Positions 1 to 64,000 of a stretch of DNA of 64,000 nt are shown here, piece by piece. The stretch is from Gammaproteobacteria bacterium (GTDB lineage Bacteria > Pseudomonadota > Gammaproteobacteria > UBA4575): the NCBI GenBank assembly GCA_965242685.1, contig OZ251487.1, positions 93,591 to 157,590 of the forward strand. The letters are read 5' to 3'. Numbering within the stretch: position 1 is the first letter of the stretch; each line of letters begins with the position of its first letter. The position numbers and the translations under genes were made by a program. The notes under the pieces were generated by a model. That model had not been told where the DNA came from and did no database searches. It saw nothing but the letters and a program-made list of their open reading frames with translations.

Positions 1-1683
1 GGTACTCAGGATTTTTTTGACCGGTGCTTGCAGTTGTGTAATTTTGCTGCGATTGATGATCTGTTTAATTTCCGGCAGACTGGAGGGATGGGCACTGAAT
101 TCCTGTAGCCCCATCCCCAAGAGTAACCGCGTGTAGCGCACGTCACCCGCCATTTCTCCACACATGGCCACGGGGATTTTGGCACGCCGCCCCGCTTGCA
201 GGATCAGGTTGATCAGCTTGAGTACGGACGGATGCAGGGGATCGTACAGGTAGTTTACCTGGTCGTCGATCCGGTCGATGGCAAGGGTATATTGAATCAG
301 GTCGTTGGTGCCGATGGACAAAAAATCAAGCTGCTTGGCAAGTATGTTCGCCGACAGGGCGGCGGCGGGAACCTCTATCATTGCGCCAACCGCAACGTCG
401 GGGTTAAAGTCGTGGCCTTCGCTCTTTAGCTCCCGTTTGGTCTGATCGAGGATAGACAGGGACTGTATGAGTTCGGAGTAATTGGTGACCATCGGCAGTA
501 GGATTCGGACCGGCCCGCCGGCGGCGGCGCGCAGGATGGCGCGTAACTGCTGTCTGAACAGATCGGTATCGCGCAACGACCTGCGGATGGCGCGCAAGCC
601 CAATGCGGGGTTCTGGATCAACGGTCCCTGGAAATCGGGGTCAAACTCTTTTTCGGCACCCAAATCAAGCGTGCGTATGGTCAGTGGTTTGCCCTTGAGG
701 ATGCGTATGACCTTGCGATAGGCGTTGAGTTGTTCATTTTCATTGGCGGGTTCGACCCGGTCAATGTACAGGAATTCGGTGCGATACAACCCCACCCCGT
801 CCGCCCCCGATTGCTTGAGTGTGCTTATGTCTTCCGCCAGTTCGATGTTTGCCTGCAGGCTGATGCGCCGCCCGTCGCGGGTCTTGGCGGAGACGTTGCG
901 CAGGGAGTCGAGCTTGCGTTTTGCCTCCTTTTGTTCGCGTTGTTTTTGTCGGTATTCCTTGATGGTTTTTTCGTCGATGCCGGCCAGCACCATGCCGTCG
1001 CCGCCGTCGATAATGATCTGTTCTCCCTGTTGCAACAGCAGTCGCGCGTCTTGTATTCCCGCCACGGCGGGAATGCCCAGGCTACGCGCCAGGATCGCGG
1101 TGTGCGACAGCGGCCCGCCCAGTTCGGTAATGAAGCCGGCGATGCTTTGATTTTGCATGACCACGGTATCCGCCGGCGTCAGCTCGTCCGCCACGATAAT
1201 GCTGCGTTTTAGGGGGCTGGCCTTTACCTCTACCGTGTATTGTCGATCCTTGAGGATTTGTTGAATCAGGTTGATGACATGCTCTATGTCGTTGATGCGC
1301 GTGCGTAAGTAGTCGTCTTCCATCTGTTCAAAAACGGTGATCAGTTTGTCGTGTTGCTGTTTGAGTGCCCACTCCGCATTGCAGTGTTGCTCGCGGATAA
1401 TCTCGACGGGTACCTTGCGCAACATGGAGTCGTTGACCATGAGGATGTGGGAATCGATAAACGCCGCAACGTCCTTGGGAGCGTCTTCGGGAATCGTGTC
1501 CCTGATATCGAGGAGTTGGATGCCGGCCTCGTCTACGGCCTTCTGAAAGCGTTTAATTTCGCGCTTGATTTCGTTCTTTTCCAGCCGGCGCTCGAATACC
1601 TCGGGCATGGCGCGGTTCAGGCAGTGCGCCTTGCCGATGGCGATGCCTCTCGATACGCCGATACCTGAAACGATCAGTGCCAT
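1..1683 (-). CDS. ptsI: PTS enzyme I (phosphoenolpyruvate-protein phosphotransferase); C-terminus truncated by the window edge
   Basis: Reverse-strand ATG at 1681-1683. Translation MALIVSGIGVSRGIAIGKAHCLNRAMPEVFERR... is an EI N-terminal phosphohistidine domain. The frame stays open to position 1, so there is no stop in the window and it is absent from the ORF track. Confidence 0.8.
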   Translation of the reverse strand, partial: MALIVSGIGVSRGIAIGKAHCLNRAMPEVFERRLEKNEIKREIKRFQKAVDEAGIQLLDIRDTIPEDAPKDVAAFIDSHILMVNDSMLRKVPVEIIREQHCNAEWALKQQHDKLITVFEQMEDDYLRTRINDIEHVINLIQQILKDRQYTVEVKASPLKRSIIVADELTPADTVVMQNQSIAGFITELGGPLSHTAILARSLGIPAVAGIQDARLLLQQGEQIIIDGGDGMVLAGIDEKTIKEYRQKQREQKEAKRKLDSLRNVSAKTRDGRRISLQANIELAEDISTLKQSGADGVGLYRTEFLYIDRVEPANENEQLNAYRKVIRILKGKPLTIRTLDLGAEKEFDPDFQGPLIQNPALGLRAIRRSLRDTDLFRQQLRAILRAAAGGPVRILLPMVTNYSELIQSLSILDQTKRELKSEGHDFNPDVAVGAMIEVPAAALSANILAKQLDFLSIGTNDLIQYTLAIDRIDDQVNYLYDPLHPSVLKLINLILQAGRRAKIPVAMCGEMAGDVRYTRLLLGMGLQEFSAHPSSLPEIKQIINRSKITQLQAPVKKILST

Positions 1684-1703
1684 GTTATGCGCGCGTGAGT
1701 GCG

Positions 1704-1973
1704 TTACTCCTCTTCGTCAAAGTAATTGTTGAACAGGTTTTCAATATCGGTCATGGCGGCTTGTTCGTCATCGCCCGTGACGGTGACGGTCAAAGTGGAA
1801 TGCTGACTTGCCGCCAGCATCATGACACCCATGATGCTTTTACCGTTGGCTTTTTTGCCTTCTTTTTCAAGCCATATCTCGCTTTGGTAGCGTGTCGCCA
1901 GGGTGACCAGTTTTGCGACCGCGCGGGCATGCAGGCCAAGTTTGTTGACGACGGTGACCTGCCTGCTTATCAC
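1704..1973 (-). CDS. ptsH: phosphocarrier protein HPr (or NPr)
   Basis: 89 aa. MISRQVTVVNKLGLHARAVAKLV... contains the HPr active-site His motif (GLHAR). Lies immediately upstream of ptsI. Confidence 0.85.
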   Translation of the reverse strand: MISRQVTVVNKLGLHARAVAKLVTLATRYQSEIWLEKEGKKANGKSIMGVMMLAASQHSTLTVTVTGDDEQAAMTDIENLFNNYFDEEE

Positions 1974-2374
1974 TTTGTTCCGTTTTCGGCCTGACAGTCA
2001 ACGATGCCGTCGTGCGCGCCGCTTGTCGCCTTTTTGACGAGCTTGGGAAGGCTTAAATGCGGATAGTTCATCACGCGAATCAGCATGGGGAGATTCAAAC
2101 CGGCAAGTACGTGTACGCGCGCGATCTTGCTGAGCCTGTTACATACGTTGCTGGGGGTTGAGCCGAACATATCGGTGAGGGCCAGCACGCCGTCTCCTTC
2201 ATCAAGTTCGGTACAGAGCTTCATGGCCTTGTCGAGGAGATCTTCCGGGCCGTTGGTGGCGGATGCGGATAACGCCTTGCACGTCATGGGCAACGAGCCG
2301 AGCATGGATTCGGCCGTGGCAAGTAACTCATAGCCCACTTTTCCATGGGTGATGGTGAGTATGGAAACGGCCAT
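1970..2374 (-). CDS. PTS EIIA component, mannose/fructose (EIIA-Man) family
   Basis: 134 aa, translation MAVSILTITHGKVGYELL... Stop overlaps the ptsH start, suggesting translational coupling. Family call is from memory. Confidence 0.65.
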   Translation of the reverse strand: MAVSILTITHGKVGYELLATAESMLGSLPMTCKALSASATNGPEDLLDKAMKLCTELDEGDGVLALTDMFGSTPSNVCNRLSKIARVHVLAGLNLPMLIRVMNYPHLSLPKLVKKATSGAHDGIVDCQAENGTK

Positions 2375-2506
2375 TTTATGATCCCGGCCCCGGTTGCATC
2401 AGGGGACGCCTGGCCTCAGGCCCGGTGAAACGGTGGGTCGATATTTTGTCATGCGTGCGGACGGCATTGTCGTTCGTGCTGCCGAAGTTGCCCGAATAAA
2501 GTACAG

Positions 2507-3046
2507 TCAGGCGGTATGAATTGCAATTTTCTGGCGTTCAATGAAGTCCTTGCTCCCATTGTAACCGTTGCCGACCAACAGGTGATTTCGTACCGCGGCC
2601 TCTACCAACACGGCAAGGTTTCTGCCTGCGGTGACCGACATGGATACGGTTGGAACATCTATTCCAAGTACCTTCGTCTTTTTCTCCGTTGGCCGCACGC
2701 GGTCTTTTATAGCGCCTGTTTCAGTCGGCAGCATCTCGATGATCAATTCCAGGTTTTTGTTGGATTTTACGGCATTTTCACCATACATTCTCCGTATATC
2801 CAATATGCCTAATTCCCGTACCTCAAGAAAGTTTTGTAGCAGTTCTGGACAGCTTCCCTTAATCGTCGTGGGCGCGATGCGTTCAAATTCCGGCGTATCG
2901 TCGGCAATCAGCCGATGGCCGCGGCTCACCAGCTCCAGGGCCAGCTCACTCTTGCCGAGACCACTTTCCCCGCGGATAAGCACGCCGGTGCGAAGGATTT
3001 CCATAAATACGCCGTGCAGGATTGTTTGGGGAGCGGACGTTGCCAT
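2507..3046 (-). CDS. hprK: HPr kinase/phosphorylase, short proteobacterial form (C-terminal kinase domain only)
   Basis: 179 aa with Walker A motif GESGLGKSELALELVSRGHRLIADD, characteristic of the HprK catalytic domain. RapZ was considered and rejected. Confidence 0.7.
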   Translation of the reverse strand: MATSAPQTILHGVFMEILRTGVLIRGESGLGKSELALELVSRGHRLIADDTPEFERIAPTTIKGSCPELLQNFLEVRELGILDIRRMYGENAVKSNKNLELIIEMLPTETGAIKDRVRPTEKKTKVLGIDVPTVSMSVTAGRNLAVLVEAAVRNHLLVGNGYNGSKDFIERQKIAIHTA

Positions 3047-3064
3047 GGACGGTTCGACGGCACG

Positions 3065-3532
3065 TTATGCAGCAAGGTGTTCGGGATTCTGGCAGAGGAG
3101 TTGATAAAGGTGCTTGGGTTCCTGGCACCTTTTGATGGATTGACGCATGGAGCGGTTATCCAAGAGTTGCGTCAGTTCGGCCAGCGATTGAAGTTGTTCG
3201 CCGCTTCCCTCCTCGGGTACGGCCATGCAGAACAGAAACGTAACCGGTAACTCATCTGCGGCTTCAAATTCGATACCTTCCTCAAGCCTGAGTATCGACA
3301 CGTAAATCTTTTCGAGATCCGCCAGTCTGCAATGAGGAATGGCGATCCCCTTTCCGATGGCCGTGCCGCCCAGTTTCTCGCGTGCCAGAAGCGCGTCCAG
3401 AAAGGTATTTCTGGTCACGTGCGGGTGTTGCCGTGCCAGGTATTCGCTCAGGATTTCAAGTGCCTTTTTTTTGCTGCTCACCGAGTGACTGAAAACGATC
3501 CCTTCTTCAGTGATGTAGTCTTTAAGACGCAT
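3065..3532 (-). CDS. ptsN: nitrogen-related PTS EIIA (EIIA-Ntr)
   Basis: 155 aa fructose/mannitol-type EIIA fold (GIAIPHCRL). Position rpoN-hpf-ptsN is conserved. Confidence 0.8.
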   Translation of the reverse strand: MRLKDYITEEGIVFSHSVSSKKKALEILSEYLARQHPHVTRNTFLDALLAREKLGGTAIGKGIAIPHCRLADLEKIYVSILRLEEGIEFEAADELPVTFLFCMAVPEEGSGEQLQSLAELTQLLDNRSMRQSIKRCQEPKHLYQLLCQNPEHLAA

Positions 3533-3547
3533 GATTGTAGGGGTAGG

Positions 3548-3868
3548 TTAATGGGGGGCGTGGTGTTCTACTTCATTTTGATGATGATCTTTCAGTTTTT
3601 CCTTGTGTCTGACGATTTGCCGGTCCAGTTTGTCCACCAGTAAGTCAACCGCCCCGTACATGCCGTCATTTCTTGCGTCGGCAAATATCCTGTTGCCGCT
3701 TACTTGTAGGGAAGCCTCTGCTCGGTGAATGATCTTTTCTACAGTCAGGACCACGTGAACGTTGATAACGTGGTCAAAGTGTCTGGCTAATCGCTGAAAT
3801 TTTTTTTCTACGTAGTTTTTTAGTGCAGGGGTTACTTTAAGGTGGTGGCCAGTGACGTTTATTTGCAT
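3548..3868 (-). CDS. hpf: ribosome hibernation promoting factor (sigma54 modulation protein)
   Basis: 106 aa starting MQINVTGHHLKVTPALKNYVEKKFQRL; sits immediately downstream of rpoN. Confidence 0.85.
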   Translation of the reverse strand: MQINVTGHHLKVTPALKNYVEKKFQRLARHFDHVINVHVVLTVEKIIHRAEASLQVSGNRIFADARNDGMYGAVDLLVDKLDRQIVRHKEKLKDHHQNEVEHHAPH

Positions 3869-3939
3869 TGTTATTCCTTCCTAATATAAAGAATAGCAGT
3901 AAATCATGATTTTCACAAGTTGCTAAAAAGCCTTATGAA

Positions 3940-5352
3940 TTAAGGGGCTACCGGAGCATCTCTGTGATTTTCACATGGTTCTTTTTGTTTTGCGTGGTGA
4001 CTGGTTTGGTGCGGGCGGTTTCTTCTCTCATGGGAAGGCGGTATCGCCATGGATTCACGATACTTGGCAATGGTACGCCGTGCGACACAGATACCTTTTT
4101 GTTCAAGCAGCATGGCGATCTTATTGTCGCTTAAGGGTTTGAGGTGGTTTTCTTCCTTGATCAAGCCGCCGATTATGGCCTTGACCGCCGTGGCGGAGCG
4201 CACGCCTCCGTCATGCGTATTGACGTGGCTAGAAAAGAAGTATTTGAACTCGAAGGTACCTCGCGGACAGTCCATATATTTATTGGTGGTTGCCCTGGAA
4301 ATAGTGGATTCGTGCATGTCCAGTTCTTCGGCGACATCTCTTAAAACCAGGGGGCGCATCGCTGCCTCGCCATATTCAAGAAAGTTTCTTTGGTGCCTGA
4401 CGATGGACGTTGCAACTTTCAGCAGGGTCTCATTACGATTTTGTAGGCTTTTTATGAACCAGCGTGCCTCCTGTAGTTGATGACGCACGTAATCGCGTTC
4501 ACTGTCCTTGTCAGAGTTTTTGAGTAACCCGTAATAGACGTCATTTATGCGTAGCCTGGGTGTGTTTTTACCATTCAGTGTTACTCTCCATGTGTCCTTA
4601 TGTTTGTGTACGTAGACGTCCGGAATAATGTATTCGGGTTTTTGCACGTTGACCAAGTCGCCGGGTTTGGGGTACAACGATTGAATCAGTATGACCGCGC
4701 CTTCAATTTCCGTACTGGAAAATCCGGTGGACTTCATCAGTTTAAGATAGTTTTTGCTACCGACAACGTCCAGATGCCCGGCCACGATCAGGCGCGCCGC
4801 GGAAAGAAAGGGTGTATCTTCGGGCAGTTGCTGAAGTTGAATCTCCAAGCATTCCCGCAGGCAGCGTGCCCCGCAGCCAACCGGATCGAAGTGCTGTATG
4901 AATTTGAGGACGGCGGCAATCTCGTTCAACTCAAGCGCCATGGTGTGGTTCGCGTTCAGATTTTGCCGGATGTCTTCAAGTGGTTCCTGCAAATAACCCG
5001 ATTCGTCCAGGGCGTTGATCAGGACCGTTGCCACTACGTAGTCGCGCTCGGATAATGAACTCAATTCCAACTGCCGCAACAAGTGTTGTTCCAAAGAGTC
5101 CGGTTTGGCGCTGTCCTGTTTTTCCAGCCAACCTAAGCGATCCTCGTTTTGACTCCTCTGTGACGACGGGGGCGGATAATCCGCTTCGTGGTCTTCATAG
5201 GCCTCCAGCATGGGATTGGATTCAAAGGCCTCCCGAATTTCGGTCTTGAGTTCCAGGGACGATAGCTGTAGCAGGCGAATCGCCAGGCGCAACTGCCTCG
5301 TCATGGTCAATTGCTGACTTAAACGGGCTTGTAATGCGGGCTTTAACAGCAT
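3940..5352 (-). CDS. rpoN: RNA polymerase sigma-54 factor
   Basis: 470 aa. N-terminus LSQQLTMTRQLRLAIRLLQLSSLELKTEIREAFESNP and a C-terminal RpoN box (ARRTIAKYRE). Confidence 0.95.
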   Translation of the reverse strand: MLLKPALQARLSQQLTMTRQLRLAIRLLQLSSLELKTEIREAFESNPMLEAYEDHEADYPPPSSQRSQNEDRLGWLEKQDSAKPDSLEQHLLRQLELSSLSERDYVVATVLINALDESGYLQEPLEDIRQNLNANHTMALELNEIAAVLKFIQHFDPVGCGARCLRECLEIQLQQLPEDTPFLSAARLIVAGHLDVVGSKNYLKLMKSTGFSSTEIEGAVILIQSLYPKPGDLVNVQKPEYIIPDVYVHKHKDTWRVTLNGKNTPRLRINDVYYGLLKNSDKDSERDYVRHQLQEARWFIKSLQNRNETLLKVATSIVRHQRNFLEYGEAAMRPLVLRDVAEELDMHESTISRATTNKYMDCPRGTFEFKYFFSSHVNTHDGGVRSATAVKAIIGGLIKEENHLKPLSDNKIAMLLEQKGICVARRTIAKYRESMAIPPSHERRNRPHQTSHHAKQKEPCENHRDAPVAP

Positions 5353-5362
5353 ATACGTATTA

Positions 5363-5378
5363 TGGCACGAAATTTGCT
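5363..5378 (+). promoter_or_regulatory. sigma-54-type -24/-12 element TGGCACG-N4-TTGCT
   Basis: Exact GG(-24)/GC(-12) consensus with correct spacing. Located 11-26 bp from the rpoN start codon, on the opposite strand. Confidence 0.4.
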
Positions 5379-5515
5379 GGAACCGAAAGGGCTGTACGGT
5401 ACAAGTAGCCCTACAAATAGCCCCCTACAAATAACCTAGGTCGTGGATCGATCCCGTTGATGGCGCACCACTACCGCATCGGCGGTGGAAAACTACCGGG
5501 TGATTTTCGTCGGGT

Positions 5516-6259
5516 TCAGTTTTCAGCCCCCCGATGGATAGAAAAACTGTCACCCAGATAGACGTTGCGCACCTTTTGGTTGCTCAAGATATTGGCGGGC
5601 GGGCCTTTTGCGAGCACGTGCCCTTCGTTGAGGATGTATGCGCGATTACATATTTCCAGCGTTTCACGAACGTTGTGGTCGGTGATCAATAACCCGATAT
5701 CCCGTTCGCGCAGGCGATTGAATATGCCCTGAATATCCTTTACCGAGATCGGATCCACGCCCGCGAACGGTTCGTCCAGTAGAATAAACTTTGGCTGCAT
5801 GGCGAGTGCTCGGGCGATTTCGGTGCGCCGCCTTTCTCCGCCGGATAGGACGGCGCCTTTGTGATTGCGAAGGTGCTCTATCTGTAAGTCGGCGAGCAGG
5901 CTGTTGCAATGCAATTTGCGTTGCGGTCTTTTCAGGTCGGTCCTGGCTTCCAGGCTAACCAATATGTTTTGTTCGACGGTAAGGCCACGAAAGACGGAGG
6001 CCTCTTGCGGGAGATACCCTATGCCGCGTTTTGCCCGCACGTGCATCGGCATATGCGTAATATCCGTGCCGTCCAGCGTTATTTTTCCTTCATCACAGCG
6101 AAGCAGTCCCAAAATCATGTAAAAACACGTCGTCTTTCCCGCGCCGTTGGGCCCCAACAAGCCGGTAATTTCACCGGAGTTTATGTTCAGGCTAACGTCG
6201 TTTACCACCAGACGGGTTTTGTATTTTTTACATAGATTTTCTGCGTCTATCGTATTCAT
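5516..6259 (-). CDS. lptB: LPS export ABC transporter ATPase
   Basis: 247 aa. Walker A GPNGAGKTT and ABC signature LSGGERRR. Position upstream of rpoN is conserved. Confidence 0.9.
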   Translation of the reverse strand: MNTIDAENLCKKYKTRLVVNDVSLNINSGEITGLLGPNGAGKTTCFYMILGLLRCDEGKITLDGTDITHMPMHVRAKRGIGYLPQEASVFRGLTVEQNILVSLEARTDLKRPQRKLHCNSLLADLQIEHLRNHKGAVLSGGERRRTEIARALAMQPKFILLDEPFAGVDPISVKDIQGIFNRLRERDIGLLITDHNVRETLEICNRAYILNEGHVLAKGPPANILSNQKVRNVYLGDSFSIHRGAEN

Positions 6260-6287
6260 GCACAGCTTCCGCCGGGTGCGTTGTGCG

Positions 6288-6803
6288 TCAGTTCTCGCCT
6301 TCTTCCGAGGTTTTCGGGAAAATGGTGATGTTTACGCGATCCCTTCCGCCGAAACTTTCGGCGTTGATGGTTTCCGTATCCGTGTAAAAGATGATGCGGT
6401 CGCTTGACAGCGTGTTATCGGCCTCGGTCAGCTTGGCGTTATTCGTCAGCACAATTTTGTTGACATCAATTTCATAAACCATGTCTTCGGCCTCTGCATA
6501 GACGGTTTCCCCATCCTCTTTGGTTTGTCTAAATGTAGCGGGAGTGCCTTCCGAAGTGATCTTTTTCACCTTCTGGTCGACGACCTGGACGATCACTTCT
6601 TCACCGGTGAGAAGCGTGTTGCCCTGCGTGATTTCCACGTCCCCCACGTATACGCTGATTCCGGTGGCGTCATTTATTTCCGCGGAGTCCGCCTTGATGC
6701 TGATCGGCTCTTCCGAGTCAAGCTGTGCGGCGACCGGATTGCCGTATGACATGGCAAATACGAACAATAAAAGCAGGTATTTATGGCGCATAGTACCCTT
6801 CAA
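6288..6803 (-). CDS. lptA: LPS transport periplasmic protein LptA (OstA-N fold)
   Basis: 171 aa with a signal peptide. Synteny lptC-lptA-lptB. Confidence 0.75.
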   Translation of the reverse strand: MKGTMRHKYLLLLFVFAMSYGNPVAAQLDSEEPISIKADSAEINDATGISVYVGDVEITQGNTLLTGEEVIVQVVDQKVKKITSEGTPATFRQTKEDGETVYAEAEDMVYEIDVNKIVLTNNAKLTEADNTLSSDRIIFYTDTETINAESFGGRDRVNITIFPKTSEEGEN

Positions 6804-7275
6804 CGTTGCCGTGTAAATGGATGACCCGTGTGTTCAAGCTCAATGTCATGTTGTCCGCCGTGACTTCAAACCAATACCGATGCGGGTCTTCTGCAACCGC
6901 CGCTTGATTGATTCTTACGTTGCCGACCAAAGTGAGCCTGTCATCATCGTTATGGGTTTGCCCCCGCAGGGCCGTCGCCGATATTTTACCGCCATTATCG
7001 GGGTGAATGGTAATATTGGGAAGTTCGAATTCAGTGCGCCGTTGTTCGGGGTACAACCAGTATGCCGGTGCCGACAGTATATATTGCGGGGTACCTTTTG
7101 CAGAGTTGACGATTACTTCGACGTCTTTGAAGATCGTCGAGGGAGTAGCGAAGGCTTCGGGCCTCGTCGGGGTCGTGATATCCGAATAATCGACGTGCTG
7201 CCGGCTCAGAAGCCACAGCGTCATGATGGCGCCTGTGGTGATTAAACAGAATATCCAGATCAGTCTGAGTAACAT
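6781..7275 (-). CDS. lptC: LPS export protein LptC (single N-terminal TM helix)
   Basis: The ORF-track start at 7353 overlaps kdsC. Start moved to the Met of MLLRLIWIFCLITTGAIMTLWLL (ATG at 7273-7275). Call rests on synteny and size. Confidence 0.55.
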   Translation of the reverse strand: MLLRLIWIFCLITTGAIMTLWLLSRQHVDYSDITTPTRPEAFATPSTIFKDVEVIVNSAKGTPQYILSAPAYWLYPEQRRTEFELPNITIHPDNGGKISATALRGQTHNDDDRLTLVGNVRINQAAVAEDPHRYWFEVTADNMTLSLNTRVIHLHGNVEGYYAP

Positions 7276-7289
7276 ATTTTGTGGCGGCT

Positions 7290-7823
7290 TTATCGTAAAT
7301 GGTACGCTACGGCCTTGTCCAGCAGGCCTTGTGCATCCAGCAGAAGGTCGCATACTTCTCTCACCGCGCCCTGTCCGCCTTTTGTCGAAGTCTCCCAGTG
7401 CGCATACCGTTTAACGGCGGCGTGTGCATTGGCGACGGCGATGGCCAGACCACAACGCGACATGATTTGCAGGTCGATGATATCATCTCCCGTGAATGCC
7501 GCCTGGCGTTCATCCAGGTTCAGCTTGGACAGCAGTTCCCGGAAGGTACTGAATTTATCTCTGCACCCTTGGTATACATGCCTTACCTGGAGGTTTCGCA
7601 TCCGGTGCTCAAGCGCCTCGGAAGTGCGCCCCGTTATGACCCCCACCTCAATGCCGTAATGCAACAACAGGCGAATGCCGTGACCGTCTTGGGTGTTGAA
7701 TACCTTTAGCTCGGCGCCTTGCGCGTCCATATATAAACTACCGTCCGTAAGAACGCCGTCCACGTCAAACATGGCCAGGCGTATCGCTTTGGCGCGCTCG
7801 GATATATCTGCTGGAATGTTCAT
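7290..7823 (-). CDS. kdsC: 3-deoxy-D-manno-octulosonate 8-phosphate phosphatase (HAD family)
   Basis: 177 aa with the HAD motif FDVDGVLTDG. Position is upstream of lptC. Confidence 0.8.
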   Translation of the reverse strand: MNIPADISERAKAIRLAMFDVDGVLTDGSLYMDAQGAELKVFNTQDGHGIRLLLHYGIEVGVITGRTSEALEHRMRNLQVRHVYQGCRDKFSTFRELLSKLNLDERQAAFTGDDIIDLQIMSRCGLAIAVANAHAAVKRYAHWETSTKGGQGAVREVCDLLLDAQGLLDKAVAYHLR

Positions 7824-7846
7824 GTGAATGCGTGACGTAGAGTTGA

Positions 7847-8800
7847 TTATACGGTTTGCCGATAAATGAAAAATAGGTAGGCAAAGTACGCTACAAAAAA
7901 TAAAGCCCCGAGGCCACGGGAGATACTTTTCGTTCGTGAAAAGGCCAGCGCGAACAGAAATAATGCCAGCGTTGCCGTGATCATAATGGGGAGGTCGCGT
8001 GTATAGACTTGTGCGGGGATCAGGTATGCCGCGATCACCCCCGCCGTACCGGTGACCCCGAGGGTGTTGAAGATATTTGAACCGATCACGTTTCCCAAGG
8101 CCAGCTCACCGTGTTTCTTCATGGCACTTGCAACGCACGTGGCCAGTTCCGGCAGGCTGGTGCCCAAGGCAACGATCGTCAAACCGATGATCAGGTCCTC
8201 GACGCCCAGATAGTTTGCCATCGAAACCGCCGACCATACCACCAGCTTGGAACTGAGCAATAAAACACCCAGACTGAACGACAAGCCCAACAACAGGACG
8301 GCAAGGCCTTTGTGCGCAGAATCGTCTGGTGCATGTTGTTCTCGTCCGCGCCCTTTCAATTCAAAGTGCGTCAGCAAGTACAGTGTAAATCCCAAGGCCA
8401 GTATCAGCATAACGCCGTCCGCCCGCTGCAAATTCCGGTCCAATATCAACAGGATGAATAATGTCGTCGCCGTGATCAGTAACAGAAAGTCCCTGTATAA
8501 AATATTTTTGCTTACATAGAGTGGCGTAATGCACAAGGTGGTACCCAGGATAAGCAAAATATTGGTGATGTTTGACCCCAGGGCGTTACCTATGGCCAGT
8601 CCCGGGTTCCCCTGCCAGGCGGACAATCCGGAAACCAGCAGCTCCGGGGCCGATGTGCCAAACCCGAGTATAACGAATCCGACCACGATCTTTGAAAGAC
8701 GCAAGTGCCGCCCCAGATGCAGGGCATGATCGGTAAACCTGTCGGCACTCCAAATCAAGAGCAAAAGCCCCGCGACAAAGGCAGAGGAAAATAAATACAT
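7847..8800 (-). CDS. yrbG: Na+/Ca2+ exchanger (CaCA) family inner-membrane protein, YrbG-like
   Basis: Two alpha-repeats (GNALGSNITNILLILG and GNVIGSNIFNTLGVTG). Start moved to the internal Met MYLFSSAFVAGLLLLIWSADRF (ATG at 8798-8800), which aligns with the YrbG N-terminus. The longer ORF-track start would overlap the subtilase gene. Confidence 0.65.
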   Translation of the reverse strand: MYLFSSAFVAGLLLLIWSADRFTDHALHLGRHLRLSKIVVGFVILGFGTSAPELLVSGLSAWQGNPGLAIGNALGSNITNILLILGTTLCITPLYVSKNILYRDFLLLITATTLFILLILDRNLQRADGVMLILALGFTLYLLTHFELKGRGREQHAPDDSAHKGLAVLLLGLSFSLGVLLLSSKLVVWSAVSMANYLGVEDLIIGLTIVALGTSLPELATCVASAMKKHGELALGNVIGSNIFNTLGVTGTAGVIAAYLIPAQVYTRDLPIMITATLALFLFALAFSRTKSISRGLGALFFVAYFAYLFFIYRQTV

Positions 8801-8994
8801 AAGTGAAATGCTTGGTTTATGCTTTGCTTGGTGTTCTACAGCCAATAGAATACACTTTAATACACTTTCCCCCGCAAACGTAAAGAAAAAAGCCAAATGC
8901 GGGCCACCTGCCAAATGCGGGTCACCTGCTAAATACAATGTTATGTGATCGATTCGGGGTAGTATTATCTCCGGTGATGTATAGAGGTACTTCA

Positions 8995-11235
8995 ATGAAA
9001 ACTCTGGCTATGGGAATGGTGGTGTTCACCGCCACAATATTGTTCAGTTGTGGCGGCGGGGGCGGCGGCGGGGGCGACGGGCCAAACCCTTGTACCGGCA
9101 TCAGGGTCTTCGACGGCTGCCTCTCGCGGCAGGAGTTTGCGGGACGCCAAGCCCCCATCGCCCGTGCGCGCCTTGCAGGCTCCGAGTTTCAGGCGCAATG
9201 GGGCCTGGAGACGATCAACGCACACCGGGCACATGCGGCCCTGGAAGCGAAATATGGCAGGCGGGTAAGGCCTGGGACAGGGGTTACCGTCGGCTTCCTG
9301 GATGATGGTATTGATCGTAATCACCCTGAATTCAGCGGCGTAGCGATCACCGAAACGATCATACAATCGGGAGGCAGTCGCTCACATGGTACTTCGGTTG
9401 CCAGCGTTATTGCCGCACAATCCAACGGCCGGGGCTTTGTCGGTGTCGCACCGGGGGCCGCCATCGAGATGGGGGCGATCAGCTTCGGGATTGCCCCCAC
9501 GTATTATACGCCGATTTCACTGACAAACCTTGCCGCCGCCGATGCAGGCTTTGAAAGAAACTTAAAGACTATGTTTGCTCGTGACGTTGATATTTTGAAT
9601 CTCAGCATTGGGTACTCGGGAATCATAGAGAATTATAGTGAGGGAGACCTTCGCACGTATTTTCCAAAAACGATTGCCGCCCAAGCACAGGCCGGTGCCG
9701 GAGAAAAACGCATCCTGGTCTGGGCTGCCGGTAATCATAATAATGCACTTTGCACGTCGGGCACACCTAATTGCAGCAGCGGCGGGTATATCACTGCAAG
9801 CTCGCCCTCTATAACCGCCGGGTTGGCCGCAAGAATTAGCGAATTGGCTTCGCACTCCATCGCCGTCGTAGCCTTAAATCAAGCCGGCACGATTGCCGGT
9901 TTCTCCAACCGTTGCGGGATTGCACAGAATATCTGCATTGCGGCCCCTGGCGTTGATATTGTGGCTGCCGAGGCCGGAAGTACCGGGTCTAGAACAGTAA
10001 ATGGCACGTCTTTTTCTGCCCCGATGGTAGCGGGCGGCCTAGCCTTGATGAAGCACTTTTTCCGTGGCCAACTCTCAAACACGGAACTGGTTACCCGGCT
10101 TTACGCAACCGCCAACAAAACCGGTATATACAGTAACCGAAGCATCTACGGGCAAGGGCTGATGGATCTCGGCGCCGCCGTCTCTCCCGTGGGCGGTACC
10201 TCGATCACCACGGGCACTCGAGTCGGGGACGCCGGCCACTTCACCCAAATTACCCACTTAACAACGGGGAGCGCCTTCGGCGACGGCCTGTCACGCGCCT
10301 TGGCCGACCGCGAAATTGTGGCGTTTGACTCGTTGGGAAGCCCGTTCTGGTTTGACCTCCCCGCCTTTACCCAAAATCGCACCCCTTCACTGATGAAGCG
10401 GCTCGATGACCTGATGACCCGTAATGAAGACCCGCAACCATGGGCTACACACGAGATACCGCCGGCAGCCGGGATCTATGGCGATCCCCGCAATCGGGGC
10501 ACATACAGGATCAGTCTTTACGAACGTCCGGTCGCGGCCGAAAGCAGCGCATTCAACCTTGCCGAGCAGGTTGTAGCATTTACCTCCAAGGTGCCAAGCG
10601 GCTTTGAAACTATGGTATTCACCACCGCCGGCCTCACTGGCAACAACAACCCCAAGACGGGCGCCATAGCGGCTTGGAGACCCTCGAACGTGCCGTTCGG
10701 AATTCGCCTCGGTTGGCTTGGAGAACGAGAGGCAGTACTGGATTCCATGGCTGACGGGGCATTCGGTCGGTTATCGGGCGACAGCTTCGTGACCGGCCTT
10801 GAAATGAATACCGAATTCAAGGGCTGGCGGCTGGCCGTCGACGCCGAGGTCGGCCTGGTCACATCGGATACATCAGGGGGCGTCATCGCCGACCTGTCGG
10901 ACATGGTGACCAGCGCGTTTTCACTGCGCGCCCATCGGCACTTGACGAGCAGGGACAGGCTCACGTTCTCGCTATCGCAACCGCTGCGGATAGAACGCGG
11001 CTCTGCCGAGCTTGTGTTGCCGGTCGGTCGCACCAAAGACGGCAAAGTACTGCATGAACAGGTCTCTGCACGCCTGACGCCATCCAGCAGACAGATCGAT
11101 CTATCCGTGCGTTGGCAACGGATGAAACTATTCAACGGCAGACTTCGCGCCGAGATCACCGCCTCGCGCAATCCGGGGCACATGGACAAGGGCACCGAGT
11201 TCAGCCTGCTGGCGGGTTGGGAAGCTGCCTTCTAA
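8995..11235 (+). CDS. S8 (subtilisin-like) serine protease lipoprotein with C-terminal autotransporter beta-barrel (NalP-like)
   Basis: Lipobox LFSC followed by a Gly8 linker. Catalytic motifs DDGID, HGTSVAS, GTSFSAPMVAG and AAGNHN. The C-terminal ~300 aa are beta-strand-rich and end in an aromatic residue (...LLAGWEAAF). Start taken at the ATG at 8995 (MKTLAMGMVVF). Confidence 0.8.
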   Translation: MKTLAMGMVVFTATILFSCGGGGGGGGDGPNPCTGIRVFDGCLSRQEFAGRQAPIARARLAGSEFQAQWGLETINAHRAHAALEAKYGRRVRPGTGVTVGFLDDGIDRNHPEFSGVAITETIIQSGGSRSHGTSVASVIAAQSNGRGFVGVAPGAAIEMGAISFGIAPTYYTPISLTNLAAADAGFERNLKTMFARDVDILNLSIGYSGIIENYSEGDLRTYFPKTIAAQAQAGAGEKRILVWAAGNHNNALCTSGTPNCSSGGYITASSPSITAGLAARISELASHSIAVVALNQAGTIAGFSNRCGIAQNICIAAPGVDIVAAEAGSTGSRTVNGTSFSAPMVAGGLALMKHFFRGQLSNTELVTRLYATANKTGIYSNRSIYGQGLMDLGAAVSPVGGTSITTGTRVGDAGHFTQITHLTTGSAFGDGLSRALADREIVAFDSLGSPFWFDLPAFTQNRTPSLMKRLDDLMTRNEDPQPWATHEIPPAAGIYGDPRNRGTYRISLYERPVAAESSAFNLAEQVVAFTSKVPSGFETMVFTTAGLTGNNNPKTGAIAAWRPSNVPFGIRLGWLGEREAVLDSMADGAFGRLSGDSFVTGLEMNTEFKGWRLAVDAEVGLVTSDTSGGVIADLSDMVTSAFSLRAHRHLTSRDRLTFSLSQPLRIERGSAELVLPVGRTKDGKVLHEQVSARLTPSSRQIDLSVRWQRMKLFNGRLRAEITASRNPGHMDKGTEFSLLAGWEAAF

Positions 11236-11449
11236 GATCATTCCGATATCCCTTAAGTAAGACACCGAAGATACAAAATGCCGATCAAACCCATATTCCT
11301 TGTTGGCATTTTTATGCTATTTCGTCTACCTGAAAGCAGATCCTCTAGTCCATTCTGGCATTTCAATGCTATTTCGTTTACCATGAAAAAGTGACGGTAC
11401 ACGTACACGACAAAAAACAGGCATAGAGGGGAAATAGGCAGAGGGAACA

Positions 11450-11845
11450 ATGGGCATTACAGAATTGATAGATAAATATGGCGAGGCGGGCGTAGTGTTT
11501 GGCTTTGTGCTGACTTGGATTATTTTCAGTTTCCAAATTAGAGGTATGAAAGGCCGAATTGATGGTATAGAAACCAACATCAATACCCGAATTGATGGTA
11601 TAGAAACCAATATCAATACCCGAATTGATGGTATGGAAACCAATATCAATACAAAGATGGAAGCCATCAACAAAAGCATTGAGAAACACGACACAGAGCA
11701 ACGGGAATTACGTGGTTTAGTGGTGGGCGTAATCCAAAGTATAGGCGACATCAAACAAAGCATAGGCGGGCTTGAAAAAATGATGGCAAGCCAACAACCC
11801 CAGACCGACAGCACACCGGCCGCCGCCACAGCACAGGGCAAATAA
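11450..11845 (+). CDS. small membrane-anchored coiled-coil protein with three 11-aa (33-bp) tandem repeats RIDGIETNINT
   Basis: 131 aa with an N-terminal TM helix (VVFGFVLTWIIFSF). The hendecad repeats are encoded at 11555-11653. Strand is chosen on plausibility; the antisense ORF 11326..11841 looks like a repeat artefact. Confidence 0.4.
   Translation: MGITELIDKYGEAGVVFGFVLTWIIFSFQIRGMKGRIDGIETNINTRIDGIETNINTRIDGMETNINTKMEAINKSIEKHDTEQRELRGLVVGVIQSIGDIKQSIGGLEKMMASQQPQTDSTPAAATAQGK
11555..11653 (+). repeat. 3 x 33-bp tandem repeat (cgaattgatggtatagaaaccaaYatcaataccc)
   Basis: Direct inspection; in-frame within the small CDS. Confidence 0.8.
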
Positions 11846-12101
11846 GTTCCGTTTCTCCCTTCTAATCCGTCCGGATAAATCAGAGCAATACTGAAAACCT
11901 TCGCCGCGGACCGGCCTCGCCCGAGCAGAATCGCGGATTGGTTTTTAGGCGTTCAATATCTGGCAAATTTCGGAGACAAATTTACCCTTTTAGAAATATA
12001 TCCTTCCCGCGAAACAGGGTTCTACCACCCGCAACGGCGGTTGATTTCCAGATCAGGGTAGAACGCGGGTCTGGTTTTTAGGCGTTCAATAGCTAGTGAT
12101 T
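11846..12101. repeat. module-flanking intergenic repeat block (family copy A)
   Basis: Contains tgatttccagatcagggtagaacgcgggtctggtttttaggcgttcaat units and the ggagacaaatttacccttttagaaatatatccttcccgcgaaacagggttctaccacccgcaacgg segment. Both recur at 16138-16497 and 19649-20031. Confidence 0.7.
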
Positions 12102-15100
12102 TCACCACCTGATCACGGCCTGTACGCCGATGCCGTGTTCGGTATCCTCGTCATCGTATTCGAGGCGTTCGCCTTCCAGTTTTAAGGTCAAGGCTTCGGT
12201 AAACTTGTACTCGCTCCCCAGTCGGTAGTGACGCCCTTCGTCCCGCACCCGCAGCCCCAGGTACGGCGTCAGCAGCCCCCGCCTGTGATACAACCCGTAC
12301 CCCAATTCGGTCTCCAACTGCAACGCGGTGTCGGCGGCCTCGTCCTCGTCCTTCAACGCCAGTCCCCGCTCCCACAGTGCGCCGATGCCGCCGCCGGTGG
12401 TGCCCCAACTCGGGATGACGCTAAATCGCAGCCCCCGCCCGTTGGCCGCCGGCAACCATTCCAAAGCCCCGCCAAGCCCCCATTCGTCCAAGTCCCCGCT
12501 ATGCGTCACCAGGTAGCGCCCGTGCGTGCGAAGGCGCAGCCCGCCGTTGCTATAACCAACATCCCCGCCGATCTCGACGCCACTGCCGGTCTCGCCGTCG
12601 CCGCCGTCATAGCGTACCCCCAGCTCCAGGCTCGAGGTCAGGATCGCGCCCGTCTCCAGCACCTGACGACGGCTGCCCTCGGCGGCCAGCCGCAGTCGGT
12701 GGGTGTCGATGGTTATGCCGTCTATACGGTCGCCGTTGTCGTCGATGCGCCACCGCGTGGTCTGTCCCTCGCCCCGAATGGCGATCTTCAGATCATCGCG
12801 TTCATAGACCCGCATACTGCCCCCCGCCGACAAGGTCTTGAGGGTGCTGTCGCTGCGTTGTTTCTCATCGAGATCCTCGTCGTCGATGGTGATCTCGCCC
12901 TCGCCGTAGCCCACCGTCGCCCACATCCGGCTGCCGTCTTCGCCGCTCCAGCCAAGGTACGGATGAATGCTCACCATCTCGCTCTCGTGATCGCCCTTGA
13001 TCGTCTCGCCTTCGCTACTATCTTTATAGTCGATGTCGCTCTCAAACCAGGATACGCTCACGCCGGCGGTCTTGTTTGTGCCCCATTCGGTATCGATCCC
13101 CAAGTGCCACGAGAAGGCATCGCCGTCCCAATCCAGCCAGCCGGTGTCTAACGCCAGATCGCGCCAGTCGCCCGCCCCCCACAAGGTCAGGTTGTTGCCG
13201 AAGGTATCGGCGCCGTTCAACGGCAGCGCAAAGTTTTGTCCGCTCAACGCCTGGCGCCATTTGAAGGTGCCGTCTTCCAATGATTGGGCGTTGCCTTGGA
13301 TTACATTCCCGAACGAGGAGGTCGGCGCCCGCGAACCGCCCCCCGCTCCTTCCAGTCGTTCGCGGATCGCCCGACCCACGCTGTCGGTCAACGCCCGCGC
13401 CAGCTCCGGTACGATCGATTCGTTGATGCGCCGCAGACGCGCCCGTTCCTTGTCCCGCGAGTTCTCGACGGTGATCGCAAACGTCATCATCGCCGTGCCG
13501 CCCACCACTTCCCAGGTGTAGTCGGTCGCCACTTGTTCTTCCGTCGGCGTGCCGCTGATGGTGCGCGTGCCCGCATTCAAACTCAGCCCCACCGGCAAGG
13601 CCGGGCTTAGGGTGTAGTCGACATCGCCGTCCACCAACTCCGGCAGGATCAACGCCGTGATCGGGGTGTTGACGGTATACACTTGATCGGGTATATCGAC
13701 ATAGCCCACCCCAAAGGCTGAAAACACACTCACGGTCGCGCATATCAAGTCGCTCCCGCCCGGATTGGTGCGCAAGGTCGTACCGCTCACGGCCTCCCAT
13801 TCGCCGCGCCCTTCGTCGTAGTGCAACAGCAACAGGGGACGCCCGGTCGCCGCCGTCTCCAGCTCGGCGCTATACGGCAGACAGATCTCTAGCCCGCCAC
13901 TCGGCACGGGGGCGACATCGATGTCGACCACGGTGCCATCGCCCAAGGTGTAGGTGCTGCCGGTCAACGGCACATTCGATGACACCCGACTCAGGGTGAT
14001 CGCCAAATCCTGGCCCAAGGCGGCCGGCGGCGCCACTTCCACCTCTTCGTCCACGCCCTCGGATACCGTCACGGTGACCGCCTGGCCGTTGATCTCGTAG
14101 TTGGTGGTGCCCGCTCTGTGCATGGCGATGCGCCGGTCGGCGCTGCCGCCTTGTACGGTGATGACCACGGCATCCGCCTGCGTGTCTTCGTAGCCGCTGC
14201 CGGTGCCGCTTACGGTGTGACCGATGGTCACGCCCCCCTTGGCGTAGTCGTCGTTGTCGGTCGCCACCGTCGCCGTCACCGTCACCGCGCCGTTCCAGTT
14301 GCCCGTCCCGAACGTGACGCTGCTTACATCGGGGGTGACGGCGGCATCGCCGCTCGTCAGGGTCAGCGTGACATTGGCCGCCGGCTCGGCGTCCAGCACC
14401 ACCGTATAGGTGCCGCTGCCCCCTTCGGCGATGGTCAGTTCGGTCGGCGTCACGGTCACGCCCTTGGTGTCGTCATCGACGGTGCGCACCGCCACGTCTC
14501 GTTGACTCAGCGCGGTGTAGACGCTGTCGCTGCCGGTCGGACTCGCCAACCGCACCGCATAGTCTTGATCGCCATCGTCCACAAAGTCGTCGACGCCGGT
14601 CAGCGTCACCGTCTGCGTACTGTTCCAGTTACTGGCCGTAAACGTCAGACTGGCCGGACTCACCGTCCCCTCGCTGGTGTCGGTGCTGCTCAACGCGATC
14701 ACCACGTTGGCGGTCGGCTCGCTGTCCAGCTCGACATCGAAGGTCGCGGTGCGGCTTGCGCCCGTCGCCTCGGTCACCGTCTCGCGCGGCGTACCCGCGC
14801 CCAAGTCGCTCAGCGTAATGCCGGCCGTGTCATCGTCGGTGGTGGTGACCCCCACGTCAACGTTGGCCAGACCGTTGTAGTTGGCGTCCGCGGTGCTCGC
14901 CGGATCAAGGGTGATGTCGTAGTTCTGATCGCCATCGTCAATGCTATCGTTCGCCCCGGTCACCGTCACCGTCTGATCGCTGTTCCAGTTAGAGGGCGTG
15001 AACGTCATACTGCTCGGACTGACCGTACCTTCGCCAGTGTCGGTGCTGCTGACCGCCACCGTTACGTTGGCCGTCGGCTGGGTGTTGAGTTTGACGGTGA

Positions 15101-15722
15101 ACGTCGAGGTGACCCCCGCCTCGGTCGCCTGGCCGGTGACCGCGCCGACGCCGAGGGTAGGCGACTCGTCGTCCAGGATCGTCAGCGTGGCGGTCGTGAC
15201 GGCGGTATGACCTTTTTCCCAATAAAAAGATGTATCACCTGCATCGTCACCAGGAAACTCCGCCGACACCGTCACCGTCCGGGTGCCGTCCACGTTTCCG
15301 TTGTCGGGAATCATGAGCGTCACCACCCCGTTCTCGGGCCGCGTAAGAGTGATTGTACCGGCGTTAGGTCTGTTATACCTCAGCCGCACATTGGTGCTCA
15401 GCGAGGCGCCGCCGGCGTTGGTGGGAGTCGATACGACAATATCAAAATATGCAAGGGCATTTAGGTGCGATGCTTTCGGATTGTATTGGCAATTGTGAAT
15501 CGTCCCGGTGCAAAGGATGTTAACGGGGACGGTCGCCGCCTGGCCCTCGGTGACGGTAAGCGAACTGGCGCGTTCCGCGCCCAACTCTATCCTGAAACTA
15601 TGGTGCTGGCCGGAGCCGGCATGCGCCCCCGCCGTACCCGCCGTCAGCAGTAGCGGTGCGGCCACAGAAACGCCGGCCAAAAGTCGGCGTACAAGGCGAT
15701 TGCGGAAAAGGCCAAGCACCAT
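12102..15722 (-). CDS. giant surface protein: signal peptide, tandem ~100-aa beta-sandwich (Calx-beta/cadherin-like) repeats, C-terminal autotransporter-type beta-barrel
   Basis: 1206 aa. Signal peptide LLAGVSVAAPLLLTAGTAGAHA. Repeated TANVTV..SSTDT.EGTVSP.S.TFT.SNWN..QTVTVTG.DD..DDGDQ.Y units. C-terminus ...GIGVQAVIRW. Paralogous to 16498..19164 and 20032..22353. Confidence 0.8.
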   Translation of the reverse strand: MVLGLFRNRLVRRLLAGVSVAAPLLLTAGTAGAHAGSGQHHSFRIELGAERASSLTVTEGQAATVPVNILCTGTIHNCQYNPKASHLNALAYFDIVVSTPTNAGGASLSTNVRLRYNRPNAGTITLTRPENGVVTLMIPDNGNVDGTRTVTVSAEFPGDDAGDTSFYWEKGHTAVTTATLTILDDESPTLGVGAVTGQATEAGVTSTFTVKLNTQPTANVTVAVSSTDTGEGTVSPSSMTFTPSNWNSDQTVTVTGANDSIDDGDQNYDITLDPASTADANYNGLANVDVGVTTTDDDTAGITLSDLGAGTPRETVTEATGASRTATFDVELDSEPTANVVIALSSTDTSEGTVSPASLTFTASNWNSTQTVTLTGVDDFVDDGDQDYAVRLASPTGSDSVYTALSQRDVAVRTVDDDTKGVTVTPTELTIAEGGSGTYTVVLDAEPAANVTLTLTSGDAAVTPDVSSVTFGTGNWNGAVTVTATVATDNDDYAKGGVTIGHTVSGTGSGYEDTQADAVVITVQGGSADRRIAMHRAGTTNYEINGQAVTVTVSEGVDEEVEVAPPAALGQDLAITLSRVSSNVPLTGSTYTLGDGTVVDIDVAPVPSGGLEICLPYSAELETAATGRPLLLLHYDEGRGEWEAVSGTTLRTNPGGSDLICATVSVFSAFGVGYVDIPDQVYTVNTPITALILPELVDGDVDYTLSPALPVGLSLNAGTRTISGTPTEEQVATDYTWEVVGGTAMMTFAITVENSRDKERARLRRINESIVPELARALTDSVGRAIRERLEGAGGGSRAPTSSFGNVIQGNAQSLEDGTFKWRQALSGQNFALPLNGADTFGNNLTLWGAGDWRDLALDTGWLDWDGDAFSWHLGIDTEWGTNKTAGVSVSWFESDIDYKDSSEGETIKGDHESEMVSIHPYLGWSGEDGSRMWATVGYGEGEITIDDEDLDEKQRSDSTLKTLSAGGSMRVYERDDLKIAIRGEGQTTRWRIDDNGDRIDGITIDTHRLRLAAEGSRRQVLETGAILTSSLELGVRYDGGDGETGSGVEIGGDVGYSNGGLRLRTHGRYLVTHSGDLDEWGLGGALEWLPAANGRGLRFSVIPSWGTTGGGIGALWERGLALKDEDEAADTALQLETELGYGLYHRRGLLTPYLGLRVRDEGRHYRLGSEYKFTEALTLKLEGERLEYDDEDTEHGIGVQAVIRW

Positions 15723-15741
15723 TGTACCTATGGTAAATCGC

Positions 15742-15755
15742 GGGGGGGGGGGGGG
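15742..15755. repeat. homopolymeric G14 tract (C14 on the coding strand), 19 nt upstream of the giant-protein start
   Basis: Counted directly. Conserved flanks aaatcgc-Gn-atattg are shared with the tracts at 19230 and 22419. Confidence 0.9.
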
Positions 15756-15780
15756 ATATTGGCATGATCATCCTAACTTT

Positions 15781-16137
15781 TCAGAAAAACAGGAGTTTGC
15801 CCACTATTAGCAGGGTAAGGCCCAAGTTCAACCCGATTGCCCATTGAAGCCAGGTCTGACCGATTTGGAGTTTGTCAATATCTGCCTTAAGCTCTTGTTT
15901 CAGTGCTTTATTATCTGCCTTAAGCTCTTGTCTCAGTGCTTTATTATCCGCCTTAAGCTCTTGTCTCAGTGCTTTATTATCCGCCTTAAGCTCTTGTCTC
16001 AGTGCTTCAAGATCTGTCTTGGTGGCTACTTCCGCGTCGGGGTGTTTGAACGTATCCACAATCACCCGCGCCTGCGCCTCCGGCATGTCGGCGGCGGTCA
16101 ATTTCCTGATGGCCTCGGCGGTGTCTATTGCATACAT
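15781..16137 (-). CDS. DUF1640-like tail-anchored coiled-coil protein (paralog A; 4 copies of the 33-bp repeat)
   Basis: 118 aa. Conserved N-domain MYAIDTAEAIRKLTAADMPEAQARVIVDTFKHPDAEVATKTD, then LRQELKADNKA hendecad repeats and a C-terminal TM helix (WAIGLNLGLTLLIVGKLLFF). Family assignment is from memory. Confidence 0.55.
   Translation of the reverse strand: MYAIDTAEAIRKLTAADMPEAQARVIVDTFKHPDAEVATKTDLEALRQELKADNKALRQELKADNKALRQELKADNKALKQELKADIDKLQIGQTWLQWAIGLNLGLTLLIVGKLLFF
15883..16014. repeat. 4 x 33-bp tandem repeat (gccttaagctcttgtYtcagtgctttattatcY)
   Basis: Direct inspection; encodes KALRQELKADN on the minus strand. Confidence 0.85.
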
Positions 16138-16497
16138 GGCTTTATCCTAAACGCCCACATCATAGCGAAGTTCAAGCGTCATTGGAATAAGCCACTATAT
16201 CCTAGATTATTCCCAAAGATAAATAGAGTGCCTAGTTGATCTCGACAGGGCGGTTTCTAGGCTTTCAATATCTGGTGATTTTCGATTTTCGGCGGTTAAA
16301 AATACCGCCTACAAGGGAGATAAAATCACCCTTTTAGGAATATATCCTTCCCGGAAATAGGGTTCTACCACCCGCAACGGCTGGTGGTTTTTTGATCAGA
16401 GTAGAATTGTAGATTGGTTATCTAGGCGTGCTATATACTGTTGATTCCAGATCAGAAGGCCGTAGATCGGTTTTTAGGCGTTCGATGGCGGGTGATT
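16138..16497. repeat. module-flanking intergenic repeat block (family copy B), including a hairpin + T6 terminator-like element
   Basis: accacc-N10-ggtggt followed by tttttt, and ccagatcag...gatcggtttttagg units. Homologous to blocks A and C. Confidence 0.65.
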
Positions 16498-19164
16498 TCA
16501 CCACCTATACTCGACGGTTACGCCGATGCCGTGTTCGGTGTCGGCACGGTCTTGCTCCAGACGTTCGCATTCGGTGTTCAGCGTCAGGGTTTCACGTAAC
16601 TTGAAACGTCCGCCCAACCGATAGTGACGCCCTTCGTCCCGCACGCTCATCCCCAAGTACGGCGTCAGCAGTCCGCCGATATGATGCCGTCCGTAGCCGA
16701 TCTCGCCGTCCAGCTTTAGACTGCTGTCCGGGTCTTCTTCGTCTTCCTCGTATAATGCCGCCCCCGCCTTCCACAACCGCTGTAGACCGCTCTCGGCGGT
16801 CCCCCAGGTCGGCGTCAGGGTGATGTGTAGACCTCGCCCATCGGTCATCGCCCTGTATACCAGCGATACGTTCGCGCCCCATTCATCGTAATCCGAATTC
16901 GCCACCAGCGTCCGCGCGCCCGCCGTCAGACCCAACCGGCCCGACCCGTAGTCTACGCCCACGCCCACTTCCGCACCACTGCCGGTGTCGCCATCGCCGC
17001 CGTCATAACGCACGCCCAGTTCAAATCTTGGCAATAACCGCGCGCCCGATGCCAGGATTTTCTCCTGCCTTGCCTCTACCGCCACCCGCAAGCGTGTTGC
17101 GTCCGACTTCTGTCGTTGAATGCCATCGCCGTTGTCGTCCACTTCGAAATCCGCATACATCGCCTCGCCCCGCAGCGAGACCTCGGTGCCATTGGCCGCG
17201 TACAACGGCCCCCGCGCCCCGGCCGAGGCCATTCGCATGTCGGCGTCCGACTTCTGACGCTGCCCGCCGGCGACGATCTCTAAATCGCCACTGCCAACGC
17301 CCGCCATCGCCCATAGGCTGATGCCGCCCGGCGTGATCCATCCCAAATAGGGTTGCGCACTGGTCATCTCCAGCTCCCACTTGCCCTTTTGACCCTGGTG
17401 TCCGTAATCTAATTTCGCCTCCGACCAGGTGGCCGCCAGCCCCACACGCAGACCGTTTGCCAGCAATCGATCCGCCCCCAGGTGGGCGCTGGTCACGTCG
17501 CCGTCCCACTTCACGCCGCGCGCCTCGCCATCGAGATCGCGGTAGTCGCCGCCGCCCCACAAGACGATGTCGCCACCGCCGCCCGCGTCATTCCCGTCCA
17601 GCGACAAGGCAAACGCCGCCTGCGGCAGCAGGTGTCGTTTCCAGTCTAATTCCCCGTCTTCCTGCATAGCCGACCCGTGTCGCATCAGCCGTTCCAAGTT
17701 TACGTTTTCCGTCAGCGAGGGTGATGGTGATGTCGGTGCCCCGCCCAAATCCGCCCGCTCGAGACGTTGACGCACCGCCGTCGCGCGGCTGTCCGCCATC
17801 GCCCGCGCCACTTCCGGCAGCAGTACTTCCGTCACCTCATCCCCCGCGCCGTCGTTGTCGGTGTTGGTTACCAACACCGTCACATCCGCCAGCGCGGCAT
17901 AGCGGGCATCGGAACTGCTCGGGTCCAGTCGCACCGCACAGGTCGCGCCGACATCGCTCACCATGTCGTCCACGCCCCGCACCGTCACGGTCTGCGGGGT
18001 GTTCCATAACCTTACCTGTGCGTCCGGGTCTTCGTCTGCGGCACTGAGCACGAACGTCAACGTCCCGCTCTCGCCGGCGGCAATGTAGGTCATGCCGCCG
18101 TCCACCGACACTTCGCACTCGTCGCCGTCTTGGCTTGAAACATCCACCGCCGAATCCACCTGCGGGATGGTCGACAGCCGCACCGTGAACGTGTCCGTGC
18201 CGCCATCCTCCGTGACTACGGTCGAACCGCCGCTCTCAACCACCGTCAGCCCCACTTCGTCGTCTTCGGTCATCACCTCGACGGTCTCCGTCGCCAGAGT
18301 GTTGTAATTGGTATCGCCGCTACTGCTCGGATCCAGCTCGATGTTGTAGCTCTGCGTGCCGTCTTGAATGGTGTCGTCGACGCCGGTCACGGTGACCGTC
18401 TGGGTGCTGTTCCAGTTGCTGTTCGTGAACGTCAGACTGGTCGGACTCGGCGTGCCCTCGCCGGGGTCGGCACTGCTCACCGCCACCGTTACGTTGGCGG
18501 TCGGCTGCGACGCCAGCCTGACGGTGAAGGTCGCCGTCTGCGCGGTGTTGCCTTCATTTGCCGTGCCGGTCACGGCACTCGTCCTGATCCCCGGCGTGTC
18601 TTCGTCCAGAATCGTCAGTGTGGCGGACTGGATAAAGACTTCTGGTACGTCGGAAATCTCCACAAAGTAATTCTGATCCGTACCATAAGTCCTAGGCGCC
18701 CCCGCTATGTTCACCGTCCGGTCTCCGTCCATAGCCGTATTGCCGGCAATCGTGAGCGTTACCGTCCCCGAAGTGTTCGAGCCTAAGGTATTCGAGCCTG
18801 CATTTATGGTAAACCCTAAGTGCTGACCCGTCTGCGTGATGCCGCCGGCGCCGCTGGGAGTCGGAGTCCCTGCGGTGATGGTAATACCGTTTCTGTTGTT
18901 TCGATTCTGGTCGGGATATCCATTCTGTTGGCAAGAAGCAGTTCCACCACCATGTGAGGTGCAGCGGACGGTGACGGCGACGGTCGCCGCCTGGCCCTCC
19001 GTGACGGTCAACGTGCTTGCCCCGTTCAACAACACCTCGAAGTGCAAATGACGGTTCGTCCCTATGTTATGCGCCCCCGCCGTACCCGCCGCAAGCAACA
19101 GCGACACAGATAGCAACGCCGCCGAAAGGCGGTGTGCAAGGCTATGGCGAAGTCCACGCATCAT
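16498..19164 (-). CDS. giant surface protein, paralog 2 (signal peptide, beta-sandwich repeats, C-terminal beta-barrel)
   Basis: The ORF-track start at 19305 reads through the poly-G tract (PPPPP). Start moved to MMRGLRHSLAHRLSAALLSVSLLLAAGTAGA (ATG at 19162-19164), matching paralog 3. C-terminus ...GIGVTVEYRW. Confidence 0.8.
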   Translation of the reverse strand: MMRGLRHSLAHRLSAALLSVSLLLAAGTAGAHNIGTNRHLHFEVLLNGASTLTVTEGQAATVAVTVRCTSHGGGTASCQQNGYPDQNRNNRNGITITAGTPTPSGAGGITQTGQHLGFTINAGSNTLGSNTSGTVTLTIAGNTAMDGDRTVNIAGAPRTYGTDQNYFVEISDVPEVFIQSATLTILDEDTPGIRTSAVTGTANEGNTAQTATFTVRLASQPTANVTVAVSSADPGEGTPSPTSLTFTNSNWNSTQTVTVTGVDDTIQDGTQSYNIELDPSSSGDTNYNTLATETVEVMTEDDEVGLTVVESGGSTVVTEDGGTDTFTVRLSTIPQVDSAVDVSSQDGDECEVSVDGGMTYIAAGESGTLTFVLSAADEDPDAQVRLWNTPQTVTVRGVDDMVSDVGATCAVRLDPSSSDARYAALADVTVLVTNTDNDGAGDEVTEVLLPEVARAMADSRATAVRQRLERADLGGAPTSPSPSLTENVNLERLMRHGSAMQEDGELDWKRHLLPQAAFALSLDGNDAGGGGDIVLWGGGDYRDLDGEARGVKWDGDVTSAHLGADRLLANGLRVGLAATWSEAKLDYGHQGQKGKWELEMTSAQPYLGWITPGGISLWAMAGVGSGDLEIVAGGQRQKSDADMRMASAGARGPLYAANGTEVSLRGEAMYADFEVDDNGDGIQRQKSDATRLRVAVEARQEKILASGARLLPRFELGVRYDGGDGDTGSGAEVGVGVDYGSGRLGLTAGARTLVANSDYDEWGANVSLVYRAMTDGRGLHITLTPTWGTAESGLQRLWKAGAALYEEDEEDPDSSLKLDGEIGYGRHHIGGLLTPYLGMSVRDEGRHYRLGGRFKLRETLTLNTECERLEQDRADTEHGIGVTVEYRW

Positions 19165-19229
19165 TAGTAATTTGCGGTGGCCGCCGAACCTCCTACGGTC
19201 TGCGCGGGATGTGGTAATTACAAATCGCG

Positions 19230-19244
19230 GGGGGGGGGGGGGGG
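19230..19244. repeat. homopolymeric G15 tract, 65 nt upstream of the paralog-2 start codon
   Basis: Counted directly; same conserved flanks as tract 1. Confidence 0.9.
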
Positions 19245-19333
19245 CAATATGTCGTTTCATCGGAGGCTGCTCCACGTGAGTTTGTCCTGTAATTCCCGCG
19301 TACAATAATACGTATAGTTATATCGGCGTTCAA

Positions 19334-19648
19334 TCAAAAAAATACGAGTTTGAGCACGATTAGCAGAGTAAAGCTTAAATTCGCCCCGATTGCCCATTTG
19401 ATCCATTTTAACTCTGTTCTAAACTCTGCTCTAAGCTCTCCAATATCCGCCTTAAACTCTTGTCTCAGTGCTTTATTATCTGCCTTAAGCTCTTGTTTCA
19501 GCCCGTTGATACTTGTCTCAAGATCTGTCTTGGTGGCTACTTCCGCGTCGGGGTGTTTGAACGTATCCACAATCACGCGCGCCTGCGCCTCCGGCATGTC
19601 GGCGGCGGTCAATTTCCTGATGGCCTCGGCGGTGTCTATTGCATACAT
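19334..19648 (-). CDS. DUF1640-like tail-anchored coiled-coil protein (paralog B; about 2 repeat copies)
   Basis: 104 aa; same N-domain and C-terminal TM helix as paralog A. 33-bp repeats at 19449-19514. Confidence 0.55.
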   Translation of the reverse strand: MYAIDTAEAIRKLTAADMPEAQARVIVDTFKHPDAEVATKTDLETSINGLKQELKADNKALRQEFKADIGELRAEFRTELKWIKWAIGANLSFTLLIVLKLVFF

Positions 19649-20031
19649 AACTTTATCCTAAACGCCCAACATTCTAGCGAAGTTCGGGCGTCATTGGAAT
19701 AAGCCACTATATCCTAGCTATTCCCAAAGATAAATAGAGTGTCTAGTTGATCTCGACAGGTCAGTTTTTAGGCTTTCAATGGCTGTTGATTTCCAGATTA
19801 GAGTAAAACCGCGGATCGGTTTTTAGGCGTTTAATATCTGGTAATTTTCGGAGACAAAATCCCCCTTTTAGAAATATATCCTTCCCGCGAAACAGGGTTC
19901 TACCACCCGCAACGGCTGGTGATTTCCAGATCAGGGTAGAACGCGGGTCTGGTTTTTAGGCGTTCGATGGCTGCTAATTTCAGATCAGAAGGCCGTAGAT
20001 CGGTTATCTAGGCGTGCTATATCTGTTGATT
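19649..20031. repeat. module-flanking intergenic repeat block (family copy C)
   Basis: Two tgatttccagatYagRgtaRaaccgcggRtcKgtttttaggcgttYaat units plus the conserved ggagacaaaatcccccttttagaaatat... segment. Confidence 0.7.
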
Positions 20032-22353
20032 TCACCACCTGTATTCAACCGTTACGCCGATGCCGTGTTCGGTGTCGGCACGGTCTTGCTCCAGGCGTTC
20101 GCATTCGGTGTTCAGCGTCAGGGTTTCACGTAACTTGAAACGTCCGCCCAACCGATAGTGTCGCCCTTCGTCCCGCACGCTCATCCCCAAATACGGCGTC
20201 AGTAGTCCGCCGACATGATGCCGTCCGTAGCCGATCTCGCCATCCAGCTTTAGACTGCTGTCCGGGTCTTCTTCGTCTTCCTCGTATAAGGCGGTCCCCG
20301 CCTTCCACAACCGTTGCAGGCCGCTCTCGGCGGTCCCCCAGGTCGGCGTCAGGGTGATGTGCAGACCCCGTCCGTCGGTCATCGCCCGATAGACCAGCGA
20401 TACGTTGGCGCCCCATTCATCGTAATCGGAATTCGCCACCAGCGTCCGCGCACCCGCCGTCAGACCCAATCGGCCCGACCCGTAGTCTACGCCCACGCCT
20501 ACTTCCGCACCGCTACCGGTCTCGCCATCGCCGCCGTCATAACGCATGCCCAACTCAAATCTCGGTAATAACCGCGCCCCCGATGCCAGGATTTTCTCCT
20601 GCCTTGCCTCTACCGCCACCCGCAAGCGCGTGGCGTCCGATTTCTGTCGTTGAATGCTATCGCCGTTGTCGTCCACTTCGAAATCCGCATACATCGCCTC
20701 GCCGCGTAGCGATACTTCTGTTCCATTGGCCGCATACAACGGCCCGCGCGCACCGGCCGAGGCCATCCGCATGTCGGCGTCCGATTTCTGACGCTGCCCG
20801 CCGGTGACCACCTCTAGATCGCCGCTACCGACGCCCGCCATCGCCCATAGGGAAATACCGCCCGGCGAGGTCCATCCCAAATAGGGTTGCGCACTGGTCA
20901 TCTCCAGCTCCCACTTGCCCTTTTGACCTTGGTGTCCGTAGTCGAGTTTGGCCTCCGACCACGTCGCCGCCAGGCCTACGCGCAGACCGTTTGGCAACAG
21001 CCGATCCGCCCCCAGGTGGGCGCTGGTCACGTCGCCGTCCCACTTCACGCCGCGCGCCTCGCCATCGAGATCGCGGTAGTCGCCGCCGCCCCATAAGACG
21101 ATGTCGCTACCCATGCCCTCGTCATCGTCCAGCGACAGCGCAAACGCCGCCTGCGGCAGCAGGTGTCGTTTCCAGTCTAATTCCTCGTCCTCTTGCATAG
21201 CCGACCCGTGTCGCATCAGCCGTTCCAAGTTTAAGTTTTCCGTCAGCGAGGGTGATGGTGATGTCGGTGCCCCGCCCAAATCCGCCCGCTCGAGACGTTG
21301 ACGCACCGCCGTCGCGCGGCTGTCCGCCATCGCCCGCGCCACTTCCGGCAGCAGTACTTCCGTCACTTCTCCCGTGCCGTCGTTGTCCGTGTTGGTGACC
21401 AACACTGTGGTGCGCGCTATCGCCATCGCGTATTGGGCATCGGAACTGCTCGGGTCCAGTCGCACCGCACAGGTCGCGCCGACATCGCTCACCATGTCGT
21501 CCACGCCCCGCACCGTCACGGTCTGCGGGGTGTTCCACAAACTCGTCTGTGCGCTGAGCAGGTCGCTCGGGTCGGAGCCATCGGGCAGGAACGTCAACGG
21601 CCCGCCAACACCGGCGGCGAGATACGTCATGCCGCCATCCAGCGACACTTCGCACTCGTCGCCGTCTTGGCTTGAAACATCCACCGCCACCGCCGCCTGC
21701 GGGTTGGTCGGCAGCCGCACCGTGAACGTGTCCGTGCCGCCATCCTCCGTGACTACGGTCGAACCGCCGCTCTCGGTTACCGTCAGCCGCGTGTCATCGT
21801 CCAGGATCGTCAACGTGGCGGACGCTACGATCGGTGCGATGTCATATCTACTTTGGAACCAAGATCCGTATGCCTGGCCCGGCAGCTGCGTCGCGTAATA
21901 CCCCTCCGCGTTCACCGTCACGGTCCGACGTCCGTCCATAGCCGGATTGCCGTCAATCGTGAGCGTTGCCCCGGTATTGGTCGTGCCGAGGTTTATATTG
22001 GTGGTAGGTAGGGTATTATACCGCGCCTGCGGATTGGCGTTCAGCGTGACGCCGCCGCCACTGGCGGGGGCCGTGGCACTGACGGTGAAGTAGGCGCTGT
22101 TGCGCCGAGGCAGCTCGGAGAAACCGGTGATACTGGTGCAGTGGGCCGTGCAACGGACTCTGGCGGTGACGGTCGCCGCCTGGTCCTCCGTGACGGTCAA
22201 CGTGCTCGCCCCGTTCAACTCCACCTGAAAGTGCGCATGGATGGTACTACCCCTACCATCCGCCCCCGCCGTACCCGCCGCAAGCAGTAGCGACACAAAC
22301 AGCAACGCCGCCGAAAGGCGGTGTGCAAGGCTATGGCGAAGTCCACGCATCAT
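20032..22353 (-). CDS. giant surface protein, paralog 3 (signal peptide, beta-sandwich repeats, C-terminal beta-barrel)
   Basis: 773 aa. The C-terminal ~450 aa are nearly identical to paralog 2 (same ...LLPEVARAMADSRATAVRQRLERADLGGAPTSPSPSLTEN... through GIGVTVEYRW). Confidence 0.8.
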   Translation of the reverse strand: MMRGLRHSLAHRLSAALLFVSLLLAAGTAGADGRGSTIHAHFQVELNGASTLTVTEDQAATVTARVRCTAHCTSITGFSELPRRNSAYFTVSATAPASGGGVTLNANPQARYNTLPTTNINLGTTNTGATLTIDGNPAMDGRRTVTVNAEGYYATQLPGQAYGSWFQSRYDIAPIVASATLTILDDDTRLTVTESGGSTVVTEDGGTDTFTVRLPTNPQAAVAVDVSSQDGDECEVSLDGGMTYLAAGVGGPLTFLPDGSDPSDLLSAQTSLWNTPQTVTVRGVDDMVSDVGATCAVRLDPSSSDAQYAMAIARTTVLVTNTDNDGTGEVTEVLLPEVARAMADSRATAVRQRLERADLGGAPTSPSPSLTENLNLERLMRHGSAMQEDEELDWKRHLLPQAAFALSLDDDEGMGSDIVLWGGGDYRDLDGEARGVKWDGDVTSAHLGADRLLPNGLRVGLAATWSEAKLDYGHQGQKGKWELEMTSAQPYLGWTSPGGISLWAMAGVGSGDLEVVTGGQRQKSDADMRMASAGARGPLYAANGTEVSLRGEAMYADFEVDDNGDSIQRQKSDATRLRVAVEARQEKILASGARLLPRFELGMRYDGGDGETGSGAEVGVGVDYGSGRLGLTAGARTLVANSDYDEWGANVSLVYRAMTDGRGLHITLTPTWGTAESGLQRLWKAGTALYEEDEEDPDSSLKLDGEIGYGRHHVGGLLTPYLGMSVRDEGRHYRLGGRFKLRETLTLNTECERLEQDRADTEHGIGVTVEYRW

Positions 22354-22418
22354 TAGTAATTTGCGGTGGCCGCCGAACCTCCTACGGTCTGCGCGGGATG
22401 TGGTAATTACAAAATCGC

Positions 22419-22435
22419 GGGGGGGGGGGGGGGGG
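22419..22435. repeat. homopolymeric G17 tract, 65 nt upstream of the paralog-3 start codon
   Basis: Counted directly; same flanks (aaaatcgc-G17-caatatgtcg). Confidence 0.9.
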
Positions 22436-22527
22436 CAATATGTCGTTTCATCGGCGGCTGCTCCACGTGAGTTTGTCCTGTAATTCTCGCATACAATAAT
22501 ACACTAGTTATAATATCAGCGGTTCAA

Positions 22528-22797
22528 TCAAAAAAATACGAGTTTGAGCACGATTAGCAGAGTAAAGCTTAAATTCGCCCCGATTGCCCATTTGATCCAT
22601 TTTAACTCTGTTCTAAACTCTGCTCTAAGCTCTCCAATATCCGCCTTAAACTCTTGTCTCAGCCCTTCAATATCTGTCTTGGTGGCTACTTCCGCGTCGG
22701 GATGTTTGATCGTATCCACGATTACGCGCGCCTGCGCCTCCGGCATGTCGGCGGCGGTTAGCTTCCTGATGGTGTCGGCGGTGTCTATTGCATACAT
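22528..22797 (-). CDS. DUF1640-like tail-anchored coiled-coil protein (paralog C; about 1 repeat copy)
   Basis: 89 aa, MYAIDTADTIRKL...; C-terminal TM helix. Confidence 0.5.
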   Translation of the reverse strand: MYAIDTADTIRKLTAADMPEAQARVIVDTIKHPDAEVATKTDIEGLRQEFKADIGELRAEFRTELKWIKWAIGANLSFTLLIVLKLVFF

Positions 22798-22798
22798 G

Positions 22799-23200
22799 TT
22801 AGAAAAACAGGAGTTTGCCCACTATTAGCAGGGTAAGGCCCAAGTTCAACCCGATTGCCCATTGAAGCCAGGTCTGACCGATTTGGAGTTTGTCAATATC
22901 TGCCTTAAGCTCTTGTCTCAGTGCTTTATTATCTGCCTTAAGCTCTTGTCTCAGCGCTTTATTATCCGCCTTAAGCTCTTGTCTCAGCTCTTTGATATCT
23001 GCCTTAAGCTCTTGTCTCAGTGCTTTATTATCCGCCTTAAGCTCTTGTTTCAGTCCGTTGATACTTGTCTCAATATCTGTCTTGGTGGCTACTTCCGCGT
23101 CGGGGTGTTTGAACGTATCCACAATCACCCGCGCCTGCGCCTCCGGCATATCGGCGGCGGTCAATTTCCTGATGGCTTCGGCGGTGTCTATTGCATACAT
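22799..23200 (-). CDS. DUF1640-like tail-anchored coiled-coil protein (paralog D; about 5 repeat copies)
   Basis: 133 aa. 33-bp repeats at 22902-23066 encode five ELKAD units. Confidence 0.55.
   Translation of the reverse strand: MYAIDTAEAIRKLTAADMPEAQARVIVDTFKHPDAEVATKTDIETSINGLKQELKADNKALRQELKADIKELRQELKADNKALRQELKADNKALRQELKADIDKLQIGQTWLQWAIGLNLGLTLLIVGKLLFF
22902..23066. repeat. about 5 x 33-bp tandem repeat
   Basis: Direct inspection. Confidence 0.85.
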
Positions 23201-23524
23201 GACTTTACCCTAAACTCCCTCATTGTAGCGAAGTTCAAGCGTCATTGGAATAAGTCGAGGTGGCCGCCGGCGATAAAACACGTAATCTGCTAATTTCCAA
23301 CACGGCATTTCCATTTATTTTGCCTGTCAATATCATATAGGACGGGGTTTGTGGAGTTAAAGATTCACGTACAGGCGAAGGTTATATCGCAGGCAACGTC
23401 TTGAGTAAAAATGGTACAATTTGCTTGCACCCGTTCTTGTTTGGAAAATATAGGTACGTATTATTCGTTTAAGCATTTCGTTCGCGTGCGATGTCTTGAA
23501 ACTTTTTGGCAACGAGGGCCAGTC

Positions 23525-24172
23525 ATGATTATGGGCTTACATGGTACTATTTTTGGACGTTTTACAGCCGTGGCACTGTTGCTGGCGGTTTTTGTCGCGG
23601 GTGACGCCAGTGCCGCGGACCGGCGTTCGCCCGAGCAGATCGTTGCAGAGACTTCCGCACAAGTGCTTGAGGCACTTAACCGCGACAAGGCGCGCTTTGA
23701 AGAAAATCCGGTGCAAATCGGGGCACTGATCAACGAGGTCGTAGTCCCTATCCTTGACTTGACTTCGATGTGCAGGCTGATCCTGGGCAGGCATTGGAAG
23801 GGGGCGAGTGAGCGGCAGCGCGCAGATTTTAGGGAAGAATTTAAGGGTATGTTGATCCGTACCTATGCGAAGTCACTGGTGGGTCACAGCGATGCCAAAG
23901 TCAAGGTATTGCCTGCACGCGGCACGCAGGAGGGGAGATACCACATCGTGCAGACGGAACTTGACATCGGTTCCGGCAAGGCGCCGTTGCAGGTGGCATA
24001 TGTTTTCCGTAATAACGGCGAGAATGAGTGGAAGGTGTTTGACTTAAAAGTAGACGGCCTGAGCCTCGCCAAAAATTTCCGTACCAGCTTCGACCAGGAG
24101 ATCGGGGAGACCTCGTTGGACGCGCTTATCCAACGTCTTGCGGATGCCAATGCCCCTGGTATGGCGGAATAG
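23525..24172 (+). CDS. MlaC/Ttg2D-family periplasmic phospholipid-binding protein
   Basis: The ORF-track start at 23411 is probably too early. Signal peptide follows MIMGLHGTIFGRFTAVALLLAVFVAGDASAAD. Family call is from memory. Confidence 0.55.
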   Translation: MIMGLHGTIFGRFTAVALLLAVFVAGDASAADRRSPEQIVAETSAQVLEALNRDKARFEENPVQIGALINEVVVPILDLTSMCRLILGRHWKGASERQRADFREEFKGMLIRTYAKSLVGHSDAKVKVLPARGTQEGRYHIVQTELDIGSGKAPLQVAYVFRNNGENEWKVFDLKVDGLSLAKNFRTSFDQEIGETSLDALIQRLADANAPGMAE

Positions 24173-24198
24173 TCGCGGAAAGAATGAGCGGTGGGTAG

Positions 24199-25554
<1,356 letters not shown>

Positions 25555-25575
25555 GGTTCGGCGGAGCGGGCGCCA

Positions 25576-26238
25576 ATGTCTAGGAACGGCGGTGATGCGG
25601 TAACGATTGCGGTATCCAAAGGACGCATCTTTGAGGAGAGTCTCTCGCTGCTTGCGAGAATGGGCATCCGCGTCTCGGCGGAATATCTGGATGGCCGCAA
25701 GCTGGTATTGCCGACCAGTCGGGGCGAGATCCGTTTATTGGTGATCCGCGCCGCCGATGTGCCGACCTACGTACAACACGGCGCCGCCGGATTGGGCATT
25801 GCCGGTAAGGATGTCCTTATGGAGTTTGACGGCGACGGGGTATATGAACTCTTGGACCTGGGTATTGCCAGGTGTCGCCTTATGGTGGCGGGGGTTGAGG
25901 GAAAGACAGTCGCAAGCCGCCGGATGCGCGTGGCGACAAAATATTTGCGCAGCACGCGCCGCTACTTTGCCGGCAAGGGTCGGCAGGTTGAGCTGATAAA
26001 ATTATACGGTTCTATGGAGCTTGCGCCCATGCTGGGCTTGGCCGACTGCATCGTCGACTTGGTCGCTACCGGCGATACGCTTAAGGCCAATGGCTTGGTG
26101 CCTATGGAACACATTGCGGACATCAGTTCACGCCTGATCGTCAACAAGGCCGCAATGAAAATAAAATCTGCTACACTTAAACCCCTGGTTGAACAATTCA
26201 GGTTGGCGGTGAAAGAAGCCGCTGTAGCCGGTATGTAA
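25576..26238 (+). CDS. hisG: ATP phosphoribosyltransferase, short form
   Basis: 220 aa HisG(S)-type; followed by hisD and hisC. Confidence 0.85.
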   Translation: MSRNGGDAVTIAVSKGRIFEESLSLLARMGIRVSAEYLDGRKLVLPTSRGEIRLLVIRAADVPTYVQHGAAGLGIAGKDVLMEFDGDGVYELLDLGIARCRLMVAGVEGKTVASRRMRVATKYLRSTRRYFAGKGRQVELIKLYGSMELAPMLGLADCIVDLVATGDTLKANGLVPMEHIADISSRLIVNKAAMKIKSATLKPLVEQFRLAVKEAAVAGM

Positions 26239-26400
26239 CCAGCGTACTATTATTATTCAAAGAAAGTTATAGCCACTGTAACCGGTATGTAACCGCCGTA
26301 CTATTATTAAAAAAAGTATAACTTACTTGTAACTAACTATTATCATTAAAGAAAGTTTATAGCCCACTGTAACCAACTATTATCATTTCGGACTAAAAAC
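26226..26400. repeat. about 3.5 x ~50-bp tandem repeat seeded from the hisG 3-prime end (ccggtatgtaacc...)
   Basis: Units start with a copy of the hisG stop region (gccggtatgtaacc, then actgtaaccggtatgtaaccgcc, then cccactgtaaccaacta). Confidence 0.75.
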
Positions 26401-26404
26401 AGCC

Positions 26405-27481
26405 ATGATATACAAGACCGATGACCTCAGGATTATGGGGATCAAGGAAGTCATCGCACCGGCCGCGCTGCACGATGAGCTAACCATCACCGACAAGGCG
26501 TCCCGCTGTGTGTTTACCGCGCGTACCGCGGTGCAAAAGATCCTGCACGGCAAGGATGATCGGTTACTTGCCATCGTCGGCCCCTGCTCGATCCATGACC
26601 CGATAGCCGCGCACGAGTACGCCGAGCGTTTGATGGCGTTGCGCGACACCCTGGCCGACGACCTCATGATCATCATGCGCGTCTATTTTGAAAAGCCCCG
26701 CACCACGGTGGGTTGGAAAGGCTTGATCAACGACCCTTACCTGGACGGCAGTTTCAGGATCAACAAGGGCGTCCGCATTGCCCGCAAGCTATTGCTGGAC
26801 TTGAATGAAGCGGGGATGCCGGCCGGCACCGAATACCTGGATCCGATCAGTCCCCAATATGTCGCCGACCTGGTCAGTTGGGGGGCGATAGGGGCGCGCA
26901 CTACGGAAAGCCAGGTGCATCGGGAATTGGCCTCGGGCATGTCTTGTCCCATCGGTTTCAAAAATGCCACCAACGGCGGCTTGCAGGTTGCCATCGATGC
27001 CGTCGGATCGGCCACCAATCCCCATCATTTCCTGTCCGTTACCAAGGCCGGCAAGTCGGCGATTTTTTCTACCGCCGGCAACCAAGACTGCCACATCATA
27101 CTACGCGGCGGCAAGGGGCCGAATTACAGCTCACAAGCCATCAATGAGGCGGCCAACTTGCTGGAAACATCGGGCCTGGCGCCGCGAGTGATGGTAGATT
27201 GCAGTCACGCCAACAGCTTCAAGCAGCATGAGAAACAGGTCGACGTGGGGAGATCCATCGCCGATCAGTTAAGTGGCGGAGATATGCGTATCTTTGGCGT
27301 CATGGTGGAAAGCCATCTCGTTGCCGGTCGCCAGGATGCGCGCCCGGGCACCGAATTGACCTATGGCCAGAGCATTACCGACGCCTGTATGGGATGGGAA
27401 GAAACCGAAGATTTGTTGCATATGCTTGCACGTGCCGTGCATCGGCGGCGTCACCTCAAGACCGCCGCCAGTGCGGCATGA
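26405..27481 (+). CDS. 3-deoxy-7-phosphoheptulonate (DAHP) synthase, class I (AroG/F/H type)
   Basis: 358 aa. LLAIVGPCSIHDP, KPRT and DCSHANS motifs. Confidence 0.85.
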   Translation: MIYKTDDLRIMGIKEVIAPAALHDELTITDKASRCVFTARTAVQKILHGKDDRLLAIVGPCSIHDPIAAHEYAERLMALRDTLADDLMIIMRVYFEKPRTTVGWKGLINDPYLDGSFRINKGVRIARKLLLDLNEAGMPAGTEYLDPISPQYVADLVSWGAIGARTTESQVHRELASGMSCPIGFKNATNGGLQVAIDAVGSATNPHHFLSVTKAGKSAIFSTAGNQDCHIILRGGKGPNYSSQAINEAANLLETSGLAPRVMVDCSHANSFKQHEKQVDVGRSIADQLSGGDMRIFGVMVESHLVAGRQDARPGTELTYGQSITDACMGWEETEDLLHMLARAVHRRRHLKTAASAA

Positions 27482-27509
27482 CCTCCAACCGCTAGGCCTT
27501 GTCACCTTC

Positions 27510-28814
27510 ATGCCGGACATTACCCGTCTTACCACCCAAGACGCCGACTTTCCTACGCGATTCAAGGCGTGGCTGTCGAGGGGCCAACCGGCTGAACAAG
27601 AAATACGTCGCAGCGTGGAGGCGATCATAGACGCCGTACACCGGCGCGGCGATGAAGCCCTGCTGGAATTTACCCGCCGCTACGATCAGATCACTGTAGC
27701 GCAGGTGAGCGAGCTGGAAATTTCAAAATCACGCATGCACGCGGCCTTGGAAGATATAACTACGGAACAGCGTCAAGCCTTGAACGTTGCCGCTGCCCGC
27801 ATCCGCGCCTATGCGCAACGACAGGCGTTGCAGTCCTGGTCTATGGAGGATGAAGACGGCAACAGATTGGGGCAGGTCGTAACCGCACTGGAAAGAGTGG
27901 GCGTGTACGTACCGGGCGGCACGGCGGCCTACCCGTCTACCGTATTGATGAACGTAATTCCGGCCAAGGTGGCCGGAGTCGAGCACGTCTGCATGGCGGT
28001 GCCGGCCTTGCGGGGCAAGGTAAACCCGATGGTATTGGCGGCGGCGGCGATTGCCGGAGTAGACCGCGCATTTACCATAGGGGGCGCGCAAGCCATCGCC
28101 GCCTTGGCATTCGGCACCCCGACCGTCCCCAAGGTGGACAAGATCGTCGGCCCCGGCAACGCCTACGTCGCCAATGCGAAACGCCTGTTGTTCGGCCGGG
28201 TGGGTATAGACATGATCGCGGGGCCTTCCGAAGTGTTGATAATCTGTGACGACAGCGCCAACCCCGAGTGGGTGGCCATAGACCTATTTTCGCAGGCCGA
28301 ACATGATGTAAGCGCGCGTGCCGTGTTAATCTGTACGCAGGGGGAATTTATCGACCGAGTTTCGCAACACATGCAACACCTGCTTACCGAACTTGAACGC
28401 GCGGATACGATCAGACGATCCGTCGATGATTACGGCGCCTTGATACAGGTTGCCGACCTCGACGAAGCCGTCGGGCTTGCCAACGAGATCGCCCCCGAAC
28501 ACTTGGGGTTATGCGTTGCCGACCCCGATCCACTGGTCAAAAAGATCCGCAATGCCGGCGCGATATTCCTCGGGCATTATTCGCCCGAAGTATTTGGCGA
28601 TTATTGCGCGGGCCCCAACCACGTGCTACCGACCGCTGGTACCGCGCGTTTTTCCTCCCCCTTGGGCGTATACGACTTTCAGAAACGCACCGGCCTCGTG
28701 CGCTGCTCGCGCAAGGGTGCCGATAAACTAAGCGATGTGGCGGCGGTCTTGGCCTATAGTGAAGGCCTGTCCGCCCATGCAAGATCGGCGGAATATCGCC
28801 GCCAACAGAAATAG
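27510..28814 (+). CDS. hisD: histidinol dehydrogenase
   Basis: Start moved to MPDITRLTTQDADF (ATG at 27510) to avoid overlap with the DAHP synthase gene. The protein aligns with HisD. Confidence 0.9.
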   Translation: MPDITRLTTQDADFPTRFKAWLSRGQPAEQEIRRSVEAIIDAVHRRGDEALLEFTRRYDQITVAQVSELEISKSRMHAALEDITTEQRQALNVAAARIRAYAQRQALQSWSMEDEDGNRLGQVVTALERVGVYVPGGTAAYPSTVLMNVIPAKVAGVEHVCMAVPALRGKVNPMVLAAAAIAGVDRAFTIGGAQAIAALAFGTPTVPKVDKIVGPGNAYVANAKRLLFGRVGIDMIAGPSEVLIICDDSANPEWVAIDLFSQAEHDVSARAVLICTQGEFIDRVSQHMQHLLTELERADTIRRSVDDYGALIQVADLDEAVGLANEIAPEHLGLCVADPDPLVKKIRNAGAIFLGHYSPEVFGDYCAGPNHVLPTAGTARFSSPLGVYDFQKRTGLVRCSRKGADKLSDVAAVLAYSEGLSAHARSAEYRRQQK

Positions 28815-28826
28815 CCTGGCAGTATT

Positions 28827-29906
28827 ATGACCGTCACCCCCCGACAAATCCTTCGCCCGGAGATCATGGATCTTCGCCCGTATCAAACGGTCGAGGCCAA
28901 GGGCTTGGTCAGACTACATGCGATGGAAAGCCCGTACTCCCTGCCGGCCTCGGTGCGCCGGCAATGGCTGGACAAATTGAGAGAGATCGAATTAAACCGC
29001 TATCCCGACCCGCGCATGACACCGCTCAAACAGGCCTTTCAGGATACCTTTGCGATCCCTTCGCACCTTGACCTGATGTTCGGTAACGGTTCGGATGAAT
29101 TGATCCAATTATTGGTATTGGCGGTGGCCCGGCCCGACGCCCGTATGCTCACCGTGGTACCCGGCTTTTCGATGTACAGGCTCATCGGTAAATCTGTCGG
29201 CGTGCGCATGATCGAAGTGCCGCTGGCGGAGGGATCCTTTGCCCTCCAGACGGAACTGATGTGCCAACACATTCAGGATCACAGTCCCGCAATAGTGTTT
29301 TTGGCGTGTCCCAACAATCCCACCGGCACGCTTTGGCCGCGCGAAGACGTTGAGGAGATCGTGCGGCAGGCCACCGGTTTGGTGGTGATCGATGAGGCCT
29401 ATACGCCGTTTGCCTCGCACTCCATGATGGGACTGGCCGAAAAATACCCGCACGTATTGATATTGCGCACGCTGTCAAAGATGGGTTTGGCCGGCTTGCG
29501 GCTTGGTTGGTTGTCGGGCGCCGAGGAGTGGTTGCGCGAGCTTGACAAGTTGCGTTTGCCCTATAACGTCAACGCCTTGACGCAGGCAAGTGCCCAGTTT
29601 GCGCTGGATCATATTTCCGTGTTTGAAGAACAGATAAAACTCGTTCGGGGGCAGCGCGAGAAACTGATCACGGCAATGCGCGACATAGACGGCATCCAAG
29701 TATTTCCCAGTGAGGCCAACTTTGTCCTATTCAAGGTACTGCATACTTCCGCCGATGCCGTATTCAAACGCTTGCTTGAAGGCAAGATCATGGTCAAGAA
29801 CGTGGCCGAAGACGGCCTGCTTGAAAATTGCCTGCGCGTTACGGTAGGCGCCAAAAATGAAAATCTGGCCTTTCTCGCCACCCTGGGCGACGCCTTGTCC
29901 CGATGA
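28827..29906 (+). CDS. hisC: histidinol-phosphate aminotransferase
   Basis: 359 aa class-II aminotransferase. Immediately follows hisD. Confidence 0.85.
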   Translation: MTVTPRQILRPEIMDLRPYQTVEAKGLVRLHAMESPYSLPASVRRQWLDKLREIELNRYPDPRMTPLKQAFQDTFAIPSHLDLMFGNGSDELIQLLVLAVARPDARMLTVVPGFSMYRLIGKSVGVRMIEVPLAEGSFALQTELMCQHIQDHSPAIVFLACPNNPTGTLWPREDVEEIVRQATGLVVIDEAYTPFASHSMMGLAEKYPHVLILRTLSKMGLAGLRLGWLSGAEEWLRELDKLRLPYNVNALTQASAQFALDHISVFEEQIKLVRGQREKLITAMRDIDGIQVFPSEANFVLFKVLHTSADAVFKRLLEGKIMVKNVAEDGLLENCLRVTVGAKNENLAFLATLGDALSR

Positions 29907-29912
29907 CGTGAC

Positions 29913-30671
29913 ATGGTGACCCTGCAAGAGCTGGTTCAATATACGGACGATCTCTTACATGCGGATCGCATTAAAGACTACTGCCCAAACGGATTGCAGG
30001 TTGAGGGCAAGGCCGAGATTCAAAGGATCATTACCGGTGTGACCGCCAGCCGCGCCCTGCTGGATGCCGCCTGCGACAGGCAGGCCGATGCAATTCTGGT
30101 GCACCACGGCTATTTCTGGAAAAACGAAGACCCGAGAATAGTCGGCATAAAGCGCGGGCGGTTGGCCGTATTACTGAAGAATGACATCAGCCTGTTGGCG
30201 TATCACCTGCCGTTGGACGCCCATCCGGAGGTGGGCAACAACGCACAGCTGGCGCTTCTCCTGGGGATCAAGGTTGACGGGATAATGCAATCCGAGACGC
30301 AGCCGGTCTGTGGCAGCTACGGCCATTTGAGGCAGGCCGTACCGGCGGCGGACTTCAAAGACCTGATCGATACCTCTCTGCAACGCGACTGCATACACGT
30401 CGACGCCGGGCCGCCCTCGATCACTACCGTCGGCTGGTGTACCGGCGCCGGGCAGGGGTTTATTGAATTGGCGGTAGCGCAGGGCCTGGACGCCTATATA
30501 AGCGGTGAAATATCGGAGCCTACCGCACACGTGGCCAACGAGGCGGGCATCCATTATTTTGCCGCCGGCCATCATGCAACGGAACGCTACGGCATTCACG
30601 CCCTGGGCCGACATCTGGCGGAAAAATTTGATCTTTTGCACGAATTTATAGACATGGACAACCCCGCATGA
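29913..30671 (+). CDS. Nif3-family dinuclear metal center protein (YbgI/YqfO-like)
   Basis: 252 aa with a HHGYFW... motif. Confidence 0.7.
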   Translation: MVTLQELVQYTDDLLHADRIKDYCPNGLQVEGKAEIQRIITGVTASRALLDAACDRQADAILVHHGYFWKNEDPRIVGIKRGRLAVLLKNDISLLAYHLPLDAHPEVGNNAQLALLLGIKVDGIMQSETQPVCGSYGHLRQAVPAADFKDLIDTSLQRDCIHVDAGPPSITTVGWCTGAGQGFIELAVAQGLDAYISGEISEPTAHVANEAGIHYFAAGHHATERYGIHALGRHLAEKFDLLHEFIDMDNPA

Positions 30672-30686
30672 GCACGGGGGTTTTTT
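30662..30686 (+). terminator. putative intrinsic terminator (ccccg-N8-cgggg + T6) overlapping the nif3 stop
   Basis: 5-bp GC stem, 8-nt loop, then a T6 run. Confidence 0.45.
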
Positions 30687-30866
30687 GCCGTGCACTTGAC
30701 GAAACCCGAAACTTCCGCCATTCTCCCTGTTTTTGCATCCCTGGTAAAATTATCGCGTGTGAAGGTAAAAGATATTCCGCAACGAGTATCGGTAAATCCG
30801 TATTTTATCCCCCGACCGCGTTACCGATGTTTTTGTTAGTTACTTGAGTTGAGGAGAGCCATCAAC

Positions 30867-31469
30867 ATGGCAGAAGATGACATTGATCACGGCCGCCGCA
30901 AGGCACTGACGGGCGGTGCGGTAGTCGTCGGCGGCATCGGCGCCGCGGTGGCGACCTGGCCGTTCTTTTCCAGCATGAACCCGAGTGCCAGCGCGCTGGC
31001 CGCGGGGGCGCCGATAGAGGTGGACGTAAGCAAGATGGAGCCTGGCCAGCAAATCCAGGAGATCTGGCGGCGCAAGCCCGTATGGATCATTCGCCGCACC
31101 CCCGAAATGATAGAGAGCTTGGGGAGAATAACGCCAAAACTTCGAGACCCCGACTCGCAAGAGGAAGGCCAGCAACCGGCCTTTGCGCAAAACGAATACC
31201 GCTCCATAAACAAAGAATTTCTGGTATTGATCGGCATCTGCACGCATCTTGGCTGCTCACCGGAATTTCGCCCCGAGCCGGGCGCCGAAGGGCTGGGGGC
31301 AAACTGGCCGGGAGGTTTTTACTGCGCCTGCCACGGCTCAAGGTTTGATCTGGCGGGGCGCGTCTACAAGCACATGCCGGCAAACAAAAATCTTGAAGTC
31401 CCTCCCTATCACTTCATCAGTGAAAAGCGAATGCTGATCGGCATGACTAAGGAGGATGTCCTGGCATGA
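30867..31469 (+). CDS. petA: ubiquinol-cytochrome c reductase Rieske iron-sulfur subunit
   Basis: CTHLGCSP and CACHGSRFD boxes. Tat signal RRKALTGG. SD gaggagag lies 9 nt upstream of the chosen ATG. Confidence 0.85.
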   Translation: MAEDDIDHGRRKALTGGAVVVGGIGAAVATWPFFSSMNPSASALAAGAPIEVDVSKMEPGQQIQEIWRRKPVWIIRRTPEMIESLGRITPKLRDPDSQEEGQQPAFAQNEYRSINKEFLVLIGICTHLGCSPEFRPEPGAEGLGANWPGGFYCACHGSRFDLAGRVYKHMPANKNLEVPPYHFISEKRMLIGMTKEDVLA

Positions 31470-32887
31470 GCAGGCCAATACGGGGCTTGTTTGAGTGGCT
31501 AGACGCGCGCTTTCCACTCAGTAAGATGTGGAGGGAGCACCTGTCCGAATACTACGCCCCCAAGAACTTCAACTTCTGGTACTTCTTCGGCTCATTGGCC
31601 TTGCTGGTGCTGGTTATCCAGATCGTCAGCGGCATTTTCTTGACCATGCACTACAAGCCCGATGCGGAGCTGGCCTTTGCATCGGTAGAGCACATCATGC
31701 GGGACGTGAATTGGGGCTGGCTAATTCGCTACATGCACTCGACGGGCGCCTCGTTCTTCTTCATCGTCGTCTATCTGCATATGTTTCGTGGCTTGATGTA
31801 CGGCTCCTTCAAAAACCCGCGTGAATTGATATGGATATTGGGCATGTTGCTTTACGTGGCACTCATGGCGGAGGCCTTTATGGGTTACCTGTTGCCGTGG
31901 GGCAACATGTCATATTGGGGCGCCCAGGTCATCATCAATCTGTTCAACACCATCCCGTTCGTTGGCGAGGCGATCTCCGAATGGATACGGGGCGACTTCG
32001 TAATCTCCGATGCCACCCTCAACCGATTTTTTGCCCTGCACGTGATCGCCGTGCCGTTGGCGATATTGGCGCTGGCCATCTTCCATATCCTGGCGCTACA
32101 CGAGGTAGGCTCCAATAATCCCGACGGGGTCGAGATCAAGGAATTGAAAGGCGCGGACGGCAAGCCGCTAGACGGCATCCCGTTCCATCCCTACTACACG
32201 GTCAAGGACATCTTCGGTGCGGTGGTATTCCTGGCCATCTTTTCGTTTGTGATGTTTTTCACCCCCGAGATGTACGGCTACTTCCTGGAACATGCCAACT
32301 TTGATCCGGCCAATCCCCTCAACACCCCCGATCACATCGCGCCGATCTGGTATTTCACTCCGTTCTATACGGTGCTGCGTGCGATCCCCAATCCATTTGG
32401 CGGGTTTCTGGCGATGGGGCTGGCGATAGTGGTGCTGTTCTTCTTACCGTGGATTGATCGCAATCCGATCAAATCCATCCGCTATCGTAGCCTGTTGTTC
32501 AAGATCAACCTCATCATCTTTGCCGTGACGTTTATCATTCTCGGTTATCTGGGCATGAAACCCGTCACCCCGTTATATCAACAGTTGGCGTTGCGCTTCT
32601 CCGAATTATACTTCCTGTTTTTCTTCGTGCTGTGGGCGTACAGCCGGCCGCGTTCTATGGTCTTCTGGTTTACCAGTTTCACCCTCATCTTTGGCGGCAT
32701 TACCCTCTATGACATCTACCAGTTGGGCGGCGTCAGCTTTTACAACATGTACGTACAGAACCCCGAAAACGAAGGCCTGGTGTGGTTGACGTGGCTGATC
32801 CCCCTGGTCTATCTATCCGTCACCCTGCTATTGCCGGCCGTGACCAGTCTGGGCAGCGAAAAACAAGTGCCTACCCGGGTGACGTAA
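31466..32887 (+). CDS. petB: cytochrome b (bc1 complex), with a C-terminal extension
   Basis: 473 aa multi-TM protein with conserved heme-ligand histidines. Confidence 0.9.
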   Translation: MSRPIRGLFEWLDARFPLSKMWREHLSEYYAPKNFNFWYFFGSLALLVLVIQIVSGIFLTMHYKPDAELAFASVEHIMRDVNWGWLIRYMHSTGASFFFIVVYLHMFRGLMYGSFKNPRELIWILGMLLYVALMAEAFMGYLLPWGNMSYWGAQVIINLFNTIPFVGEAISEWIRGDFVISDATLNRFFALHVIAVPLAILALAIFHILALHEVGSNNPDGVEIKELKGADGKPLDGIPFHPYYTVKDIFGAVVFLAIFSFVMFFTPEMYGYFLEHANFDPANPLNTPDHIAPIWYFTPFYTVLRAIPNPFGGFLAMGLAIVVLFFLPWIDRNPIKSIRYRSLLFKINLIIFAVTFIILGYLGMKPVTPLYQQLALRFSELYFLFFFVLWAYSRPRSMVFWFTSFTLIFGGITLYDIYQLGGVSFYNMYVQNPENEGLVWLTWLIPLVYLSVTLLLPAVTSLGSEKQVPTRVT

Positions 32888-33654
32888 TGAAAACACTGGC
32901 GAGCTTTCTATGTGTTGCGGTACTGGTATCTTATACCCCCCATGCCCAAAGTGCCGGGGGCGCAAGCAGTTATCCGAAAGGGCATTTTGGCACGGTAGAG
33001 ATCGATCTGGACGACAAGGCCTCCTTACAACGCGGCGCCAAATACTTCGTCAACTACTGCCTCAGTTGTCACCCCTCGCAGCACAGCCGTTACAAACGCG
33101 TTGCGGACGATCTGGGCATCAGCGAAGACCTCATGGAAAAGCACCTGATCTTCACCGGACAAAAATTCGGCGACTTGATGACCGTATCGATGAAGCGGGA
33201 AGACGCAAAGAAATGGTTTCTGGGCATTGACCCGCCCGACTTAAGCACCCACGTGCGCGCCATCGGCTCGCAATCCGTATACGAGTTTCTACAGACCTTT
33301 TACGTCGATGACGCCCGCCCTTTCGGCGTCAACAACCTCTATCTGCCAAACACCGCAATGCCGCACGTACTGGCCGATTTACAGGGTCTGCAAAGAGCCG
33401 TATTCCATGACGAAGTCACCGACGATGACAGGCATCACAAAAAATTCGTAAAGTTTGAGCAGGTAAAAGCGGGTGCACTCAACGAGGAGGAATACCATCG
33501 AGTCATCGCCGACATCGTAAACTTTCTGGCCTACCTGAGCGAACCGGCGCGGTTGGTGCGCAAGAAGATCGGCGTTGCCGTGCTATTCTTCTTTGCCGTC
33601 TTGGGCGTGCTCACCTACTTTCTGAAACGCAACTACTGGAAGGACGTACACTGA
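32887..33654 (+). CDS. petC: cytochrome c1
   Basis: Signal peptide MKTLASFLCVAVLV; CLSCH heme motif; C-terminal TM helix. ATG overlaps the petB stop (TAATG). Confidence 0.85.
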   Translation: MKTLASFLCVAVLVSYTPHAQSAGGASSYPKGHFGTVEIDLDDKASLQRGAKYFVNYCLSCHPSQHSRYKRVADDLGISEDLMEKHLIFTGQKFGDLMTVSMKREDAKKWFLGIDPPDLSTHVRAIGSQSVYEFLQTFYVDDARPFGVNNLYLPNTAMPHVLADLQGLQRAVFHDEVTDDDRHHKKFVKFEQVKAGALNEEEYHRVIADIVNFLAYLSEPARLVRKKIGVAVLFFFAVLGVLTYFLKRNYWKDVH

Positions 33655-33688
33655 TTTTCACGCGATCGGACAACCCGAAAAGAAAACT

Positions 33689-34324
33689 ATGGCCTTACCG
33701 GTAAATCGTCGCCCCGGCATGACGCTATTCTCGGACCCGCGTTGTGCGCAGAGCCACCGCACGCGGATCGTCCTGGCGGAAAAAGACATCGTCGTTGAAA
33801 TTATCGACGTCGACCACCGCGACAAACCGCGCGAACTCCTCGACATCAATCCGTACCACTCGGTACCCACCCTGATTGATCGCGACCTGGTCCTTTATGA
33901 CGCCCACGTCATCATGGAATATCTGGACGAACGCTTCCCGCACCCGCCGTTGATGCCGGTGGATCCGGTATCCCGTTCCAAGTCTCGGCTGGCGTTGTTT
34001 CACGTCGAAAAAGACTGGTACACCTCGTTGGAGACCTTACGTTTTGGCAGCAAGAGAGCCGCCGCCGCCGCCAACAAAAAGCTTCAGAAAGACATACTTG
34101 ACGCCACCGAATTATTCAAGGTGCAGCCGTACTTTCTCAACGACGACTTTAGCCTGGTGGATTGCAGCATCGCGCCGATCCTCTGGCGGCTGCCGGGCCT
34201 CAACATAAAAATGAGCAAACCGATCATGGAATACGCCCGGCGCGTATTCGGGCGCGCCTCCTTCAAGGCCAGCCTATCCGACCAGGAGGTTGAAATGTGG
34301 CCGTCCGGCTCGTCGTCGGCATAG
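33689..34324 (+). CDS. sspA: stringent starvation protein A (GST-like)
   Basis: Collinear with E. coli SspA (MTLFS..IVLAEK....PTLIDR..IMEYLDERFPHPPLMP). Confidence 0.9.
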   Translation: MALPVNRRPGMTLFSDPRCAQSHRTRIVLAEKDIVVEIIDVDHRDKPRELLDINPYHSVPTLIDRDLVLYDAHVIMEYLDERFPHPPLMPVDPVSRSKSRLALFHVEKDWYTSLETLRFGSKRAAAAANKKLQKDILDATELFKVQPYFLNDDFSLVDCSIAPILWRLPGLNIKMSKPIMEYARRVFGRASFKASLSDQEVEMWPSGSSSA

Positions 34325-34346
34325 CGGGCGTCATTCACGTGCCGCC

Positions 34347-34748
34347 ATGACCTCCAGCCGTCCCTACCTGATCCGCGCCATCTACCAATGGATCGTCGAC
34401 AACGGCATGACCCCGCACCTCCTCGTCGCCGCCGACAGCGACCGCGTCCAGGTGCCGCGACAATCTATCGAGGAGGGCAGGATCATCCTCAACATCGGCC
34501 CCGATGCGGTACGCTCCCTGGAGCTGGGCGATGACGAGATAAACTTTGATGCCCGCTTCGGCGGTGCGTCCATGCGAGTCCGCGCCCCCGTCGAACACGT
34601 CCTGGCCATCTATGCCCGCGAAAATGGCCAAGGGATGGCATTTGCCGAACAAACCAAACCCGTGCCGGCATCGAAAGACCTACCCGAAGCACCCGCATCC
34701 GCCGAGGCCCCTAAACCCAAACGCACGCACCTGCGCGTCATCAAATGA
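34347..34748 (+). CDS. sspB: stringent starvation protein B (ClpXP adaptor)
   Basis: Start at MTSSRPYLIRAIYQWIVDNGMTPHLLV, matching the SspB N-terminus. Confidence 0.8.
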   Translation: MTSSRPYLIRAIYQWIVDNGMTPHLLVAADSDRVQVPRQSIEEGRIILNIGPDAVRSLELGDDEINFDARFGGASMRVRAPVEHVLAIYARENGQGMAFAEQTKPVPASKDLPEAPASAEAPKPKRTHLRVIK

Positions 34749-36421
34749 AAAAGCTCATGTCATTGCTGCGTTTTTGGCGGCGCCCACGTTCTGCGCGGGA
34801 TATGGATACTGATTTTCAGGCAGCTTTTGCGGCATATCAACGCGACGACTACGCTACCGCCTTACGTGGATTTCGTCCGCTTGCCGAACAGGGACATGCC
34901 GGAGCCCAGCATAGTCTGGGATTCATGTGGTGCGCGTACCGGCACGTACCAGATGATGGTGTGGGACATGCCGGAGCCCAGCATAGTCTGGGATTCATGT
35001 ACTACTATGGACATGGTGTTGCCCAGGACTCTGAGGAGGCCGTGTCCTGGTTTCGCAAGGCCGCCGAACAAGGATTGGCCGCCGCCCAATTTATTCTGGG
35101 CACCTTGTACGAAGGAGGAAAAAAGGGCGTTGGCCGGGACTCCGCGCAGGCTATGTCCTGGTATCGCAAGGCCGCCAACCAGGGAAATGTCCAAGCCCAG
35201 TTTTTTCTGGGAGACATGTACCGCGAAGGAAGGGGCGTTGCCCGGGACTCCGCGCAGGCCATGTCCTGGTATCATAAGGCCGCCGACCAGGGATATGCCA
35301 AAGCCCAGGCTCTTCTGGGACTCGGGTACTACAACGGAGAGGGCGTTGCCCGGGACTCCGCACAGGCCGTGTCCTGGTGGCGCAAGGCCGCCGAGCAGGG
35401 AGATGACAGAGCCCAGTTTTCTCTGGGAAACATGTACCACGAAGGAGAGGGCGTTCCCCGGGACTCCGAGGAGGCCGTGTCCTGGTATCGCCAGGCCGCC
35501 GACCAGGGAAATGTCCAAGCCCAGTTTAATTTGGGATCTATATACTACAAAGGAGAGGGCGTTGCCCAGGACTTCCAACAGGCCATGTCCTGGTATCGTA
35601 AGGCCGCCGACCAGGGAATTACCAAAGCCCAGGCCCTTCTGGGAGTCATGTACGCCAAAGGCGAGGGCGTTGCCCAGGATCTCATACAAGCCTACGCCTG
35701 GTTTGATCTCGCCGCCGCACAAGGCGATGAAAACGCGAAGAGACTCCGGGACATGGTAAAGAAACGCATGACGCCGGCACAGCTTACCGAAGCCCAAAAG
35801 GGCGTTGCCCGGGACTCCACGCAGGCTATGTCCTGGTATCATAAGGCCGCCGACCAAGGAGATGCCAATGCCCAGTATAGTCTGGGAGCCATGTACTACG
35901 AAGGAAAGGGCGTTGCCCAGGACTATGAGCAGGCCGTATCCTGGTATCGCCAGGCCGCTGACCAAGGATTGGCCATCGCCCAGTTTAATCTGGGAGTCAT
36001 GTACTACCATGGACAGGGCGTTGCCCGGGATTACGCGCAGGCCGTGTCCTGGTATCGTAAGGCCGCCGAGCAGGGACATGCCGCCGCCCAGTATAGTCTG
36101 GGAGCTATGTACTACGAAGGAAAGGGCGTTGACCGGGACTTCGGGAAGACCATGTCCTGGTATCGCAAAGCTGCCGCACAGGGATTTGCCCTTGCCCAGT
36201 CTAATCTGGGAGTCATGTACGCCATGGGAGAGGGCGTTGCCCGGGATCTCGTACAGGCCTACGCCTGGTTTGATCTCGCCGCCGCGCAAGGCCATGAAAA
36301 AGCGAGGGAAGACCGGGACTTGATAAAGCAAACCATGACATCGGCCCAGCTTGCCGAAGCCCAGTACCTCAGCCGCGGCCTGGCGGCGCAGATTTCCCCG
36401 AATGAAAATCCGAAACCATAA
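34745..36421 (+). CDS. Sel1-like repeat (SLR/TPR-like) protein; appears to be an in-frame fusion of two paralogous units
   Basis: 558 aa of ~36-aa AQxxLGxMYxxGxGVxxDxxxAxxWYRKAAxQG repeats. Internal tail motif RLRDMVKKRMTPAQLTEAQK marks a junction. No signal peptide. Confidence 0.8.
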   Translation: MKKLMSLLRFWRRPRSARDMDTDFQAAFAAYQRDDYATALRGFRPLAEQGHAGAQHSLGFMWCAYRHVPDDGVGHAGAQHSLGFMYYYGHGVAQDSEEAVSWFRKAAEQGLAAAQFILGTLYEGGKKGVGRDSAQAMSWYRKAANQGNVQAQFFLGDMYREGRGVARDSAQAMSWYHKAADQGYAKAQALLGLGYYNGEGVARDSAQAVSWWRKAAEQGDDRAQFSLGNMYHEGEGVPRDSEEAVSWYRQAADQGNVQAQFNLGSIYYKGEGVAQDFQQAMSWYRKAADQGITKAQALLGVMYAKGEGVAQDLIQAYAWFDLAAAQGDENAKRLRDMVKKRMTPAQLTEAQKGVARDSTQAMSWYHKAADQGDANAQYSLGAMYYEGKGVAQDYEQAVSWYRQAADQGLAIAQFNLGVMYYHGQGVARDYAQAVSWYRKAAEQGHAAAQYSLGAMYYEGKGVDRDFGKTMSWYRKAAAQGFALAQSNLGVMYAMGEGVARDLVQAYAWFDLAAAQGHEKAREDRDLIKQTMTSAQLAEAQYLSRGLAAQISPNENPKP

Positions 36422-36475
36422 TTTCAGCCGCGACCTGGCGGTGAAGATCTCCTCGAATGAATACCTGGAGATAAA

Positions 36476-37540
36476 ATGGAAATAAGAATACCTATGAAAA
36501 CAGCCTTAAATACCTTATATGCAGCCGTCATCGCCGTGTCTTTGTCGGTGCCCGTATCGGCGGCAGACTTTGATGCGGCGGTGGAGGCCTACGAACGAGG
36601 CGACTACGCCACCGCCTTACGCGAATTCCGTCCGCTTGCCGAACAGGGATTGGCCGAGGCTCAGCTTGAACTGGGAAACATGTACCACGAAGGAAAGGGC
36701 GTTGAGAAGGACTACGAGGAGGCCGTGTCTTGGTATCGTAAGGCCGCCGAACAGGGAAATGCCTACGCCCAGTATAATCTGGGCCTCATGTACTACAAAG
36801 GAGAGGGCGTTGCCCAGGACTACGCGCAGGCCGTGTCCTGGTATCGCAAGGCCGCCGAGCAGGGAGATGCCGCCGCCCAGTATAATCTGGGATTCATGTA
36901 CGCCACAGGCGAGGGCGTTGCCCGGGACTACGCGCAGGCCGTGTCCTGGGTTCGCAAGGCCGCCGAGCAGGGAGATGCCGCCGCCCAGCATATACTGGGA
37001 TACATGTACCAACATGGCAAGGGCGTTACCCGGGACTACAAGGAGGCCGTATCCTGGTATCGCCAGGCCGCCGCACAGGGATTGGCCAAAGCCCAGTCTT
37101 TTCTGGGAGTCATGTACTACTTTGGACAGGGTGTTGACCGGGACTACGAGGAGGCCGCGTCTTGGTATCTCAAGGCCGCCAAACAGGGACATGCCGATGC
37201 CCAGTTTTATCTGGGCCTCATGTACGCCAAAGGCGAGGGCGTTGCCAAGGATCCCCGACAAGCGGTGTTCTGGTATCGCCAGGCCGCCGACCAGGGATTG
37301 GCCAAAGCCCAGTTTACTCTGGGATATATGTACTTCATAGGCGAGGGCGTTGCCAAGGACTACGTACAGGCCTACGCCTGGGTTCATCTCGCCGCCGCGC
37401 AAGGCCATGAATACGCGAAGGAACTCCAGGACATGGTAAAGCAAGCCATGACGTCGGCACAGCTTGCCGACGGCCAGCAACTTAGCCGCGAACTGGCGGC
37501 GAAAATTTCCCGAATGAATACCCGAACCCCCCATGATTGA
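36476..37540 (+). CDS. Sel1-like repeat protein with signal peptide
   Basis: 354 aa. Signal peptide [18 protein letters not shown]. Confidence 0.8.
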
Positions 37541-38027
37541 AGTCCTACAGACCGACATCACCGCACTGAAGATCGACGCCATCGTCAATGCCGCCAACTC
37601 CAGCCTGCTCGGCGGCGGCGGTGTGGACGGTGCCATCCACCGCGCCGCCGGCCCCGAACTCCTGGCGTTCAACAAAACCCTGGGAGGCTGCCAAACCGGC
37701 CACGCCAAACTATCGCCCGGCTTCAAACTCGCGGCAAGATGGATCCTCCACACCGTCGGCCCGGTATGGCAGGGCGGCGATGCCGGCGAACCCGAACTGC
37801 TGCAAAGCTGCTACCGCCGCTGCCTGGAACTGGCGCACTCCAAAGGCGCAAAATCCATCGCCTTTCCCGCCATCAGCACCGGCGTGTACGGCTACCCCAA
37901 AGAGGCCGCCGCCGAAATTGCCGTTCGCTGTATGAAAGAATACCAACCGAAATTTGAACGCATCGTCGCCTGCTGTTTCAGTGAGGCGGACGCCGCCCGC
38001 TATCGGCGATTACTGGCCGCCGGCTAG
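37533..38027 (+). CDS. macro-domain protein (ADP-ribose / O-acetyl-ADP-ribose binding or deacetylase, YmdB-like)
   Basis: 164 aa. [24 protein letters not shown] motif. Overlaps the upstream Sel1 gene by 8 nt. Confidence 0.8.
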
Positions 38028-38033
38028 GCTTAC

Positions 38034-38101
38034 CCGCGATTCAAAATATTGCTGGATCGAACTGCCGCTTGATCGCCCGCATCAGCTCTGGCGGAACCGG
38101 C
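38034..38101. repeat. displaced duplicate of the glcD 3-prime end (about 80% identical to 38455-38523)
   Basis: Compare cgattcaaaatattgctggatcgaactgccgcttgatcgcccgcatcagctctggcggaaccgg with ggattcaaaatatcgttgggatcaaactgccccttgatcttccgcatcagctccagcgtaaccgg. Confidence 0.7.
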
Positions 38102-38262
38102 GCCCCCCTGTTTACGGTAGATTCAGGCTTAAAATCGAATAAGATACTAAAATCGACCCCCCTGTTTACGGTAGATTCGGCCTAAAATCAAATAAGGTGC
38201 CCAAAATCGACCTCCCTGTTTACGGGTAAATTCAGGCCTAAAATCGAATAAGGCACTTAAAA
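38100..38262. repeat. 3 x ~56-bp tandem repeat (cccctgtttacggtagattcaggcYtaaaatcRaataag...aaaatcgacc)
   Basis: Direct inspection. Confidence 0.8.
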
Positions 38263-38302
38263 AGTTTATTAAGCTATTGTTTTTTAACAGAAAGTAAGGA
38301 TC

Positions 38303-38431
38303 AACATAAAGTAATTTCTAACTTTTTTCCGTCCATCCCGATATATCCCGAAATATCTCGTTAAATCCCATTATTCCCCCGATTTATCCCCGTTTTGTCC
38401 CAATTCGTCCCGATTTATCCCGATTTTTTTT
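38303..38431. repeat. about 9 x 10-11-bp phased repeat (WtcccgaWWtA), ending in a T-run
   Basis: Sequence catcccgatat atcccgaaat atctcgttaa atcccattat tcccccgattt atccccgtttt gtcccaattc gtcccgattt atcccgatttttttttt. Confidence 0.7.
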
Positions 38432-39806
38432 TCCCCTTCGGGGGTAAAGTTTTGCCTGGATTCAAAATATCGTTGGGATCAAACTGCCCCTTGATCTTCC
38501 GCATCAGCTCCAGCGTAACCGGATCGATCTCCCTACTTACATAATCCCGTTTCAGCATCCCGATCCCATGCTCCCCGGACAGCGTACCGCCTAGCTTCAG
38601 CACCAGATCGAACACCTCATCCAGACACCGCCGCGCCGCCTCCGCCTCCACCGCCTTGGCCTTGTCGTACAACAGATTCACGTGCAAATTGCCGTTGCCG
38701 GCGTGCCCAAAACTAAAGATCGGGATCTTGTGCTTGTCACCGAGCAATTCCAGCCCCCGCAACAGTTTCGGCAGTTTCGAAACCGGCACCACCACATCCT
38801 CGTTGATCTTGTCGGGCGCAAAACTGCGCAAGGCGGGCGACAATGCTTTGCGCGCCGCCCATAAGTCATGGCGCGCATCCTGCGCGGTCTGCACCTCGAT
38901 ACAGCCGTCGTTCGATGCTGCCTGCCGGATAGCCTCAATGCGTAGGCCGGCGGTTTGTGCCAGGCCGTCCGTCTCGATGATCAACATGGCCTGTGCCTGC
39001 GGGTCGAGATCAACCTGTCGGCGAATCAGGTTCAGCGAGCGATGATCGATAAACTCCAGCGCGCAAGGCAGGGCGCCTTGTGCAAGGATGCGGATGACGG
39101 CATCGATGGCGGCATGGTCGCCCTTGTACAGGGCGCAAAGGGTGTCGATACGTTCGGCCGCGGGGCGGAGCTTGAGTCGCGCTTGGGTAATCACCGCCAG
39201 GATACCTTCGGAACCGATCAGCAGGCGCGTCAGATCCAGCCCCGTTACGCCCTTGGTTGTGGCGCTGCCGGTATGGATCACCTCGCCGGCGCCGGTAACG
39301 GCATGAAGGCTCAGCGTGTTTTCCCTGCAAGTGCCGTACTTTACCGCACGCGGGCCGGCGGCATTGCAGGCGAGGTTTCCGCCTATCGTGCAGTGCTCGG
39401 CACTGCTCGGGTCGGGCGGCCAAAACAGGCGATGTTCCGCCGCGCGTTTTTGCACGTCAATATTCAGTACGCCCGGCTCGACGCATATCGTCCCGTTTGC
39501 GGGGTCCATCTCAACTATGCGGTCCATACGTTCCGTTGAAAGCACGACGCCCGCCGACATAGGAACGGCACCGCCGGTGGTGCCGGTACCCAGCCCGCGC
39601 GTCGTCAACGGTATCCTAAATTCATTGCAAATCTGTACGCATTGTTGGATCTGTTCGGCCTGCCAAGGGAGCACCACCAGTTGTGGGCAGGCGTGTTGTC
39701 TGCTGTTGTCGTAGCCATAAGTCCAGCATTCGCCTTGATCGGTCAGTACGGCTTGGCGCCCGCATACATCGATGAAACGGCGAACGATATGGCTGTTCGG
39801 AGACAC
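38415..39806 (-). CDS. FAD-linked oxidase, GlcD / D-lactate dehydrogenase family
   Basis: 463 aa with an N-terminal FAD-binding PCMH domain. Confidence 0.8.
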   Translation of the reverse strand: MSPNSHIVRRFIDVCGRQAVLTDQGECWTYGYDNSRQHACPQLVVLPWQAEQIQQCVQICNEFRIPLTTRGLGTGTTGGAVPMSAGVVLSTERMDRIVEMDPANGTICVEPGVLNIDVQKRAAEHRLFWPPDPSSAEHCTIGGNLACNAAGPRAVKYGTCRENTLSLHAVTGAGEVIHTGSATTKGVTGLDLTRLLIGSEGILAVITQARLKLRPAAERIDTLCALYKGDHAAIDAVIRILAQGALPCALEFIDHRSLNLIRRQVDLDPQAQAMLIIETDGLAQTAGLRIEAIRQAASNDGCIEVQTAQDARHDLWAARKALSPALRSFAPDKINEDVVVPVSKLPKLLRGLELLGDKHKIPIFSFGHAGNGNLHVNLLYDKAKAVEAEAARRCLDEVFDLVLKLGGTLSGEHGIGMLKRDYVSREIDPVTLELMRKIKGQFDPNDILNPGKTLPPKGKKKSG

Positions 39807-39810
39807 TTGG

Positions 39811-40407
<597 letters not shown>

Positions 40408-40417
40408 CTACAGGATA

Positions 40418-40825
40418 TCAGTGTGCGTTGAATGCGTTACTTATCCACTTGGGATTGAGTGAGGCGTCAAATCCTACGACATCAAAGCGTGCGGGGACGT
40501 CCAGTCGGTGGCTGGCCAGATAGTGACGCGCGGTCAAAATGAGTTTTTTTATCTTTTTTGAGTCAACGCTGTCGATACCCGTTCCGTAGCTTTTATGTTC
40601 TCTGTAGCGTACTTCAACGAATACCAGTTGTTCCTTGTCTCGCATAATCAGGTCAATCTCGCCACGGTTACAGCGATAGTTTTTATCGACCAGTGTCAGC
40701 CCTTGTCGTTGTAGATAGCGGCAGGCCCGGTGCTCGGCATATTGGCCTTTACTCTTTTTGTCACCGCGATGAAGCGGGCTGGAACGCAACCGGATTTTCG
40801 CTATCAAGCCTTTGAGGGTAGCCAT
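40418..40825 (-). CDS. yraN: YraN/UPF0102 family endonuclease-like protein
   Basis: 135 aa with EIDLIMRD...VFVEVRYR motif. Confidence 0.7.
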   Translation of the reverse strand: MATLKGLIAKIRLRSSPLHRGDKKSKGQYAEHRACRYLQRQGLTLVDKNYRCNRGEIDLIMRDKEQLVFVEVRYREHKSYGTGIDSVDSKKIKKLILTARHYLASHRLDVPARFDVVGFDASLNPKWISNAFNAH

Positions 40826-42683
40826 TTTTGAATTTTGCCCAGATGAGTTTTCGATAAATACGGTTTTGTTTGTCGATACTTATTTTTCCCGTCACTCCAT
40901 TATAGCGGTCGTGTCGGTATGTTGCTAAACGGCGTAAATGAGGGATGATTTGATAGGCGTCTACACCCAACGCCGCAAAGCGCGGCAGATAGGATTGACC
41001 GCTCGATAGCTTTAGGTTCGATGAGTCGCGTAACAGCTCTATCGTCGAGTCGGTCGACAACAACCACGGGATATCGCAATAGGTGATGCCGTTGATATCC
41101 TGATCGGCAGAGATGTTTTCTTTACCTGAAAAGATGTGTGAGGTTGCGTATACGGGCAGGTCCGATGCGTAATGATAGCTTAATTGTGGTCGTAACAGCC
41201 GGGCCTGCCGAGGGGATGCAGCAATGAAAATGAAATCGGCATCGCGGCGTCTTTCCGGCTCAAAACCCGTCTTTTTCCCGATGATTGATTGTATGTTGCG
41301 ATGCCGTTGTTCGCTTTGATCAAGCCGCAAGAGCCTTTTTATTGTAGCGGAGTAATCTGCCTGCGTTGAGATGTAGCGTTCAGATTGCAGCACGACGCCG
41401 CCAAGCTCGAAAAAGCGTGACGTGAACGCCTCTAGTAAACGAGTTCCCCAATTACCATCCGAGACCAGCGCCAAAGCCGTGAGGTGGCCGTCAAAAAAAG
41501 CCCGCTCCGCTACTTGTACGGCCTCGTCTTCCGGGAGCAAGCCGAATTGAAACATGTTTTGTGAATCTGTCGCCGTCGCCGTGCTTGTGGCGTCGGCATA
41601 GTTGAGTAGAAGAGACGGCACGGGTAGCCGTGTCCGTCGCACCAACGCGTTGACCGCTTCTTTCTGTAACGGGCCGATGATAAAATCCGCGCCTTCATTG
41701 ACGGCCCGGTGATAGGAGTTTCTGGCTGTAGATGGGTTTTCGCCCGTGTCATACAAAATTATTTCCGGTAAAGGATTGAAACTTTCACTGAACTCGTGTG
41801 CAGTAGTGATCCCCGCATAAATAGCGTTTGCCACGTTGCTGTAGCGCCCCGTCATGGGCAATAGCAGGGCAATCCTGGTTGGTGATATTTGGAAAGATGC
41901 CCACTCTTTTGTAATGGATTCTATTATATGATTGGGAACGTCGTGCCGCGGATGTTGAAAGTGCCACTGCTGTAATTGGCTTTCCAGGGCATGCAGGGTT
42001 TCATGCGGTTGCTTTTGAATGGATGCAAGGCTTAGCCACGCCGATAACCGGGGGTTTGTGTTGCTGTTTTCCCACGCCCTGATTGCCCCGACATTGAGTT
42101 CGGACAGCGATTGCCAGATCAGTTGTCTGTTCTTGTCAAGCCGGCTCGGTTTTTTCAGTAATGCGTCAAGTGCGATGCGGGTTTCAATTGATGCCTTGAT
42201 CTGTTTGCTGTCTCGTAGAGCGTGGGCGCGAATTTCCAGCATACGCGGTTTGTACTTTTGTGAAAGTTTGACAAGTTTTTCCGGTATCGCTTCAAGTGCT
42301 TTCCGAGGCTGTCCGCGCATCATTTCAAGCTCTGCCGTTGCGACGCGCTTGCGTATGAGTAAGTCCTGTGTCAGGGCCTGCTCATCAATGGCATTCAGAT
42401 ACTGTCGGGCCTGCAGCTCGGTTTGTGGTTGCAGCACGGCTTCGACCGCCCTTATCTGTAAGATCTCGCGACGTGGTGAAGTCTCTTTCTCGGCAACGGT
42501 CCAGAATATGGTTGCGGCCTGCCGGTTTTTCCCGGCCTTCAGCAGTGTTTCAGCTTGCCGGATTTGAGAGGGGGCCGTATCGAGAGTTTGGCCGTCGGGC
42601 GAGGGTAGGGGTAGGTCTGCGCAGCCGGAAAGTACGCATACGATGGTGATTAGGGCTACAATATTTGCGGTTTTGCGTATCAT
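40761..42683 (-). CDS. lpoA: penicillin-binding protein activator LpoA-like outer-membrane lipoprotein
   Basis: Start moved to MIRKTANIVALITIVCVLSGCA (lipobox; ATG at 42681-42683). Large TPR plus periplasmic-binding-like domains. Synteny with yraN and diaA. Confidence 0.65.
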   Translation of the reverse strand: MIRKTANIVALITIVCVLSGCADLPLPSPDGQTLDTAPSQIRQAETLLKAGKNRQAATIFWTVAEKETSPRREILQIRAVEAVLQPQTELQARQYLNAIDEQALTQDLLIRKRVATAELEMMRGQPRKALEAIPEKLVKLSQKYKPRMLEIRAHALRDSKQIKASIETRIALDALLKKPSRLDKNRQLIWQSLSELNVGAIRAWENSNTNPRLSAWLSLASIQKQPHETLHALESQLQQWHFQHPRHDVPNHIIESITKEWASFQISPTRIALLLPMTGRYSNVANAIYAGITTAHEFSESFNPLPEIILYDTGENPSTARNSYHRAVNEGADFIIGPLQKEAVNALVRRTRLPVPSLLLNYADATSTATATDSQNMFQFGLLPEDEAVQVAERAFFDGHLTALALVSDGNWGTRLLEAFTSRFFELGGVVLQSERYISTQADYSATIKRLLRLDQSEQRHRNIQSIIGKKTGFEPERRRDADFIFIAASPRQARLLRPQLSYHYASDLPVYATSHIFSGKENISADQDINGITYCDIPWLLSTDSTIELLRDSSNLKLSSGQSYLPRFAALGVDAYQIIPHLRRLATYRHDRYNGVTGKISIDKQNRIYRKLIWAKFKNGYPQRLDSENPVAFQPASSR

Positions 42684-42746
42684 TACGTATTTTCGGAATG
42701 TGTTTTGCCCGGGTTCACTCGCATAAGAAATCGGATTCGCTAAAAA

Positions 42747-43595
42747 GTGGATAATCAAGGTACTTTGTACGTCATTGCTACGCCGATCGGCAATCTGTCA
42801 GATATTACTCTGCGAGCATTGGATACCATGAAAAGAATCAAGGTTCTTTTGGCTGAAGATACTCGTATAACCATAAGACTCCTCAAACGTTATGGTATCC
42901 AAGCGAGACTGGAATCGCTACATGATTTTAATGAGTCCGGTAAAGTTGCGGTATTGATCAGGCAGTTGTTGGGCGGTGTGGACATGGGACTTGTGGCCGA
43001 CGCCGGCACCCCGTTGATCAGTGACCCGGGGTATAAACTGGTTTCTAGTGCGAGACGTGAAGGTATACAGATACGCCCGGTTCCGGGTGCGAGTGCAGTA
43101 ACGGCGGCTTTATCCGTAGCAGGCATACCCGCCAACCGCTTTACCTTTGAAGGTTTCCCGCCCAAGAAGGCTGCGGAACGGAAGGCCTATTTGCTTACTC
43201 TTCAACGCGAGGTGCGTTCAATGGTATTTTATGAGTCACCACACCGGATTCAGTCATTCATCCAAACTTGTATTGATGTATTTGGTAGTCACAGGAAGGC
43301 GGCTCTTTTACGTGAGATGACGAAACAGTTTGAACAGCATTTCAGCGGGGAACTCGCAGGAATTCAGCAGACATTACGTGAGAATCCCGGCTCCATTAAA
43401 GGTGAATATGTGGTTGTATTGAATGGAAATAAGTCATCGGACATGACAACGGAGATGGAAAAGGCTCAACGGCTTTTAACTGATTTGCGAAAGTACATGT
43501 CTAATAAAGACGCCGTGGAAATCGTCGCCAGACACGTCGGTCTTGGGCGCAACCAGCTATATGCGTTGGCACTGGAAAACCCTTCGGAAGACTAG
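42747..43595 (+). CDS. rsmI: 16S rRNA (cytidine1402-2'-O)-methyltransferase
   Basis: 282 aa starting LYVIATPIGNLSDITLRALDTMKRIKVLLAEDTR; tetrapyrrole-methylase fold. Confidence 0.9.
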   Translation: MDNQGTLYVIATPIGNLSDITLRALDTMKRIKVLLAEDTRITIRLLKRYGIQARLESLHDFNESGKVAVLIRQLLGGVDMGLVADAGTPLISDPGYKLVSSARREGIQIRPVPGASAVTAALSVAGIPANRFTFEGFPPKKAAERKAYLLTLQREVRSMVFYESPHRIQSFIQTCIDVFGSHRKAALLREMTKQFEQHFSGELAGIQQTLRENPGSIKGEYVVVLNGNKSSDMTTEMEKAQRLLTDLRKYMSNKDAVEIVARHVGLGRNQLYALALENPSED

Positions 43596-43617
43596 TTGGG
43601 GATATGTTATAGTCAAA

Positions 43618-44047
43618 CCGGGAGTTGGCCAGGCAGTCGCTTCCCCGCTTGTGGGCACACGGGACGGGGAAGAGGAAAGTCCGGGCTTTTTGGGCGAGGC
43701 GCCAGGTAATGCCTGGAGGACGTGAGTTCATGGAAAGTGCAACAGAAAGTAAACCGCCCGACCACCCGGTACAACAGTCAGCCTCGTTTTTTGTAAAATC
43801 ACGTAAGGCTGATTGAAGGGACGGTCGGGTAAGGGTGAAATGGTGTGGTAAGAGCACACCGCTCAACCGGTAACGGTTGTGGCTAGGTAAACCCCGCCTA
43901 AAGCAAGACCAAATAGGGGAGTACGGAACTATGTTCCGGCACATGGCCCGTGTGGGCTCCCGGGTAGGTCGCTTGAGGTTTGTGGTGACACAAATCCCAG
44001 ATGAATGACTGCCCCCGACAGAACCCGGCTTATCGGCCGACTCCCGG
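43618..44047 (+). ncRNA. rnpB: RNase P RNA, bacterial type A
   Basis: Conserved blocks GGAAAGTCCGGGCT, AGGGTGAAATGGTGTGGTAAGAGCACACC, CCAAATAGGGGAGTACGG and ACAGAACCCGGCTTATCGGCC. Terminal P1 pairing ccgggagttggcc/ggccgactcccgg. Confidence 0.85.
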
Positions 44048-44314
44048 CCTATATGAATGCTGACTGTCCCCCTTAGTTATCCATCAACCTGACCGAAATC
44101 CATCAGCCTGACCCAAAGGACAAGGTCAAGGCACACTTGATTAATAAAACAAGTAAATAGCGCGATATTTTTAATGTAAAAAATAATATTATTTATTTAA
44201 CTATATAAATAGAAAAAGATATTATTTGTTTTTACATGGCCTCAGATATGGAATATCAAGGCCATGATCCTTCCGAAATCCTACATATTTTCTGGTTTTT
44301 CCCTTGAATTTTGC

Positions 44315-44344
44315 TTGCAATCTGAAAAAAAGCATTCCTATAAT
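44315..44344 (+). promoter_or_regulatory. sigma70-type promoter Pmra (TTGCAA - 18 nt - TATAAT)
   Basis: The -35 at 44315-44320 and -10 at 44339-44344 are well placed upstream of mraZ. Confidence 0.5.
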
Positions 44345-44353
44345 GTTGAAAAG

Positions 44354-44378
44354 TGGGGAATTATGGGATGTAGTGGGA
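44354..44378 (+). promoter_or_regulatory. MraZ operator: three direct TGGGN repeats at exact 10-bp spacing (TGGGG-aatta-TGGGA-tgtag-TGGGA)
   Basis: Matches the known MraZ binding-site architecture. Lies between Pmra and the mraZ start. Confidence 0.6.
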
Positions 44379-44401
44379 GATAGTTTCAGGGTATTTATCC
44401 T

Positions 44402-44860
44402 ATGTTACGAGGTATTAATGAACTTAGTCTGGACGACAAGGGTCGCTTGTCCCTTCCGGCCCGTTATCACGAGCACGTTCGCGAAAGCTGTGGGGGAAGT
44501 TTGGTTATTACCATTGACGCTGACGGCTGTTTACTGATTTACCCACTTTCTGAATGGGAGAGTATTGAGGAGAAGCTTCAGCAGTTGCCCAATACTAGCA
44601 GGCAGGTAAGAGATTTGCAGCGCATGCTTCTCGGTCACGCGACGGATTGTGGGGTTGATAAGCAAAATCGTATCTTGCTGCCTACATCTTTACGACAACC
44701 CGCCGGGTTGAAAAAACACGTAGTCTTGATCGGTCAAGGTAACAAGTTTGAGCTTTGGGACAGGCAAACCTGGGAGGACATGCGTGTGCGCTGGATCAGG
44801 ATCAAGGAACAGAGTGAGTTAAAAGGTCCTCCTGCCGAACTTGAAACACTCTCAATTTGA
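44402..44860 (+). CDS. mraZ: transcriptional regulator MraZ
   Basis: 152 aa with two DXXXR motifs (LSLDDKGRLSLP / VDKQNRILLP). Confidence 0.9.
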   Translation: MLRGINELSLDDKGRLSLPARYHEHVRESCGGSLVITIDADGCLLIYPLSEWESIEEKLQQLPNTSRQVRDLQRMLLGHATDCGVDKQNRILLPTSLRQPAGLKKHVVLIGQGNKFELWDRQTWEDMRVRWIRIKEQSELKGPPAELETLSI

Positions 44861-45801
44861 ATATGCAGGCTGATGCTTATGATTTCCATCAACCCGTTTT
44901 GCTTAAAGAGGTAATAGAGGCATTAAAGATATGTGCAAATGGTACGTATATCGATTGCACGTTTGGTCGCGGCGGGCACAGCAGGCAACTTTTGAAAAGG
45001 CTGGGGGCCAACGGGCGTATTGTTGCCATCGATCAGGACCCTCAGGCCGTTGTTTACGGGAAAAGGTTATTTGCTGAGGATCCGCGCATGATGATTGAAC
45101 AATGGAATTTTTCGCAAATTTTGCAACTTGCAGGGGTCTATAACCTCAGTGAGAAAACCAACGGCATTTTATTTGATCTGGGGGTTTCATCACCCCAGCT
45201 TGATGATCCAAAGAGAGGGTTCAGTTTTATGCAGGATGGACCGCTTGACATGCGTATGAACGTTAATCAGGGCATTCCGGCCGCAACGTGGTTACAACGG
45301 GTTAGTGCTCGTGATTTAGAAAATGTACTCAGAGTATACGGTCAGGAGCGTCAAGCGAAAAAGATTGCCGCCGCAATATTGAAGCGACAAAAAGCTGGTC
45401 CGTTAAAAACGACGATGCAACTCGCCGAAGTGGTGCGGAGAACGATTGGTCAATCACGTGAGCGAAAGCACCCCGCAACGCGTACTTTTCAGGCCATACG
45501 TATTTTTATTAATCAGGAACTGGCGGCATTGGAGAAGGCACTGGACGGCTGTGTCGGGCTGCTTACTCGGTCCGGGCGTCTGTTGGTAATAACGTTTCAC
45601 TCCATGGAAGATCAACTGGTCAGGAGTTTTTTTCGCAAGTACAGCCAGCCTAATTTGCCTCGAAAATTACCCTTGCCCGGTCAATTTACGCCGCAGTTAA
45701 AAAGAATTTGTAAACCGATCAGACCTTCAACCGAGGAAGTCGCCGAAAATCCCAGGGCAAGAAGTGCAAAACTGCACGTTATGGAGCGTGTCTCATGCTA
45801 A
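44857..45801 (+). CDS. rsmH: 16S rRNA (cytosine1402-N4)-methyltransferase
   Basis: 314 aa starting HQPVLLKEVIEAL...DCTFGRGGHS. Confidence 0.9.
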   Translation: MNMQADAYDFHQPVLLKEVIEALKICANGTYIDCTFGRGGHSRQLLKRLGANGRIVAIDQDPQAVVYGKRLFAEDPRMMIEQWNFSQILQLAGVYNLSEKTNGILFDLGVSSPQLDDPKRGFSFMQDGPLDMRMNVNQGIPAATWLQRVSARDLENVLRVYGQERQAKKIAAAILKRQKAGPLKTTMQLAEVVRRTIGQSRERKHPATRTFQAIRIFINQELAALEKALDGCVGLLTRSGRLLVITFHSMEDQLVRSFFRKYSQPNLPRKLPLPGQFTPQLKRICKPIRPSTEEVAENPRARSAKLHVMERVSC

Positions 45802-46067
45802 GCAGGCTGGCGTTAATCGTGATTTTATTCGCTATCAACGTCTTTGTTGGAGTTGGGGTCGTTTATTCAAAACATTCTGTTCGCAAGGCATTTGTTGAAC
45901 TACAGGGTTTGCAGGAACAATTTGATGAGTTGCAAGTGGAGTGGCGGCGTCTGCAACTGGAACAAAGCACTTGGGCAACGCACAGCAGGGTGGAACGGCT
46001 TGCGCGCGAGAAATTGGATATGCATCTTGTAAATGGGAGCGGGCTGATATTTTTAAGAGTGCCCTGA
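45795..46067 (+). CDS. ftsL: cell division protein FtsL
   Basis: 90 aa, single TM helix plus coiled coil; position between rsmH and ftsI. Confidence 0.8.
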   Translation: MLSRLALIVILFAINVFVGVGVVYSKHSVRKAFVELQGLQEQFDELQVEWRRLQLEQSTWATHSRVERLAREKLDMHLVNGSGLIFLRVP

Positions 46068-46071
46068 AATT

Positions 46072-47793
46072 ATGAAGAAAGTTACTGTATTTGCATGGCG
46101 TTGGTACTTTCTGGTGTTTTTCTTTGTATTGGGGTTTGGCGTGTTATTTGCGCGCGCGGTTCATTTGCAGTTGTTGCCCGAGCATGATTTTTTAGAGGAG
46201 GAAGGTAAGGCGCGTCATCTGCGAGTAGTGGAAATGCCTGCGTATCGAGGCATGATTCTGGATAGAAATGGAGAGCTACTCGCAGTGAGCACGCCGGTCT
46301 ACTCCGTATGGACAAATCCTAGAGAGATATCGAATAGCCATGACTCAATCAGGGAAGTGGCAAGTGTTTTAGGTTTGGACGTCGACAGCCTACTCAAAAA
46401 AGTACGAGAAAAAAGTACTCGTCAGTTCCTTTATGTAAAGCGCCAAGTCGATCCCGATCAGGCTGAAAGATTAAAACGGGCAAATATCACTGGAGTCTAT
46501 TTGCAGCGCGAATATAGGCGTTACTACCCGACCGCGGAAGTCAGCTCGCATGTGCTGGGATTTACGAATATTGACGATAAAGGACTGGAAGGCATTGAGT
46601 TTGCTTATGACCAATGGTTACGTGGTCAAGCCGGTGCCAAAAGGGTTATCAAGGATCGATTAAGTCGAGTTGTTGAAGATGTGGAGGCAATTCGTATTCC
46701 GCAATCGGGCCAAAACGTGGTGTTGGGCCTTGATCGAAAAGTGCAATACCTGGCTTACCGTGAATTGAAATCAGGGCTAGTGCGACACGGTGCTCGTTCT
46801 GCTTCCGCAGTGATGATCGAGTCACGAACGGGCGAGGTCATCGCGATGGCTAACGTGCCGTCATATAACCCTAACAACCGTAAAGGCTATCTCAGACATA
46901 CGTACCGCAATCGCGCAGTTACGGACGTTTTTGAACCGGGTTCAACGATTAAGCCGTTCACCATAGCGGCAGCCTTGGAGTCGGATCATTACTCTCCTCA
47001 TACTCTCGTCGATACAACGCCGGGTAAGTATGTAGTCAGAAATCACGCGATTCGGGATATTAGGAATTATGGTCAGCTTACGGTGAGCGACATCATTCTT
47101 AAATCTAGTAACGTGGGGGCAACGAAAGTTGGCATGACGATCTCGCCAGACAATTTATGGGCGATTTTCAATGATATCGGTATTGGTCAATCAACCGGTT
47201 CAGGTTTCCCGGGGGAGGCCGTTGGTCGGTTAAAAAATTTTCAGGATTGGTATGAGGTCGAACGCGCAACTTTGGCGTTTGGTTACGGCATGTCGATGAC
47301 GACTTTGCAATTGGCCCACGCTTACGCCGTATTGGCATCCGGAGGAAAAAAGTTGCCTGTTTCGATGCTACACGGGTCCGAGTTTGGTTCTGATCCGCAT
47401 CCTTCGCAAAGGATATTTTCGTTACGTACCGCAGAACAAGTTCGCGCCATGCTGACAGCGGTCGTTTCCGATGAGGGAACGGGGGCGCGTGCGGCAATTT
47501 CTGGTTACAGCGTTGCAGGTAAAACAGGCACGGTACACAAGTTTAAAAAAGGCGGTTATGAAAAAGATAAGTATTTATCGCTGTTTGCTGGCATGGCGCC
47601 CGCAAGTGATCCGCGGCTTGTACTGGTAGTGGTAGTGAATGAGCCGGGCAGGGGCATATATTTTGGTGGCCAGGTTGCCGCACCGATTTTTTCAAGGATT
47701 ATGGGCGGCGCACTGCGCATACTCAATATTCCACCGGATAAAGTACCTGTACAGGCGAACTCTCCCAATCCCCCAAGAAATCGTGTGAGTTAG
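46072..47793 (+). CDS. ftsI: peptidoglycan D,D-transpeptidase FtsI (PBP3)
   Basis: 573 aa with STIKP, SSN and KTG motifs. Confidence 0.9.
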   Translation: MKKVTVFAWRWYFLVFFFVLGFGVLFARAVHLQLLPEHDFLEEEGKARHLRVVEMPAYRGMILDRNGELLAVSTPVYSVWTNPREISNSHDSIREVASVLGLDVDSLLKKVREKSTRQFLYVKRQVDPDQAERLKRANITGVYLQREYRRYYPTAEVSSHVLGFTNIDDKGLEGIEFAYDQWLRGQAGAKRVIKDRLSRVVEDVEAIRIPQSGQNVVLGLDRKVQYLAYRELKSGLVRHGARSASAVMIESRTGEVIAMANVPSYNPNNRKGYLRHTYRNRAVTDVFEPGSTIKPFTIAAALESDHYSPHTLVDTTPGKYVVRNHAIRDIRNYGQLTVSDIILKSSNVGATKVGMTISPDNLWAIFNDIGIGQSTGSGFPGEAVGRLKNFQDWYEVERATLAFGYGMSMTTLQLAHAYAVLASGGKKLPVSMLHGSEFGSDPHPSQRIFSLRTAEQVRAMLTAVVSDEGTGARAAISGYSVAGKTGTVHKFKKGGYEKDKYLSLFAGMAPASDPRLVLVVVVNEPGRGIYFGGQVAAPIFSRIMGGALRILNIPPDKVPVQANSPNPPRNRVS

Positions 47794-47796
47794 CTC

Positions 47797-49308
47797 ATGC
47801 AATTGTCTAAAGCCTCTTGGTCATTGGTAGATTTGTTAGAAGGTTGGGCAGAGGTGCAGGCATCCGATGCGAATACGATGATTACCGGCCTTAGTCTGGA
47901 TAGCCGCATTACTCAGACAGGAGATCTATTCTTTGCGATACAAGGATCGCAGAGACATGGCCTTGAATTCTGTGAGCAAGCTGTTATTGGTGGTGCCGCC
48001 GGTATTGTCTGGGAGCAAGGCGAAGGTGATGGGCAAGATCAATTACCGGATTCTGTTCCCAACGTTATGATCCCTGCTTTGCAGCAGAAAGTCGGTTTTA
48101 TTGCAAAGCGTTTTTACCATGATCCTTCTTCACGGGTAAGTGTGATTGGCGTTACCGGAACAGATGGTAAGACTTCAGTAAGCCAGCTTATCGCGCAGGC
48201 GTTCACGCAGTTAAAGGTAGCTTGTGGAGTAATTGGAACGCTAGGCTATGGCATTTATCCTGATCTTGAGTCTGGTTCTCAAACTACACCCGATGCAATA
48301 TACATTCAAGCCTTACTGAGCCGTTTCGTTGAAAAAAAGGTCTCTCGCGTAGTTATAGAAGCTTCATCTCATGGCCTGAGACAGGGCAGGTTAAACGGTA
48401 CTATGGTTACCACGGCCGTATTTACTAATCTGAGCCGCGATCATATGGATTACCACCGGTCCTTGAAGGATTACATCGAGTCCAAGCGCATTTTGTTTCA
48501 AATACCGAATTTACAGCACGCGGTTATCAATATCGATGATGAGTTTGGATGCCAACTGGCAAGCGAACTGGACAAGCGAGTAAATGTCATTACCTATTCC
48601 CATGATAACTTTTGTCCGCATCTTGGTACTTATATTTATGCAAAAGAAATTTGTTCTGCCTGGAAGACCACAACGATCGTAATTGAGTCAAGCTGGGGGA
48701 CTGCCACCGTTGAAACCAAGCTTTACGGGAAATTTAACGTCAGCAACATGCTTGCGACGATAGGGGCGTTGCTTACAAGTGGATATTCTTTTCAGGATAT
48801 CATCAAAGCCGTTTCCCTGGCGAGCACCGTACCCGGTCGCATGGAAGCAGTTACGGATGCGCGTGATGTGCCAACCGTCATCATAGATTACGCGCATACC
48901 CCTCAGGCACTTGAAAATGTTTTGCAGGCCCTTCGTGACCGTAGTGCGGGTAAGCTCTGGTGCGTATTTGGATGTGGCGGCAATCGCGACTCTGGCAAGC
49001 GTAAATTGATGGCCCGTACAGTTGAACGGTTTGCCGATTATGCGGTTGTCACGGATGACAACCCTCGTTCGGAAGATCCGGAAACCATCATTCGAGACGT
49101 AATTACCGGATTTTCGTCTTCGGCCAACTATTCTTTAATTCCCGGGCGAAGACAGGCCATCAAGTACGCAATAAATAATGCTGCCCACGAGGATACGGTG
49201 CTAATTGCGGGCAAGGGGCATGAAACGATGCAGGTTATAAATAATGAAGTCATACCTTTTGACGACAAGGAAGTTGCCGCGACGTACTTACAAGATTACA
49301 GACGATGA
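47797..49308 (+). CDS. murE: UDP-N-acetylmuramoyl-L-alanyl-D-glutamate--2,6-diaminopimelate ligase
   Basis: 503 aa Mur ligase (GVTGTDGKTS). Confidence 0.9.
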   Translation: MQLSKASWSLVDLLEGWAEVQASDANTMITGLSLDSRITQTGDLFFAIQGSQRHGLEFCEQAVIGGAAGIVWEQGEGDGQDQLPDSVPNVMIPALQQKVGFIAKRFYHDPSSRVSVIGVTGTDGKTSVSQLIAQAFTQLKVACGVIGTLGYGIYPDLESGSQTTPDAIYIQALLSRFVEKKVSRVVIEASSHGLRQGRLNGTMVTTAVFTNLSRDHMDYHRSLKDYIESKRILFQIPNLQHAVINIDDEFGCQLASELDKRVNVITYSHDNFCPHLGTYIYAKEICSAWKTTTIVIESSWGTATVETKLYGKFNVSNMLATIGALLTSGYSFQDIIKAVSLASTVPGRMEAVTDARDVPTVIIDYAHTPQALENVLQALRDRSAGKLWCVFGCGGNRDSGKRKLMARTVERFADYAVVTDDNPRSEDPETIIRDVITGFSSSANYSLIPGRRQAIKYAINNAAHEDTVLIAGKGHETMQVINNEVIPFDDKEVAATYLQDYRR

Positions 49309-50669
49309 AGCTCACGCTTGCCAAGATTGCTCATGTGACCGATGGCCGTTTGATCGGGGAAGATAGAGTAGTAACTGGTTTATCAACCGACACACGCATG
49401 TTACAAAAAGAAAACTTGTTTGTTGCCTTGATTGGAAAGAGGTTTGATCCGCATAAGTTGATTGAGGCCGGGAGAGCGGATGATGCAGGTGCCGTGTTGG
49501 TTGAGCACCGTTTGCATGTTAAATGTCCGCAGATAGTCGTTCACGACACCTATTCTGCCTTGCAGAGTCTGGCGAGCGCATGGCGCGACGGATTTAAGAT
49601 ACCCGTTGTCGGGATTACAGGATCAAACGGTAAAACGTCCGTTAAGGAATTGATCAGGAAAATCTTGGCCACCCGGGGGGATGTATTGGCGACCCGCGGG
49701 AACTTGAATAACCATATCGGTGTTCCGCTTACGCTCCTCGGTTTACATGAAGGCCACCGTTATGCCGTTATAGAGATGGGTGCCAATCACGCCGGTGAAA
49801 TCGAAAAACTTACGCAGTTGGTGAATCCTGACGTAGGCGTAATAACGAACGTCGGGCCGGCACATTTGGAAGGGTTTGGCTCAATAGAAGGCGTTGCGCA
49901 CGCCAAGGCTGAGTTATACCGATGCTTGAATCCTCGCGGCATTGCGGTGGTAAACGCGGATGAACCTTATCGCCGGCTTTGGGAAAAAGATATTGGTCAA
50001 CGCAAAACAGTAACGTTCGGCATGGGTAAGGATGCAGATATATCCGGCCGGAGAATGCACGCGGGAGCAGTAAAAATTACTACATCCATGGGAGAAATAC
50101 GTACCCGGCTGCAAGCGTCGGGATCGCATGTGACATATAACGCATTGGCTGCCGTTGCGGCATGTTTAAGTGTGGGAGTTGGTCTTGACTATATAAAGGC
50201 CGGACTTGAGGATGCGAAACCCGTGTCCGGTCGTTTGGTTCAACTCAAGGGCGTTGGTGGTGCCTGCATATTGGATGACAGCTATAACGCGAATCCAGCT
50301 TCTCTATACGTGGCTTTGGATGCGCAGGCACAAGAGAAAGGCGAGTCCTGGCTGGTGTTTGGGGACATGGGTGAATTGGGAAAAGAGAGTATTACGCTGC
50401 ATAAAGAAGCGGGAGAAATGGCTAGGGAATTTGGGGTCACGCGTTTATTGGCACTTGGAGAGCTTGCCAGGTATGCCGCAGATTCCTTTGGAAAGGGTGC
50501 CACGCATTTTTCAGATCATGCAGCCATCATCAAAGTTTTGCAGAAAGATTTGCATGAAAGGATTTGTGTACTGATAAAGGGTTCTCGCGCCATGCAGTTA
50601 GAGAAAATTGTTGCGGGAATACGGTTGTCTTCAAATTTACAAACCATCTGTAACGAGCATGCTGCTTAA
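49305..50669 (+). CDS. murF: UDP-N-acetylmuramoyl-tripeptide--D-alanyl-D-alanine ligase
   Basis: 454 aa Mur ligase ([10 protein letters not shown]). Confidence 0.9.
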
Positions 50670-51741
50670 ATTATTTGCATACCTGGGAGAGGTTTATTCT
50701 GGTTTCAACGTATTTCAGTATCTGACCTTGCGATCTATTTTAGGCGTTTTAACCGCACTGGTGGTCTGTTTTATTACCGGCCCGATTATGATTCGTAAAC
50801 TAAGGGGCTACAAAATTTATCAGAACATCAGAGAAGATGGGCCACAGACGCACCTTGACAAGGCAAGCACCCCAACTATGGGAGGAGTTTTTATTTTATT
50901 TGCGGTACTTACCAGCGTCTTGTTATGGAGTGACTTGTCAAATCGTTATGTGTGGTTTGCGATGGGGACCACTTTTCTTTTTGGTCTGGTGGGTGCGGTG
51001 GATGACGTTAAAAAATTGTTGAGTAAATCAGGCGCGGGGTTGACTGCAAAAGGCAAGTATTTTTTGCAATCCATAGTTGCTGTCGGCATTGCCATACTCT
51101 TGTATTACAGCGCGCAAATTCCAATGGAAACTAATTTATATATCCCATTTCTCAAGGATATGTTTATTCCTCTGGGAGGCTGGTTTGTGGTTTTAACTTA
51201 TTTTGTAATCGTTGGTTCCAGCAATGCGGTGAATCTTACTGATGGCCTTGATGGCCTTGCGATTATGCCGATTGTAATGGTCACTGGTGCGCTTGGCGTG
51301 TTTGCGTATGCAAGTGGCAATATAAATTTTTCAAATTACCTTGCGATACCGCATTTACCGTTGGCCGGTGAATTAGTGGTTTTTTGTGGTGCGGTGGTAG
51401 GTGCCGGTATGGGGTTTCTCTGGTTCAATGCTTATCCGGCGCAAGTTTTCATGGGTGACATGGGAGCATTGGCGCTTGGTGCAGCAGTAGGTGTACTGGC
51501 AGTGCTGGTAAGGCAGGAAATTTTGCTCATGGTTATGGGCGGGATTTTTGTGCTTGAGGCGGTATCCGTGATGGTTCAAGTGGTGTCCTTTAAGTTTACC
51601 GGTAAGAGAATTTTTCAGATGGCGCCGTTACATCATCACTTTGAACTAAAGGGCTGGCCGGAGCCAAGGGTGATTGTACGTTTCTGGATCATAACCTTGG
51701 TTCTGGTATTAGTAGGGTTGGCAACGTTGAAAATTCGGTAA
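50659..51741 (+). CDS. mraY: phospho-N-acetylmuramoyl-pentapeptide transferase
   Basis: Start at [25 protein letters not shown] (ATG at 50659, overlapping the murF stop). Collinear with E. coli MraY. Confidence 0.9.
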
Positions 51742-51747
51742 AGGCTT

Positions 51748-53103
51748 ATGGGATTTGCACTATACAAGCAGCAGGTGGATAAACGTTATGAAACGATGGT
51801 TGTGGGACTCGGTGAAACCGGCCTGTCGATAGCACGTTATTTACACGATCGCGGGATACCGTTTGCCGTGGCGGATACCCGCTCGTTACCGCCTAAGATC
51901 AACAGTTTTAGGCAGCAGTTTCCGGACGTTGATGTATATCTGGGGAAATTGTCGGCAGGTTTGTTTCAGGGCATCAAGCGTATCCTGGTAAGTCCGGGTA
52001 TCGATATAAATAACCAGTGCTTGCAAGCTGCGGTGAGACAAGGGGCGGAATGCTATGGGGATATCGAGTTGTTTGCTAACAACACGCAAACCCCGATCGT
52101 TGCCATTACTGGCTCCAATGGTAAAAGCACGGTAGCAAGTCTGGTCACTGCGATGGCACGGTCAGCAAATGTGAAGGCCTATGCGGGAGGTAACTTACGT
52201 CCTCCTGCCATGGACTTACTTGGTTTCCAGGATGCCGAGTTGTTTGTGTTGGAGTTATCGAGTTTTCAGTTGGAGTCTACTTGTTCGTTAAAGCCCTTGG
52301 TCAGCGTGGTATTAAACATATCCCCGGATCATCTGGACAGACATAAGAGTATTGGCCGTTATACCCGTATCAAGGAAAAAATTTATGCCCATGCGAAGAT
52401 CAGTGTCATCAATCGCGACGATGTGCTTGTTACGAAAATGAAGACTTCGGGCAAAGTCGTCAGCTTTGGCTTGGGTTACTCGGCTGATGACGAGTTTGGC
52501 GTAGTGCACGATAACGGCAATACTTTTTTGGCGAAGGGGCAACGTTGTTTATTGGCCACGGATGAACTTACATTGTTGGGCGAAGCCGGAGTTTTTAACT
52601 CACTCGCTGCATTGGCGATAGGCGAGGCGCTAAAACTACCTTTAGAAAAAATGCTTTATACGCTGAAGCATTTCAAAGGACTTGCTCATAGGTTGTCTCT
52701 CGTGGGTAAAGCGGACGGGGTGTTTTGGTTTAACGATTCCAAGGGCACCAATATTGGTGCTTCAGTGAGTTCTTTACGTAGCTTACAAGCGAATATTATT
52801 TTGCTGGCGGGCGGAGTTTTCAAAGGTGGAGACCTGCATGTTTTGCGTGAGACGGTAGCCAAGCATGCAAGGTATGTAGTTTTATTTGGTCGGGACGCAG
52901 ACGTGTTGAAACGGGCGTTACATGGCGCGGCAATTATTCATGTAGCGGATTCAATCCGTGCTGCCGTTGGTATTGCACAACGCTTGTCGAAGTCAGGTGA
53001 CAAAGTACTGCTGTCACCTGCTTGTGCCAGTTTTGACATGTACGAAGACTACGTTGCGCGGGGCGAGGATTTTGAGGCTTGTGTCAGGGAGATGGTTTTA
53101 TGA
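51748..53103 (+). CDS. murD: UDP-N-acetylmuramoylalanine--D-glutamate ligase
   Basis: 451 aa (GSNGKSTV). Confidence 0.9.
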   Translation: MGFALYKQQVDKRYETMVVGLGETGLSIARYLHDRGIPFAVADTRSLPPKINSFRQQFPDVDVYLGKLSAGLFQGIKRILVSPGIDINNQCLQAAVRQGAECYGDIELFANNTQTPIVAITGSNGKSTVASLVTAMARSANVKAYAGGNLRPPAMDLLGFQDAELFVLELSSFQLESTCSLKPLVSVVLNISPDHLDRHKSIGRYTRIKEKIYAHAKISVINRDDVLVTKMKTSGKVVSFGLGYSADDEFGVVHDNGNTFLAKGQRCLLATDELTLLGEAGVFNSLAALAIGEALKLPLEKMLYTLKHFKGLAHRLSLVGKADGVFWFNDSKGTNIGASVSSLRSLQANIILLAGGVFKGGDLHVLRETVAKHARYVVLFGRDADVLKRALHGAAIIHVADSIRAAVGIAQRLSKSGDKVLLSPACASFDMYEDYVARGEDFEACVREMVL

Positions 53104-54269
53104 GTGCGTCTATGCAAGCTTCCAGGCGGCCGTCTGACAACCTGCATGTCAAGATGACAAAGCGTTGTGACACAACGCTGATTATATCGGTAATGTTGCT
53201 ACTTGGCATAGGTTTGGTGATGGTGGCGTCTTCTTCAATTGAAATTGCTGAAAAAATGACCGGTGACCCACTGTATTACTTCAAACGCCAATTTATTTTT
53301 GTATTACTTGGCGTGTCGGCAGGCTTTGTGTTGACAAGGATTCGCTTGATGCACTGGGAAAGTGTAAGTGCATTGCTGTTATTTCTCATGGTTGCCTTAT
53401 TGGGACTGGTATTGATACCGGGGTTGGGTAAAACGGTAAACGGCAGTACACGTTGGCTGGCACTCGGGTCATTCGGGTTTCAGGTATCGGAAGTTGTCAA
53501 GCTACTACTCATTATATACCTTGCGGGTTATGCTGTAAGACAAGAAAAACAGATTCGAGATTCATTCATCGGGCTTCTTAAACCGATGTTTGTTATCGGT
53601 ATGCTTCTTGTCCTGCTGCTGCTTGAGCCGGACTTCGGTGCTGCCATTGTGCTACTGGCAATCGCCTTGGGGATGTTTTATCTGGCGGGTGTCAGCATCT
53701 GGAAGTTTGGAATTTTAATTCTTGCTTGTGTGCCTTTTATGGCACTTGTTGCCGTTTCATCACCTTACCGCGTAGAACGGTTTACTTCGTTCTTAAATCC
53801 ATGGTTAGACCCGTATGGCTCCGGATTTCAACTTACTCAATCCCTGATAGCGATCGGCAGTGGTTCCTGGACGGGATTAGGTTTGGGTGCAAGTGTACAG
53901 AAGCTGTTTTATTTGCCGGAGGCACACACTGATTTTGTATTTGCGGTAATTGCCGAAGAACTAGGCTTGCTTGGCATTGTTGTGATATTGGCTTTATTTA
54001 TCGCGTTGATTTATCGGTGTTTTGCGATTGGTAGGCTGGCTGAAATACGAGGTACGCGATTTGGTGCGCAGGTATGTTATGGAACAGGTATATGGTTAGG
54101 GTTACAGGCGTTTGTCAATATAGGTGTAAACATGGGCATACTACCAACGAAAGGGTTGACTTTGCCGTTGATTAGCGCCGGAGGGAGTAGTCTATTGGCG
54201 GTGTGCATGGCGATTGGTCTTGTTGTGCGTGTATATATTGAGAGTGTCGAAGAATCACCGATGCGATGA
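53100..54269 (+). CDS. ftsW: cell division lipid II flippase/polymerase FtsW (SEDS family)
   Basis: Start taken at the ATGA overlap with the murD stop (MSASMQASRR...); 53079 is an alternative start. Confidence 0.85.
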   Translation: MSASMQASRRPSDNLHVKMTKRCDTTLIISVMLLLGIGLVMVASSSIEIAEKMTGDPLYYFKRQFIFVLLGVSAGFVLTRIRLMHWESVSALLLFLMVALLGLVLIPGLGKTVNGSTRWLALGSFGFQVSEVVKLLLIIYLAGYAVRQEKQIRDSFIGLLKPMFVIGMLLVLLLLEPDFGAAIVLLAIALGMFYLAGVSIWKFGILILACVPFMALVAVSSPYRVERFTSFLNPWLDPYGSGFQLTQSLIAIGSGSWTGLGLGASVQKLFYLPEAHTDFVFAVIAEELGLLGIVVILALFIALIYRCFAIGRLAEIRGTRFGAQVCYGTGIWLGLQAFVNIGVNMGILPTKGLTLPLISAGGSSLLAVCMAIGLVVRVYIESVEESPMR

Positions 54270-54282
54270 TGGATGATTCATT

Positions 54283-55410
54283 ATGAAACGTGGACGTTCT
54301 CCGATCATGATATTCGCTGGAGGCACGGGCGGCCATGTTTTTCCTGCGCTTGCGGTAGCGAAGAAAATTAAGCAGCGAGGTGTGCCTGTTGTTTGGGCGG
54401 GTACCAAGAAAGGTATTGAGGCACAGGTAGTCACCAAAGCGGGCTATCAAGTCGAGTGGATTATGGCAAGCAGTCCGCGCGGCAAAAGTGTGGTGGCTTA
54501 TTTGTTCGCGCCATTTCAATTTATCTTGGTTGGTTTGCAGACAGTTTGGCTGTTCGTTAAGCACTGGCCTTGTGCCGTCTTGGGTATGGGTGGATTTGTT
54601 GCTGCTTCAGGTGGTTTAGTTGCGGTGCTGCTGAGGAAGCCGCTGGTCATTCATGAGCAGAATGCGGTTGCGGGATTAACGAATCGTATGCTTGCGCCGT
54701 TTGCCGCCCATGTCCTGAGTGGTTTTCCTGCTACTTTTACATGTCAAAACGTTGCGGTGGTGGGTAATCCAGTGCGTGAGGAAATTTTGCAAATTCAACG
54801 TGAACATGTAGTCGCGGAGCCACCCACCAGGTCTCTACGGGTGCTTGTGGTCGGGGGTAGCCAAGGCGCACGAATATTCAATAAGGTGGTGCCGGCGGCA
54901 TTGGCGCGGGTTCCCCTGGAGGCACGCCCGGATGTTTGGCACCAAACTGGAAAGCAAGGTCTTTGTTATACGCGAGACCAATATGAGAGTCATAATGTTA
55001 AAGCTCGCACGGATGCGTTTATTGATGCCATGTATGATGCGTATAGTTGGGCGGATTTTGTAATTTGTCGAGCTGGGGCGATGACTGTGGCGGAACTTGC
55101 GGCAGCGGGAGTGAGTGCGGTTTTAGTGCCTTATCCCCATGCGATAGATGATCATCAGACAGCCAATGCAACGGTCCTGGCAGACGCAGGTGCGGTATTT
55201 TTAATTCAAGAACACGAGTTGAATGAGGCTGCTTTGGCTCAACTGCTGCATGATATTTCAAAAGATCGTTTTATCCTTAAAAAGGCGGTAAAGGCGGTTC
55301 GCGCATTTGCGAAACCACACGCTGCGGATGATGTTGCCAATACCTGTTTGCAGGCCTGTTTCAGGAAAAATACTCGTAGGTCGAACAGCCTGGAGAAAGG
55401 TTTTTCATAA
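54283..55410 (+). CDS. murG: UDP-N-acetylglucosamine--N-acetylmuramyl-(pentapeptide) pyrophosphoryl-undecaprenol GlcNAc transferase
   Basis: 375 aa starting IMIFAGGTGGHVFPALAVA. Confidence 0.9.
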   Translation: MKRGRSPIMIFAGGTGGHVFPALAVAKKIKQRGVPVVWAGTKKGIEAQVVTKAGYQVEWIMASSPRGKSVVAYLFAPFQFILVGLQTVWLFVKHWPCAVLGMGGFVAASGGLVAVLLRKPLVIHEQNAVAGLTNRMLAPFAAHVLSGFPATFTCQNVAVVGNPVREEILQIQREHVVAEPPTRSLRVLVVGGSQGARIFNKVVPAALARVPLEARPDVWHQTGKQGLCYTRDQYESHNVKARTDAFIDAMYDAYSWADFVICRAGAMTVAELAAAGVSAVLVPYPHAIDDHQTANATVLADAGAVFLIQEHELNEAALAQLLHDISKDRFILKKAVKAVRAFAKPHAADDVANTCLQACFRKNTRRSNSLEKGFS

Positions 55411-56834
55411 TGGCACATGGCATTGAATATTTTTCAAAACACGGAATCAAGTGCGTGCATTTTGTCGGGATTGGCGGTTCTGGCATGGGGGGGATAGCAG
55501 AAGTCATGCTGAATTTAGGATATCAGGTAAATGGTTCTGATATTCAGCAAAACCTTATCACGAAAAGGTTAGGCAAATTAGGCGCGAGAATTTCTCCCCG
55601 TCACGATGCCGGCAATATTAGGGGCGCACATATAGTTGTGATGTCCAGTGCTATAAAGGATGATAATCCAGAAGTGGTTGCGGCACGTGAACAGCGTATT
55701 CCAATTGTACCGCGCGCGCAAATGTTGGCCGAGCTTATGCGTTTCCGATATGGCATTGCGGTTGCCGGCACGCATGGTAAAACCACTACCACAAGCCTGG
55801 TCGCTTCAGTTTTAACCACCGCAGGTTTGGACCCGACTTTTATTGTAGGCGGTCGTATAAACAGTTTTTCCAGCCACTCAAAGCTTGGTGCGGGGCAATA
55901 TCTGGTAGTTGAAGCGGATGAGAGCGACGCGTCATTTTTGTTTTTACAACCGATTATGTCGATTGTAACCAATATTGATTCAGATCATCTTTCTGCCTAT
56001 GGAGACGACTTTAATAAATTAAAAGAAGCCTTCTTACAGTTTATTCATCGGCTTCCGTTTTATGGTGTAGCCATTTTATGTATTGAAGATGAGGTGGTTA
56101 AGAGTTTGCTGGCAAAGATATCACGTTCCTGTGTGACCTATGGATTTTCGCAGAGTGCGGACTACCAAATATCAGACGTTGCCATTGTCGGCACGCGCAC
56201 GACGTTTACATTACACCCCCCGGCCAAAAAATCGTTGATCAAATTCGATTTGAATTTGCCCGGTACGCATAATGTGTTGAATGCGGTTGCCGCGGCAATT
56301 GTCGCATTACAACTGGGTATAGAAGAGAAATTTATACAGTCTGCATTCAGTAACTTTCAAGGCATTGCAAGAAGGTTTCAGACTTATCCCAACATCCGCA
56401 TCAACAATAAAAACGTTCAGTTGGTGGATGACTATGGCCACCATCCTGCTGAAATTTCAGTCACCATGGATGCTGCCCGCGGGGCTTGGCCGCAGCGAAG
56501 GCTGGTAGTGTTGTTTCAGCCTCACCGCTATTCACGTACCCACTATTTGTTTGACGATTTTGTGCGGGTTTTAAGCGAAGCCGATGCGCTGATGCTGTGC
56601 GAAGTTTACGCAGCCAATGAGAGCCCGATCGCACATGCGGACAGCTCGACGTTGAGCCGCGCCCTACGCACGCATGGCAAACTTGATCCGATTTTGGTTA
56701 AGGATATCGAAAAGCTGCCGATGATTCTTGAGCGCGTAATCCAGGATAACGATGTTTTATTGATTTTAGGGGCGGGAAGTATTGGTGACGTTGCACAGAA
56801 TCTGAAAAAATCATTTGCGGTTGTCGACACATGA
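55410..56834 (+). CDS. murC: UDP-N-acetylmuramate--L-alanine ligase
   Basis: 474 aa with HFVGIGGSGMGGIAEV and GTHGKTTTT motifs. Confidence 0.9.
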   Translation: MAHGIEYFSKHGIKCVHFVGIGGSGMGGIAEVMLNLGYQVNGSDIQQNLITKRLGKLGARISPRHDAGNIRGAHIVVMSSAIKDDNPEVVAAREQRIPIVPRAQMLAELMRFRYGIAVAGTHGKTTTTSLVASVLTTAGLDPTFIVGGRINSFSSHSKLGAGQYLVVEADESDASFLFLQPIMSIVTNIDSDHLSAYGDDFNKLKEAFLQFIHRLPFYGVAILCIEDEVVKSLLAKISRSCVTYGFSQSADYQISDVAIVGTRTTFTLHPPAKKSLIKFDLNLPGTHNVLNAVAAAIVALQLGIEEKFIQSAFSNFQGIARRFQTYPNIRINNKNVQLVDDYGHHPAEISVTMDAARGAWPQRRLVVLFQPHRYSRTHYLFDDFVRVLSEADALMLCEVYAANESPIAHADSSTLSRALRTHGKLDPILVKDIEKLPMILERVIQDNDVLLILGAGSIGDVAQNLKKSFAVVDT

Positions 56835-57730
56835 AGGCAGTACAAAATATACCAATGCTGCGCGGGGTACTTGAAAAAAACGTTTCCCTGGCACGTTTTA
56901 CCAGTTGGAAGGTAGGCGGTATGGCGGACGTTCTATATCGTCCCGCAGACGTAATGGATTTAAGTAATTATCTTATGTCGCTTGACCGAAATATTCCCGT
57001 TACCTGGCTTGGGAGAGGCACTAATGTGCTGATTCGTGACGGTGGAATACGTGGCGTGATAATACTGTTACATGGATGTATTGATCTACTTGAGCGCTGG
57101 GGGGATACCGTAATCCGTGCCGAGGCGGGCGTGTCTTGTGCAAAATTGGCGCATTTTAGTGCGGGTAATAACTTAGTTGGCGCAGAATTTCTTGCTGGTA
57201 TACCGGGTACCGTGGGCGGTGCATTGGCGATGAACTCGGGGGCGTATGGAGGAGAGATATGGGAGTTTGTCACGCAACTGAAGACCATTGATCGTTATGG
57301 GCAACTTCACGTTCACGGTCCGCAAGATTTTCAGGTGGGCTATCGTTCAGTTTCTCATCACGAAGGAAAATGGTTTATAGAGGCAAATTTTGCCTTTGCT
57401 TTTGGTGACGGTAGGCATTCGCGCAGCACAATCCGTGAATTATTAAGCAAGCGCAACGCATCACAACCCGTAGGTAACCGCAGTTGTGGATCCGTATTTC
57501 GCAATCCGGAACATGACTATGCTGCCAGATTGATAGACGCGTGTAACTTGAAAGGCGTTGCCGTAGGAGGTGCCCGAGTATCAACCAAGCACGCAAACTT
57601 TATTATCAATTCAGGTAACGCGACGGCAAAAGACATTGAAGAGCTGATTTACAGGGTGCGTACAACGATTGAAGACAAATGTGGCGTATCGCTTGTACCG
57701 GAAGTGCAAATCCTGGGTGAGTCGCCATAA
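56831..57730 (+). CDS. murB: UDP-N-acetylenolpyruvoylglucosamine reductase
   Basis: 299 aa with an FAD-binding domain. Confidence 0.85.
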   Translation: MKAVQNIPMLRGVLEKNVSLARFTSWKVGGMADVLYRPADVMDLSNYLMSLDRNIPVTWLGRGTNVLIRDGGIRGVIILLHGCIDLLERWGDTVIRAEAGVSCAKLAHFSAGNNLVGAEFLAGIPGTVGGALAMNSGAYGGEIWEFVTQLKTIDRYGQLHVHGPQDFQVGYRSVSHHEGKWFIEANFAFAFGDGRHSRSTIRELLSKRNASQPVGNRSCGSVFRNPEHDYAARLIDACNLKGVAVGGARVSTKHANFIINSGNATAKDIEELIYRVRTTIEDKCGVSLVPEVQILGESP

Positions 57731-58644
57731 TGCGCGTATCAGACTTTGGCAAGGTGGCGGTTTTGATGGGCGGGAAGTCTGCGGAACGTGAAGTTTCTCT
57801 CAACAGCGGCGGCATGGTGCTGGAAGCATTAACGTCCATGCAGGTTGATGCACAGGGGATTGACGTTGGTTGTGACGTGTTTGAACGGTTGCGCGAAGGC
57901 GATTACGCGCGCGCCTTCATTGCCTTGCATGGGCAATTTGGCGAAGACGGAAGCATTCAAGGGGGGCTAGACGTAATTGGTTTGCCCTATAGCGGTAGTG
58001 GCGTCACAGCTTCAAGTATTTGTATGAACAAGCTGGTCACCAAGAAAATTTGGCAGGGCTATCAAATTCCAACGCCGAACCATCGCGTGTTGGAAAACAC
58101 GATTGATAGGGATGCGTTAGTGAAAGAGCTTGGATTGCCGATGATTTTCAAACCTGTTTCACAGGGATCAAGCATTGGTATAACCAAAGTGGATTCAAAA
58201 GAAGAGATACATGTGGCCTGGGAACATGCGCGTAAATTCGAAGATACGGTGATCGCAGAGAAATGGATAGCGGGCGAGGAGTATACGGTCGCCATCCTTG
58301 ATGACAGAGCCTTACCGGTAATTCGTCTGGAAACTCCTCGTTCATTTTATGATTACGATGCCAAGTATCACTCTGACAAAACGCAATACCATTGTCCTTG
58401 TGGCCTGCCCGAAAGGCTGGAAAAGGAGATTCAGGAGCAGGCGTTGAAGGCATACAAAATCACTGGTGCCAGTGGTTGGGGGCGAGTTGACGTCATACTG
58501 GATGATAAGGGGGGAGCGAAGTTTCTAGAAATCAATACCGTTCCGGGAATGACCGATCACAGCCTGGTGCCGATGGCGGCAAAGGCCGATGGCATCAGTT
58601 TTAATGAACTGGTTGTGAAAATTCTGGAAACCTCGTTGTCGTAA
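57730..58644 (+). CDS. ddl: D-alanine--D-alanine ligase
   Basis: 304 aa ATP-grasp protein starting VAVLMGGKSAEREVSL. Confidence 0.9.
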   Translation: MRVSDFGKVAVLMGGKSAEREVSLNSGGMVLEALTSMQVDAQGIDVGCDVFERLREGDYARAFIALHGQFGEDGSIQGGLDVIGLPYSGSGVTASSICMNKLVTKKIWQGYQIPTPNHRVLENTIDRDALVKELGLPMIFKPVSQGSSIGITKVDSKEEIHVAWEHARKFEDTVIAEKWIAGEEYTVAILDDRALPVIRLETPRSFYDYDAKYHSDKTQYHCPCGLPERLEKEIQEQALKAYKITGASGWGRVDVILDDKGGAKFLEINTVPGMTDHSLVPMAAKADGISFNELVVKILETSLS

Positions 58645-58645
58645 C

Positions 58646-59449
58646 ATGTCATTTAGTGTGAAAAGAAATTATTTGGGAAGCAGGCGAAAGACGGTAGCCC
58701 GCTATTTCTCGTTGCGTGACACGTGGGATGTCTTGGTAATAGCCTTGTTGCTGGGTATTGTAGTTTATTTTGCACATTATACCGATAGCAACCCCGACAT
58801 ATTTGCATGGCCGAGAATTGAACATGTAAAGGTCAGTGGAAAGCTGCAAGAGACGAATCGTGAGGCGTTCAAAAACATTATTCGTGAACGGGTGTCAGGG
58901 GGGTTTTTTTATGTACCTATGTATGATTTGGAACAACAGTTGGAAAAACTACCGTGGGTACGTCGTGCCATGGCGCGAAGGATTTGGCCAAACACCTTGA
59001 GTGTAACGGTGTACGAAGAAATCCCCGTTGCGAGATGGGGAAATACGGGATTGATGAACGCTTATGGAGAGTTATTTTTCCCGCCATCAGTGGAATCGTA
59101 CACTTCTTTGCCAACGCTTTTCGGGGAACAGGTACGCACCAAGGATTTGGCAAATATATTCAAAAACAGCATGAAGCGGCTACGGCCAACAGGCCTGCAG
59201 CCCCGGGGGCTGTTCGAGGATCAACGTCAATCCAAACACATGGTGTTGTCAAACGGGATGATTGTAGCAATGGGAGACGGTGATATAGACGAGAAAATTA
59301 CCCGTCTTATTATTGCGTATGAGCAATACTTATCTCCTCGTTTGGCAGAAGTTAAGGGGATTGATCTGCGATATACCAGTGGTTTGGCTATCGAGTGGAA
59401 ATCTTCGCAATCAGCAAACAACTTGGCATTACTGGAAGGCAATCTATGA
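58646..59449 (+). CDS. ftsQ: cell division protein FtsQ
   Basis: 267 aa with a TM helix and POTRA domain; position between ddl and ftsA. Confidence 0.8.
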   Translation: MSFSVKRNYLGSRRKTVARYFSLRDTWDVLVIALLLGIVVYFAHYTDSNPDIFAWPRIEHVKVSGKLQETNREAFKNIIRERVSGGFFYVPMYDLEQQLEKLPWVRRAMARRIWPNTLSVTVYEEIPVARWGNTGLMNAYGELFFPPSVESYTSLPTLFGEQVRTKDLANIFKNSMKRLRPTGLQPRGLFEDQRQSKHMVLSNGMIVAMGDGDIDEKITRLIIAYEQYLSPRLAEVKGIDLRYTSGLAIEWKSSQSANNLALLEGNL

Positions 59450-60681
59450 GTAGGAAAACGGGAAGGGACATGATAGTCGGATTAGATATTGGCACTTCCA
59501 AGGTTTCAGCAATTGTGGGTGAAGTGAATGATGCCGACCAACTGGAAATTGTCGGCATTGGCTTTCATCCGTCACGGGGCTTGAAGAGAGGAGTGGTAGT
59601 CAACATTGAATCAACGGTTCAATCTATCCAGCGTGCCATACAAGAGGCGGAGTTAATGGCCGACTGTCAGATACATTCGGTGTTTGCGGGCATTGCGGGC
59701 AGTCATATTCGCGGTATGAATTCGCATGGGATTGTTGCCATAAAGGATCGCGAGGTGTCGGTGGGAGACATTGAGCGAGTCATCGAAGCTGCAAAAGCCG
59801 TTGCTATTCCGGCAGACCAAAAGGTATTGCACGTGTTGCCGCAGGAATTTGTAATTGACCGGCAAGAAGGCATTCGTGAACCTGTTGGGATGTCGGGCGT
59901 GCGCCTTGAAGCAAAGGTTCACCTGATAACGGGGGCCGTAAGTGCGGCACAGAATATTATCAAATGCGTGCGTCGGTGCGGTTTAGAAGTAGACGATATT
60001 ATCCTTGAGCAGCTTGCATCGAGCTACGCGACTCTGACGGAAGACGAAAAAGAATTGGGTGTCTGTTTGGTTGACATTGGTGGCGGTACTACCGATGTTG
60101 CAGTATTTACCAGTGGCGCAATTAGACATACCGCGGTAATTCCTATTGCGGGAGACCAGGTAACCAATGACATCGCCGTTGCCATGCGAACCCCCACGCA
60201 ATATGCAGAGGAAATTAAAATTAAATATGCGTGCGCGCTTCAGCAGCTTGCAAACCCCGATGAAACCATAAAAGTTCCGAGTGTAGGAGACCGTGAGCCA
60301 CGGGATCTGTCGCGCCAAAATTTGGCGGCAGTTGTTGAACCTCGCTATAAAGAGATACTGATGTTGGTCCGTGAAGAGCTGCGCCGTAGCGGGTTTGAGG
60401 ACTTGGTTGCCGCAGGGACCGTGCTTACGGGTGGTAGTTCAAAGATGGAAGGGATCATAGACCTGGCCGAGGAAGTGTTTCACATGCCGGTACGGTTGGG
60501 CGTCCCTCAATTTGTAACCGGATTGGCTGATGTAGTACGCAACCCCATTTATGCAACGGGTGTGGGACTGCTTTTATTTGGGCACCAGAATCAACAACTG
60601 AAAAAGAACTCCTTGTTTGATGACTCAAGCGTAGGGAATGTATTCCGCAGGATGCGAGATTGGTTTAAGGGGAGTTTTTGA
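59446..60681 (+). CDS. ftsA: cell division protein FtsA
   Basis: Start at MSRKTGRDMIVGLDIGTSKV (ATG at 59446, overlapping the ftsQ stop). Confidence 0.9.
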   Translation: MSRKTGRDMIVGLDIGTSKVSAIVGEVNDADQLEIVGIGFHPSRGLKRGVVVNIESTVQSIQRAIQEAELMADCQIHSVFAGIAGSHIRGMNSHGIVAIKDREVSVGDIERVIEAAKAVAIPADQKVLHVLPQEFVIDRQEGIREPVGMSGVRLEAKVHLITGAVSAAQNIIKCVRRCGLEVDDIILEQLASSYATLTEDEKELGVCLVDIGGGTTDVAVFTSGAIRHTAVIPIAGDQVTNDIAVAMRTPTQYAEEIKIKYACALQQLANPDETIKVPSVGDREPRDLSRQNLAAVVEPRYKEILMLVREELRRSGFEDLVAAGTVLTGGSSKMEGIIDLAEEVFHMPVRLGVPQFVTGLADVVRNPIYATGVGLLLFGHQNQQLKKNSLFDDSSVGNVFRRMRDWFKGSF

Positions 60682-60725
60682 TGTTTGTAGTTTGGTACAT
60701 GACGTGCAACTAGAGGAGAAAGGAT

Positions 60726-61889
60726 ATGTTTGAATTAGTAGATGCGTGCAGCCAAAGCGCTGTAATTAAGGTAATTGGCGTGGGCGGCGGTGGCGGCAAT
60801 GCAGTGCGGCACATGGCCAAGTCTGAGATTGAAGGAGTAGATTTTGTGTATGCCAATACGGATTCCCAGGCCCTTCAAGACGTTGATACAAATGCTGCCT
60901 TGCAGCTCGGTAGTAGTACCACTAAAGGATTGGGCGCCGGTTGCGACCCGGAAGTTGGTCGGACTGCCGCACTTGAAGATCGGGATCGTATCCGCGAGGT
61001 GATTGATGGTGCGGACATGTTGTTTATTGCCGCCGGCATGGGAGGGGGTACCGGTACGGGTGCGGCACCGGTTGTGGCAGAGATAGCAAAGGAACAGGAA
61101 GTCCTTACGGTGGCCATTGTTACCAAGCCGTTTCCTTTCGAAGGCAACAAGCGTATGCAAGTTGCGAGTGCGGGTATCGAAGAGCTAGCCAAGCACGTGG
61201 ACTCCCTGATAACGATCCCAAATGAAAAAATATTGACGTTTGGTAGAGAACTCCAGTTGTTGGACGCATTCAAATCTGCGGACGATATCTTGCGTGGAGC
61301 CGTGCAAGGTATCGCGGAGCTGATTACTTGTCCGGGCCTGATCAATGTCGATTTTGCCGACGTGCGCACGGTCATGTCGGAAATGGGTATGGCGATGATG
61401 GGGTCGGGGGTTGCCGCGGGTGCGGAACGTGCGCGGGAGGCGGCAGAGTCGGCAATCTCGAGCCCGTTACTCGAGGATATCGATATCTCCGGAGCAAAGG
61501 GTATACTTGTCAACGTCACGGCAAGCCCCAGTCTTTCCGTAAGTGAGTTTGAAGAAGTCGGTAATCACATCAAGGATTTAGCCTCGGAAGATGCAACCGT
61601 TGTTATAGGTACGGTCATTGATGAATCCATGGGTGATAATCTACGCGCTACCTTGGTAGCTACGGGTATTGATTATCGAGGCGAGTCGGCGCCGGCCTCG
61701 GCCACGTCGACGGTAAAGCTGGTAGAGGAAGCGGGTGGCAATGAAGCCGTCAATGAAGGTCGACAGCAACCGGTTGCAGCTGAAGGAATAAATCAGCGAG
61801 ATGCAAAAAAAGCGGGTGGCAATGATGGTGAAAATTGGGACTGGGACTATATTGATATTCCGGCCTTCCTGCGTAGGCAGGCCGACTGA
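60726..61889 (+). CDS. ftsZ: cell division GTPase FtsZ
   Basis: 387 aa. GVGGGGGNAV tubulin signature. C-terminal tail DIPAFLRRQAD. Confidence 0.95.
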   Translation: MFELVDACSQSAVIKVIGVGGGGGNAVRHMAKSEIEGVDFVYANTDSQALQDVDTNAALQLGSSTTKGLGAGCDPEVGRTAALEDRDRIREVIDGADMLFIAAGMGGGTGTGAAPVVAEIAKEQEVLTVAIVTKPFPFEGNKRMQVASAGIEELAKHVDSLITIPNEKILTFGRELQLLDAFKSADDILRGAVQGIAELITCPGLINVDFADVRTVMSEMGMAMMGSGVAAGAERAREAAESAISSPLLEDIDISGAKGILVNVTASPSLSVSEFEEVGNHIKDLASEDATVVIGTVIDESMGDNLRATLVATGIDYRGESAPASATSTVKLVEEAGGNEAVNEGRQQPVAAEGINQRDAKKAGGNDGENWDWDYIDIPAFLRRQAD

Positions 61890-61935
61890 TGAAGACCGCT
61901 ACACGCTGACACGTCAGATATTCCTGCTGGAGTGA

Positions 61936-61962
61936 TTGCACTATTACTATATAATAGTGCAA
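61936..61962. promoter_or_regulatory. perfect 11-bp inverted repeat with a 5-bp spacer (ttgcactatta-ctata-taatagtgcaa) containing a TATAAT box, about 90 bp upstream of lpxC
   Basis: Direct inspection of the ftsZ-lpxC intergenic region. Confidence 0.5.
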
Positions 61963-62051
61963 ATGTTTGTGCGTAATGCCTGTCTGCTACGGGAGTGAAA
62001 GGTGTTGAACCGGGTAATGGTTACTACTCAATCAAATGGGGTGCATGATTG

Positions 62052-62972
62052 GTGATAAAGCAAAGAACGTTAAAAAACACTATACGCGCCAAGGGCATCG
62101 GCCTTCATACGGGAAAAACAATAGACTTGACTCTACGTCCTGCCGCCATTGACACGGGCATTATCTTTCGGCGTGTCGACATGGATCCTCCGTTGCAGAT
62201 CAAGGCAAGTTCCGAGAACGTGGGGGATACTAGTCTGTCTACCACTCTGGTTGTGGATGGCATTAGAATCTCTACGGTAGAACATTTACTATCGGCTATG
62301 GCGGGGCTCGGCATAGATAATGCCTACGTTGACGTGACCGCACAGGAAGTACCTATTATGGACGGTAGTGCCAGCCCTTTTGTTTTTTTGGTACAGTCTG
62401 CCGGCATCGTCGAGCAAAGCGCCGCCAAGAAATTTATCCGCATAAAAAAATCAGTTGAAGTAAAAGAAGGAGACAAATGGGCAAGATTTGATCCATTTCA
62501 TGGGTTTAAGGTCGGTTTTGCCATTGAATTTGATCATCCAATATTCAAGATACACCCGCGAAAGGCGGAAGTGAATTTTTCCACAACTTCATTCGTTAAG
62601 GAAATCTCACGCTCGCGCACGTTTGGTTTCATGCGAGATTTTGATGCGTTACGCAAGCAAAATCTGGCGTTGGGTGGTAGTCTTTACAACTCTATTGCCG
62701 TGAACGACAATCGTATATTGAATGAAGACGGTTTGCGCTATGAAGACGAATTTGTAAAACACAAAATTTTGGACGCCATTGGAGACCTATATCTATTGGG
62801 ACACAGCCTTATAGGGGCCTTTGGTGGCTATAAATCCGGTCATGCACTGAACAATAAGCTGTTACGTAAACTGATTGCAGCGAAGGAAGCCTGGGAAGAA
62901 ATCACTTTTGAGGACAATGACGGGAAGGCGCCAATATTCTACAACCTCCCGATCAGTGCTGCCGAGACATGA
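62052..62972 (+). CDS. lpxC: UDP-3-O-acyl-N-acetylglucosamine deacetylase
   Basis: Start set to GTG at 62052, giving [21 protein letters not shown], collinear with E. coli LpxC. The ORF-track start at 62049 (TTG) is 1 codon longer. Confidence 0.9.
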
Positions 62973-63062
62973 CCCGGATGCGATCTTTATTTTTACCTGT
63001 CATGTATCCATTGTGTGCACCATGCCAGAGCGTTGTTCCGGTTGACAGTTTGATGCGAGATG

Positions 63063-63353
63063 CTATTGGTAGACCGTGTCGACTTTAACTTTTACTTTGC
63101 GCAGGCGTCGTTTCTTGGTAAGGCCCAACTCTTGGTTTGCTTGCTTGAGAATTTCATGCTGATGAAACCTGATCAAACTGGCTAAGTCAGGGCTGTCCAT
63201 GATGATTGTGAGAACGTGGTCTTTGGTGTCGGCGACCCAGAAATGGTTGGCTAATTCCGGGGGAAGCCATGTTCTTATTCTCAGCGTGAGTCCATGCAGT
63301 ACCCTTACCTTTTCCTGTATGGTTTCACCAATATATGAGGACAATTTTTGCAT
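63063..63353 (-). CDS. DUF721 (DciA-like) small protein
   Basis: 96 aa; W..L...W.V.......L.I..DS..LA..L.F...E.L...N..LG pattern. Family call is from memory. Confidence 0.45.
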   Translation of the reverse strand: MQKLSSYIGETIQEKVRVLHGLTLRIRTWLPPELANHFWVADTKDHVLTIIMDSPDLASLIRFHQHEILKQANQELGLTKKRRLRKVKVKVDTVYQ

Positions 63354-63453
63354 TGGTACTTTTTATCATCTTGGAGAGATAAGTTATAATAATGGCTTTT
63401 AAGAAAAGACATGCGATAATACAAATATACACACTGGGCCCGGCGTAGAAAAC

Positions 63454-64000
63454 ATGAACATTGTCATCCTTCCTCGTGCACGTGCACGTTTTGCCTACGT
63501 GTACTATTTACACGGCTGGAGTAAAAAGAGTGTATTTCTCGGGCTGATCTTCTTATCCATCATGCTATTTGGTGGCGGTTATCTCGCTGGCATGTATTTT
63601 GAGCATAAGGCGGTTTTAAACAAATGGGAAACCGGTATCGTTGTACAAAGTCGGCAGGTTGATCGGACTAAACAGGAAAATCAAGCCGTCATAGACATGT
63701 TGACGGACAAGGTCGGAGCACTGCAAGCCCATCTAAGTCATATTGACGCACTGGCAAACATGTTGGTAGACACGGCTGGCATTGACGCCGGAGAATTCAA
63801 TTTTGATTCTACCTTGTCTATGGGCGGGCCTCATACATCCTTTGAGCGTAACGTACAAGCCAATGCGGAAATAGGTAGCGTATTGGAGAGATTGAATACC
63901 GACTTGGAAGAACGTGAGTATCAGCTTCAGGTTTTGACAGATTTGCTGATCGACAAAAGGCTTGCGGATGAAGCTCATCCGCGGGGTTGGCCGATTGCTC
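63454..64000 (+). CDS. membrane-anchored coiled-coil protein, probable N-terminal part of an M23 (LytM) peptidase-family protein; truncated by window end
   Basis: ATG at 63454 and open frame to position 64000 (absent from the ORF track because it has no stop). TM helix (VFLGLIFLSIMLFGGGYLAGMYF) and coiled coil, ending ...HPRGWPIA at the window edge. Confidence 0.4.
   Translation, partial: MNIVILPRARARFAYVYYLHGWSKKSVFLGLIFLSIMLFGGGYLAGMYFEHKAVLNKWETGIVVQSRQVDRTKQENQAVIDMLTDKVGALQAHLSHIDALANMLVDTAGIDAGEFNFDSTLSMGGPHTSFERNVQANAEIGSVLERLNTDLEEREYQLQVLTDLLIDKRLADEAHPRGWPIA

Follow-up and report, generated by a model that had tools for sequence, protein, structure and literature searches.

The region studied here lies in the ~1.83-Mb genome of a gammaproteobacterium from an uncultured marine lineage, whose relatives include sponge-associated bacteria. 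We analyzed it within a stretch of 64 kb (hereafter, the window) and named the core genes on both flanks by their matches to curated models. On the left, the minus strand carries ptsN, hpf, rpoN, lptB, lptA, lptC, kdsC, and yrbG, the last encoding a member of the Ca/Na antiporter family (7847-8800; NCBIfam TIGR00367, 222 bits for a cut-off of 180). On the right, the plus strand carries a homolog of mlaC (23525-24172; Pfam MlaC, 146 bits), followed by murA and hisG. The order rpoN-lpt-kdsC-yrbG is the gammaproteobacterial arrangement known from the maps of E. coli and Pseudomonas. The preliminary description had called this flank universally conserved in Gram-negative bacteria; the genes from ptsN to yrbG are indeed in place, but the arrangement is that of a narrower group.

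The interval bounded by yrbG and mlaC (8801-23524) is an insertion into a conserved core locus, as had been proposed. Among 26 relatives, orthologs of yrbG show 55-75% amino acid identity, and those of mlaC are present throughout at 50-68% identity. In 12 of the 26 related loci, yrbG lies directly beside mlaC with a gap of ~0.5-0.8 kb, and in 14 it lies beside mlaFED-mlaC. None of the 26 has any island gene in the yrbG-mlaC region, and tblastn revealed no remnants or pseudogenes of the autotransporter or DUF1640 genes described below in these spacers. It had also been noted that kdsD and mlaFED are missing from the locus, which we confirmed: kdsC, the stop-side neighbor of yrbG, is 23 bp away from it with no kdsD in between. 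Yet, none of the 26 relatives has kdsD at this position, and 12 of them, including the closest one, lack mlaFED. These absences are a trait of the lineage that is older than the island and unrelated to it.

The interval was described as a single island of ~14.7 kb. While the insertion stands, it is not one unit. We delimited its layers by blastn searches of the loci L084, L085, and L004 against the window, by the junction sequences, and by repeat mapping. The first layer consists of a plus-strand gene for an S8 lipoprotein serine protease of 746 amino acids with a C-terminal outer-membrane beta-barrel (8995-11235). This gene occupies the same site between yrbG and mlaC in two closer relatives, L084 and L085. 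The site of L084 comprises yrbG, the protease gene, and mlaC only, and both genomes lack, or differ in, the rest of the island. Because these same-site copies come without the array seen here, the protease is the older layer. The younger layer is an array of ~12 kb (about 11299-23254), with genes on both strands, that we found only in this window. Its left edge is the point where L085 (92.6% identical) diverges, 65 bp past the stop codon of the protease gene. On the right, it extends as far as the repeated module sequence does, and the remaining 23255-23524 is the native upstream region of mlaC.

The protease had been presented as a NalP-like autotransporter. Two traits of the NalP/SphB1 type are present: a lipobox (LFSC), followed by a Gly run encoded by GGC and GGG codons without any homopolymer, and a Peptidase_S8 domain (114 bits) whose triad D103, H131, and S339 is invariant in 57 homologs. 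The best structural match is the passenger of the Ssp autotransporter. In contrast, no autotransporter beta-domain (PF03797 or 12-strand translocator) was detected in the C-terminal barrel. In Neisseria meningitidis, the autotransporters NalP and MspA undergo phase variation through homopolymeric tracts in their coding sequences (PMC3723659). Here too, surface proteins have a lipoprotein subtilase with a C-terminal barrel encoded next to them, but the tracts of the array are on adhesin-like genes and not on the protease. That the protease might cleave the neighboring surface proteins, as NalP processes others in Neisseria, is suggested purely by this analogy. A functional tie between protease and array is unsupported, because L084 has the former without the latter and because the protease belongs to a very broad family, with more than 1400 matches.

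The array comprises three modules spaced by 3.5 kb, each made of a gene for a DUF1640-like tail-anchored coiled-coil protein and an autotransporter gene with a poly-C tract between the two, together with one coiled-coil gene on the opposite strand. The three autotransporter genes are on the minus strand. The first, AT1206 (12102-15722), encodes 1206 amino acids with a Calx-beta/Ig-like passenger and a match to a He_PIG domain. The second, AT935 (16498-19260; Pfam Autotransporter, 40.7 bits, cut-off 26), has 889 amino acids if translated from the ATG at 19164, about 920 if translation begins further upstream with the ATG at 19260, and 935 if the TTG is taken that mechanically opens the reading frame. 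The third, AT773 (20032-22353), has 773 amino acids and 42.5 bits against the same model. AT1206 has no direct match to PF03797, yet it is 42-43% identical to the two others over the C-terminal 450 amino acids. By inspection of the translations, all three have a Sec signal peptide (...LLLAAGTAGA/H) and end in ...RW. Hence, there are three beta-domain proteins, as previously described, although calling them giant was an overstatement at 773-1206 amino acids.

These proteins resemble classical type Va autotransporters (BrkA, EspP, EstA) by their signal peptide, PF03797 domain, predicted long linker helix, and terminal aromatic residue. They differ in that the translocator has ~450 amino acids and is modeled with ~18 strands rather than 12, and in that beta-sandwich domains form the passenger in place of a beta-helix. 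In the AlphaFold2 model of AT773 (pLDDT 72), two beta-sandwiches precede a helix (residues 327-358) and ~18 strands (403-771). Foldseek matched it to CBD12 of NCX1/CALX and to the beta-domains of BrkA, EspP, and EstA; those of BrkA and EspP scored TMt 0.5-0.6, and barrels of 22-26 strands were matched as well. The proteins may be adhesins of the Calx-beta type. The translocator unit is widespread: 1725 cluster representatives have it as their C-terminal part (E<=1e-30), behind passengers of up to ~7800 amino acids.

Five small coiled-coil genes with transmembrane segments had been reported, and we found all five (131, 118, 104, 89, and 133 amino acids), but one of them does not belong with the others. 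The 131-residue reading frame (11450-11845) is on the plus strand, convergent with AT1206, and its sequence is unrelated to the other four. It has an N-terminal transmembrane segment and three 11-residue repeats, and it matched no Pfam or NCBIfam family. The four minus-strand proteins begin with a short head, continue as a coiled coil (0-7 11-residue repeats across the DUF1640-like proteins), and end in a single transmembrane segment. They are d118 (15781-16137), d104 (19334-19648), and the tandem pair d89 (22528-22797) and d133 (22799-23200), which spans 22528-23200. In the module alignment, d104 looks like a chimera of the 5' part of d133 and the 3' part of d89. All four score 23.4-29.2 bits against PF07798 (24.9 for d118), under the cut-off of 33.5, with a weak match to PDB 6h9l (E 0.012); precomputed PF07798 matches exist for several of their paralogs. 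PF07798 is the MCUR1/CCDC90B family (CCDC90-like, formerly DUF1640). In a family alignment, the layout of head, coiled coil, and transmembrane segment is the same, but the island genes sit among bacterial surface-protein and defense islands, not in the assembly of the mitochondrial calcium uniporter. The adjacency of DUF1640-like and autotransporter genes is conserved. However, the relatives also place such genes beside restriction-modification and Abi genes, so they are not dedicated partners of the autotransporters. Either these small proteins or the S8 protease may nonetheless act on them.

The array is rich in repeats prone to slippage, in agreement with the preliminary description. Tandem 33-bp (hendecad) repeats were found at 11554-11652 (3.0 copies), 15879-16007 in d118 (3.9 copies with TRF), and 22897-23054 in d133 (4.8 copies). 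Repeats of 53 nt and ~156 nt follow the 3' end of each autotransporter gene. The inter-module spacer at 19649-20031 (minus strand) includes both units and has repeats in common with 16138-16497 and 11846-12101. The 156-nt units of modules 1 and 3 are 94% identical, and these spacer repeats are absent from the rest of the 64-kb window.

To account for the array, growth by tandem duplication of a ~3.5-kb module had been put forward. This holds for modules 2 and 3, which are a recent duplication, with an identity of 91-99% at both ends (93-97% in the leader, 91-99% in the C-terminal part). Between these ends, the N-terminal passengers are only 47-70% identical, with indels. Module 1 does not fit a simple duplication: its autotransporter is 42% identical to the others, whereas the sequences on either side match those of module 3 at 86-94% identity, which makes it a divergent cassette between conserved flanks. 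The source genome encodes at least six autotransporter and at least seven DUF1640-like paralogs. One of the former, P0084, is 66% identical to the N-terminal domain of AT1206. This likeness and the mosaic structure of module 1 indicate that cassette exchange by recombination among the genomic paralogs contributed to the history of the array. The recent duplication also bears on whether the island genes could be ancestral at this site and repeatedly lost in relatives. Such a history would demand losses in all 26 relatives, at 55-75% YrbG identity, and a partial loss in L084. Nothing argues for it directly, even if the lineage does lose genes here, as mlaFED illustrates, and we regard it as extremely improbable.

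A second alternative is that the whole 14.7 kb was acquired horizontally with a mobile element that later lost its mobility genes. In its favor, the GC3 of the autotransporter genes (0.74-0.80) exceeds that of core genes (0.57-0.69), and their closest homologs outside the source genome are in a 73%-GC organism. Against it, the protease gene is core-like (0.63), with paralogs in the closest relatives. The small reading frames are at 0.46-0.56. As previously stated, the interval has no integrase or IS; it has no transposase either, all reading frames of at least 85 codons being accounted for by other genes. We found no tRNA in the 64-kb window, and junction sequences and repeat mapping revealed no direct repeats common to both island junctions. 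The usual marks of a mobile genomic island (integrase or transposase, tRNA or tmRNA target, flanking direct repeats) are thus lacking. The layering, with the protease alone in L084, also fits poorly with a single acquisition. Finally, intragenomic recombination suffices, because paralogs elsewhere in the genome share the autotransporter leader and beta-domain. Hence, we find acquisition of the whole island in this way unlikely.

The array has three poly-C tracts on the minus strand. Tract 1 (15742-15755; 14 nt, G14 on the plus strand) is 19 nt 5' of the annotated start of AT1206 and 10 nt past an ATG at 15765. Tract 2 (19229-19244; 16 nt, G16) is in the leader of paralog 2, and tract 3 (22419-22435; 17 nt, G17) is 5' of paralog 3. 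They are the only homopolymers of at least 9 bases in the window, the 26 related loci, which add up to about 0.5 Mb, contain no such run, and by our estimate a run of at least 14 is expected by chance roughly 1e-3 times per window. As in contingency loci, they are in the 5' coding region or promoter. Their length differs between near-identical copies (16 and 17 nt in leaders 96-97% identical), this being a comparison of paralogs 2 and 3 alone, within one genome.

The tracts are 10-16 nt downstream of an upstream ATG, itself preceded by a Shine-Dalgarno-like AGGA or GGAG, and 19-65 nt upstream of the annotated autotransporter starts. One tract-length class in three links this ATG to the autotransporter frame. 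In paralog 1, the ATG at 15765 is out of frame at the assembled C14 and would join it at C13 or C16. In paralog 2, the ATG at 19260 is in frame at C16. In paralog 3, the assembled C17 leaves the ATG at 22451 out of frame, and C15 or C18 would bring it into frame. As assembled, paralog 2 would thus be ON and paralogs 1 and 3 OFF; these assignments are tentative, because homopolymer lengths in long-read assemblies are error-prone.

The tracts could instead act on transcription from within a promoter spacer or 5' untranslated region, their length tuning or switching it, as known for Bordetella fim and Neisseria porA and opc. Modules 2 and 3 can be read in this way, with TTGCCC as -35, the tract in the spacer, and GCGATTTGTAAT as -10, but C16-17 gives a putative spacer of 19-20 nt, which is poor, and the sigma-70-like site 5' of tract 2 is within chance (8 found, 6.0 expected). 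In module 1, no -35-like hexamer precedes the tract, and the one good -10 there, TACAAT, shares bases with the annotated ATG. The homologs in the 73%-GC genome each have a tract as well (G11-12), in keeping with a contingency locus. It precedes the called start by 25-70 nt, and the AT-rich TCTAAAA behind it and a stop codon on the way to the start favor a role in transcription. So does the lack of a conserved leader peptide, part of the P0084 leader being in another frame than that of paralog 2. On the other hand, P0084 is called from MKRHIAPPPPP straight to the signal peptide, and every tract-bearing copy in the source genome retains the ATG and the Shine-Dalgarno-like motif just upstream. 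The homolog in L088, without tract, starts 2 nt past the stop codon of the DUF1640 gene and carries a long extension at its N-terminus. We consider transcriptional control possible but the less probable option. Translational switching is favored, but no more than weakly: only 6 or 22 codons are open between tract and start, and modules 2 and 3 do not count as independent cases.

Taken together, we think that the interval is probably a lineage-specific accessory region and a contingency locus built by recombination in two steps. First, the gene of a surface or outer-membrane S8 lipoprotein protease would have inserted into the yrbG-mlaC spacer. Homologous recombination among dispersed paralogs, then tandem duplication, would have produced the three modules. 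Slipped-strand mispairing at each tract of 14-17 nt would switch its autotransporter on or off independently, most likely by determining whether the upstream start codon shares the frame of the signal peptide and the gene. Recombination at the conserved module ends (DUF1640 gene and leader upstream, beta-domain and spacer repeats downstream) may shuffle and diversify the exposed N-terminal passenger domains, while in-frame 33-bp repeats may make the stalks of the small coiled-coil proteins longer or shorter.

The best reading, by analogy, likens the array to the Pmp proteins of Chlamydia or to the Neisseria autotransporters. The PmpG paralogs of Chlamydia combine polyG/C tracts with paralog expansion and gene conversion (10.1101/506121). 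The resemblance to the array includes a reduced genome, host association, clustered paralogous autotransporters, and poly-G/C tracts at or close to the 5' ends of the genes, where frameshift switching is proposed for the array as well. Whereas Pmp passengers carry GGA(I,L,V)/FxxN repeats, those of the array are Calx-beta-like beta-sandwiches, and the comparison is one of layout, not of sequence. The autotransporters of the array also each have a DUF1640-like small gene in front, and their host is an uncultured marine gammaproteobacterium.

A bolder proposal, to which we give little weight, is that the DUF1640-like proteins are co-translated with, and dedicated to, a widespread class of autotransporters whose translocator is enlarged to ~450 amino acids and possibly ~18 strands. 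With the poly-C switches added, this would be a new system of variable surface display in marine host-associated bacteria. The number of hendecads would act as a molecular ruler, and variable islands (surface proteins, restriction-modification, Abi) would use the small genes as portable linkers for recombination. The array is reminiscent of the switches by which pathogens turn surface proteins on and off at random, and yet it sits in an uncultured marine lineage.

On the minus strand, the left flank of the interval ends at 8800 and comprises ptsN, hpf, rpoN, lptB, lptA, lptC, kdsC, and a YrbG-type antiporter gene; the right flank begins at 23525 on the plus strand with an MlaC homolog, murA, and hisG. 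These assignments, obtained with curated models, bear out the core neighbours named in the preliminary description and agree with the murA-mla/yrbG-kds-lpt-rpoN neighbourhood that, from the maps of E. coli and Pseudomonas, we take to be gammaproteobacterial. The 14.7 kb in between hold the gene content initially described: one S8 peptidase (8995-11235, plus strand), three proteins with C-terminal barrel anchors (1206, 889-935, and 773 aa; the autotransporters AT1206, AT935, and AT773), and five small coiled-coil/transmembrane ORFs. A scan with the YrbG protein, keeping one genome per species, gave 80 loci, and all proteins of the window were mapped onto the 26 closest (YrbG identity 55-75%). 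These are mostly from uncultured Gammaproteobacteria or 'Thiotrichales' MAGs, several with chromosomes of around 1.7-2.1 Mb. All 26 share the order hisG, murA, mlaC, (nothing or mlaFED), yrbG, kdsC, lptC, lptA, lptB, rpoN, hpf, ptsN. The divergent mlaC and yrbG genes adjoin each other, 0.5-0.8 kb apart, in 12 loci, including that of the closest relative (L004), and the gap holds an mlaF-like ATPase and about 1.5 kb in the other 14. Since none of the 26 has island genes there, the interval is indeed an insertion into a conserved locus. The absence of kdsD and mlaFED was also correctly noted. Relatives lacking the island also lack these genes (kdsD lies between yrbG and kdsC in none of the 26), which rules out the island as the cause. 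The missing genes are lineage traits older than the insertion.

Homologs of the S8 protein led us to two short-read contigs from closer relatives, L084 and L085. In L084 (~80% DNA identity), lptB-lptA-lptC-kdsC-yrbG is followed by the S8 gene and then by mlaC-murA-hisG, and positions 11242-23520 are extra in the window. L085 (92.6% identity) carries yrbG and S8, matches the window for 65 bp beyond the S8 stop, and departs from it at 11299; the contig ends 17 nt later, and this final stretch has no match anywhere in the window. At the right edge, the likeness to the repeated module ends at 23254, and the last ~270 bp resemble the region upstream of mlaC in L004. Hence, the S8 gene is the older insertion, and the array of ~12 kb (11299-23254) appears, in all that was searched, in this genome only. 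As first reported, the island has no integrase or IS; with no tRNA or junction repeat there either, the array lacks a mobile-element signature. The window as a whole has no tRNA, and its Rfam scan returned only a class A bacterial RNase P RNA at 43.6 kb (43621-44048, 324.6 bits), between rsmI and the dcw cell-division cluster. Two 18-bp repeats lie near the edges of the interval. One (8892-8934, 2.4 copies), partly kept in L084, immediately precedes the S8 gene. The other (24204-24291, 4.7 copies, CAGAAACGGATCAAGCAG) takes up the greater part of the spacer between mlaC and murA, a position occupied by mlaB and ibaG in E. coli and Pseudomonas.

The array consists of three minus-strand modules: d133, d89, a C17 tract (22419-22435), and AT773 in module 3; d104, a C16 tract (19229-19244), and AT935 in module 2; d118, a C14 tract (15742-15755), and AT1206 in module 1. 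A convergent ORF of 131 aa follows module 1 on the plus strand. The slippage-prone repeats described earlier are real: beside the homopolymers, there are direct repeats at the scale of the module (~3.5 kb spacing), 33-bp tandem repeats inside three of the small ORFs, and spacer repeats of 53 nt and 156 nt found in the island only. Modules 3 and 2 form a mosaic. Identity is 93-97% across the small gene and leader, drops to 47-70% in the N-terminal passenger, where indels add up to ~330 bp, and is 91-99% over the last ~1.5 kb; d104 seems to have arisen by recombination, with its 5' part from d133 and its 3' part from d89. AT1206 is only 42% identical to the other two autotransporters, whereas its upstream small gene shares 86% identity with d133, and a downstream stretch of 156 nt shares 94% with the spacer that follows AT773. 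The N-terminal domain of AT1206 matches that of P0084 at 66% identity; P0084 is a paralog with an AT773-type beta-domain, encoded at another place in the same contig (1,831,068 bp). The genome has at least six autotransporter and at least seven DUF1640-like paralogs. This pattern is the signature of recombination and gene conversion in a dispersed family, plus recent tandem duplication. The proposed growth by duplication of a ~3.5-kb module holds for modules 3 and 2 but not for module 1, a divergent gene in conserved flanks. The codon comparison gave a higher GC3 for the autotransporter genes (0.74-0.80) than for core genes (0.57-0.69), and their nearest relatives outside this genome are in a 73%-GC genome. 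The family may therefore be of older horizontal origin. JGI metagenome scans with the poly-C leader sequence and with the d133 protein gave no match to either.

The three tracts (poly-G on the plus strand; 14, 16, and 17 nt) are the sole homopolymers of at least 9 bases in the 64-kb window. Each lies between a small gene and an autotransporter gene, 10-16 nt downstream of an ATG that has AGGA (module 1) or GGAG (modules 2 and 3) ahead of it, and for each, one length class in three puts this ATG in a stop-free frame with the signal peptide. With lengths as assembled, which are themselves uncertain and on which these ON/OFF calls rest, AT935 is in frame (C16), AT1206 would be so at C13 or C16 (assembled C14), and AT773 at C15 or C18 (assembled C17). 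Candidate N-termini from the upstream starts would be MKRHIAPPPPPR... or MPISPPPPR..., and P0084 is called from the same start (MKRHIAPPPPP). L088, a contig of a different metagenome, has two DUF1640-like genes in tandem and, 2 nt past them, an ORF of the autotransporter family that has a long extension before its signal and lacks a tract; this layout fits an ancestral start near the stop of the small gene. The homologs in the 73%-GC genome are single and scattered, each with a G11-12 tract 25-70 nt upstream. Comparable tracts were absent from the ~0.5 Mb of the 26 yrbG loci.

From the positions of the tracts, their frames, and the tract-bearing homologs, we read them as slipped-strand switches of the autotransporters that are most likely translational: mispairing would change tract length, which would set the frame between the upstream ATG and the signal peptide. 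The mechanism is plausible, if unproven. A live alternative is that the tracts act in a promoter spacer or 5' UTR: there is little open frame between tract and autotransporter start, modules 2 and 3 do not count as independent cases, and P0084 does not keep the leader peptide sequence. Promoter and terminator scans gave counts no better than chance. Further G/C homopolymers of 10-17 nt occur in relatives (1306-1318, 3264-3275, and 5724-5735 in locus L003; 16568-16577 in L001; 5911-5927 and 8475-8484 in L086), directly upstream of unannotated genes of 529-576 aa and of a restriction-modification-like gene. They belong to two other small genomes with homologs of island genes, which suggests that both carry many tract-bearing genes.

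All four DUF1640-like small proteins of the minus strand have a common head of 45 residues, then 0-7 hendecad repeats and a C-terminal transmembrane segment, and score slightly below the threshold of PF07798 (CCDC90-like). In relatives, DUF1640-like genes also flank or interrupt a type III-like mod/res restriction-modification pair, and they adjoin AbiJ-like and HI1420-antitoxin genes (L086, 8546-16462; L087, 61-3528). They repeatedly accompany variable regions and are not strictly tied to autotransporters. An origin of the small ORFs from phage or defence systems was considered and rejected: PHROGs gave only families of unknown function and PADLOC only coiled-coil noise.

The predicted model of AT773 (pLDDT 72) has two beta-sandwich domains like the Calx-beta pairs of NCX1/CALX, then a long helix and, at the C-terminus, a large barrel. 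The latter matches the beta-domains of BrkA, EspP, and EstA, and also larger barrels, with about 18 predicted strands versus the canonical 12. The C-terminal unit of 449 aa (20032-21381) is always C-terminal in 1725 cluster representatives (E<=1e-30), with passengers of up to ~7800 aa. It is thus a widespread and apparently enlarged translocator class, whose strand number could mark an unrecognised autotransporter subclass. AT1206 had no match in a PDB sequence search. Beside an autotransporter homolog in the 73%-GC relative (L001, 13755-18355), seven tandem small genes with NHase_alpha-like domains (nitrile-hydratase leader peptide type), broken by an ISL3 transposase, look like a RiPP precursor array.

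The S8 protein had been called NalP-like. Its layout is that of NalP/SphB1, with a lipobox and an invariant Asp-His-Ser triad, and in the predicted model (pLDDT 86) a subtilase nearest the Ssp autotransporter passenger precedes a barrel. The likeness fails at the translocator: the barrel matches porin-like barrels of 14-16 strands and resembles autotransporter beta-domains neither in sequence nor by profile. The S8 family has many members and is also found where the array is missing, so that cleavage of the proteins encoded alongside is no more than an analogy.

Elsewhere in the window, two Sel1-repeat proteins side by side (558 and 354 aa; 12 and 7 repeats) precede a Macro-domain protein (34745-38027). 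The DNA of the Sel1-protein genes holds 108-bp tandem repeats, and the spacer past the Macro gene a 54-bp repeat (38103-38253, 2.8 copies). Such eukaryote-like repeat proteins are typical of host-associated bacteria, and the region may be a second accessory insertion.

Contingency loci driven by simple sequence repeats are a textbook trait of host-adapted pathogens, among them Neisseria, Haemophilus, Campylobacter, and Chlamydia. The closest known systems are the PmpG paralog clusters of Chlamydia, where polyG/C tracts occur together with paralog expansion and gene conversion (10.1101/506121), and NalP and MspA, phase-variable autotransporters of Neisseria (PMC3723659). The locus, with its putative switches, is of the same kind, sharing tracts, a paralog family, and recombination with the former, and its setting is new: an uncultured lineage with a small genome. 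Also new are the DUF1640-like leader genes, the predicted Calx-beta-type passengers on an enlarged translocator, and the construction of the island in two layers within the yrbG-mlaC spacer. Of the relatives, at least SB0662_bin_53 comes from the SB06xx sample series, whose bins are treated as sponge-associated (PMC7883664); the link applies to that relative. No paper linking phase variation and sponge symbionts was among the top-ranked full-text matches. The locus brings to notice a very large, uncharacterised family of autotransporter translocators. It also offers a concrete case, from an uncultured lineage whose genome is ~1.8 Mb, of three putatively independently switchable adhesin-like genes, with tract-bearing genes in relatives and recombination-prone paralogs. 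Should the switching be real, it would give such symbionts a stochastically diversified surface, possibly under pressure from host phagocytes, phage, or competing strains.

What the first reader, a model, noticed from the sequence alone, without database searches (positions are those of the whole stretch)
8995..11235. NalP-like lipoprotein subtilase autotransporter located beside the autotransporter-type giant proteins
Lipobox LFSC plus a Gly8 linker, a complete S8 catalytic triad (DDGID / HGTSVAS / GTSFSAPMVAG) and a C-terminal beta-barrel ending ...WEAAF. This lipidated autotransporter architecture is that of Neisseria NalP, which proteolytically releases or processes other surface autotransporters and lipoproteins. 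Its position at the head of an island of beta-barrel-anchored giant proteins suggests a dedicated maturation or release protease for them. The encoded Gly8 comes from a ggcggcggggg x2 microrepeat, not a pure homopolymer.
Basis: partly seen in the sequence, partly recalled or inferred. Interest (0 to 1): 0.55.

Follow-up and report, generated by a model that had tools for sequence, protein, structure and literature searches.

The report
Lipoprotein subtilase fused to atypical outer-membrane barrel
This gene encodes a lipid-anchored subtilisin-type protease fused to an outer-membrane beta-barrel; it resembles Neisseria NalP in layout, but it belongs to a large uncharacterised family with a different, apparently 14-stranded barrel, and nothing links it to the neighbouring autotransporter-like genes.

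Summary
Window 8995-11235 (+) encodes a 746-aa protein with a signal peptide and lipobox (LFSC), a Gly8 tether, an intact S8 catalytic set (D103/H131/N247/S339) and a C-terminal transmembrane beta-barrel ending in Phe.

The NalP interpretation holds only for the layout.
- **Against it:** the barrel matches neither Pfam PF03797 nor the NalP translocator sequence. It shows no profile similarity to the neighbours' autotransporter barrels. The model has 14 long strands, and its best barrel matches are 14- and 16-stranded porins. There is no beta-helix stalk.

The barrel profile finds more than 2,400 clusters. All ten sampled carry an S8 domain just before the barrel.

The "dedicated protease for the island" idea is not supported. 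The closest relative with context keeps the same flanking genes but lacks the 12.3-kb island. The island genes lie on the opposite strand. No other family member examined sits beside an autotransporter. The recurrent neighbour elsewhere, though not here, is an I78 inhibitor lipoprotein.

Verdict: a new variant of a known kind. Which side of the membrane the protease faces is unresolved.

The parts
8995..9051 (+). Signal peptide with lipobox (aa 1-19, L-F-S-C; Cys19 is the predicted lipidated residue)
   Evidence: Read directly from the sequence. A lipobox followed by a Gly run is present in 77 of the 120 best homologues.
9052..9075 (+). Gly8 tether, encoded by a 12-nt unit (GGCGGCGGGGGC) repeated twice
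   Evidence: Gly-run length ranges from 2 to 11 in homologues.
9076..9273 (+). N-terminal extension of the protease (aa 28-93): a short hairpin closed by Cys33/Cys42, then helices. There is no I9-type propeptide.
   Evidence: AF2 secondary structure. Cys positions. Pfam gives no hit other than S8.
9274..10158 (+). Peptidase_S8 catalytic domain (aa 94-388). Catalytic residues: D103 (nt 9301-9303), H131 (9385-9387), oxyanion N247 (9733-9735), S339 (10009-10011). Short-range Cys pairs: 253/260 and 307/314.
10183..10428 (+). Conserved alpha/beta connector domain of about 80 aa (aa 397-478), ending in a 10-residue helix at 466-475. It contains the invariant motifs AFGDG and FD..G.PFW.
   Evidence: pLDDT about 80-90. 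Conservation. No Pfam or PDB sequence match.
10429..10494 (+). Poorly conserved linker of variable length (aa 479-500), modelled as disordered
   Evidence: pLDDT below 50. Mean conservation 0.36.
10501..11235 (+). C-terminal transmembrane beta-barrel (aa 503-746; 14 long strands by DSSP) ending ...LLAGWEAAF, plus the stop codon
11241..23520 (-). Context only, not part of the gene. This is a variable 12.3-kb island holding three paralogous autotransporter-like genes (12102-15722, 16498-19305, 20032-22353) and small coiled-coil/TM genes. All three large genes are on the minus strand.
   Evidence: Absent from the collinear relative L013. PF03797 hits for two of the three. Paralogy shown.

Best explanation
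The gene encodes an outer-membrane-anchored S8 serine protease held by two anchors.

**Shown from sequence and model.**
- A Sec/lipoprotein signal peptide, with Cys19 as the acylation site and a flexible Gly8 tether.
- An intact subtilase domain of the autotransporter-subtilase structural type.
- A conserved connector domain of about 80 aa, followed by a variable linker.
- A C-terminal beta-barrel, apparently 14-stranded, with a terminal-Phe beta-signal.

**Inferred biogenesis.** Lgt/LspA/Lnt lipidate the protein and Lol delivers it to the outer membrane. BAM inserts the barrel. The protease domain is then presented at the outer membrane, most likely on the cell surface by an autotransporter-like route. 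In this route the helix (466-475) and linker (479-500) would pass through the barrel lumen. The N-terminal lipid would keep the enzyme cell-bound, as in NalP and SphB1. There it would cleave surface or environmental proteins.

**Classification.** It is a functional analogue of NalP and SphB1, but not a member of the classical PF03797 type Va family. It belongs to a large, uncharacterised S8+barrel family in which the barrel is always coupled to an S8 domain. In several lineages, though not in this window, the gene is paired with an I78 inhibitor lipoprotein.

**Relation to the island.** The gene is a stand-alone, conserved-synteny gene, not a component of the adjacent island.
For: - **Gene and motifs:**. 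S8 domain E 1e-32. Catalytic residues invariant.
- **Model quality:** full-length AF2 pLDDT 87, pTM 0.83. C-terminal model pLDDT 82.
- **Lipobox and poly-Gly:** conserved in 77 of 120 homologues.
- **Cysteines:** all six non-lipid Cys form closely spaced pairs (33/42, 253/260, 307/314). From my own knowledge of the autotransporter literature, such pairs are what translocation-competent passengers tolerate.
- **Family size and coupling:** more than 1464 full-length homologues. 2422 clusters match the barrel profile. All ten sampled have an S8 domain immediately upstream of the barrel.
- **I78 partner:** an I78 gene lies just downstream in L010 (two pairs), L018 and five Nitrospirales loci.
- **Stand-alone status:**
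Against: - I could not inspect the coordinates or PAE of the models. It is therefore not shown on which side of the barrel the protease sits, or whether residues 466-500 thread the lumen.
- The helix is only 10 residues long, and the linker is variable and modelled as disordered. This differs from the conserved pore helix of type Va proteins.
- No known type V subclass has a 14-strand barrel, so the export step is an analogy rather than a demonstrated mechanism.
- A periplasmic I78 lipoprotein partner would fit a periplasm-facing enzyme equally well.
- The strand count rests on DSSP of a predicted model. One hairpin (about 670-693) is less clearly amphipathic.
Confidence: 0.55

Rival explanations
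1. Periplasm-facing, outer-membrane-tethered protease. The S8 domain stays in the periplasm. It is held against the inner face of the outer membrane by the N-terminal lipid and by a flexible linker to the barrel. The barrel serves only as an anchor or channel. Periplasmic I78 lipoprotein inhibitors control activity where they are present.
For: - By strand parity, beta-1 starts on the periplasmic side.
- The segment before it (479-500) is variable in length and sequence and is modelled as disordered, as expected of a free tether.
- This topology needs no translocation step.
- I78 inhibitors carrying lipoprotein signal peptides are recurrent neighbours.
- The barrel has no sequence relation to any known translocator.
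Against: - The protease domain is closest to a secreted autotransporter passenger.
- The exclusively short-range Cys pairs resemble those of translocated passengers.
- A pTM of 0.83 for the whole chain implies a defined S8-barrel arrangement rather than a free tether.
- The most conserved barrel loop, L3 (578-591), lies on the predicted extracellular side. That would fit docking of a surface domain.
- A periplasmic inhibitor is also what is expected as protection against a protease in transit.
Confidence: 0.27
2. One reading: a bona fide NalP-type classical (type Va) lipoprotein autotransporter that acts as the dedicated maturation or release protease of the adjacent autotransporter-like proteins.
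For: - Same domain order as NalP and SphB1: lipobox, poly-Gly, S8, C-terminal barrel.
- S8 domain of Ssp type.
- Physically adjacent to three PF03797 proteins.
- NalP and SphB1 do process other surface proteins (PMC9289746).
Against: - PF03797 is not detected in the query or in 47 relatives.
- No match to the NalP translocator or to the neighbours' barrels.
- 14 strands rather than 12.
- No beta-helix stalk.
- The island is absent from the collinear relative L013, which keeps the S8 gene.
- Convergent orientation.
- No autotransporter neighbour in seven other gene-called contexts and no island homologues in any fetched locus.
Confidence: 0.08
3. A cis-acting lipoprotein exporter. The 14-strand barrel would be a Slam/T11SS-like or otherwise novel translocon. 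It would flip its own lipidated N-terminal protease to the surface, making this a new secretion subclass rather than a type V relative.
For: - A 14-strand count, which from my own knowledge is the number predicted for Slam (DUF560) barrels.
- The cargo is a lipoprotein with a poly-Gly tether, like neisserial surface lipoproteins.
- The barrel family is large and strictly coupled to one cargo type.
Against: - No Pfam hit of any kind for the barrel, DUF560 included, at E<=10.
- The AlphaFold database library was unavailable, so the fold comparison could not be made.
Confidence: 0.1

Closest known systems
NalP (Neisseria meningitidis) and SphB1 (Bordetella pertussis): lipidated subtilisin-like type Va autotransporters
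   Same: Lipoprotein signal peptide followed by a Gly-rich tether, an S8A-type protease domain, a C-terminal outer-membrane barrel with a terminal aromatic residue, and short-range Cys loops around the SNxCG...C..AP motif. The roles of NalP and SphB1 are taken from PMC9289746 and PMC9977779.
   Different: - The barrel is not PF03797 and is not sequence-related to the NalP translocator.
- About 14 strands rather than 12.
- No beta-helix stalk of about 200 aa; only an alpha/beta connector of about 80 aa.
- Total length 746 aa, against about 1080 aa for NalP.
Ssp, the subtilase autotransporter of Serratia marcescens (PDB 8e7f)
   Different: [quoted passage not shown] At the sequence level only residues 63-156 match (E 2.6e-7).
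14- and 16-stranded outer-membrane porins and channels (OmpG, Omp33, CymA, Vibrio OmpT, Omp32)
   Different: No sequence similarity. Those proteins are stand-alone channels, with no N-terminal enzyme and no lipid anchor.
Protease-inhibitor gene pairs with lipoprotein inhibitors, such as Tannerella forsythia mirolase and the other KLIKK peptidases with potempins
   Different: A different inhibitor family and a different secretion route. The pairing is absent at this locus.

Membership tests
Peptidase family S8 (subtilases) | Pfam PF00082 above the gathering score | tested here: met
   114 bits against a cutoff of 21.8, E 1e-32, aa 94-388.
Peptidase family S8 (subtilases) | Asp-His-Ser triad in that order, plus the oxyanion Asn | tested here: met
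   D103, H131, N247 and S339 align to subtilisin D32/H64/N155/S221 and are invariant in 45 homologues.
Bacterial lipoprotein | Signal peptide ending in a lipobox with an invariant Cys | tested here: met
   I-L-F-S-C19. A lipobox followed by a Gly run occurs in 77 of 120 homologues. Acylation itself cannot be tested here.
Outer-membrane beta-barrel protein (BAM substrate) | Closed transmembrane beta-barrel fold | tested here: met
Outer-membrane beta-barrel protein (BAM substrate) | C-terminal beta-signal with a terminal aromatic residue | tested here: met
   ...GWEAAF. 119 of 120 homologues end in F, W or Y.
Classical (type Va) autotransporter | Translocator domain matching Pfam PF03797 | tested here: not met
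   No hit at E<=10 for aa 401-746. 0 of 45 family members hit at E<=1. 0 of 2 distant homologues hit. The definition is from PMC9289746.
Classical (type Va) autotransporter | 12-stranded barrel | tested here: not met
   14 strands of at least 7 residues in both models. Best barrel matches are 14- and 16-stranded. Hbp and AaaA rank 51st and 60th. The count comes from DSSP of a prediction; I did not see the coordinates.
Classical (type Va) autotransporter | Alpha-helical linker occupying the barrel pore | tested here: inconclusive
   There is only a 10-residue helix (466-475) followed by a 22-residue low-confidence linker. Its position relative to the lumen could not be read without coordinates.
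Subtilisin-like autotransporters (NalP, SphB1, Ssp group) | N-terminal S8A protease domain of the autotransporter type | tested here: met
Subtilisin-like autotransporters (NalP, SphB1, Ssp group) | Beta-helix stalk of about 200-250 aa between the protease and the translocator | tested here: not met
   Only about 80 aa of mixed alpha/beta structure (397-478) lie between the S8 domain and the linker. The feature is taken from PMC9289746 and PMC9977779.
Subtilisin-like autotransporters (NalP, SphB1, Ssp group) | Proteolytic processing of other surface proteins | not testable with these tools
   This needs a mutant and surface proteomics. Genomic linkage to candidate substrates is not conserved.
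Slam / type 11 secretion (DUF560 barrel) | Sequence match to the DUF560/Slam barrel family | tested here: not met
   No Pfam family of any kind matches the C-terminal 346 aa at E<=10.
Slam / type 11 secretion (DUF560 barrel) | Specific fold similarity to Slam barrels | not testable with these tools
   The afdb50 library was unavailable. No Slam entry appeared among the PDB matches.

The most novel reading that the evidence does not exclude
The S8+barrel family (more than 2,400 clusters at 50% identity, in Nitrospirales, Gamma- and Alphaproteobacteria) is a previously unrecognised class of self-contained outer-membrane display system. A 14-stranded barrel, unrelated in sequence to any type V translocator, would export or present its own lipidated protease. 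In many lineages a cognate I78 lipoprotein inhibitor would hold the protease in check. That would make it a new type V-like (or cis-acting Slam-like) subclass.
Probability: 0.3. Interest if true: 0.7.

Novelty: new variant of a known kind. Interest (0 to 1): 0.45.

Why it matters
- **An unannotated membrane module.** Public annotation calls these proteins only "S8 family serine peptidase" and misses the barrel entirely. Recognising a large family of lipid-anchored, barrel-fused subtilases would add a class of outer-membrane or cell-surface proteases in uncultured marine and environmental bacteria.
- **A test case for type V secretion.** If the protease is surface-exposed, a 14-strand barrel without PF03797 and without a beta-helix would widen the known range of autotransport-like secretion. 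It would also test which features of type V secretion are really required.
- **A built-in regulatory partner.** The recurrent I78 lipoprotein suggests a regulator that could be tested biochemically.
- **For this window.** The gene should not be annotated as an accessory of the adjacent autotransporter-like island.

Tried and rejected
1. **Sequence link from the barrel to known translocators.** All negative:
   - Pfam at E<=10 on the C-terminal 346 aa.
   - Pfam on 45 family members and on 2 distant plasmid homologues.
   - phmmer and a profile hmmsearch against all PDB sequences, which include the NalP translocator. The only weak hit, Pvc7 at E 0.017, is judged chance.
   - hhalign against the three neighbouring autotransporter barrels, probability 0.3%. 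That profile holds only 3 sequences, so its sensitivity is limited.
2. **Foldseek against the PDB.** TM-scores were 0.3-0.4 for every barrel, porins and autotransporters alike. This does not discriminate.
3. **AlphaFold database search.** The library was unavailable.
4. **Other passengers fused to this barrel.** Only the best 150 of 2422 hits are listed. All ten sampled are S8 fusions. The distant tail could not be inspected.
5. **An I78 inhibitor in the window.** tblastn and a custom HMM over all ORFs of at least 35 aa found none.
6. **Homologues of the island proteins next to other family members.** None found.
7. **Source genome.** An exact look-up of the window protein's contig failed. The genome scan returned no identical locus. 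An FtsZ search places the host only as an uncultured gammaproteobacterium.
8. **Promoter and terminator scan.** Uninformative.
9. Treated as a lead only. It aligns only the catalytic-Ser region.
10. **Phase variation through the Gly-coding tract.** Rejected: G runs are at most 5 nt, and slippage of the 12-nt unit would stay in frame.
Full report
**1. What is there**

Window 8995-11235 (+) is a 746-aa reading frame inside the mechanical ORF 8938-11235. An AGAGG motif lies about 9 nt upstream of the ATG at 8995. The public protein collection holds an identical 746-aa protein (P0001).

- MKTLAMGMVVFTATILFSC, with the lipobox Cys19.
- Eight glycines, encoded by GGCGGCGGGGGC repeated twice at nt 9052-9075.
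- DDGID, SHGTSVAS and GTSFSAPMVAG.
- The C-terminus LLAGWEAAF.

Pfam finds one domain only, Peptidase_S8, at aa 94-388 with E 1e-32. In an alignment of 45 homologues, D103, H131, N247 and S339 are invariant. They align to the subtilisin triad and oxyanion Asn.

**2. The family**

A search of the 5.8-billion-protein collection returned more than 1464 homologues.
- The best 120 cover 87-100% of the query at 36-100% identity; most cover about 95% at 45-60%.
- Their only precomputed Pfam domain is PF00082.
- Where a source names them, the name is just "S8 family serine peptidase", from Nitrospira and Gammaproteobacteria MAGs.

Of the 120 best, 77 have a lipobox followed by 2-11 Gly. Most of the remainder begin inside the conserved mature N-terminus, so they look like truncated gene calls. 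119 of 120 end in F, W or Y. A subgroup of about 1200 aa carries an ordinary signal peptide instead.

The family occurs in Nitrospirales, Alphaproteobacteria, Arenicellales and Paracoccaceae MAGs. More distant members (about 26% identity, full length) lie on alphaproteobacterial plasmids. FtsZ places the host of the window only as an uncultured gammaproteobacterium.

**3. The C-terminal domain**

It is a real transmembrane barrel, but not a recognisable autotransporter translocator.

At the sequence level, every test was negative:
- No Pfam family matches aa 401-746 even at E<=10.
- None of 45 family members hits PF03797 at E<=1.
- Neither of two distant plasmid homologues hits it.
- Neither the protein nor a 19-sequence C-terminal profile hits any PDB chain other than subtilases; the NalP translocator is not found.
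- hhalign against the three neighbouring PF03797-type barrels gives probability 0.3%.

At the structure level:
- AlphaFold2 with the family alignment gives a confident model, pLDDT 87 and pTM 0.83. The C-terminal part alone gives pLDDT 82.
- Both models show the same 14 long strands: 503-510, 526-532, 537-543, 554-561, 568-577, 592-608, 611-627, 637-649, 654-668, 670-679, 684-693, 701-712, 715-725 and 735-744. There are also two 4-residue loop strands.
- Thirteen of the 14 strands alternate hydrophobic and polar residues.
- Foldseek does not discriminate; TM-scores are 0.3-0.4 for everything.

I could not inspect coordinates. The count of 14 therefore rests on DSSP, strand parity and amphipathicity. 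A 12-strand barrel is not what the model shows.

**4. The protease domain**

NCBIfam gives only sub-threshold partial hits: mycosin, then the autotransporter proteases EprS and fusolisin.

Between the S8 domain and the barrel there is no beta-helix stalk. Instead there is:
- a conserved alpha/beta connector of about 80 aa (397-478; invariant AFGDG and FD..G.PFW motifs);
- a 10-residue helix (466-475);
- a variable linker of about 22 residues, modelled as disordered (479-500).

The six non-lipid cysteines form three short-range pairs: 33/42, 253/260 and 307/314. From my own knowledge of the autotransporter literature, translocated passengers tolerate only such closely spaced pairs. This is suggestive, not decisive.

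**5. Genomic context**

*The window.* The upstream genes are lptB, lptA, lptC, kdsC and a Na/Ca antiporter (minus strand). The S8 gene follows on the plus strand. Then comes a block at 11241-23520 holding three paralogous autotransporter-like genes on the minus strand:
- 1206 aa, about 890 aa and 773 aa. Two of them hit PF03797.
- The last two are 91% identical over 572 aa.
- Each is accompanied by a small coiled-coil/TM gene.

After the block come mlaC, murA and hisG.

*The nearest relative.* The closest relative with usable context (P0003, 77% identity, locus L013) has the same gene order on both sides. blastn shows L013 collinear with window 5049-11241, then jumping directly to 23521-31591. 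About 150 bp stand in place of the 12.3-kb block. The island is therefore a variable insertion, or a deletion in the relative, next to a conserved S8 gene. The contig of the 88%-identical P0002 ends 85 bp after the S8 stop, at the same junction.

*Other family members.* Seven other gene-called contexts show housekeeping neighbours and no PF03797 protein: L010, L011/L012, L013, L017, L018, L019 and L020. tblastn with the island proteins finds nothing in loci L001-L015.

*The recurrent neighbour.* What does recur is a gene of about 100 aa from the peptidase-inhibitor I78 family, with a lipoprotein-type signal peptide, downstream of the S8 gene:
- two tandem S8+I78 pairs in L010;
- one in L018;
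- one each in five Nitrospirales loci, within 0-3.5 kb.

None is present in the window, L013, L011, L017, L019 or L020.

**6. Mechanism**

*Shown.* A lipoprotein signal, an intact S8 active site, an outer-membrane barrel with a beta-signal, and strict coupling of this barrel to S8 domains. All ten sampled representatives have an S8 domain just before the barrel, and 2422 clusters match the barrel profile.

*Inferred.* Lipidation and Lol transport, then BAM insertion, then presentation of the protease at the outer membrane.

I favour surface display by an autotransporter-like route (confidence 0.55). The reasons are the passenger-type S8 fold, the short Cys loops, the high whole-chain pTM, and the strongly conserved loop on the predicted external face.

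The main rival is a periplasm-facing tethered protease (0.27). It is favoured by the variable, disordered pre-barrel linker, by the lack of any translocator signature, and by the periplasmic inhibitor partner.

A Slam-like cis-exporter reading (0.10) cannot be tested with the libraries available.

Action in trans on the island proteins remains possible, as NalP acts on unlinked substrates (PMC9289746). No evidence here supports it.

**7. Comparison and novelty**

In layout and probable role the protein works like NalP and SphB1, the lipidated subtilisin-like autotransporters that process surface proteins (PMC9289746 and PMC9977779).

It fails three defining features of that family: PF03797, the 12-strand barrel and the beta-helix stalk. 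A fourth, the pore helix, is inconclusive. I therefore file it as a new variant of a known kind. It represents a large, unannotated S8+barrel family, not a new member of the type Va family.

Interest is moderate (0.45). The gene itself is an ordinary-looking protease. The barrel type, the size of the family and the I78 pairing would interest people who work on type V secretion and the outer membrane. The topology question can be tested directly.

Noticed in passing
L010:9548-9829 and 12263-12553; L018:8569-8922; L001:13494-13811; L002:13755-14119; L004:13460-13777; L006:12312-12629; L008:15756-16073: A small I78-family peptidase-inhibitor gene with a lipoprotein-type signal peptide lies just downstream of S8+barrel genes in several unrelated lineages. 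L010 has two tandem protease-inhibitor pairs. In L002 the gene seems split over two frames. None is present in the window or in its nearest relative L013.
   Followed up: partly
window 11241-23520: A variable 12.3-kb island is absent from the collinear relative L013. It holds three paralogous autotransporter-like genes on the minus strand (12102-15722, 16498-19305, 20032-22353). The last two are 91% identical over 572 aa, which suggests a recent duplication. Their passengers contain repeated Ig-like modules of about 100 aa (motif ...EGTVSP.SLTFT.SNWN..QTVTVTG.DD...).
   Followed up: partly
window 15781-16137, 19334-19648, 22799-23200 (all minus strand) and fragment 22573-22797: Each autotransporter-like gene is preceded by a small paralogous gene. 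It encodes a coiled-coil protein with LKADNKALRQE-type repeats in varying number and a C-terminal hydrophobic helix. The pairing suggests a repeated two-gene module of unknown function.
   Followed up: no
window 11450-11845 (+): A 131-aa ORF between the S8 gene and the island contains a triple RIDG(I/M)ETNINT repeat. It has only weak coiled-coil-like Pfam hits.
   Followed up: no
window 8892-8927: An 18-nt tandem direct repeat, gccaaatgcggg(c/t)cacct x2, lies in the divergent intergenic region between the Na/Ca antiporter gene and the S8 gene. It is preceded by a 10-nt tandem, atacacttt(a/c), at 8850-8869. These could be regulator binding sites.
   Followed up: no
L016 (P0002 contig, 3832 bp): The contig carrying the 88%-identical orthologue ends 85 bp after the S8 stop codon. 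That is exactly where the island begins in the window. It is consistent with a repeat-induced assembly break and with the island, or a variant of it, being present in that strain.
   Followed up: no
P0009, P0011, P0014, P0017, P0035, P0100 (one 3.38-Mb contig): A subgroup of the family of about 1200 aa has an ordinary, non-lipoprotein signal peptide, about 450 extra residues and a C-terminus ...FFTGYRATW. At least six paralogues occur in one genome.
   Followed up: no
window 44400-61900: A complete dcw cell-division and cell-wall cluster is present, running from mraZ and mraW to ftsZ as judged from ORF sizes. FtsZ is at most 86% identical to any protein from another assembly in the collection, except for one 99% match.
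   Followed up: partly

Follow-up and report, generated by a model that had tools for sequence, protein, structure and literature searches.

Three duplicated modules of DUF1640-like and autotransporter-like genes with a predicted poly-C reading-frame switch

Three paralogous modules on the minus strand of the window (the whole 64-kb stretch of DNA analysed here) each combine one or two small genes, a C14, C16 or C17 tract and a large gene encoding an autotransporter-like protein of 773-1206 aa (Table 1), which raises the question of whether the tracts switch the large genes and what the small genes have to do with them. All elements of this arrangement, as named in the original prediction, were found to be present. 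Judged by their sequences, the modules are recent paralogs and hence do not represent three independent observations. The source organism is probably a sponge-associated gammaproteobacterium and an apparent symbiont. With a probability of about 0.65, the locus is read here as three duplicated units in which poly-C tracts would act as frame switches of the big genes and to which the small genes would be loosely linked.

Table 1. Features of the three modules in window coordinates; tract lengths are as assembled and may be off by one, so that the ON and OFF calls are provisional.
Feature	Position	Strand	Description
big1 3' flank	11915..12101	-	conserved; same sequence as after big2 and big3
big1	12102-15722	-	1206 aa from MVLGL
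tract, module 1	15742-15755	-	C14 (G14 on forward strand); out of frame with big1 (OFF); in frame at C13 or C16
big1 upstream start	15763..15771	-	ATGATCATG = MIM-PIS..; 9 nt past small1 stop; Shine-Dalgarno AGGA; homologous start in L087
small1	15781-16137	-	118 aa; DUF1640-like; type A anchor
big2-small1 intergenic	16138..16497	-	conserved big2 3' flank with sub-repeats, then small1 promoter
small1 promoter	16159-16187	-	TTCCAA-17-TATGAT, read from sequence
big2	16498-19164	-	888 aa from MMRGL, 920 aa from upstream ATG; autotransporter-like; ORF open up to 19305
tract, module 2	19229-19244	-	C16 (G16 on forward strand); in frame with big2 (ON)
big2 upstream ATG	19258..19260	-	MKRHIAPPPPPRFVITTSRADRRRFGGHRKLL-MMRGL..
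promoter-like element	19305..19333	-	TTGAAC-17-TATTAT; overlaps small2 stop codon, upstream of big2 start
small2	19334-19648	-	104 aa; DUF1640-like; type B anchor
big3-small2 intergenic	19649..20031	-	conserved big3 3' flank, ~50-bp sub-repeats (ACGCCTARAWAACC), then small2 promoter
small2 promoter	19671-19699	-	TTCCAA-17-TAGAAT, read from sequence
big3	20032-22353	-	773 aa from MMRGL
tract, module 3	22419-22435	-	C17 (G17 on forward strand); big3, codons 6 onward of upstream-initiated frame; OFF; in frame at C15/C18
big3 upstream ATG	22449..22451	-	MKRHIA..; GGAG 9 nt before
small3a	22528-22797	-	89 aa; DUF1640-like; type B anchor (..ELKWIKW..LKLVFF)
small3b	22799-23200	-	133 aa; DUF1640-like; type A anchor (..KLQIGQTWLQW..GKLLFF)
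small3b promoter-like element	23222..23250	-	TTCCAA, 17 nt, TACAAT

The assignment of the big genes to autotransporter-like proteins is borne out by the Pfam family Autotransporter (PF03797), which scored 40.7 bits in big2 and 42.5 bits in big3 against a gathering score of 26. Over the last 113 residues, big2 and big3 are 98% identical, and big1 shares 57% identity with them. The conserved C-terminal region of the family comprises ~440 aa with ~18 strands in the predicted structure, of which the last third is of low confidence, whereas classical type Va autotransporters (EstA, AIDA-I, Hbp, EspP, NalP, BrkA) feature ~280 aa and 12 strands, with a beta-helical passenger instead of Calx-beta-like sandwiches. 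In big1, a signal peptide is followed by at least three Calx-beta-like repeats, a He_PIG Ig domain and an autotransporter-like beta domain, and big3 features a signal peptide, Calx-beta-like repeats, a helix and an autotransporter beta domain. The anticipated passenger repeats are present at ~110 aa each, but their match to Calx-beta stays below threshold (E 1.7e-4 and 0.018).

Upstream of all three modules, a promoter-like TTCCAA-17-TA..AT element is found, with -10 hexamers that differ between small1, small2 and small3b and a constant TA..AT. The conserved upstream region had been estimated at ~100 bp, but only ~55 bp are common to all three modules; the longer similarity of modules 1 and 2 belongs to the conserved 3' flank of the preceding big gene. 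The start of small3a lies 1 nt past the small3b stop, and small3a has no promoter of its own. Between small and big genes, no terminator-like site was found.

The three tracts are the only G/C runs of at least 8 bases in the window, where a run of at least 14 would have a chance expectation of ~0.001 at the given composition (own arithmetic). All of them sit just downstream of an ATG preceded by a Shine-Dalgarno sequence (AGGA or GGAG), whereas none was found at usable distance from the annotated ATGs of the big genes. Read from the upstream ATGs, only C16 is in frame; C14 and C17 are not, and each lies a single step from an ON length. The open 32-codon extension in modules 2 and 3 is not significant by itself. 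On a related contig (L087), the start MIMPIS is encoded with only C6, and its frame runs directly into MPISPLTHRLLAALLSVPLWLAAGTAGA, the signal peptide; this start was also chosen by an independent gene call. Because of the module frames and the L087 start, the tracts most likely mediate slipped-strand phase variation of the ordinary translational kind known from NalP and MspA, and the upstream-ATG frames agree with the earlier proposal that changes in tract length switch expression. Independent initiation at the downstream ATGs might render this switch leaky, and transcriptional slippage on the long runs could have the same effect.

The same beta-domain family occurs in multiple copies in MAGs of several phyla, many of them with sponge-associated names, and 5' tracts of 10-30 bases are frequent among these copies. 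Homologs from Azotimanducaceae and Nitrospirales carry a tract of C12-C26 within the signal peptide, and ON as well as OFF copies are present. In one case, near-identical loci differ in tract length, with G10 versus G11 in ~97% identical flanks (L006 versus L002 and L011). In Ca. Porisulfidus, the tract forms part of an upstream ORF whose stop overlaps a start codon as ATGA, with no simple fusion frame, so that the family does not share one uniform mechanism. In the relative L001, a tract was also seen at a lipoprotein gene.

As only one of the three modules is in frame with its upstream start and sequencing is error-prone at long G/C runs, the homopolymers might be suspected to be errors of sequencing or assembly, or the big ORFs to be decaying pseudogenes. 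Such an artefact is highly improbable, as the homologous site carries tracts in many phyla and independent assemblies, within megabase contigs, and the large ORFs are intact over 773-1206 codons. A transcriptional switch, in which the tracts of at least modules 2 and 3 would be part of a promoter spacer and modulate transcription instead of the reading frame, is rather improbable as well. Both modules show TTGCCC at the tract start and TGTAAT 6-7 nt past the tract, and a C10 tract is placed exactly between TTGAAT and TATGAT upstream of the type III mod gene of L001, so that spacer tracts are in use in this lineage as well. Nevertheless, the spacers would be too long with 19-21 nt, a -35-like element is missing in module 1, the module 2 tract has a better promoter (TTGAAC-17-TATTAT) upstream, the usable Shine-Dalgarno sequences belong to the upstream ATGs, and in L087 and the Azotimanducaceae homologs the tract is part of the coding sequence.

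The small proteins consist of a near-invariant 45-aa N-terminus, 33-bp (11-aa) tandem repeats and a hydrophobic C-terminal anchor. The repeats comprise 3.9 copies (97%) in small1 (15879-16007) and 4.8 copies (90%) in small3b (22897-23054). Their predicted DUF1640-like nature is supported by PF07798 matches with E-values of 1e-5 to 1e-7 that remain below the gathering score (small3b 1.6e-5, small3a 9.9e-7), by PDB 6H9L as best solved-structure match, by phrog_17872 (PHROG matches for small1 and small3a, paralogs of small3b) and by the neck VATKTD, which fits the published beta-layer consensus [aliphatic]-A-T-K-[polar]-[D/E] (eLife 2016, PMC4786415). Like DUF1640, CCDC90B and MCUR1, they are built from a small head at the N-terminus, a beta-layer neck, a coiled-coil stalk and a membrane anchor at the C-terminus; unlike these, they score below the Pfam cut-off, are linked to autotransporter genes and feature a stalk of near-perfect 11-residue repeats, whose length of between 9 and 75 residues in close relatives substantiates the supposed length variability. 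This head-neck-stalk-anchor family was reportedly the subject of work by Adlakha and colleagues in Structure in 2019, and we know of no function for its bacterial members. No signal peptide was found in the small proteins, so that, given the C-terminal anchor and the topology of the eukaryotic relatives in the DUF1640/CCDC90B family, head and stalk probably face the cytoplasm. This argues against the formerly suggested role as a periplasmic spacer or ruler. The latter would resemble Braun's lipoprotein Lpp, a trimeric coiled coil whose length matters and which is secreted and attached to the outer membrane by a lipid anchor, whereas proteins with a C-terminal anchor and no signal peptide should be cytoplasmic.

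The pairing of small genes with autotransporter genes is real and recurs in four lineages, but it is not obligatory. Co-occurrence in other genomes, on which the original prediction had been made to depend, was found in L005, L087, L088, L004/L006, L059 and L036, and the lineages concerned are that of the window, Ca. Porisulfidus (L088, L004/L006), Azotimanducaceae (L059) and Spongiihabitans (L036). One Ca. Porisulfidus locus (73% GC) combines four small genes, two C12 tracts and a 3719-aa protein. Within ~4-kb flanks, no DUF1640-like ORF was present at 75 of the 79 autotransporter loci examined and no small gene at seven of the nine fetched Ca. Porisulfidus loci (L007-L015), and the small-gene family also has members in a type III restriction-modification island (L001) and beside AbiJ (L086), which contradicts a dedicated one-to-one partnership.

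It is unlikely that the DUF1640-like protein is a specific accessory of this autotransporter family with a stalk length tuned to its partner, e.g., an inner-membrane docking, holding or timing factor for a very long precursor with an extended signal peptide. Such a role would fit the direct and usually co-oriented adjacency in lineages differing widely in GC content and sequence, the fact that both sites found for this small-gene subfamily in Ca. Porisulfidus adjoin autotransporter genes, and the gap of only 9-20 nt in module 1 and L087, which suggests translational coupling. Besides the unpaired loci and islands, it is opposed by the varying position of the small gene (upstream of the autotransporter gene in L088, downstream in L004/L006, elsewhere convergent), by related proteins in phage families and by the predicted cytoplasmic topology, which precludes contact with the passenger in the periplasm or on the surface. 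Somewhat less doubtful, and still to be regarded as tentative, is a coincidental neighbourhood, with the small genes as promiscuous, recombination-prone and possibly phage-derived or mobile cassettes, which accumulate in hypervariable islands also housing contingency genes (autotransporters, restriction-modification) and provide a promoter at most. An insertion of ~950 bp carrying a small gene splits the type III mod gene of L001 (PADLOC PDLC03646, positions 1-204 in the N-terminal and 349-1025 in the C-terminal part), the small genes of L086 adjoin AbiJ, an antitoxin and Res, and in L088 the small-gene array is directly preceded by a restriction-modification system. Likewise, tandem, truncated and hybrid copies (L004, L088, L087, module 3), nearly identical 5' ends of the paralogs at the DNA level, which suggest gene conversion, many alleles on very short contigs, as typical of repeats, and the conserved promoter of each small gene point in this direction. 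Still, adjacency to one protein family in four distant lineages is improbable by chance if copy numbers are low, and the surroundings of the small genes showed no transposase, integrase or terminal repeats. Our best guess is a cytoplasm-facing inner-membrane accessory or scaffold, tied to the autotransporter family loosely and not obligatorily.

Chlamydial polymorphic membrane proteins (Pmp) form a multi-copy autotransporter family, and pmpG carries a poly-G tract. The modules resemble them as a paralogous autotransporter family with homopolymer-based variation in a host-associated bacterium; their passenger repeats are of another kind than those of Pmp, and no DUF1640 neighbour is known for Pmp genes. 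The assumption that the tract corresponds to no described system had to be abandoned, as switching of autotransporters by poly-C/G is classical: NalP and MspA of Neisseria meningitidis are phase-variable via a homopolymeric C/G tract that turns the reading frame ON or OFF (PMC3723659). Both share with the present genes an autotransporter-type surface protein, a C/G tract within the coding sequence and a frame-based switch, here predicted. In the present family, the tracts reach greater lengths (14-17 bases here and as many as 30 in relatives), and their place is the very 5' end, either ahead of the signal peptide or within it; moreover, the family is multi-copy and tandem with a small DUF1640 gene upstream, and the organism is apparently a sponge symbiont instead of a human pathogen. 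Contingency loci of Bordetella (PMC1891110), Campylobacter (phasome; PMC6321876) and Neisseria (PMC5320596) likewise rely on slipped-strand mispairing at G/C runs in 5' coding sequences or promoters of surface and restriction-modification genes. Unlike these, one barrel family bears the tracts across several phyla here, with the tract of Ca. Porisulfidus in an upstream ORF. A literature search for homopolymeric-tract contingency loci in sponge symbionts yielded no paper.

According to the preferred reading of a frame switch with loosely linked small genes, the modules would be recently duplicated operon-like units, each with a sigma-70-type promoter driving one or two small genes and a big gene that begins directly downstream and may be co-transcribed. 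The small protein would comprise a ~35-aa N-terminal head, the VATKTD neck, the coiled-coil stalk and a C-terminal transmembrane anchor, and its stalk length may vary through recombination or slippage at the 33-bp repeats. The big protein is predicted to consist of a Sec signal peptide, beta-sandwich repeats, a linker helix and, at the C-terminus, an outer-membrane barrel with W as its last residue. Its translation would initiate at the upstream ATG, a few codons before the poly-C run, and slipped-strand mispairing at replication would alter the run length and thereby decide whether the signal peptide is read in the frame of the start codon. In the assembled sequence, module 2 would be ON and modules 1 and 3 OFF. 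Poly-C/G switching of surface proteins is a well-known trick of pathogens, and to our knowledge there is no explanation for the recurring pairing with a small gene. The novelty lies in the setting, a multi-copy tract-bearing family spread over several phyla and found in an apparent sponge symbiont, in which, through changes in run length, each cell lineage would display a changing subset of variant surface proteins.

The architecture described in the original prediction, i.e., DUF1640-like small genes (small1 to small3b), G/C tracts and autotransporter-like big genes (big1 to big3), is indeed present and comprises seven minus-strand genes and three homopolymers. The C14, C16 and C17 tracts of modules 1, 2 and 3 are the only G/C runs of at least 8 bases in the whole 64-kb window. 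As the computed chance expectation for a run of at least 14 bases is ~0.001 at the base composition of the window, three such tracts at homologous positions are not a product of chance. Over the last 113 residues, big2 and big3 share 98% identity and big1 is 57% identical to both, while the first 135 bases of the small genes are near-identical in all of them. Since the modules are paralogs, their threefold repetition reflects a single invention that was copied and not three independent ones. The copied unit includes a conserved ~190-bp 3' flank after each big gene, which consists of ~50-bp sub-repeats with ACGCCTA(A/G)A(A/T)AACC and a short GC hairpin; the sub-repeat ACGCCTARAWAACC has nine matches in the window with up to two mismatches (1.5 expected), seven of them inside the 3' flanks. 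These flanks feature neither an Rfam match nor a terminator-like T run, and as the bacterial class A RNase P RNA (324.6 bits) is the sole Rfam match within the window, they are explained by no known RNA. The conserved upstream region that had been proposed for each module stood only in part: ~55 bp are common to all three small-gene promoters (TTCCAA, 17 nt, TATGAT/TAGAAT/TACAAT, then a Shine-Dalgarno site), whereas most of the remainder is the 3' flank of the preceding big gene. With a GC content of 60-63% (window 12000-22000), the autotransporter genes exceed the surrounding housekeeping genes (52-56%; mlaC, murA, hisG), which suggests that they were acquired horizontally from a GC-rich lineage, e.g., one like Ca. 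Porisulfidus with 73% GC.

Features of the three modules, their surroundings and related loci (positions refer to the window unless a locus is named)
Feature	Position	Strand	Description
S8 subtilase	8938-11235	+	765 aa, lipoprotein-type signal (..LFSC), Gly8 linker
Convergent ORF	11450-11845	+	131 aa, N-terminal transmembrane segment, coiled coil
33-bp repeats in convergent ORF	11554-11652		three copies (RIDGIETNINT)
big1	12102-15722	minus	1206 aa
Tract module 1	15742-15755		G14, coding strand poly-C, between small1 and big1
small1	15781-16137	minus	118 aa
big2	16498-19164	minus	888 aa counted from MMRGL; ORF open to 19305
Tract module 2	19229-19244		G16, coding strand poly-C, between small2 and big2
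small2	19334-19648	minus	104 aa
big3	20032-22353	minus	773 aa
Tract module 3	22419-22435		G17, coding strand poly-C, between small3a and big3
small3a	22528-22797	minus	89 aa
small3b	22799-23200	minus	133 aa
Conserved 3' flanks	11915-12101, 16290-16497, 19790-20031; L005 1-290
RNase P RNA, class A	43621-44048	+	Rfam match
Split mod gene, L001	8546-12554		~950-bp insertion holds 87-aa ORF and DUF1640-like gene
C10, L001	8475-8484		upstream of type III mod gene
C17, L001	5911-5927		upstream of lipoprotein-like gene
Restriction-modification genes, L088	4594-6512
Restriction-modification genes, L003	21697-23531
Tracts, Ca. Porisulfidus			G10-G13; two C12 in L088
Tracts, Thermohalobaculum			C25, C28, C30 (L016, L017, L021); C9
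Tracts, Azotimanducaceae			C12-C22
Tracts, Nitrospirales			C18, C26

Judging from the reading frames and, above all, from related loci, the tracts most likely enable slipped-strand translational phase variation of the big genes. The tract of every module is preceded, at 12-16 nt, by an ATG that has a Shine-Dalgarno site, with AGGATGATCATG giving MIMPIS-Pn in module 1 and GGAGCAGCC(T/G)CCGATG giving MKRHIA-Pn in modules 2 and 3; the annotated downstream ATGs lack a Shine-Dalgarno site at usable distance in all three modules. At the assembled homopolymer lengths, which may err by one, the upstream ATG of module 2 (C16) reads MKRHIAPPPPPRFVITTSRADRRRFGGHRKLLMMRGL.. into the signal peptide (ON), that of module 1 (C14) is out of frame (OFF, with ON at C13 or C16) and that of module 3 (C17) runs into a stop four codons past the tract (OFF, with ON at C15 or C18). 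According to this frame analysis, every tract is a single step from switching. Initiation at the upstream ATGs would yield MKRHIAPPPPPRF.. or MPISPPPP.. peptides, and the downstream ATG may allow leaky expression. In the related locus L087, two small genes are followed by GTGATCATGCCTATATCCCCCCTCACA.., which corresponds to the start of module 1 with six Cs only, reads MPISPLTHRLLAALLSVPLWLAAGTAGA.. directly and is also where a separate gene call begins. As this start is read through at C6, the upstream ATG can be regarded as the real start and the tract as an expansion within the coding sequence. Likewise, the signal peptide of homologs in Azotimanducaceae and Nitrospirales MAGs is interrupted midway by C12 to C26 (MNKIIRPFVFASALLLAISV-Pn-ISWINTAHAQ), with some copies in frame and others out of frame. 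Tract lengths differ among paralogs, amounting to 14, 16 and 17 bases in the window and to 12-26 and 25-30 bases in relatives.

A transcriptional role was considered as well, as the tracts of modules 2 and 3 lie between TTGCCC and TGTAAT and could thereby act as a promoter spacer. Nevertheless, such a spacer would measure 19-21 nt and a better promoter sits upstream of the tract, which makes this explanation improbable. Translational switching by slipped-strand mispairing, as concluded here for modules 1-3, is an established mechanism of NalP and MspA (PMC3723659) and of many genes of Campylobacter, Bordetella and Neisseria. To that extent, the claim that the tract switch corresponds to no described system does not hold.

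The assignment of the big proteins to autotransporters is based on the Pfam family PF03797, which is matched by big2 and big3 with 40.7 and 42.5 bits, respectively (curated cut-off 26), big1 alone not reaching E 0.01. All three proteins end in RW and carry a signal peptide of the typical kind with an ..AAGTAGA end, read by inspection as ..RLSAALLSVSLLLAAGTAGA|H and ..VAAPLLLTAGTAGA|H, and their conserved C-terminal region comprises ~440 residues. When the C-terminal 456 residues of big3 were modelled with AlphaFold (22 homologs, pLDDT 71.7), a long linker helix was predicted to lead into a beta barrel that resembles solved translocator structures. The model contains ~18 long strands by DSSP, not 12, with low confidence in the last third (pLDDT ~33-66 for residues 300-400), and the Foldseek TM-scores amounted to just 0.3-0.5. 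The passengers are built of ~110-residue beta-sandwich repeats, as seen from multiple offset BLAST segments. Individual repeats align with the Calx-beta profile (PF03160, positions 20-118/119) at 22.0 and 15.5 bits and remain below the cut-off of 27, while the homologs P0112, P0115 and P0125 and the giant protein of locus L088 carry a Calx-beta annotation; the repeats are therefore named Calx-beta-like only.

When each species was represented by a single genome, scanning revealed 79 loci with the beta domain of the big proteins, including Ca. Porisulfidus (nine copies in a 1.88-Mb genome), Thermohalobaculum, Nitrospinales, Nitrospirales and Azotimanducaceae, and also Binatia, Poriferihabitaceae, Spongiihabitans, Marinacidobacterales and others. 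From the names and isolate codes in their titles, most of these MAGs are probably sponge-associated; Ca. Porisulfidus is named in a sponge genome note. The tract survey covered the loci with a visible 5' end. The sequences of signal peptide and tract are near-identical between Azotimanducaceae (L033, L052, L055) and Nitrospirales (L058, L070), i.e., in MAGs of different phyla, which indicates either recent horizontal transfer or binning error. In Ca. Porisulfidus, the tract lies inside a short upstream ORF, ~70 nt ahead of the annotated start codon, within leaders of the form GAATAC-G(10-13)-CTAAAA (L002, L003, L004/L007, L006, L009-L013). The conserved CTAAAA provides a stop in one frame directly after the tract, and the upstream ORF terminates in an ATGA that overlaps the main start, which is in a different frame. 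In between lie two GC hairpins that are invariant except for their loops, which vary among copies: GCGCGCCGG-loop-CCGGCGCGC and CGGCCG-ttc-CGGCCG. This layout looks like phase-variable translational coupling via the upstream ORF. Simple in-frame switching was accordingly rejected as a family-wide rule, as the loci of Ca. Porisulfidus and Thermohalobaculum fit upstream-ORF coupling better. The occurrence of G10 in L006 versus G11 in L002 and L011, with ~97% identical flanks, is a hint of tract instability and the only direct sign of it obtained. A literature search retrieved no publication that describes phase variation for sponge symbionts. Besides, two further tracts were observed in a relative of ~54% GC (L001), where C10 lies exactly between TTGAAT and TATGAT ahead of the mod gene and the lipoprotein-like gene preceded by C17 encodes 536 aa.

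The small proteins match PF07798 with E-values of 9.9e-7 to 6.1e-5 (23-29 bits), which is under the curated cut-off of 33.5 bits; precomputed annotation lists the same family for P0001-P0003, which match small1, small3b and one more paralog of the same genome. The Pfam match runs from profile positions 1-2 onward. The head, MYAIDTAEAIRKLTAADMPEAQARVIVDT, aligns with canonical DUF1640 heads (..FDT..L...L..AG....QA.A..), and phrog_17872 is matched with E 1e-9. A purpose-built head profile included family members, which renders its scores in the window circular. The VATKTD neck is invariant among all close relatives and fits the published consensus of the beta layer with which DUF1640 stalks begin, [aliphatic]-A-T-K-[polar]-[D/E] (PMC4786415). 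Neck and stalk match PDB 6H9L (E 4.3e-7), and matches to phage protein families of unknown function were also obtained. The stalks in the window are encoded by 33-bp repeats of 90-97% identity (arrays at 15879-16007 and 22897-23054). Stalk lengths of 9 to 75 residues and two types of anchor occur in a set of 21 close relatives. The hypervariable length postulated for the small proteins is accordingly real among paralogs and alleles. The last ~23 residues of each small protein are hydrophobic and predicted to form a single C-terminal transmembrane anchor. As the small proteins lack a signal peptide, head and stalk should remain in the cytoplasm, and a homotrimer with the head facing the cytoplasm or matrix would be expected. 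The eukaryotic relatives of bacterial DUF1640 proteins are MCUR1 and CCDC90B, and the mitochondrial ones likewise face the matrix. On grounds of this predicted topology, i.e., the absent signal peptide and the C-terminal anchor, the originally suggested function as a periplasmic spacer or ruler was rejected as unlikely, a periplasmic role being probably wrong. Further candidate functions were dismissed, namely that of a defence-system component, as the small proteins gave no PADLOC match, and that of a holin, for which one weak PHROG match (E 0.008) was insufficient. The small-gene family was not found in scans of genome_contigs and JGI metagenomes and seems to be confined to ENA and Logan assemblies.

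The expected co-occurrence of both gene types in other genomes was encountered at L005, L087, L088, L004/L006, L059 and L036. In L005, two identical small genes are directly followed by a family member with 42% identity in the passenger, and a family member likewise follows the two small genes of L087. The small-gene subfamily of the 73% GC Ca. Porisulfidus genome occurs at two places, each beside autotransporter genes: in L004/L007, three copies follow a 1350-aa member at a distance of 218 bp, with further copies in the syntenic L006 on another contig of the same sample, and L088 holds, in this order, four tandem small genes, a TGTATAAT promoter, two C12 tracts and a 3719-aa Calx-beta member. 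L088 repeats the architecture of the window in a very distant genome. In addition, two hendecad-rich DUF1640-like genes lie 271 bp downstream of a member in L059 (Azotimanducaceae), and one convergent DUF1640-like gene lies ~70 bp off in L036 (Spongiihabitans). Still, only 4 of the 79 loci feature a DUF1640-like gene within ~4-kb flanks, including L017 at 2.2 kb. Seven of the nine fetched Ca. Porisulfidus copies have no small gene within such flanks, and it is absent from the high-GC loci L002 and L003. Members of the small-gene family found in the window also reside elsewhere, one of them on the insertion that splits the type III mod gene of L001, a second between mod and res, and another after AbiJ in L086. 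In our reading, the association is non-random yet not obligatory. A specific partnership of small and big gene appears doubtful on this basis, and the somewhat better possibility, itself at less than even odds, is that recombination-prone cassettes share variable islands. Looser or unforeseen relations account for the rest of the probability. The regions of L088 and L003 appear to be variable islands. As a separate observation, restriction-modification genes occur there near the autotransporter or small-gene clusters, each comprising an N6_N4 or D12-class methyltransferase and a NotI-like endonuclease.

Two further genes adjoin the cluster in the window. The S8 subtilase, encoded just outside, has a C-terminal domain of ~330 aa ending in ..GWEAAF, and its layout recalls NalP and SphB1, which are lipoprotein proteases that process autotransporters. 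It was rejected as a carrier of the beta domain of the cluster (hhalign probability 0.1%, C-terminus without profile match). The 131-aa ORF convergent on big1 contains three perfect-looking 33-bp repeats. It represents another type of hendecad protein with a membrane anchor, which is located at the end opposite to that of the DUF1640-like genes.

Slippery repeats that drive phase variation are considered a hallmark of pathogens and commensals adapted to vertebrate hosts. While the mechanism is well known, the unusual biological setting and the unexpectedly broad phylogenetic spread are new. A multi-copy, tract-bearing autotransporter-like family, with tracts of up to 30 bases, is found in MAGs of Gammaproteobacteria, Alphaproteobacteria, Nitrospirales and, less clearly, Nitrospinales, mostly under sponge-associated names, which suggests stochastic surface switching by symbionts of an animal group that was among the first to branch off. 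The aggregation and allorecognition factor of sponges consists of arrays of Calx-beta domains (PMC11670116) and thus shares its domain type with the presumably switched symbiont proteins, which are Calx-beta-like in the window. Overall, the earlier interpretation stands with regard to variability and co-occurrence, but not with regard to a novel switch, nor probably to a periplasmic role. The link of DUF1640 proteins to autotransporter genes is potentially new. We know of no earlier contextual clue to the function of bacterial DUF1640 proteins, and the recurring gene linkage would be the first of this kind. As an unlikely but far-reaching extension, DUF1640-type tail-anchored coiled-coil proteins could be true accessory factors of horizontally spread, tract-switched giant Calx-beta autotransporters in sponge symbionts. 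From the inner membrane, they would affect how the precursor is targeted or secreted, their stalk length being tunable, and the pair would form a variable surface display managing sponge-host recognition. If true, bacterial DUF1640 proteins would thereby gain a functional context for the first time.

Follow-up and report, generated by a model that had tools for sequence, protein, structure and literature searches.

We analyzed a 64-kb window of DNA in which a unit made up of a small gene, a homopolymer tract and an autotransporter gene (AT) is present three times in tandem on the minus strand. The genes of this array are as follows.

12102 to 15722, minus strand: AT1, 1206 aa, with a putative signal peptide (MVLGLFRNRLVRRLLAGVSVAAPLLLTAGTAGA) and an Ig-like passenger; its C-terminal barrel has homologues in AT2 and AT3
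15781 to 16137, minus strand: small gene 1, 118 aa, a CCDC90-like coiled coil that ends in a TM segment, directly upstream of tract 1
16498 to 19164, minus strand: AT2, 888 aa from its MMRGL start or 920 aa from an upstream ATG, with an Autotransporter beta-domain (PF03797)
19334 to 19648: paralog of small gene 1
20032 to 22353, minus strand: AT3, 773 aa, with PF03797
22528 to 22797 and 22799 to 23200: two further paralogs of small gene 1

A preliminary description of this DNA called the three AT genes giant, and at these lengths they are better described as large autotransporters. PF03797 is matched by AT2 (3e-10) and AT3 (8.6e-11); AT1 has no Pfam match above threshold, yet it aligns with the family across the barrel. 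The C-terminal β-barrel domain that marks type Va autotransporters was found, all three proteins end in an aromatic residue (RW), and judged by eye only, each N-terminus has a basic n-region, a hydrophobic core and AGA or AHA. These features suggest that AT1, AT2 and AT3 are paralogous, adhesin-like type Va autotransporters of the outer membrane. AT3 is identical to database protein P0001, encoded on a 1.83-Mb contig. Exact-protein look-ups with AT3, AT2 (P0002), P0003 and small gene 2 matched no other assembly, a DNA pattern across the tract had no match in the JGI metagenomes, and sister genomes (88% MurA identity) share the neighbourhood and lack the autotransporter array.

Upstream of each AT gene is a long homopolymer which, since the genes lie on the minus strand, reads as poly-C on the coding strand.

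15742 to 15755, minus strand: tract 1, C14 on the coding strand (G14 on the plus strand)
19229 to 19244, minus strand: tract 2, C16 on the coding strand (G16 on the plus strand)
22419 to 22435, minus strand: tract 3, C17 on the coding strand (G17 on the plus strand)

These lengths are the assembly consensus and each could be off by one. The three tracts and the lengths of 14 and 17 agree with the preliminary description, which gave 15 nt for tract 2 where we count 16. Its placement of tract 1, which lies 25 nt beyond the small gene 1 stop codon and leaves 19 nt to the AT1 ATG, was confirmed, as was the 65 nt between tract 3 and the AT3 ATG (22353); the distance from tract 2 to the AT2 ATG (MMRGL, 19164) is 64 nt rather than the same 65. 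The sequence context had been called identical at all three sites, which is true of the aaatcgc flank only, as the other flank is atattggc at tract 1 and caatatgtcg at tracts 2 and 3. Upstream of paralogs 2 and 3 the sequence was recently duplicated and is still nearly identical, so the context that these two tracts share is one of descent. In L001, a C10 site that precedes an ISL3 transposase appears to resemble the tract flanks.

No other G/C homopolymer of at least 8 nt occurs in the 64-kb window, where the next longest is a G7. G10 words occur 20 times, where 0.13 would be expected, and in none of 100 shuffles were there as many. Runs of C14, C16 and C17 are simple repeats long enough for hypermutability, they differ in length across the paralogs, and they are positioned as in a contingency locus, 19–65 nt before an ORF start and 16 nt after an upstream ATG. 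Because homopolymers are prone to miscalled lengths, the exact values of 14, 16 and 17 are uncertain. That the runs themselves are assembly or sequencing artefacts is nonetheless extremely improbable, as they are internal to a 1.83-Mb contig, have conserved flanks at paralogous sites, and have homologous runs in many independent assemblies. It is also improbable, though not to the same degree, that the runs have no switching function and are neutral relics copied by duplication, marks of decaying genes in a small genome, or a fixed-length G-quadruplex or i-motif. The near-identical copies upstream of paralogs 2 and 3 speak for such an explanation, but the remaining 60 kb of the window has no long G/C runs.

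Examination of the leaders showed an ATG exactly 16 nt upstream of each of the three tracts, although only 8 of the 16 bases from this ATG to the tract match between AT1 and AT2/AT3. The putative upstream starts, and the links from tract to main start, are listed below.

15756 to 15771, minus strand: upstream start before tract 1, ATGATCATGCCAATAT, with its ATG at 15771-15769
15723 to 15741, minus strand: link from tract 1 to the AT1 ATG, 19 nt
19245 to 19260, minus strand: upstream start before tract 2, ATGAAACGACATATTG, with its ATG at 19260-19258
19165 to 19228, minus strand: link from tract 2 to the MMRGL ATG, 64 nt
22436 to 22451, minus strand: upstream start before tract 3, the same as that before tract 2
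22354 to 22418, minus strand: link from tract 3 to the AT3 ATG, the paralog 2 link plus one extra T

Of the three frames past each run, a single one leads on into the ORF while TAA or TAG ends the rest, and each base added to a run changes the outcome. At its present C16 the upstream start of tract 2 reads MKRHIAPPPPPRFVITTSRADRRRFGGHRKLL, an in-frame fusion to MMRGL, and has a GGAG (19273-19270) 9 nt upstream. The 64-nt link carries stops in both non-fusion frames (TAA at 19220-19218 and TAG at 19195-19193), leaving AT2 and AT3 with three possible outcomes: fusion, a stop at −56 or a stop at −31. At C17 the upstream start of tract 3 gives MKRHIAPPPPPAIL and then a stop, and it would be in frame with AT3 at C15 or C18. 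The tract 1 link is 45 nt (15 codons, a multiple of 3) shorter than that of paralog 2. Here the upstream start reads MIMPISPPPPAIYHRYNGA out of frame at C14, passing the AT1 start by 122 nt; it is in frame with AT1 at C13 or C16, and at C15 a stop is reached 8 nt before the ATG. As in the in-ORF 5′ repeat switches of the NalP and pilC type, an upstream start, the use of which is putative, is in frame at one length class. One in-frame copy of three is exactly what chance would give.

The preliminary description proposed that the tracts act on transcription or translation initiation rather than on the reading frame, which seems doubtful given the ATG 16 nt before all three and the in-frame arrangement of paralog 2 at C16. 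It also took the PPPPP read through tract 2 as an argument against the upstream start; in related loci, however, the run is part of an upstream ORF, or of an N-terminal extension, that encodes poly-Pro or poly-Gly, which weakens that argument. To our knowledge a poly-proline N-terminal extension has no role in export, and the ESPR motif had no Pfam match at E up to 10 in the window's extension or those of six relatives. The downstream ATG (MMRGL or MVLGL) aligns with a conserved MTGAR start in Ca. Porisulfidus and opens an apparently normal signal peptide, and may therefore serve at any tract length. An SD-like TAGGAGG lies 24 nt before the MMRGL ATG, but Shine-Dalgarno sequences are weak or absent at many genes of this genome, so the start sites cannot be ranked by them. 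RNA polymerase slippage on runs this long could also blur the frames.

To place the array among its relatives we compared 80 family loci (1.07 Mb) from MAGs of many phyla, many of them named for sponges; the loci came from an alignment-based contig search, and a single-protein query gave no matches. Of 31 runs of at least 10 nt in these loci, 15 lie around the 5′ boundary of the gene, in 2.7% of the total sequence, an enrichment of ~34-fold (binomial p = 6e-16) that involves at least six lineages. The 5′-end runs are 10–30 nt long and differ in position and strand. Recurrence at the 5′ ends of this family, in unrelated lineages and with varied position, strand and length, argues for selection. 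Both this recurrence and the downstream ORFs, intact for 773–2200 codons, speak against runs without a switching function. Several relatives do look frameshifted at the run and could be read as pseudogenes. In L036 (2197 aa), L051 (940 aa), L040 and L081 (1233 aa, with MKRH as its first residues too), a change of 1–2 nt in the run restores long ORFs from an upstream ATG. L087, at 3x coverage and with many frameshifts, was uninformative.

In relatives the upstream ORF takes one of two forms, overlapping the main start (ATGA or TGATG) or supplying the N-terminus. In Porisulfidus, runs of G11–13 follow a conserved ATG or GTG 74–75 nt earlier that opens a 52-codon upstream ORF; in five of the 10 leaders this ORF ends with a TGA that shares bases with the main ATG, and in the other five at a conserved TAA just past the run. 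All three Thermohalobaculum copies (C25, C28 and C30) have an upstream ORF that ends at TGATG on the main start. The window's autotransporters belong to the same protein family (barrel identity ~55% with Porisulfidus and ~40% with Thermohalobaculum), and in all of these genomes a G/C run lies 60–71 nt before the signal-peptide ATG, with an upstream ORF beginning before the run. In these two, a stop that overlaps the main start can terminate the upstream ORF, whereas in the window that frame meets an early stop and the frame left open gives the in-frame fusion; the run is also C on the coding strand, where that of Porisulfidus is G. The start-stop coupling arrangement of the homologues is thus absent from the window's leaders, being out of reach for AT2 and AT3 because the TAA at −56 closes the ATGA frame.

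A promoter-like element was found upstream of AT2.

19305 to 19333, minus strand: TTGAAC-17-TATTAT, just past the small gene 2 stop and 60 nt upstream of tract 2

This element would put tract 2 in a transcribed leader; its paralog 3 counterpart has a 20-nt spacer. Promoter boxes also precede the run in relatives, with a conserved TATAAT 100–130 nt upstream of the G run in Porisulfidus (a script counted a 15-nt spacer in both copies that have TTGACA) and TTGACA-17-TAAAAT 21 nt upstream of the run in Nitrospinales L040. Given these promoter-like boxes and the apparently normal signal peptide opened by the downstream ATG, a minority possibility worth weighing is that the tract lies in the 5′ UTR and its length tunes the amount, stability or accessibility of the mRNA, giving graded high or low expression independent of frame. 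The models would be Moraxella catarrhalis uspA1, with its G(n) tract, and the leader G-repeat of Helicobacter pylori tlpB with the sRNA RepG, and precedents exist (PMC7302503, PMC8295292, PMC12721329). This leaves the ATG conserved 16 nt before every tract unexplained, along with the stop-start overlaps and in-ORF runs of the relatives. An RNA-structure explanation was rejected, as the window leader folds no better than shuffled sequence (z = +1.5), and an Rfam search of it returned only a sub-threshold c-di-GMP-I match on the wrong strand.

Classical promoter-spacer switches, such as those of meningococcal porA and Bordetella fim, have the run between the −35 and −10 so that its length sets promoter strength. 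This was the first option of the preliminary description, and a reading of the sequence does place a TTGCCC over the 5′ end of tracts 2 and 3 with a weak TAATTA after them. A consensus scan, however, found no −35/−10 hexamer pair flanking any of the three tracts, a spacer of 21 nt would result at C16, tract 1 lacks a TTG and is just 19 nt from its ATG, and the run of the relatives is clearly downstream of the promoter box. We consider a spacer role very improbable, slightly more so than runs without any switching function.

Taken as slipped-strand switches of phase or level, by whatever mechanism, the three tracts are probably best explained, and here we agree with the preliminary description: the runs are long, differ in length at paralogous sites, sit at the 5′ ends of surface genes and have homologues enriched ~34-fold at such ends. 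The most likely mechanism, which we put forward tentatively and at somewhat short of an even chance, is a frame-dependent translational switch. Hypermutable poly-C runs in the transcribed 5′ leader of three tandem autotransporter genes would vary in length within the population, and because each run is 16 nt past a short upstream ATG, run length would set the frame of ribosomes starting there. In one length class in three, the upstream start, if used, would be joined in frame to the signal peptide and ORF, as in AT2 in this assembly; in the other two, ribosomes would stop soon past the run or cross the true start out of frame. Which frame is ON is itself part of the proposal, and C-rich leader RNA left uncovered by ribosomes may add Rho-type polarity to the OFF state. 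AT1, AT2 and AT3 would each switch expression state randomly and without regard to the other two, so that a population could show up to eight surface combinations.

Homopolymer-driven phase variation is textbook in vertebrate pathogens, and the three runs are most likely a further case of this known kind of switch. In the Neisseria Opa family and pilC, repeats lie within the signal-peptide coding region and several paralogs switch independently; similarly, each paralogous surface gene here has its own repeat at the leader end, which would allow combinatorial expression. Opa differs in using CTCTT pentamers and in not being an autotransporter, and the copies in the window, unlike those of Opa and pilC, are in tandem with a small coiled-coil gene before each. 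Closest in protein type are NalP and MspA of Neisseria meningitidis, phase-variable autotransporters with homopolymeric tracts in the coding sequence (PMC3723659). They share with the array the type Va class and a G/C homopolymer near the 5′ end on which expression would hang, ON or OFF via the frame. In the window, however, the run precedes the signal peptide behind a five-codon putative upstream start, the runs are longer (14–17 nt), and the organism is an uncultured marine gammaproteobacterium rather than a pathogen. In M. catarrhalis uspA1, single-base changes in a G(n) tract upstream of the ORF alter expression (PMC7302503). As is predicted for the window, that run separates the promoter from the start codon in a gene for an autotransporter adhesin, but UspA1 is trimeric, the effect is graded and on mRNA level, and no upstream ORF is described there. 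The Bartonella trimeric autotransporter adhesin badE has mononucleotide SSRs early in its ORF that were shown to drive host adaptation (PMC11466379). Here a host-associated bacterium has an adhesin gene that is a contingency locus, as is proposed for the window, with the SSR in the first part of the frame; the autotransporter class differs, and the badE case has experimental evidence behind it. H. pylori tlpB, with a leader G-repeat regulated by RepG (PMC8295292), also has a variable homopolymer in the mRNA leader, but its regulation needs a trans-acting sRNA.

We also considered a broader interpretation, which is possible though doubtful, in which an autotransporter cassette with a built-in 5′ hypermutable G/C run has spread horizontally among sponge-associated bacteria whose phyla are unrelated. 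In several lineages the run lies within a short leader ORF with a stop that overlaps the adhesin start, and start-stop coupling would gate translation by the frame that slippage sets, making the window's array one variant. We know of no description of a switch in which a slippage-set leader ORF has a stop overlapping an adhesin start. If this interpretation is correct, mutualistic marine symbionts would be varying their surface stochastically in the manner of pathogens, perhaps as an escape from phage or from phagocytosis by the host. A full-text literature search found no report of homopolymer phase variation in sponge or other marine invertebrate symbionts. Should the switches work, each cell lineage would display a random subset of three adhesin-like surface proteins, and the strategy would be found again in symbionts ranging from Gamma- and Alphaproteobacteria to Nitrospinales, with runs up to 30 nt. 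The tracts would provide a testable handle on how symbionts vary the surface that faces a filter-feeding, phagocytic host and phages. They are also spots where long-read consensus will yield apparent frameshifts and mis-called starts.

Between 12102 and 23200, the window holds three homopolymer runs (tracts 1-3), each preceding one of three tandem paralogous autotransporter genes (AT1-AT3). As these genes are on the minus strand, the tracts are poly-C on the coding strand. G10 words were seen 20 times versus 0.13 expected from shuffles, all 20 within tracts 1-3, and no other G or C run of at least 8 was found in the 64-kb window.

Features of the array (tract lengths are homopolymer consensus values and may be off by one)
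12102-15722, minus strand: AT1, 1206 aa
15742-15755, G14 on the plus strand: tract 1, before AT1
16498-19164, minus strand: AT2, 888 aa counted from MMRGL, the N-terminus at its downstream ATG
19229-19244, G16 on the plus strand: tract 2, before AT2
20032-22353, minus strand: AT3, 773 aa
22419-22435, G17 on the plus strand: tract 3, before AT3
22799-23200: fourth small CCDC90-like gene, beyond the three repeat units

The preliminary description gave tract 2 as 15 nt and 65 nt from its start; we count 16 nt, and the tract-to-ATG distances are 19 nt (AT1), 64 nt (AT2) and 65 nt (AT3), leaving the spacings for tracts 1 and 3 as first reported. The context, described there as identical, is so on one side: the flank gcgattt (coding strand) is common to all three, but the opposite flank of tract 1 is unlike that of tracts 2 and 3. 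The AT2 and AT3 upstream regions are near-identical duplicates. The Autotransporter beta-domain (PF03797) has matches in AT2 and AT3, and the AT1 barrel region aligns with both; at these lengths they are large surface proteins rather than the giant ones first announced.

The minus strand carries three tandem copies of a unit made up of a small CCDC90-like gene (coiled coil and C-terminal TM segment), a poly-C run and an autotransporter gene. The array has a GC content of 60-63% versus ~52% in its flanks, and the island (11236-23410) is bounded by an S8 subtilase gene (8938-11235) and mlaC-murA-hisG-aroG. MurA comparison places the organism among uncultured Gammaproteobacteria, and the two closest genomes (88% MurA identity) have the same neighbourhood without the array at this site, so the array is a strain- or species-specific island. 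In one sister genome (L086) the subtilase leads directly to mlaC with nothing between, and in another (L085) an unrelated methyltransferase/ATPase (HATPase) insert occupies the site, which is therefore an insertion hotspot. A second kind of repeat-length variation within the island is found in the small genes, where an in-frame 33-bp tandem repeat (11 aa, LRQELKADNKA; 15879-16007 and 22897-23054, also 19334-19648 and 22528-22797) varies between 3.9, 4.8 and ~1 copies among paralogs. At the island edge, a 131-aa ORF (11450-11845, plus strand) with an unrelated 33-bp repeat in three copies (RIDGIETNINT, 11554-11652) had no family match. Elsewhere in the window, an 18-bp tandem repeat (24207-24291, 4.7 copies) lies directly upstream of murA, and 34963-37372 holds two adjoining ORFs of 108-bp (36-aa) repeats that by eye resemble Sel1/TPR-type units; sponge symbionts typically encode such eukaryote-like repeat proteins.

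An upstream ATG is found exactly 16 nt before each tract, in the segment ATGATCATGCCAATAT in AT1 and ATGAAACGACATATTG in AT2 and AT3. These segments match at 8 of 16 positions, yet the ATG and its spacing are retained; AT2 and AT3 also have a GGAG 9 nt ahead of this ATG. From this ATG, AT2 at C16 (coding-strand run length) gives MKRHIAPPPPPRFVITTSRADRRRFGGHRKLL, in frame into MMRGL; AT3 at C17 plus one extra T gives MKRHIAPPPPPAIL and then a stop; and AT1 at C14 gives an out-of-frame peptide reaching 122 nt past the AT1 start. Simulated run lengths from n-2 to n+2 left each gene one fusion frame and two closed frames, and the link from tract to ATG is shorter in AT1 than in AT2 by 45 nt, a length divisible by three. 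One in-frame copy of three is the chance expectation. The tracts had been proposed to act other than through the reading frame, but the upstream ATG and simulated frames make a frame-dependent mechanism the best supported, and we favour it tentatively. Run length would set the fate of ribosomes from the upstream ATG: entry into the ORF, an early stop, or collision with the true start. At the assembled lengths only AT2, of the three genes, is in the joined frame. Ribosome-free poly-C RNA is a classic Rho activator, and Rho action on uncovered poly-C could deepen the OFF state. Slippage by RNA polymerase at runs of this length may make the frames less distinct.

The main rival is a 5′-UTR effect independent of frame, which has precedents in uspA1 (PMC7302503), tlpB/RepG (PMC8295292) and hmw (PMC12721329) and seems to us rather unlikely here. 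Leader RNA was not found to be more stable than shuffles, and the leader matched no Rfam family; a c-di-GMP-I riboswitch candidate on the opposite strand (22291-22377, plus; 24.7 bits versus a cut-off of 35, E = 0.26) was taken as chance. A TTGAAC-17-TATTAT resembling a promoter is found 60 nt ahead of tract 2, and no tract is flanked by a hexamer pair, so that a promoter-spacer switch, the promoter role entertained earlier, is without sequence support and very improbable. Shine-Dalgarno motifs are weak genome-wide and therefore do not help in choosing between upstream and downstream starts. A strong Shine-Dalgarno-like AGGAGG is present in minus-strand TAGGAGG (19193-19199 and 22382-22388), 24 nt before the MMRGL start and too far for normal use; since the TAG terminates one of the upstream-ORF frames, it may aid re-initiation.

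A database protein encoded on a 1.83-Mb contig has the same sequence as AT3, whose nearest homologues (~55% identity) come from contigs of 1.88, 1.03 and 0.50 Mb. A genome scan with the family alignment gave 80 loci, all from MAGs and many named for sponges, in Ca. Porisulfidus, Thermohalobaculum, Ca. Spongiihabitans, Nitrospinales, Ca. Poriferihabitaceae, Ca. Azotimanducaceae, Halieaceae, Nitrospirales and others.

Runs at family genes in relatives
Porisulfidus: G11-13, 63-69 nt before the ATG
Thermohalobaculum: C25, C28, C30, 60-71 nt before the ATG
Azotimanducaceae: C19, C20, gene 5′ end
Poriferihabitaceae: C18, C23, C30, gene 5′ end
Nitrospinales: G10, G11, G19, gene 5′ end
Halieaceae: C19, gene 5′ end

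In 1.07 Mb of family loci, 15 of 31 runs of at least 10 fall within the 600 nt around the 5′ ORF boundary, a zone making up 2.7% of the sequence (34-fold enrichment, binomial p = 6e-16; paralogs are not independent, and at least six lineages contribute). Several runs outside this zone also adjoin family genes. Such recurrence across lineages is at odds with neutral descent of the runs, which we consider improbable, and with a sequencing or assembly artefact, which is extremely improbable. The tracts are very probably contingency loci, in agreement with the slippage switches first proposed, because such runs have an intrinsic instability, vary in length between paralogous sites and show a specific, repeated link to the 5′ end of one surface-protein family. 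The C25-30 homopolymers (L014, L015, L019, L081) would, if translated, yield as many as ten prolines and are much longer than those known from pathogens' phase-variable genes.

The placement of the runs differs between relatives. Porisulfidus has a conserved TATAAT box 100-130 nt upstream of the run and a conserved ATG/GTG 74-75 nt before it, opening an upstream ORF that in 5 of 10 leaders passes through GGGG to a TGA overlapping the main start (ATGAcc) and in the other five stops at the TAA within a conserved cTAAaa directly after the run. No Shine-Dalgarno was found before the main ATG in these leaders (L003-L012). The ~190-nt leader recurs as one conserved block at different sites in the genome, with two GC hairpins whose stems are kept and whose 4-nt loops vary. 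All three Thermohalobaculum copies differ in run length and indels, yet in each the upstream ORF terminates in the TGATG of the main start. In other lineages the run is within the N-terminal coding region, and a change of 1-2 bases restores a long upstream-ATG ORF: in L036, 2197 aa at C17 or C20 against 30 aa at the assembled C19; in L051, 940 aa at C16 or C19; in L081, 1233 aa from MKRH at C29 or C32; and likewise in L040, where a TTGACA-17-TAAAAT promoter ends 7 nt ahead of the ATG and G11 follows 14 nt after it. L022, L026 and L030 have runs mid-gene with an apparent frameshift. No ESPR motif was found in any N-terminal extension.

Opa and pilC belong to the same, well-known mechanism class. 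So do NalP and MspA (PMC3723659) and badE (PMC11466379). The more novel leads are the recurrence across phyla and, in relatives, an upstream-ORF design with start-stop coupling. Full-text literature searches gave no account of phase-variable genes from sponge symbionts. In L001, six tandem small NHase_alpha-like genes (nitrile hydratase leader peptide type, 7755-10384) adjoin a Porisulfidus autotransporter and may be a RiPP precursor array. A C10 run ~160 nt upstream of an ISL3 transposase gene (L001 10568-10577, equal to L009 12418-12427) has flanks (gaaatcgc ... atattggcc) resembling those of tract 1 on the plus strand (aaatcgc-Gn-atattggc), a likeness that may reflect chance or a shared motif.
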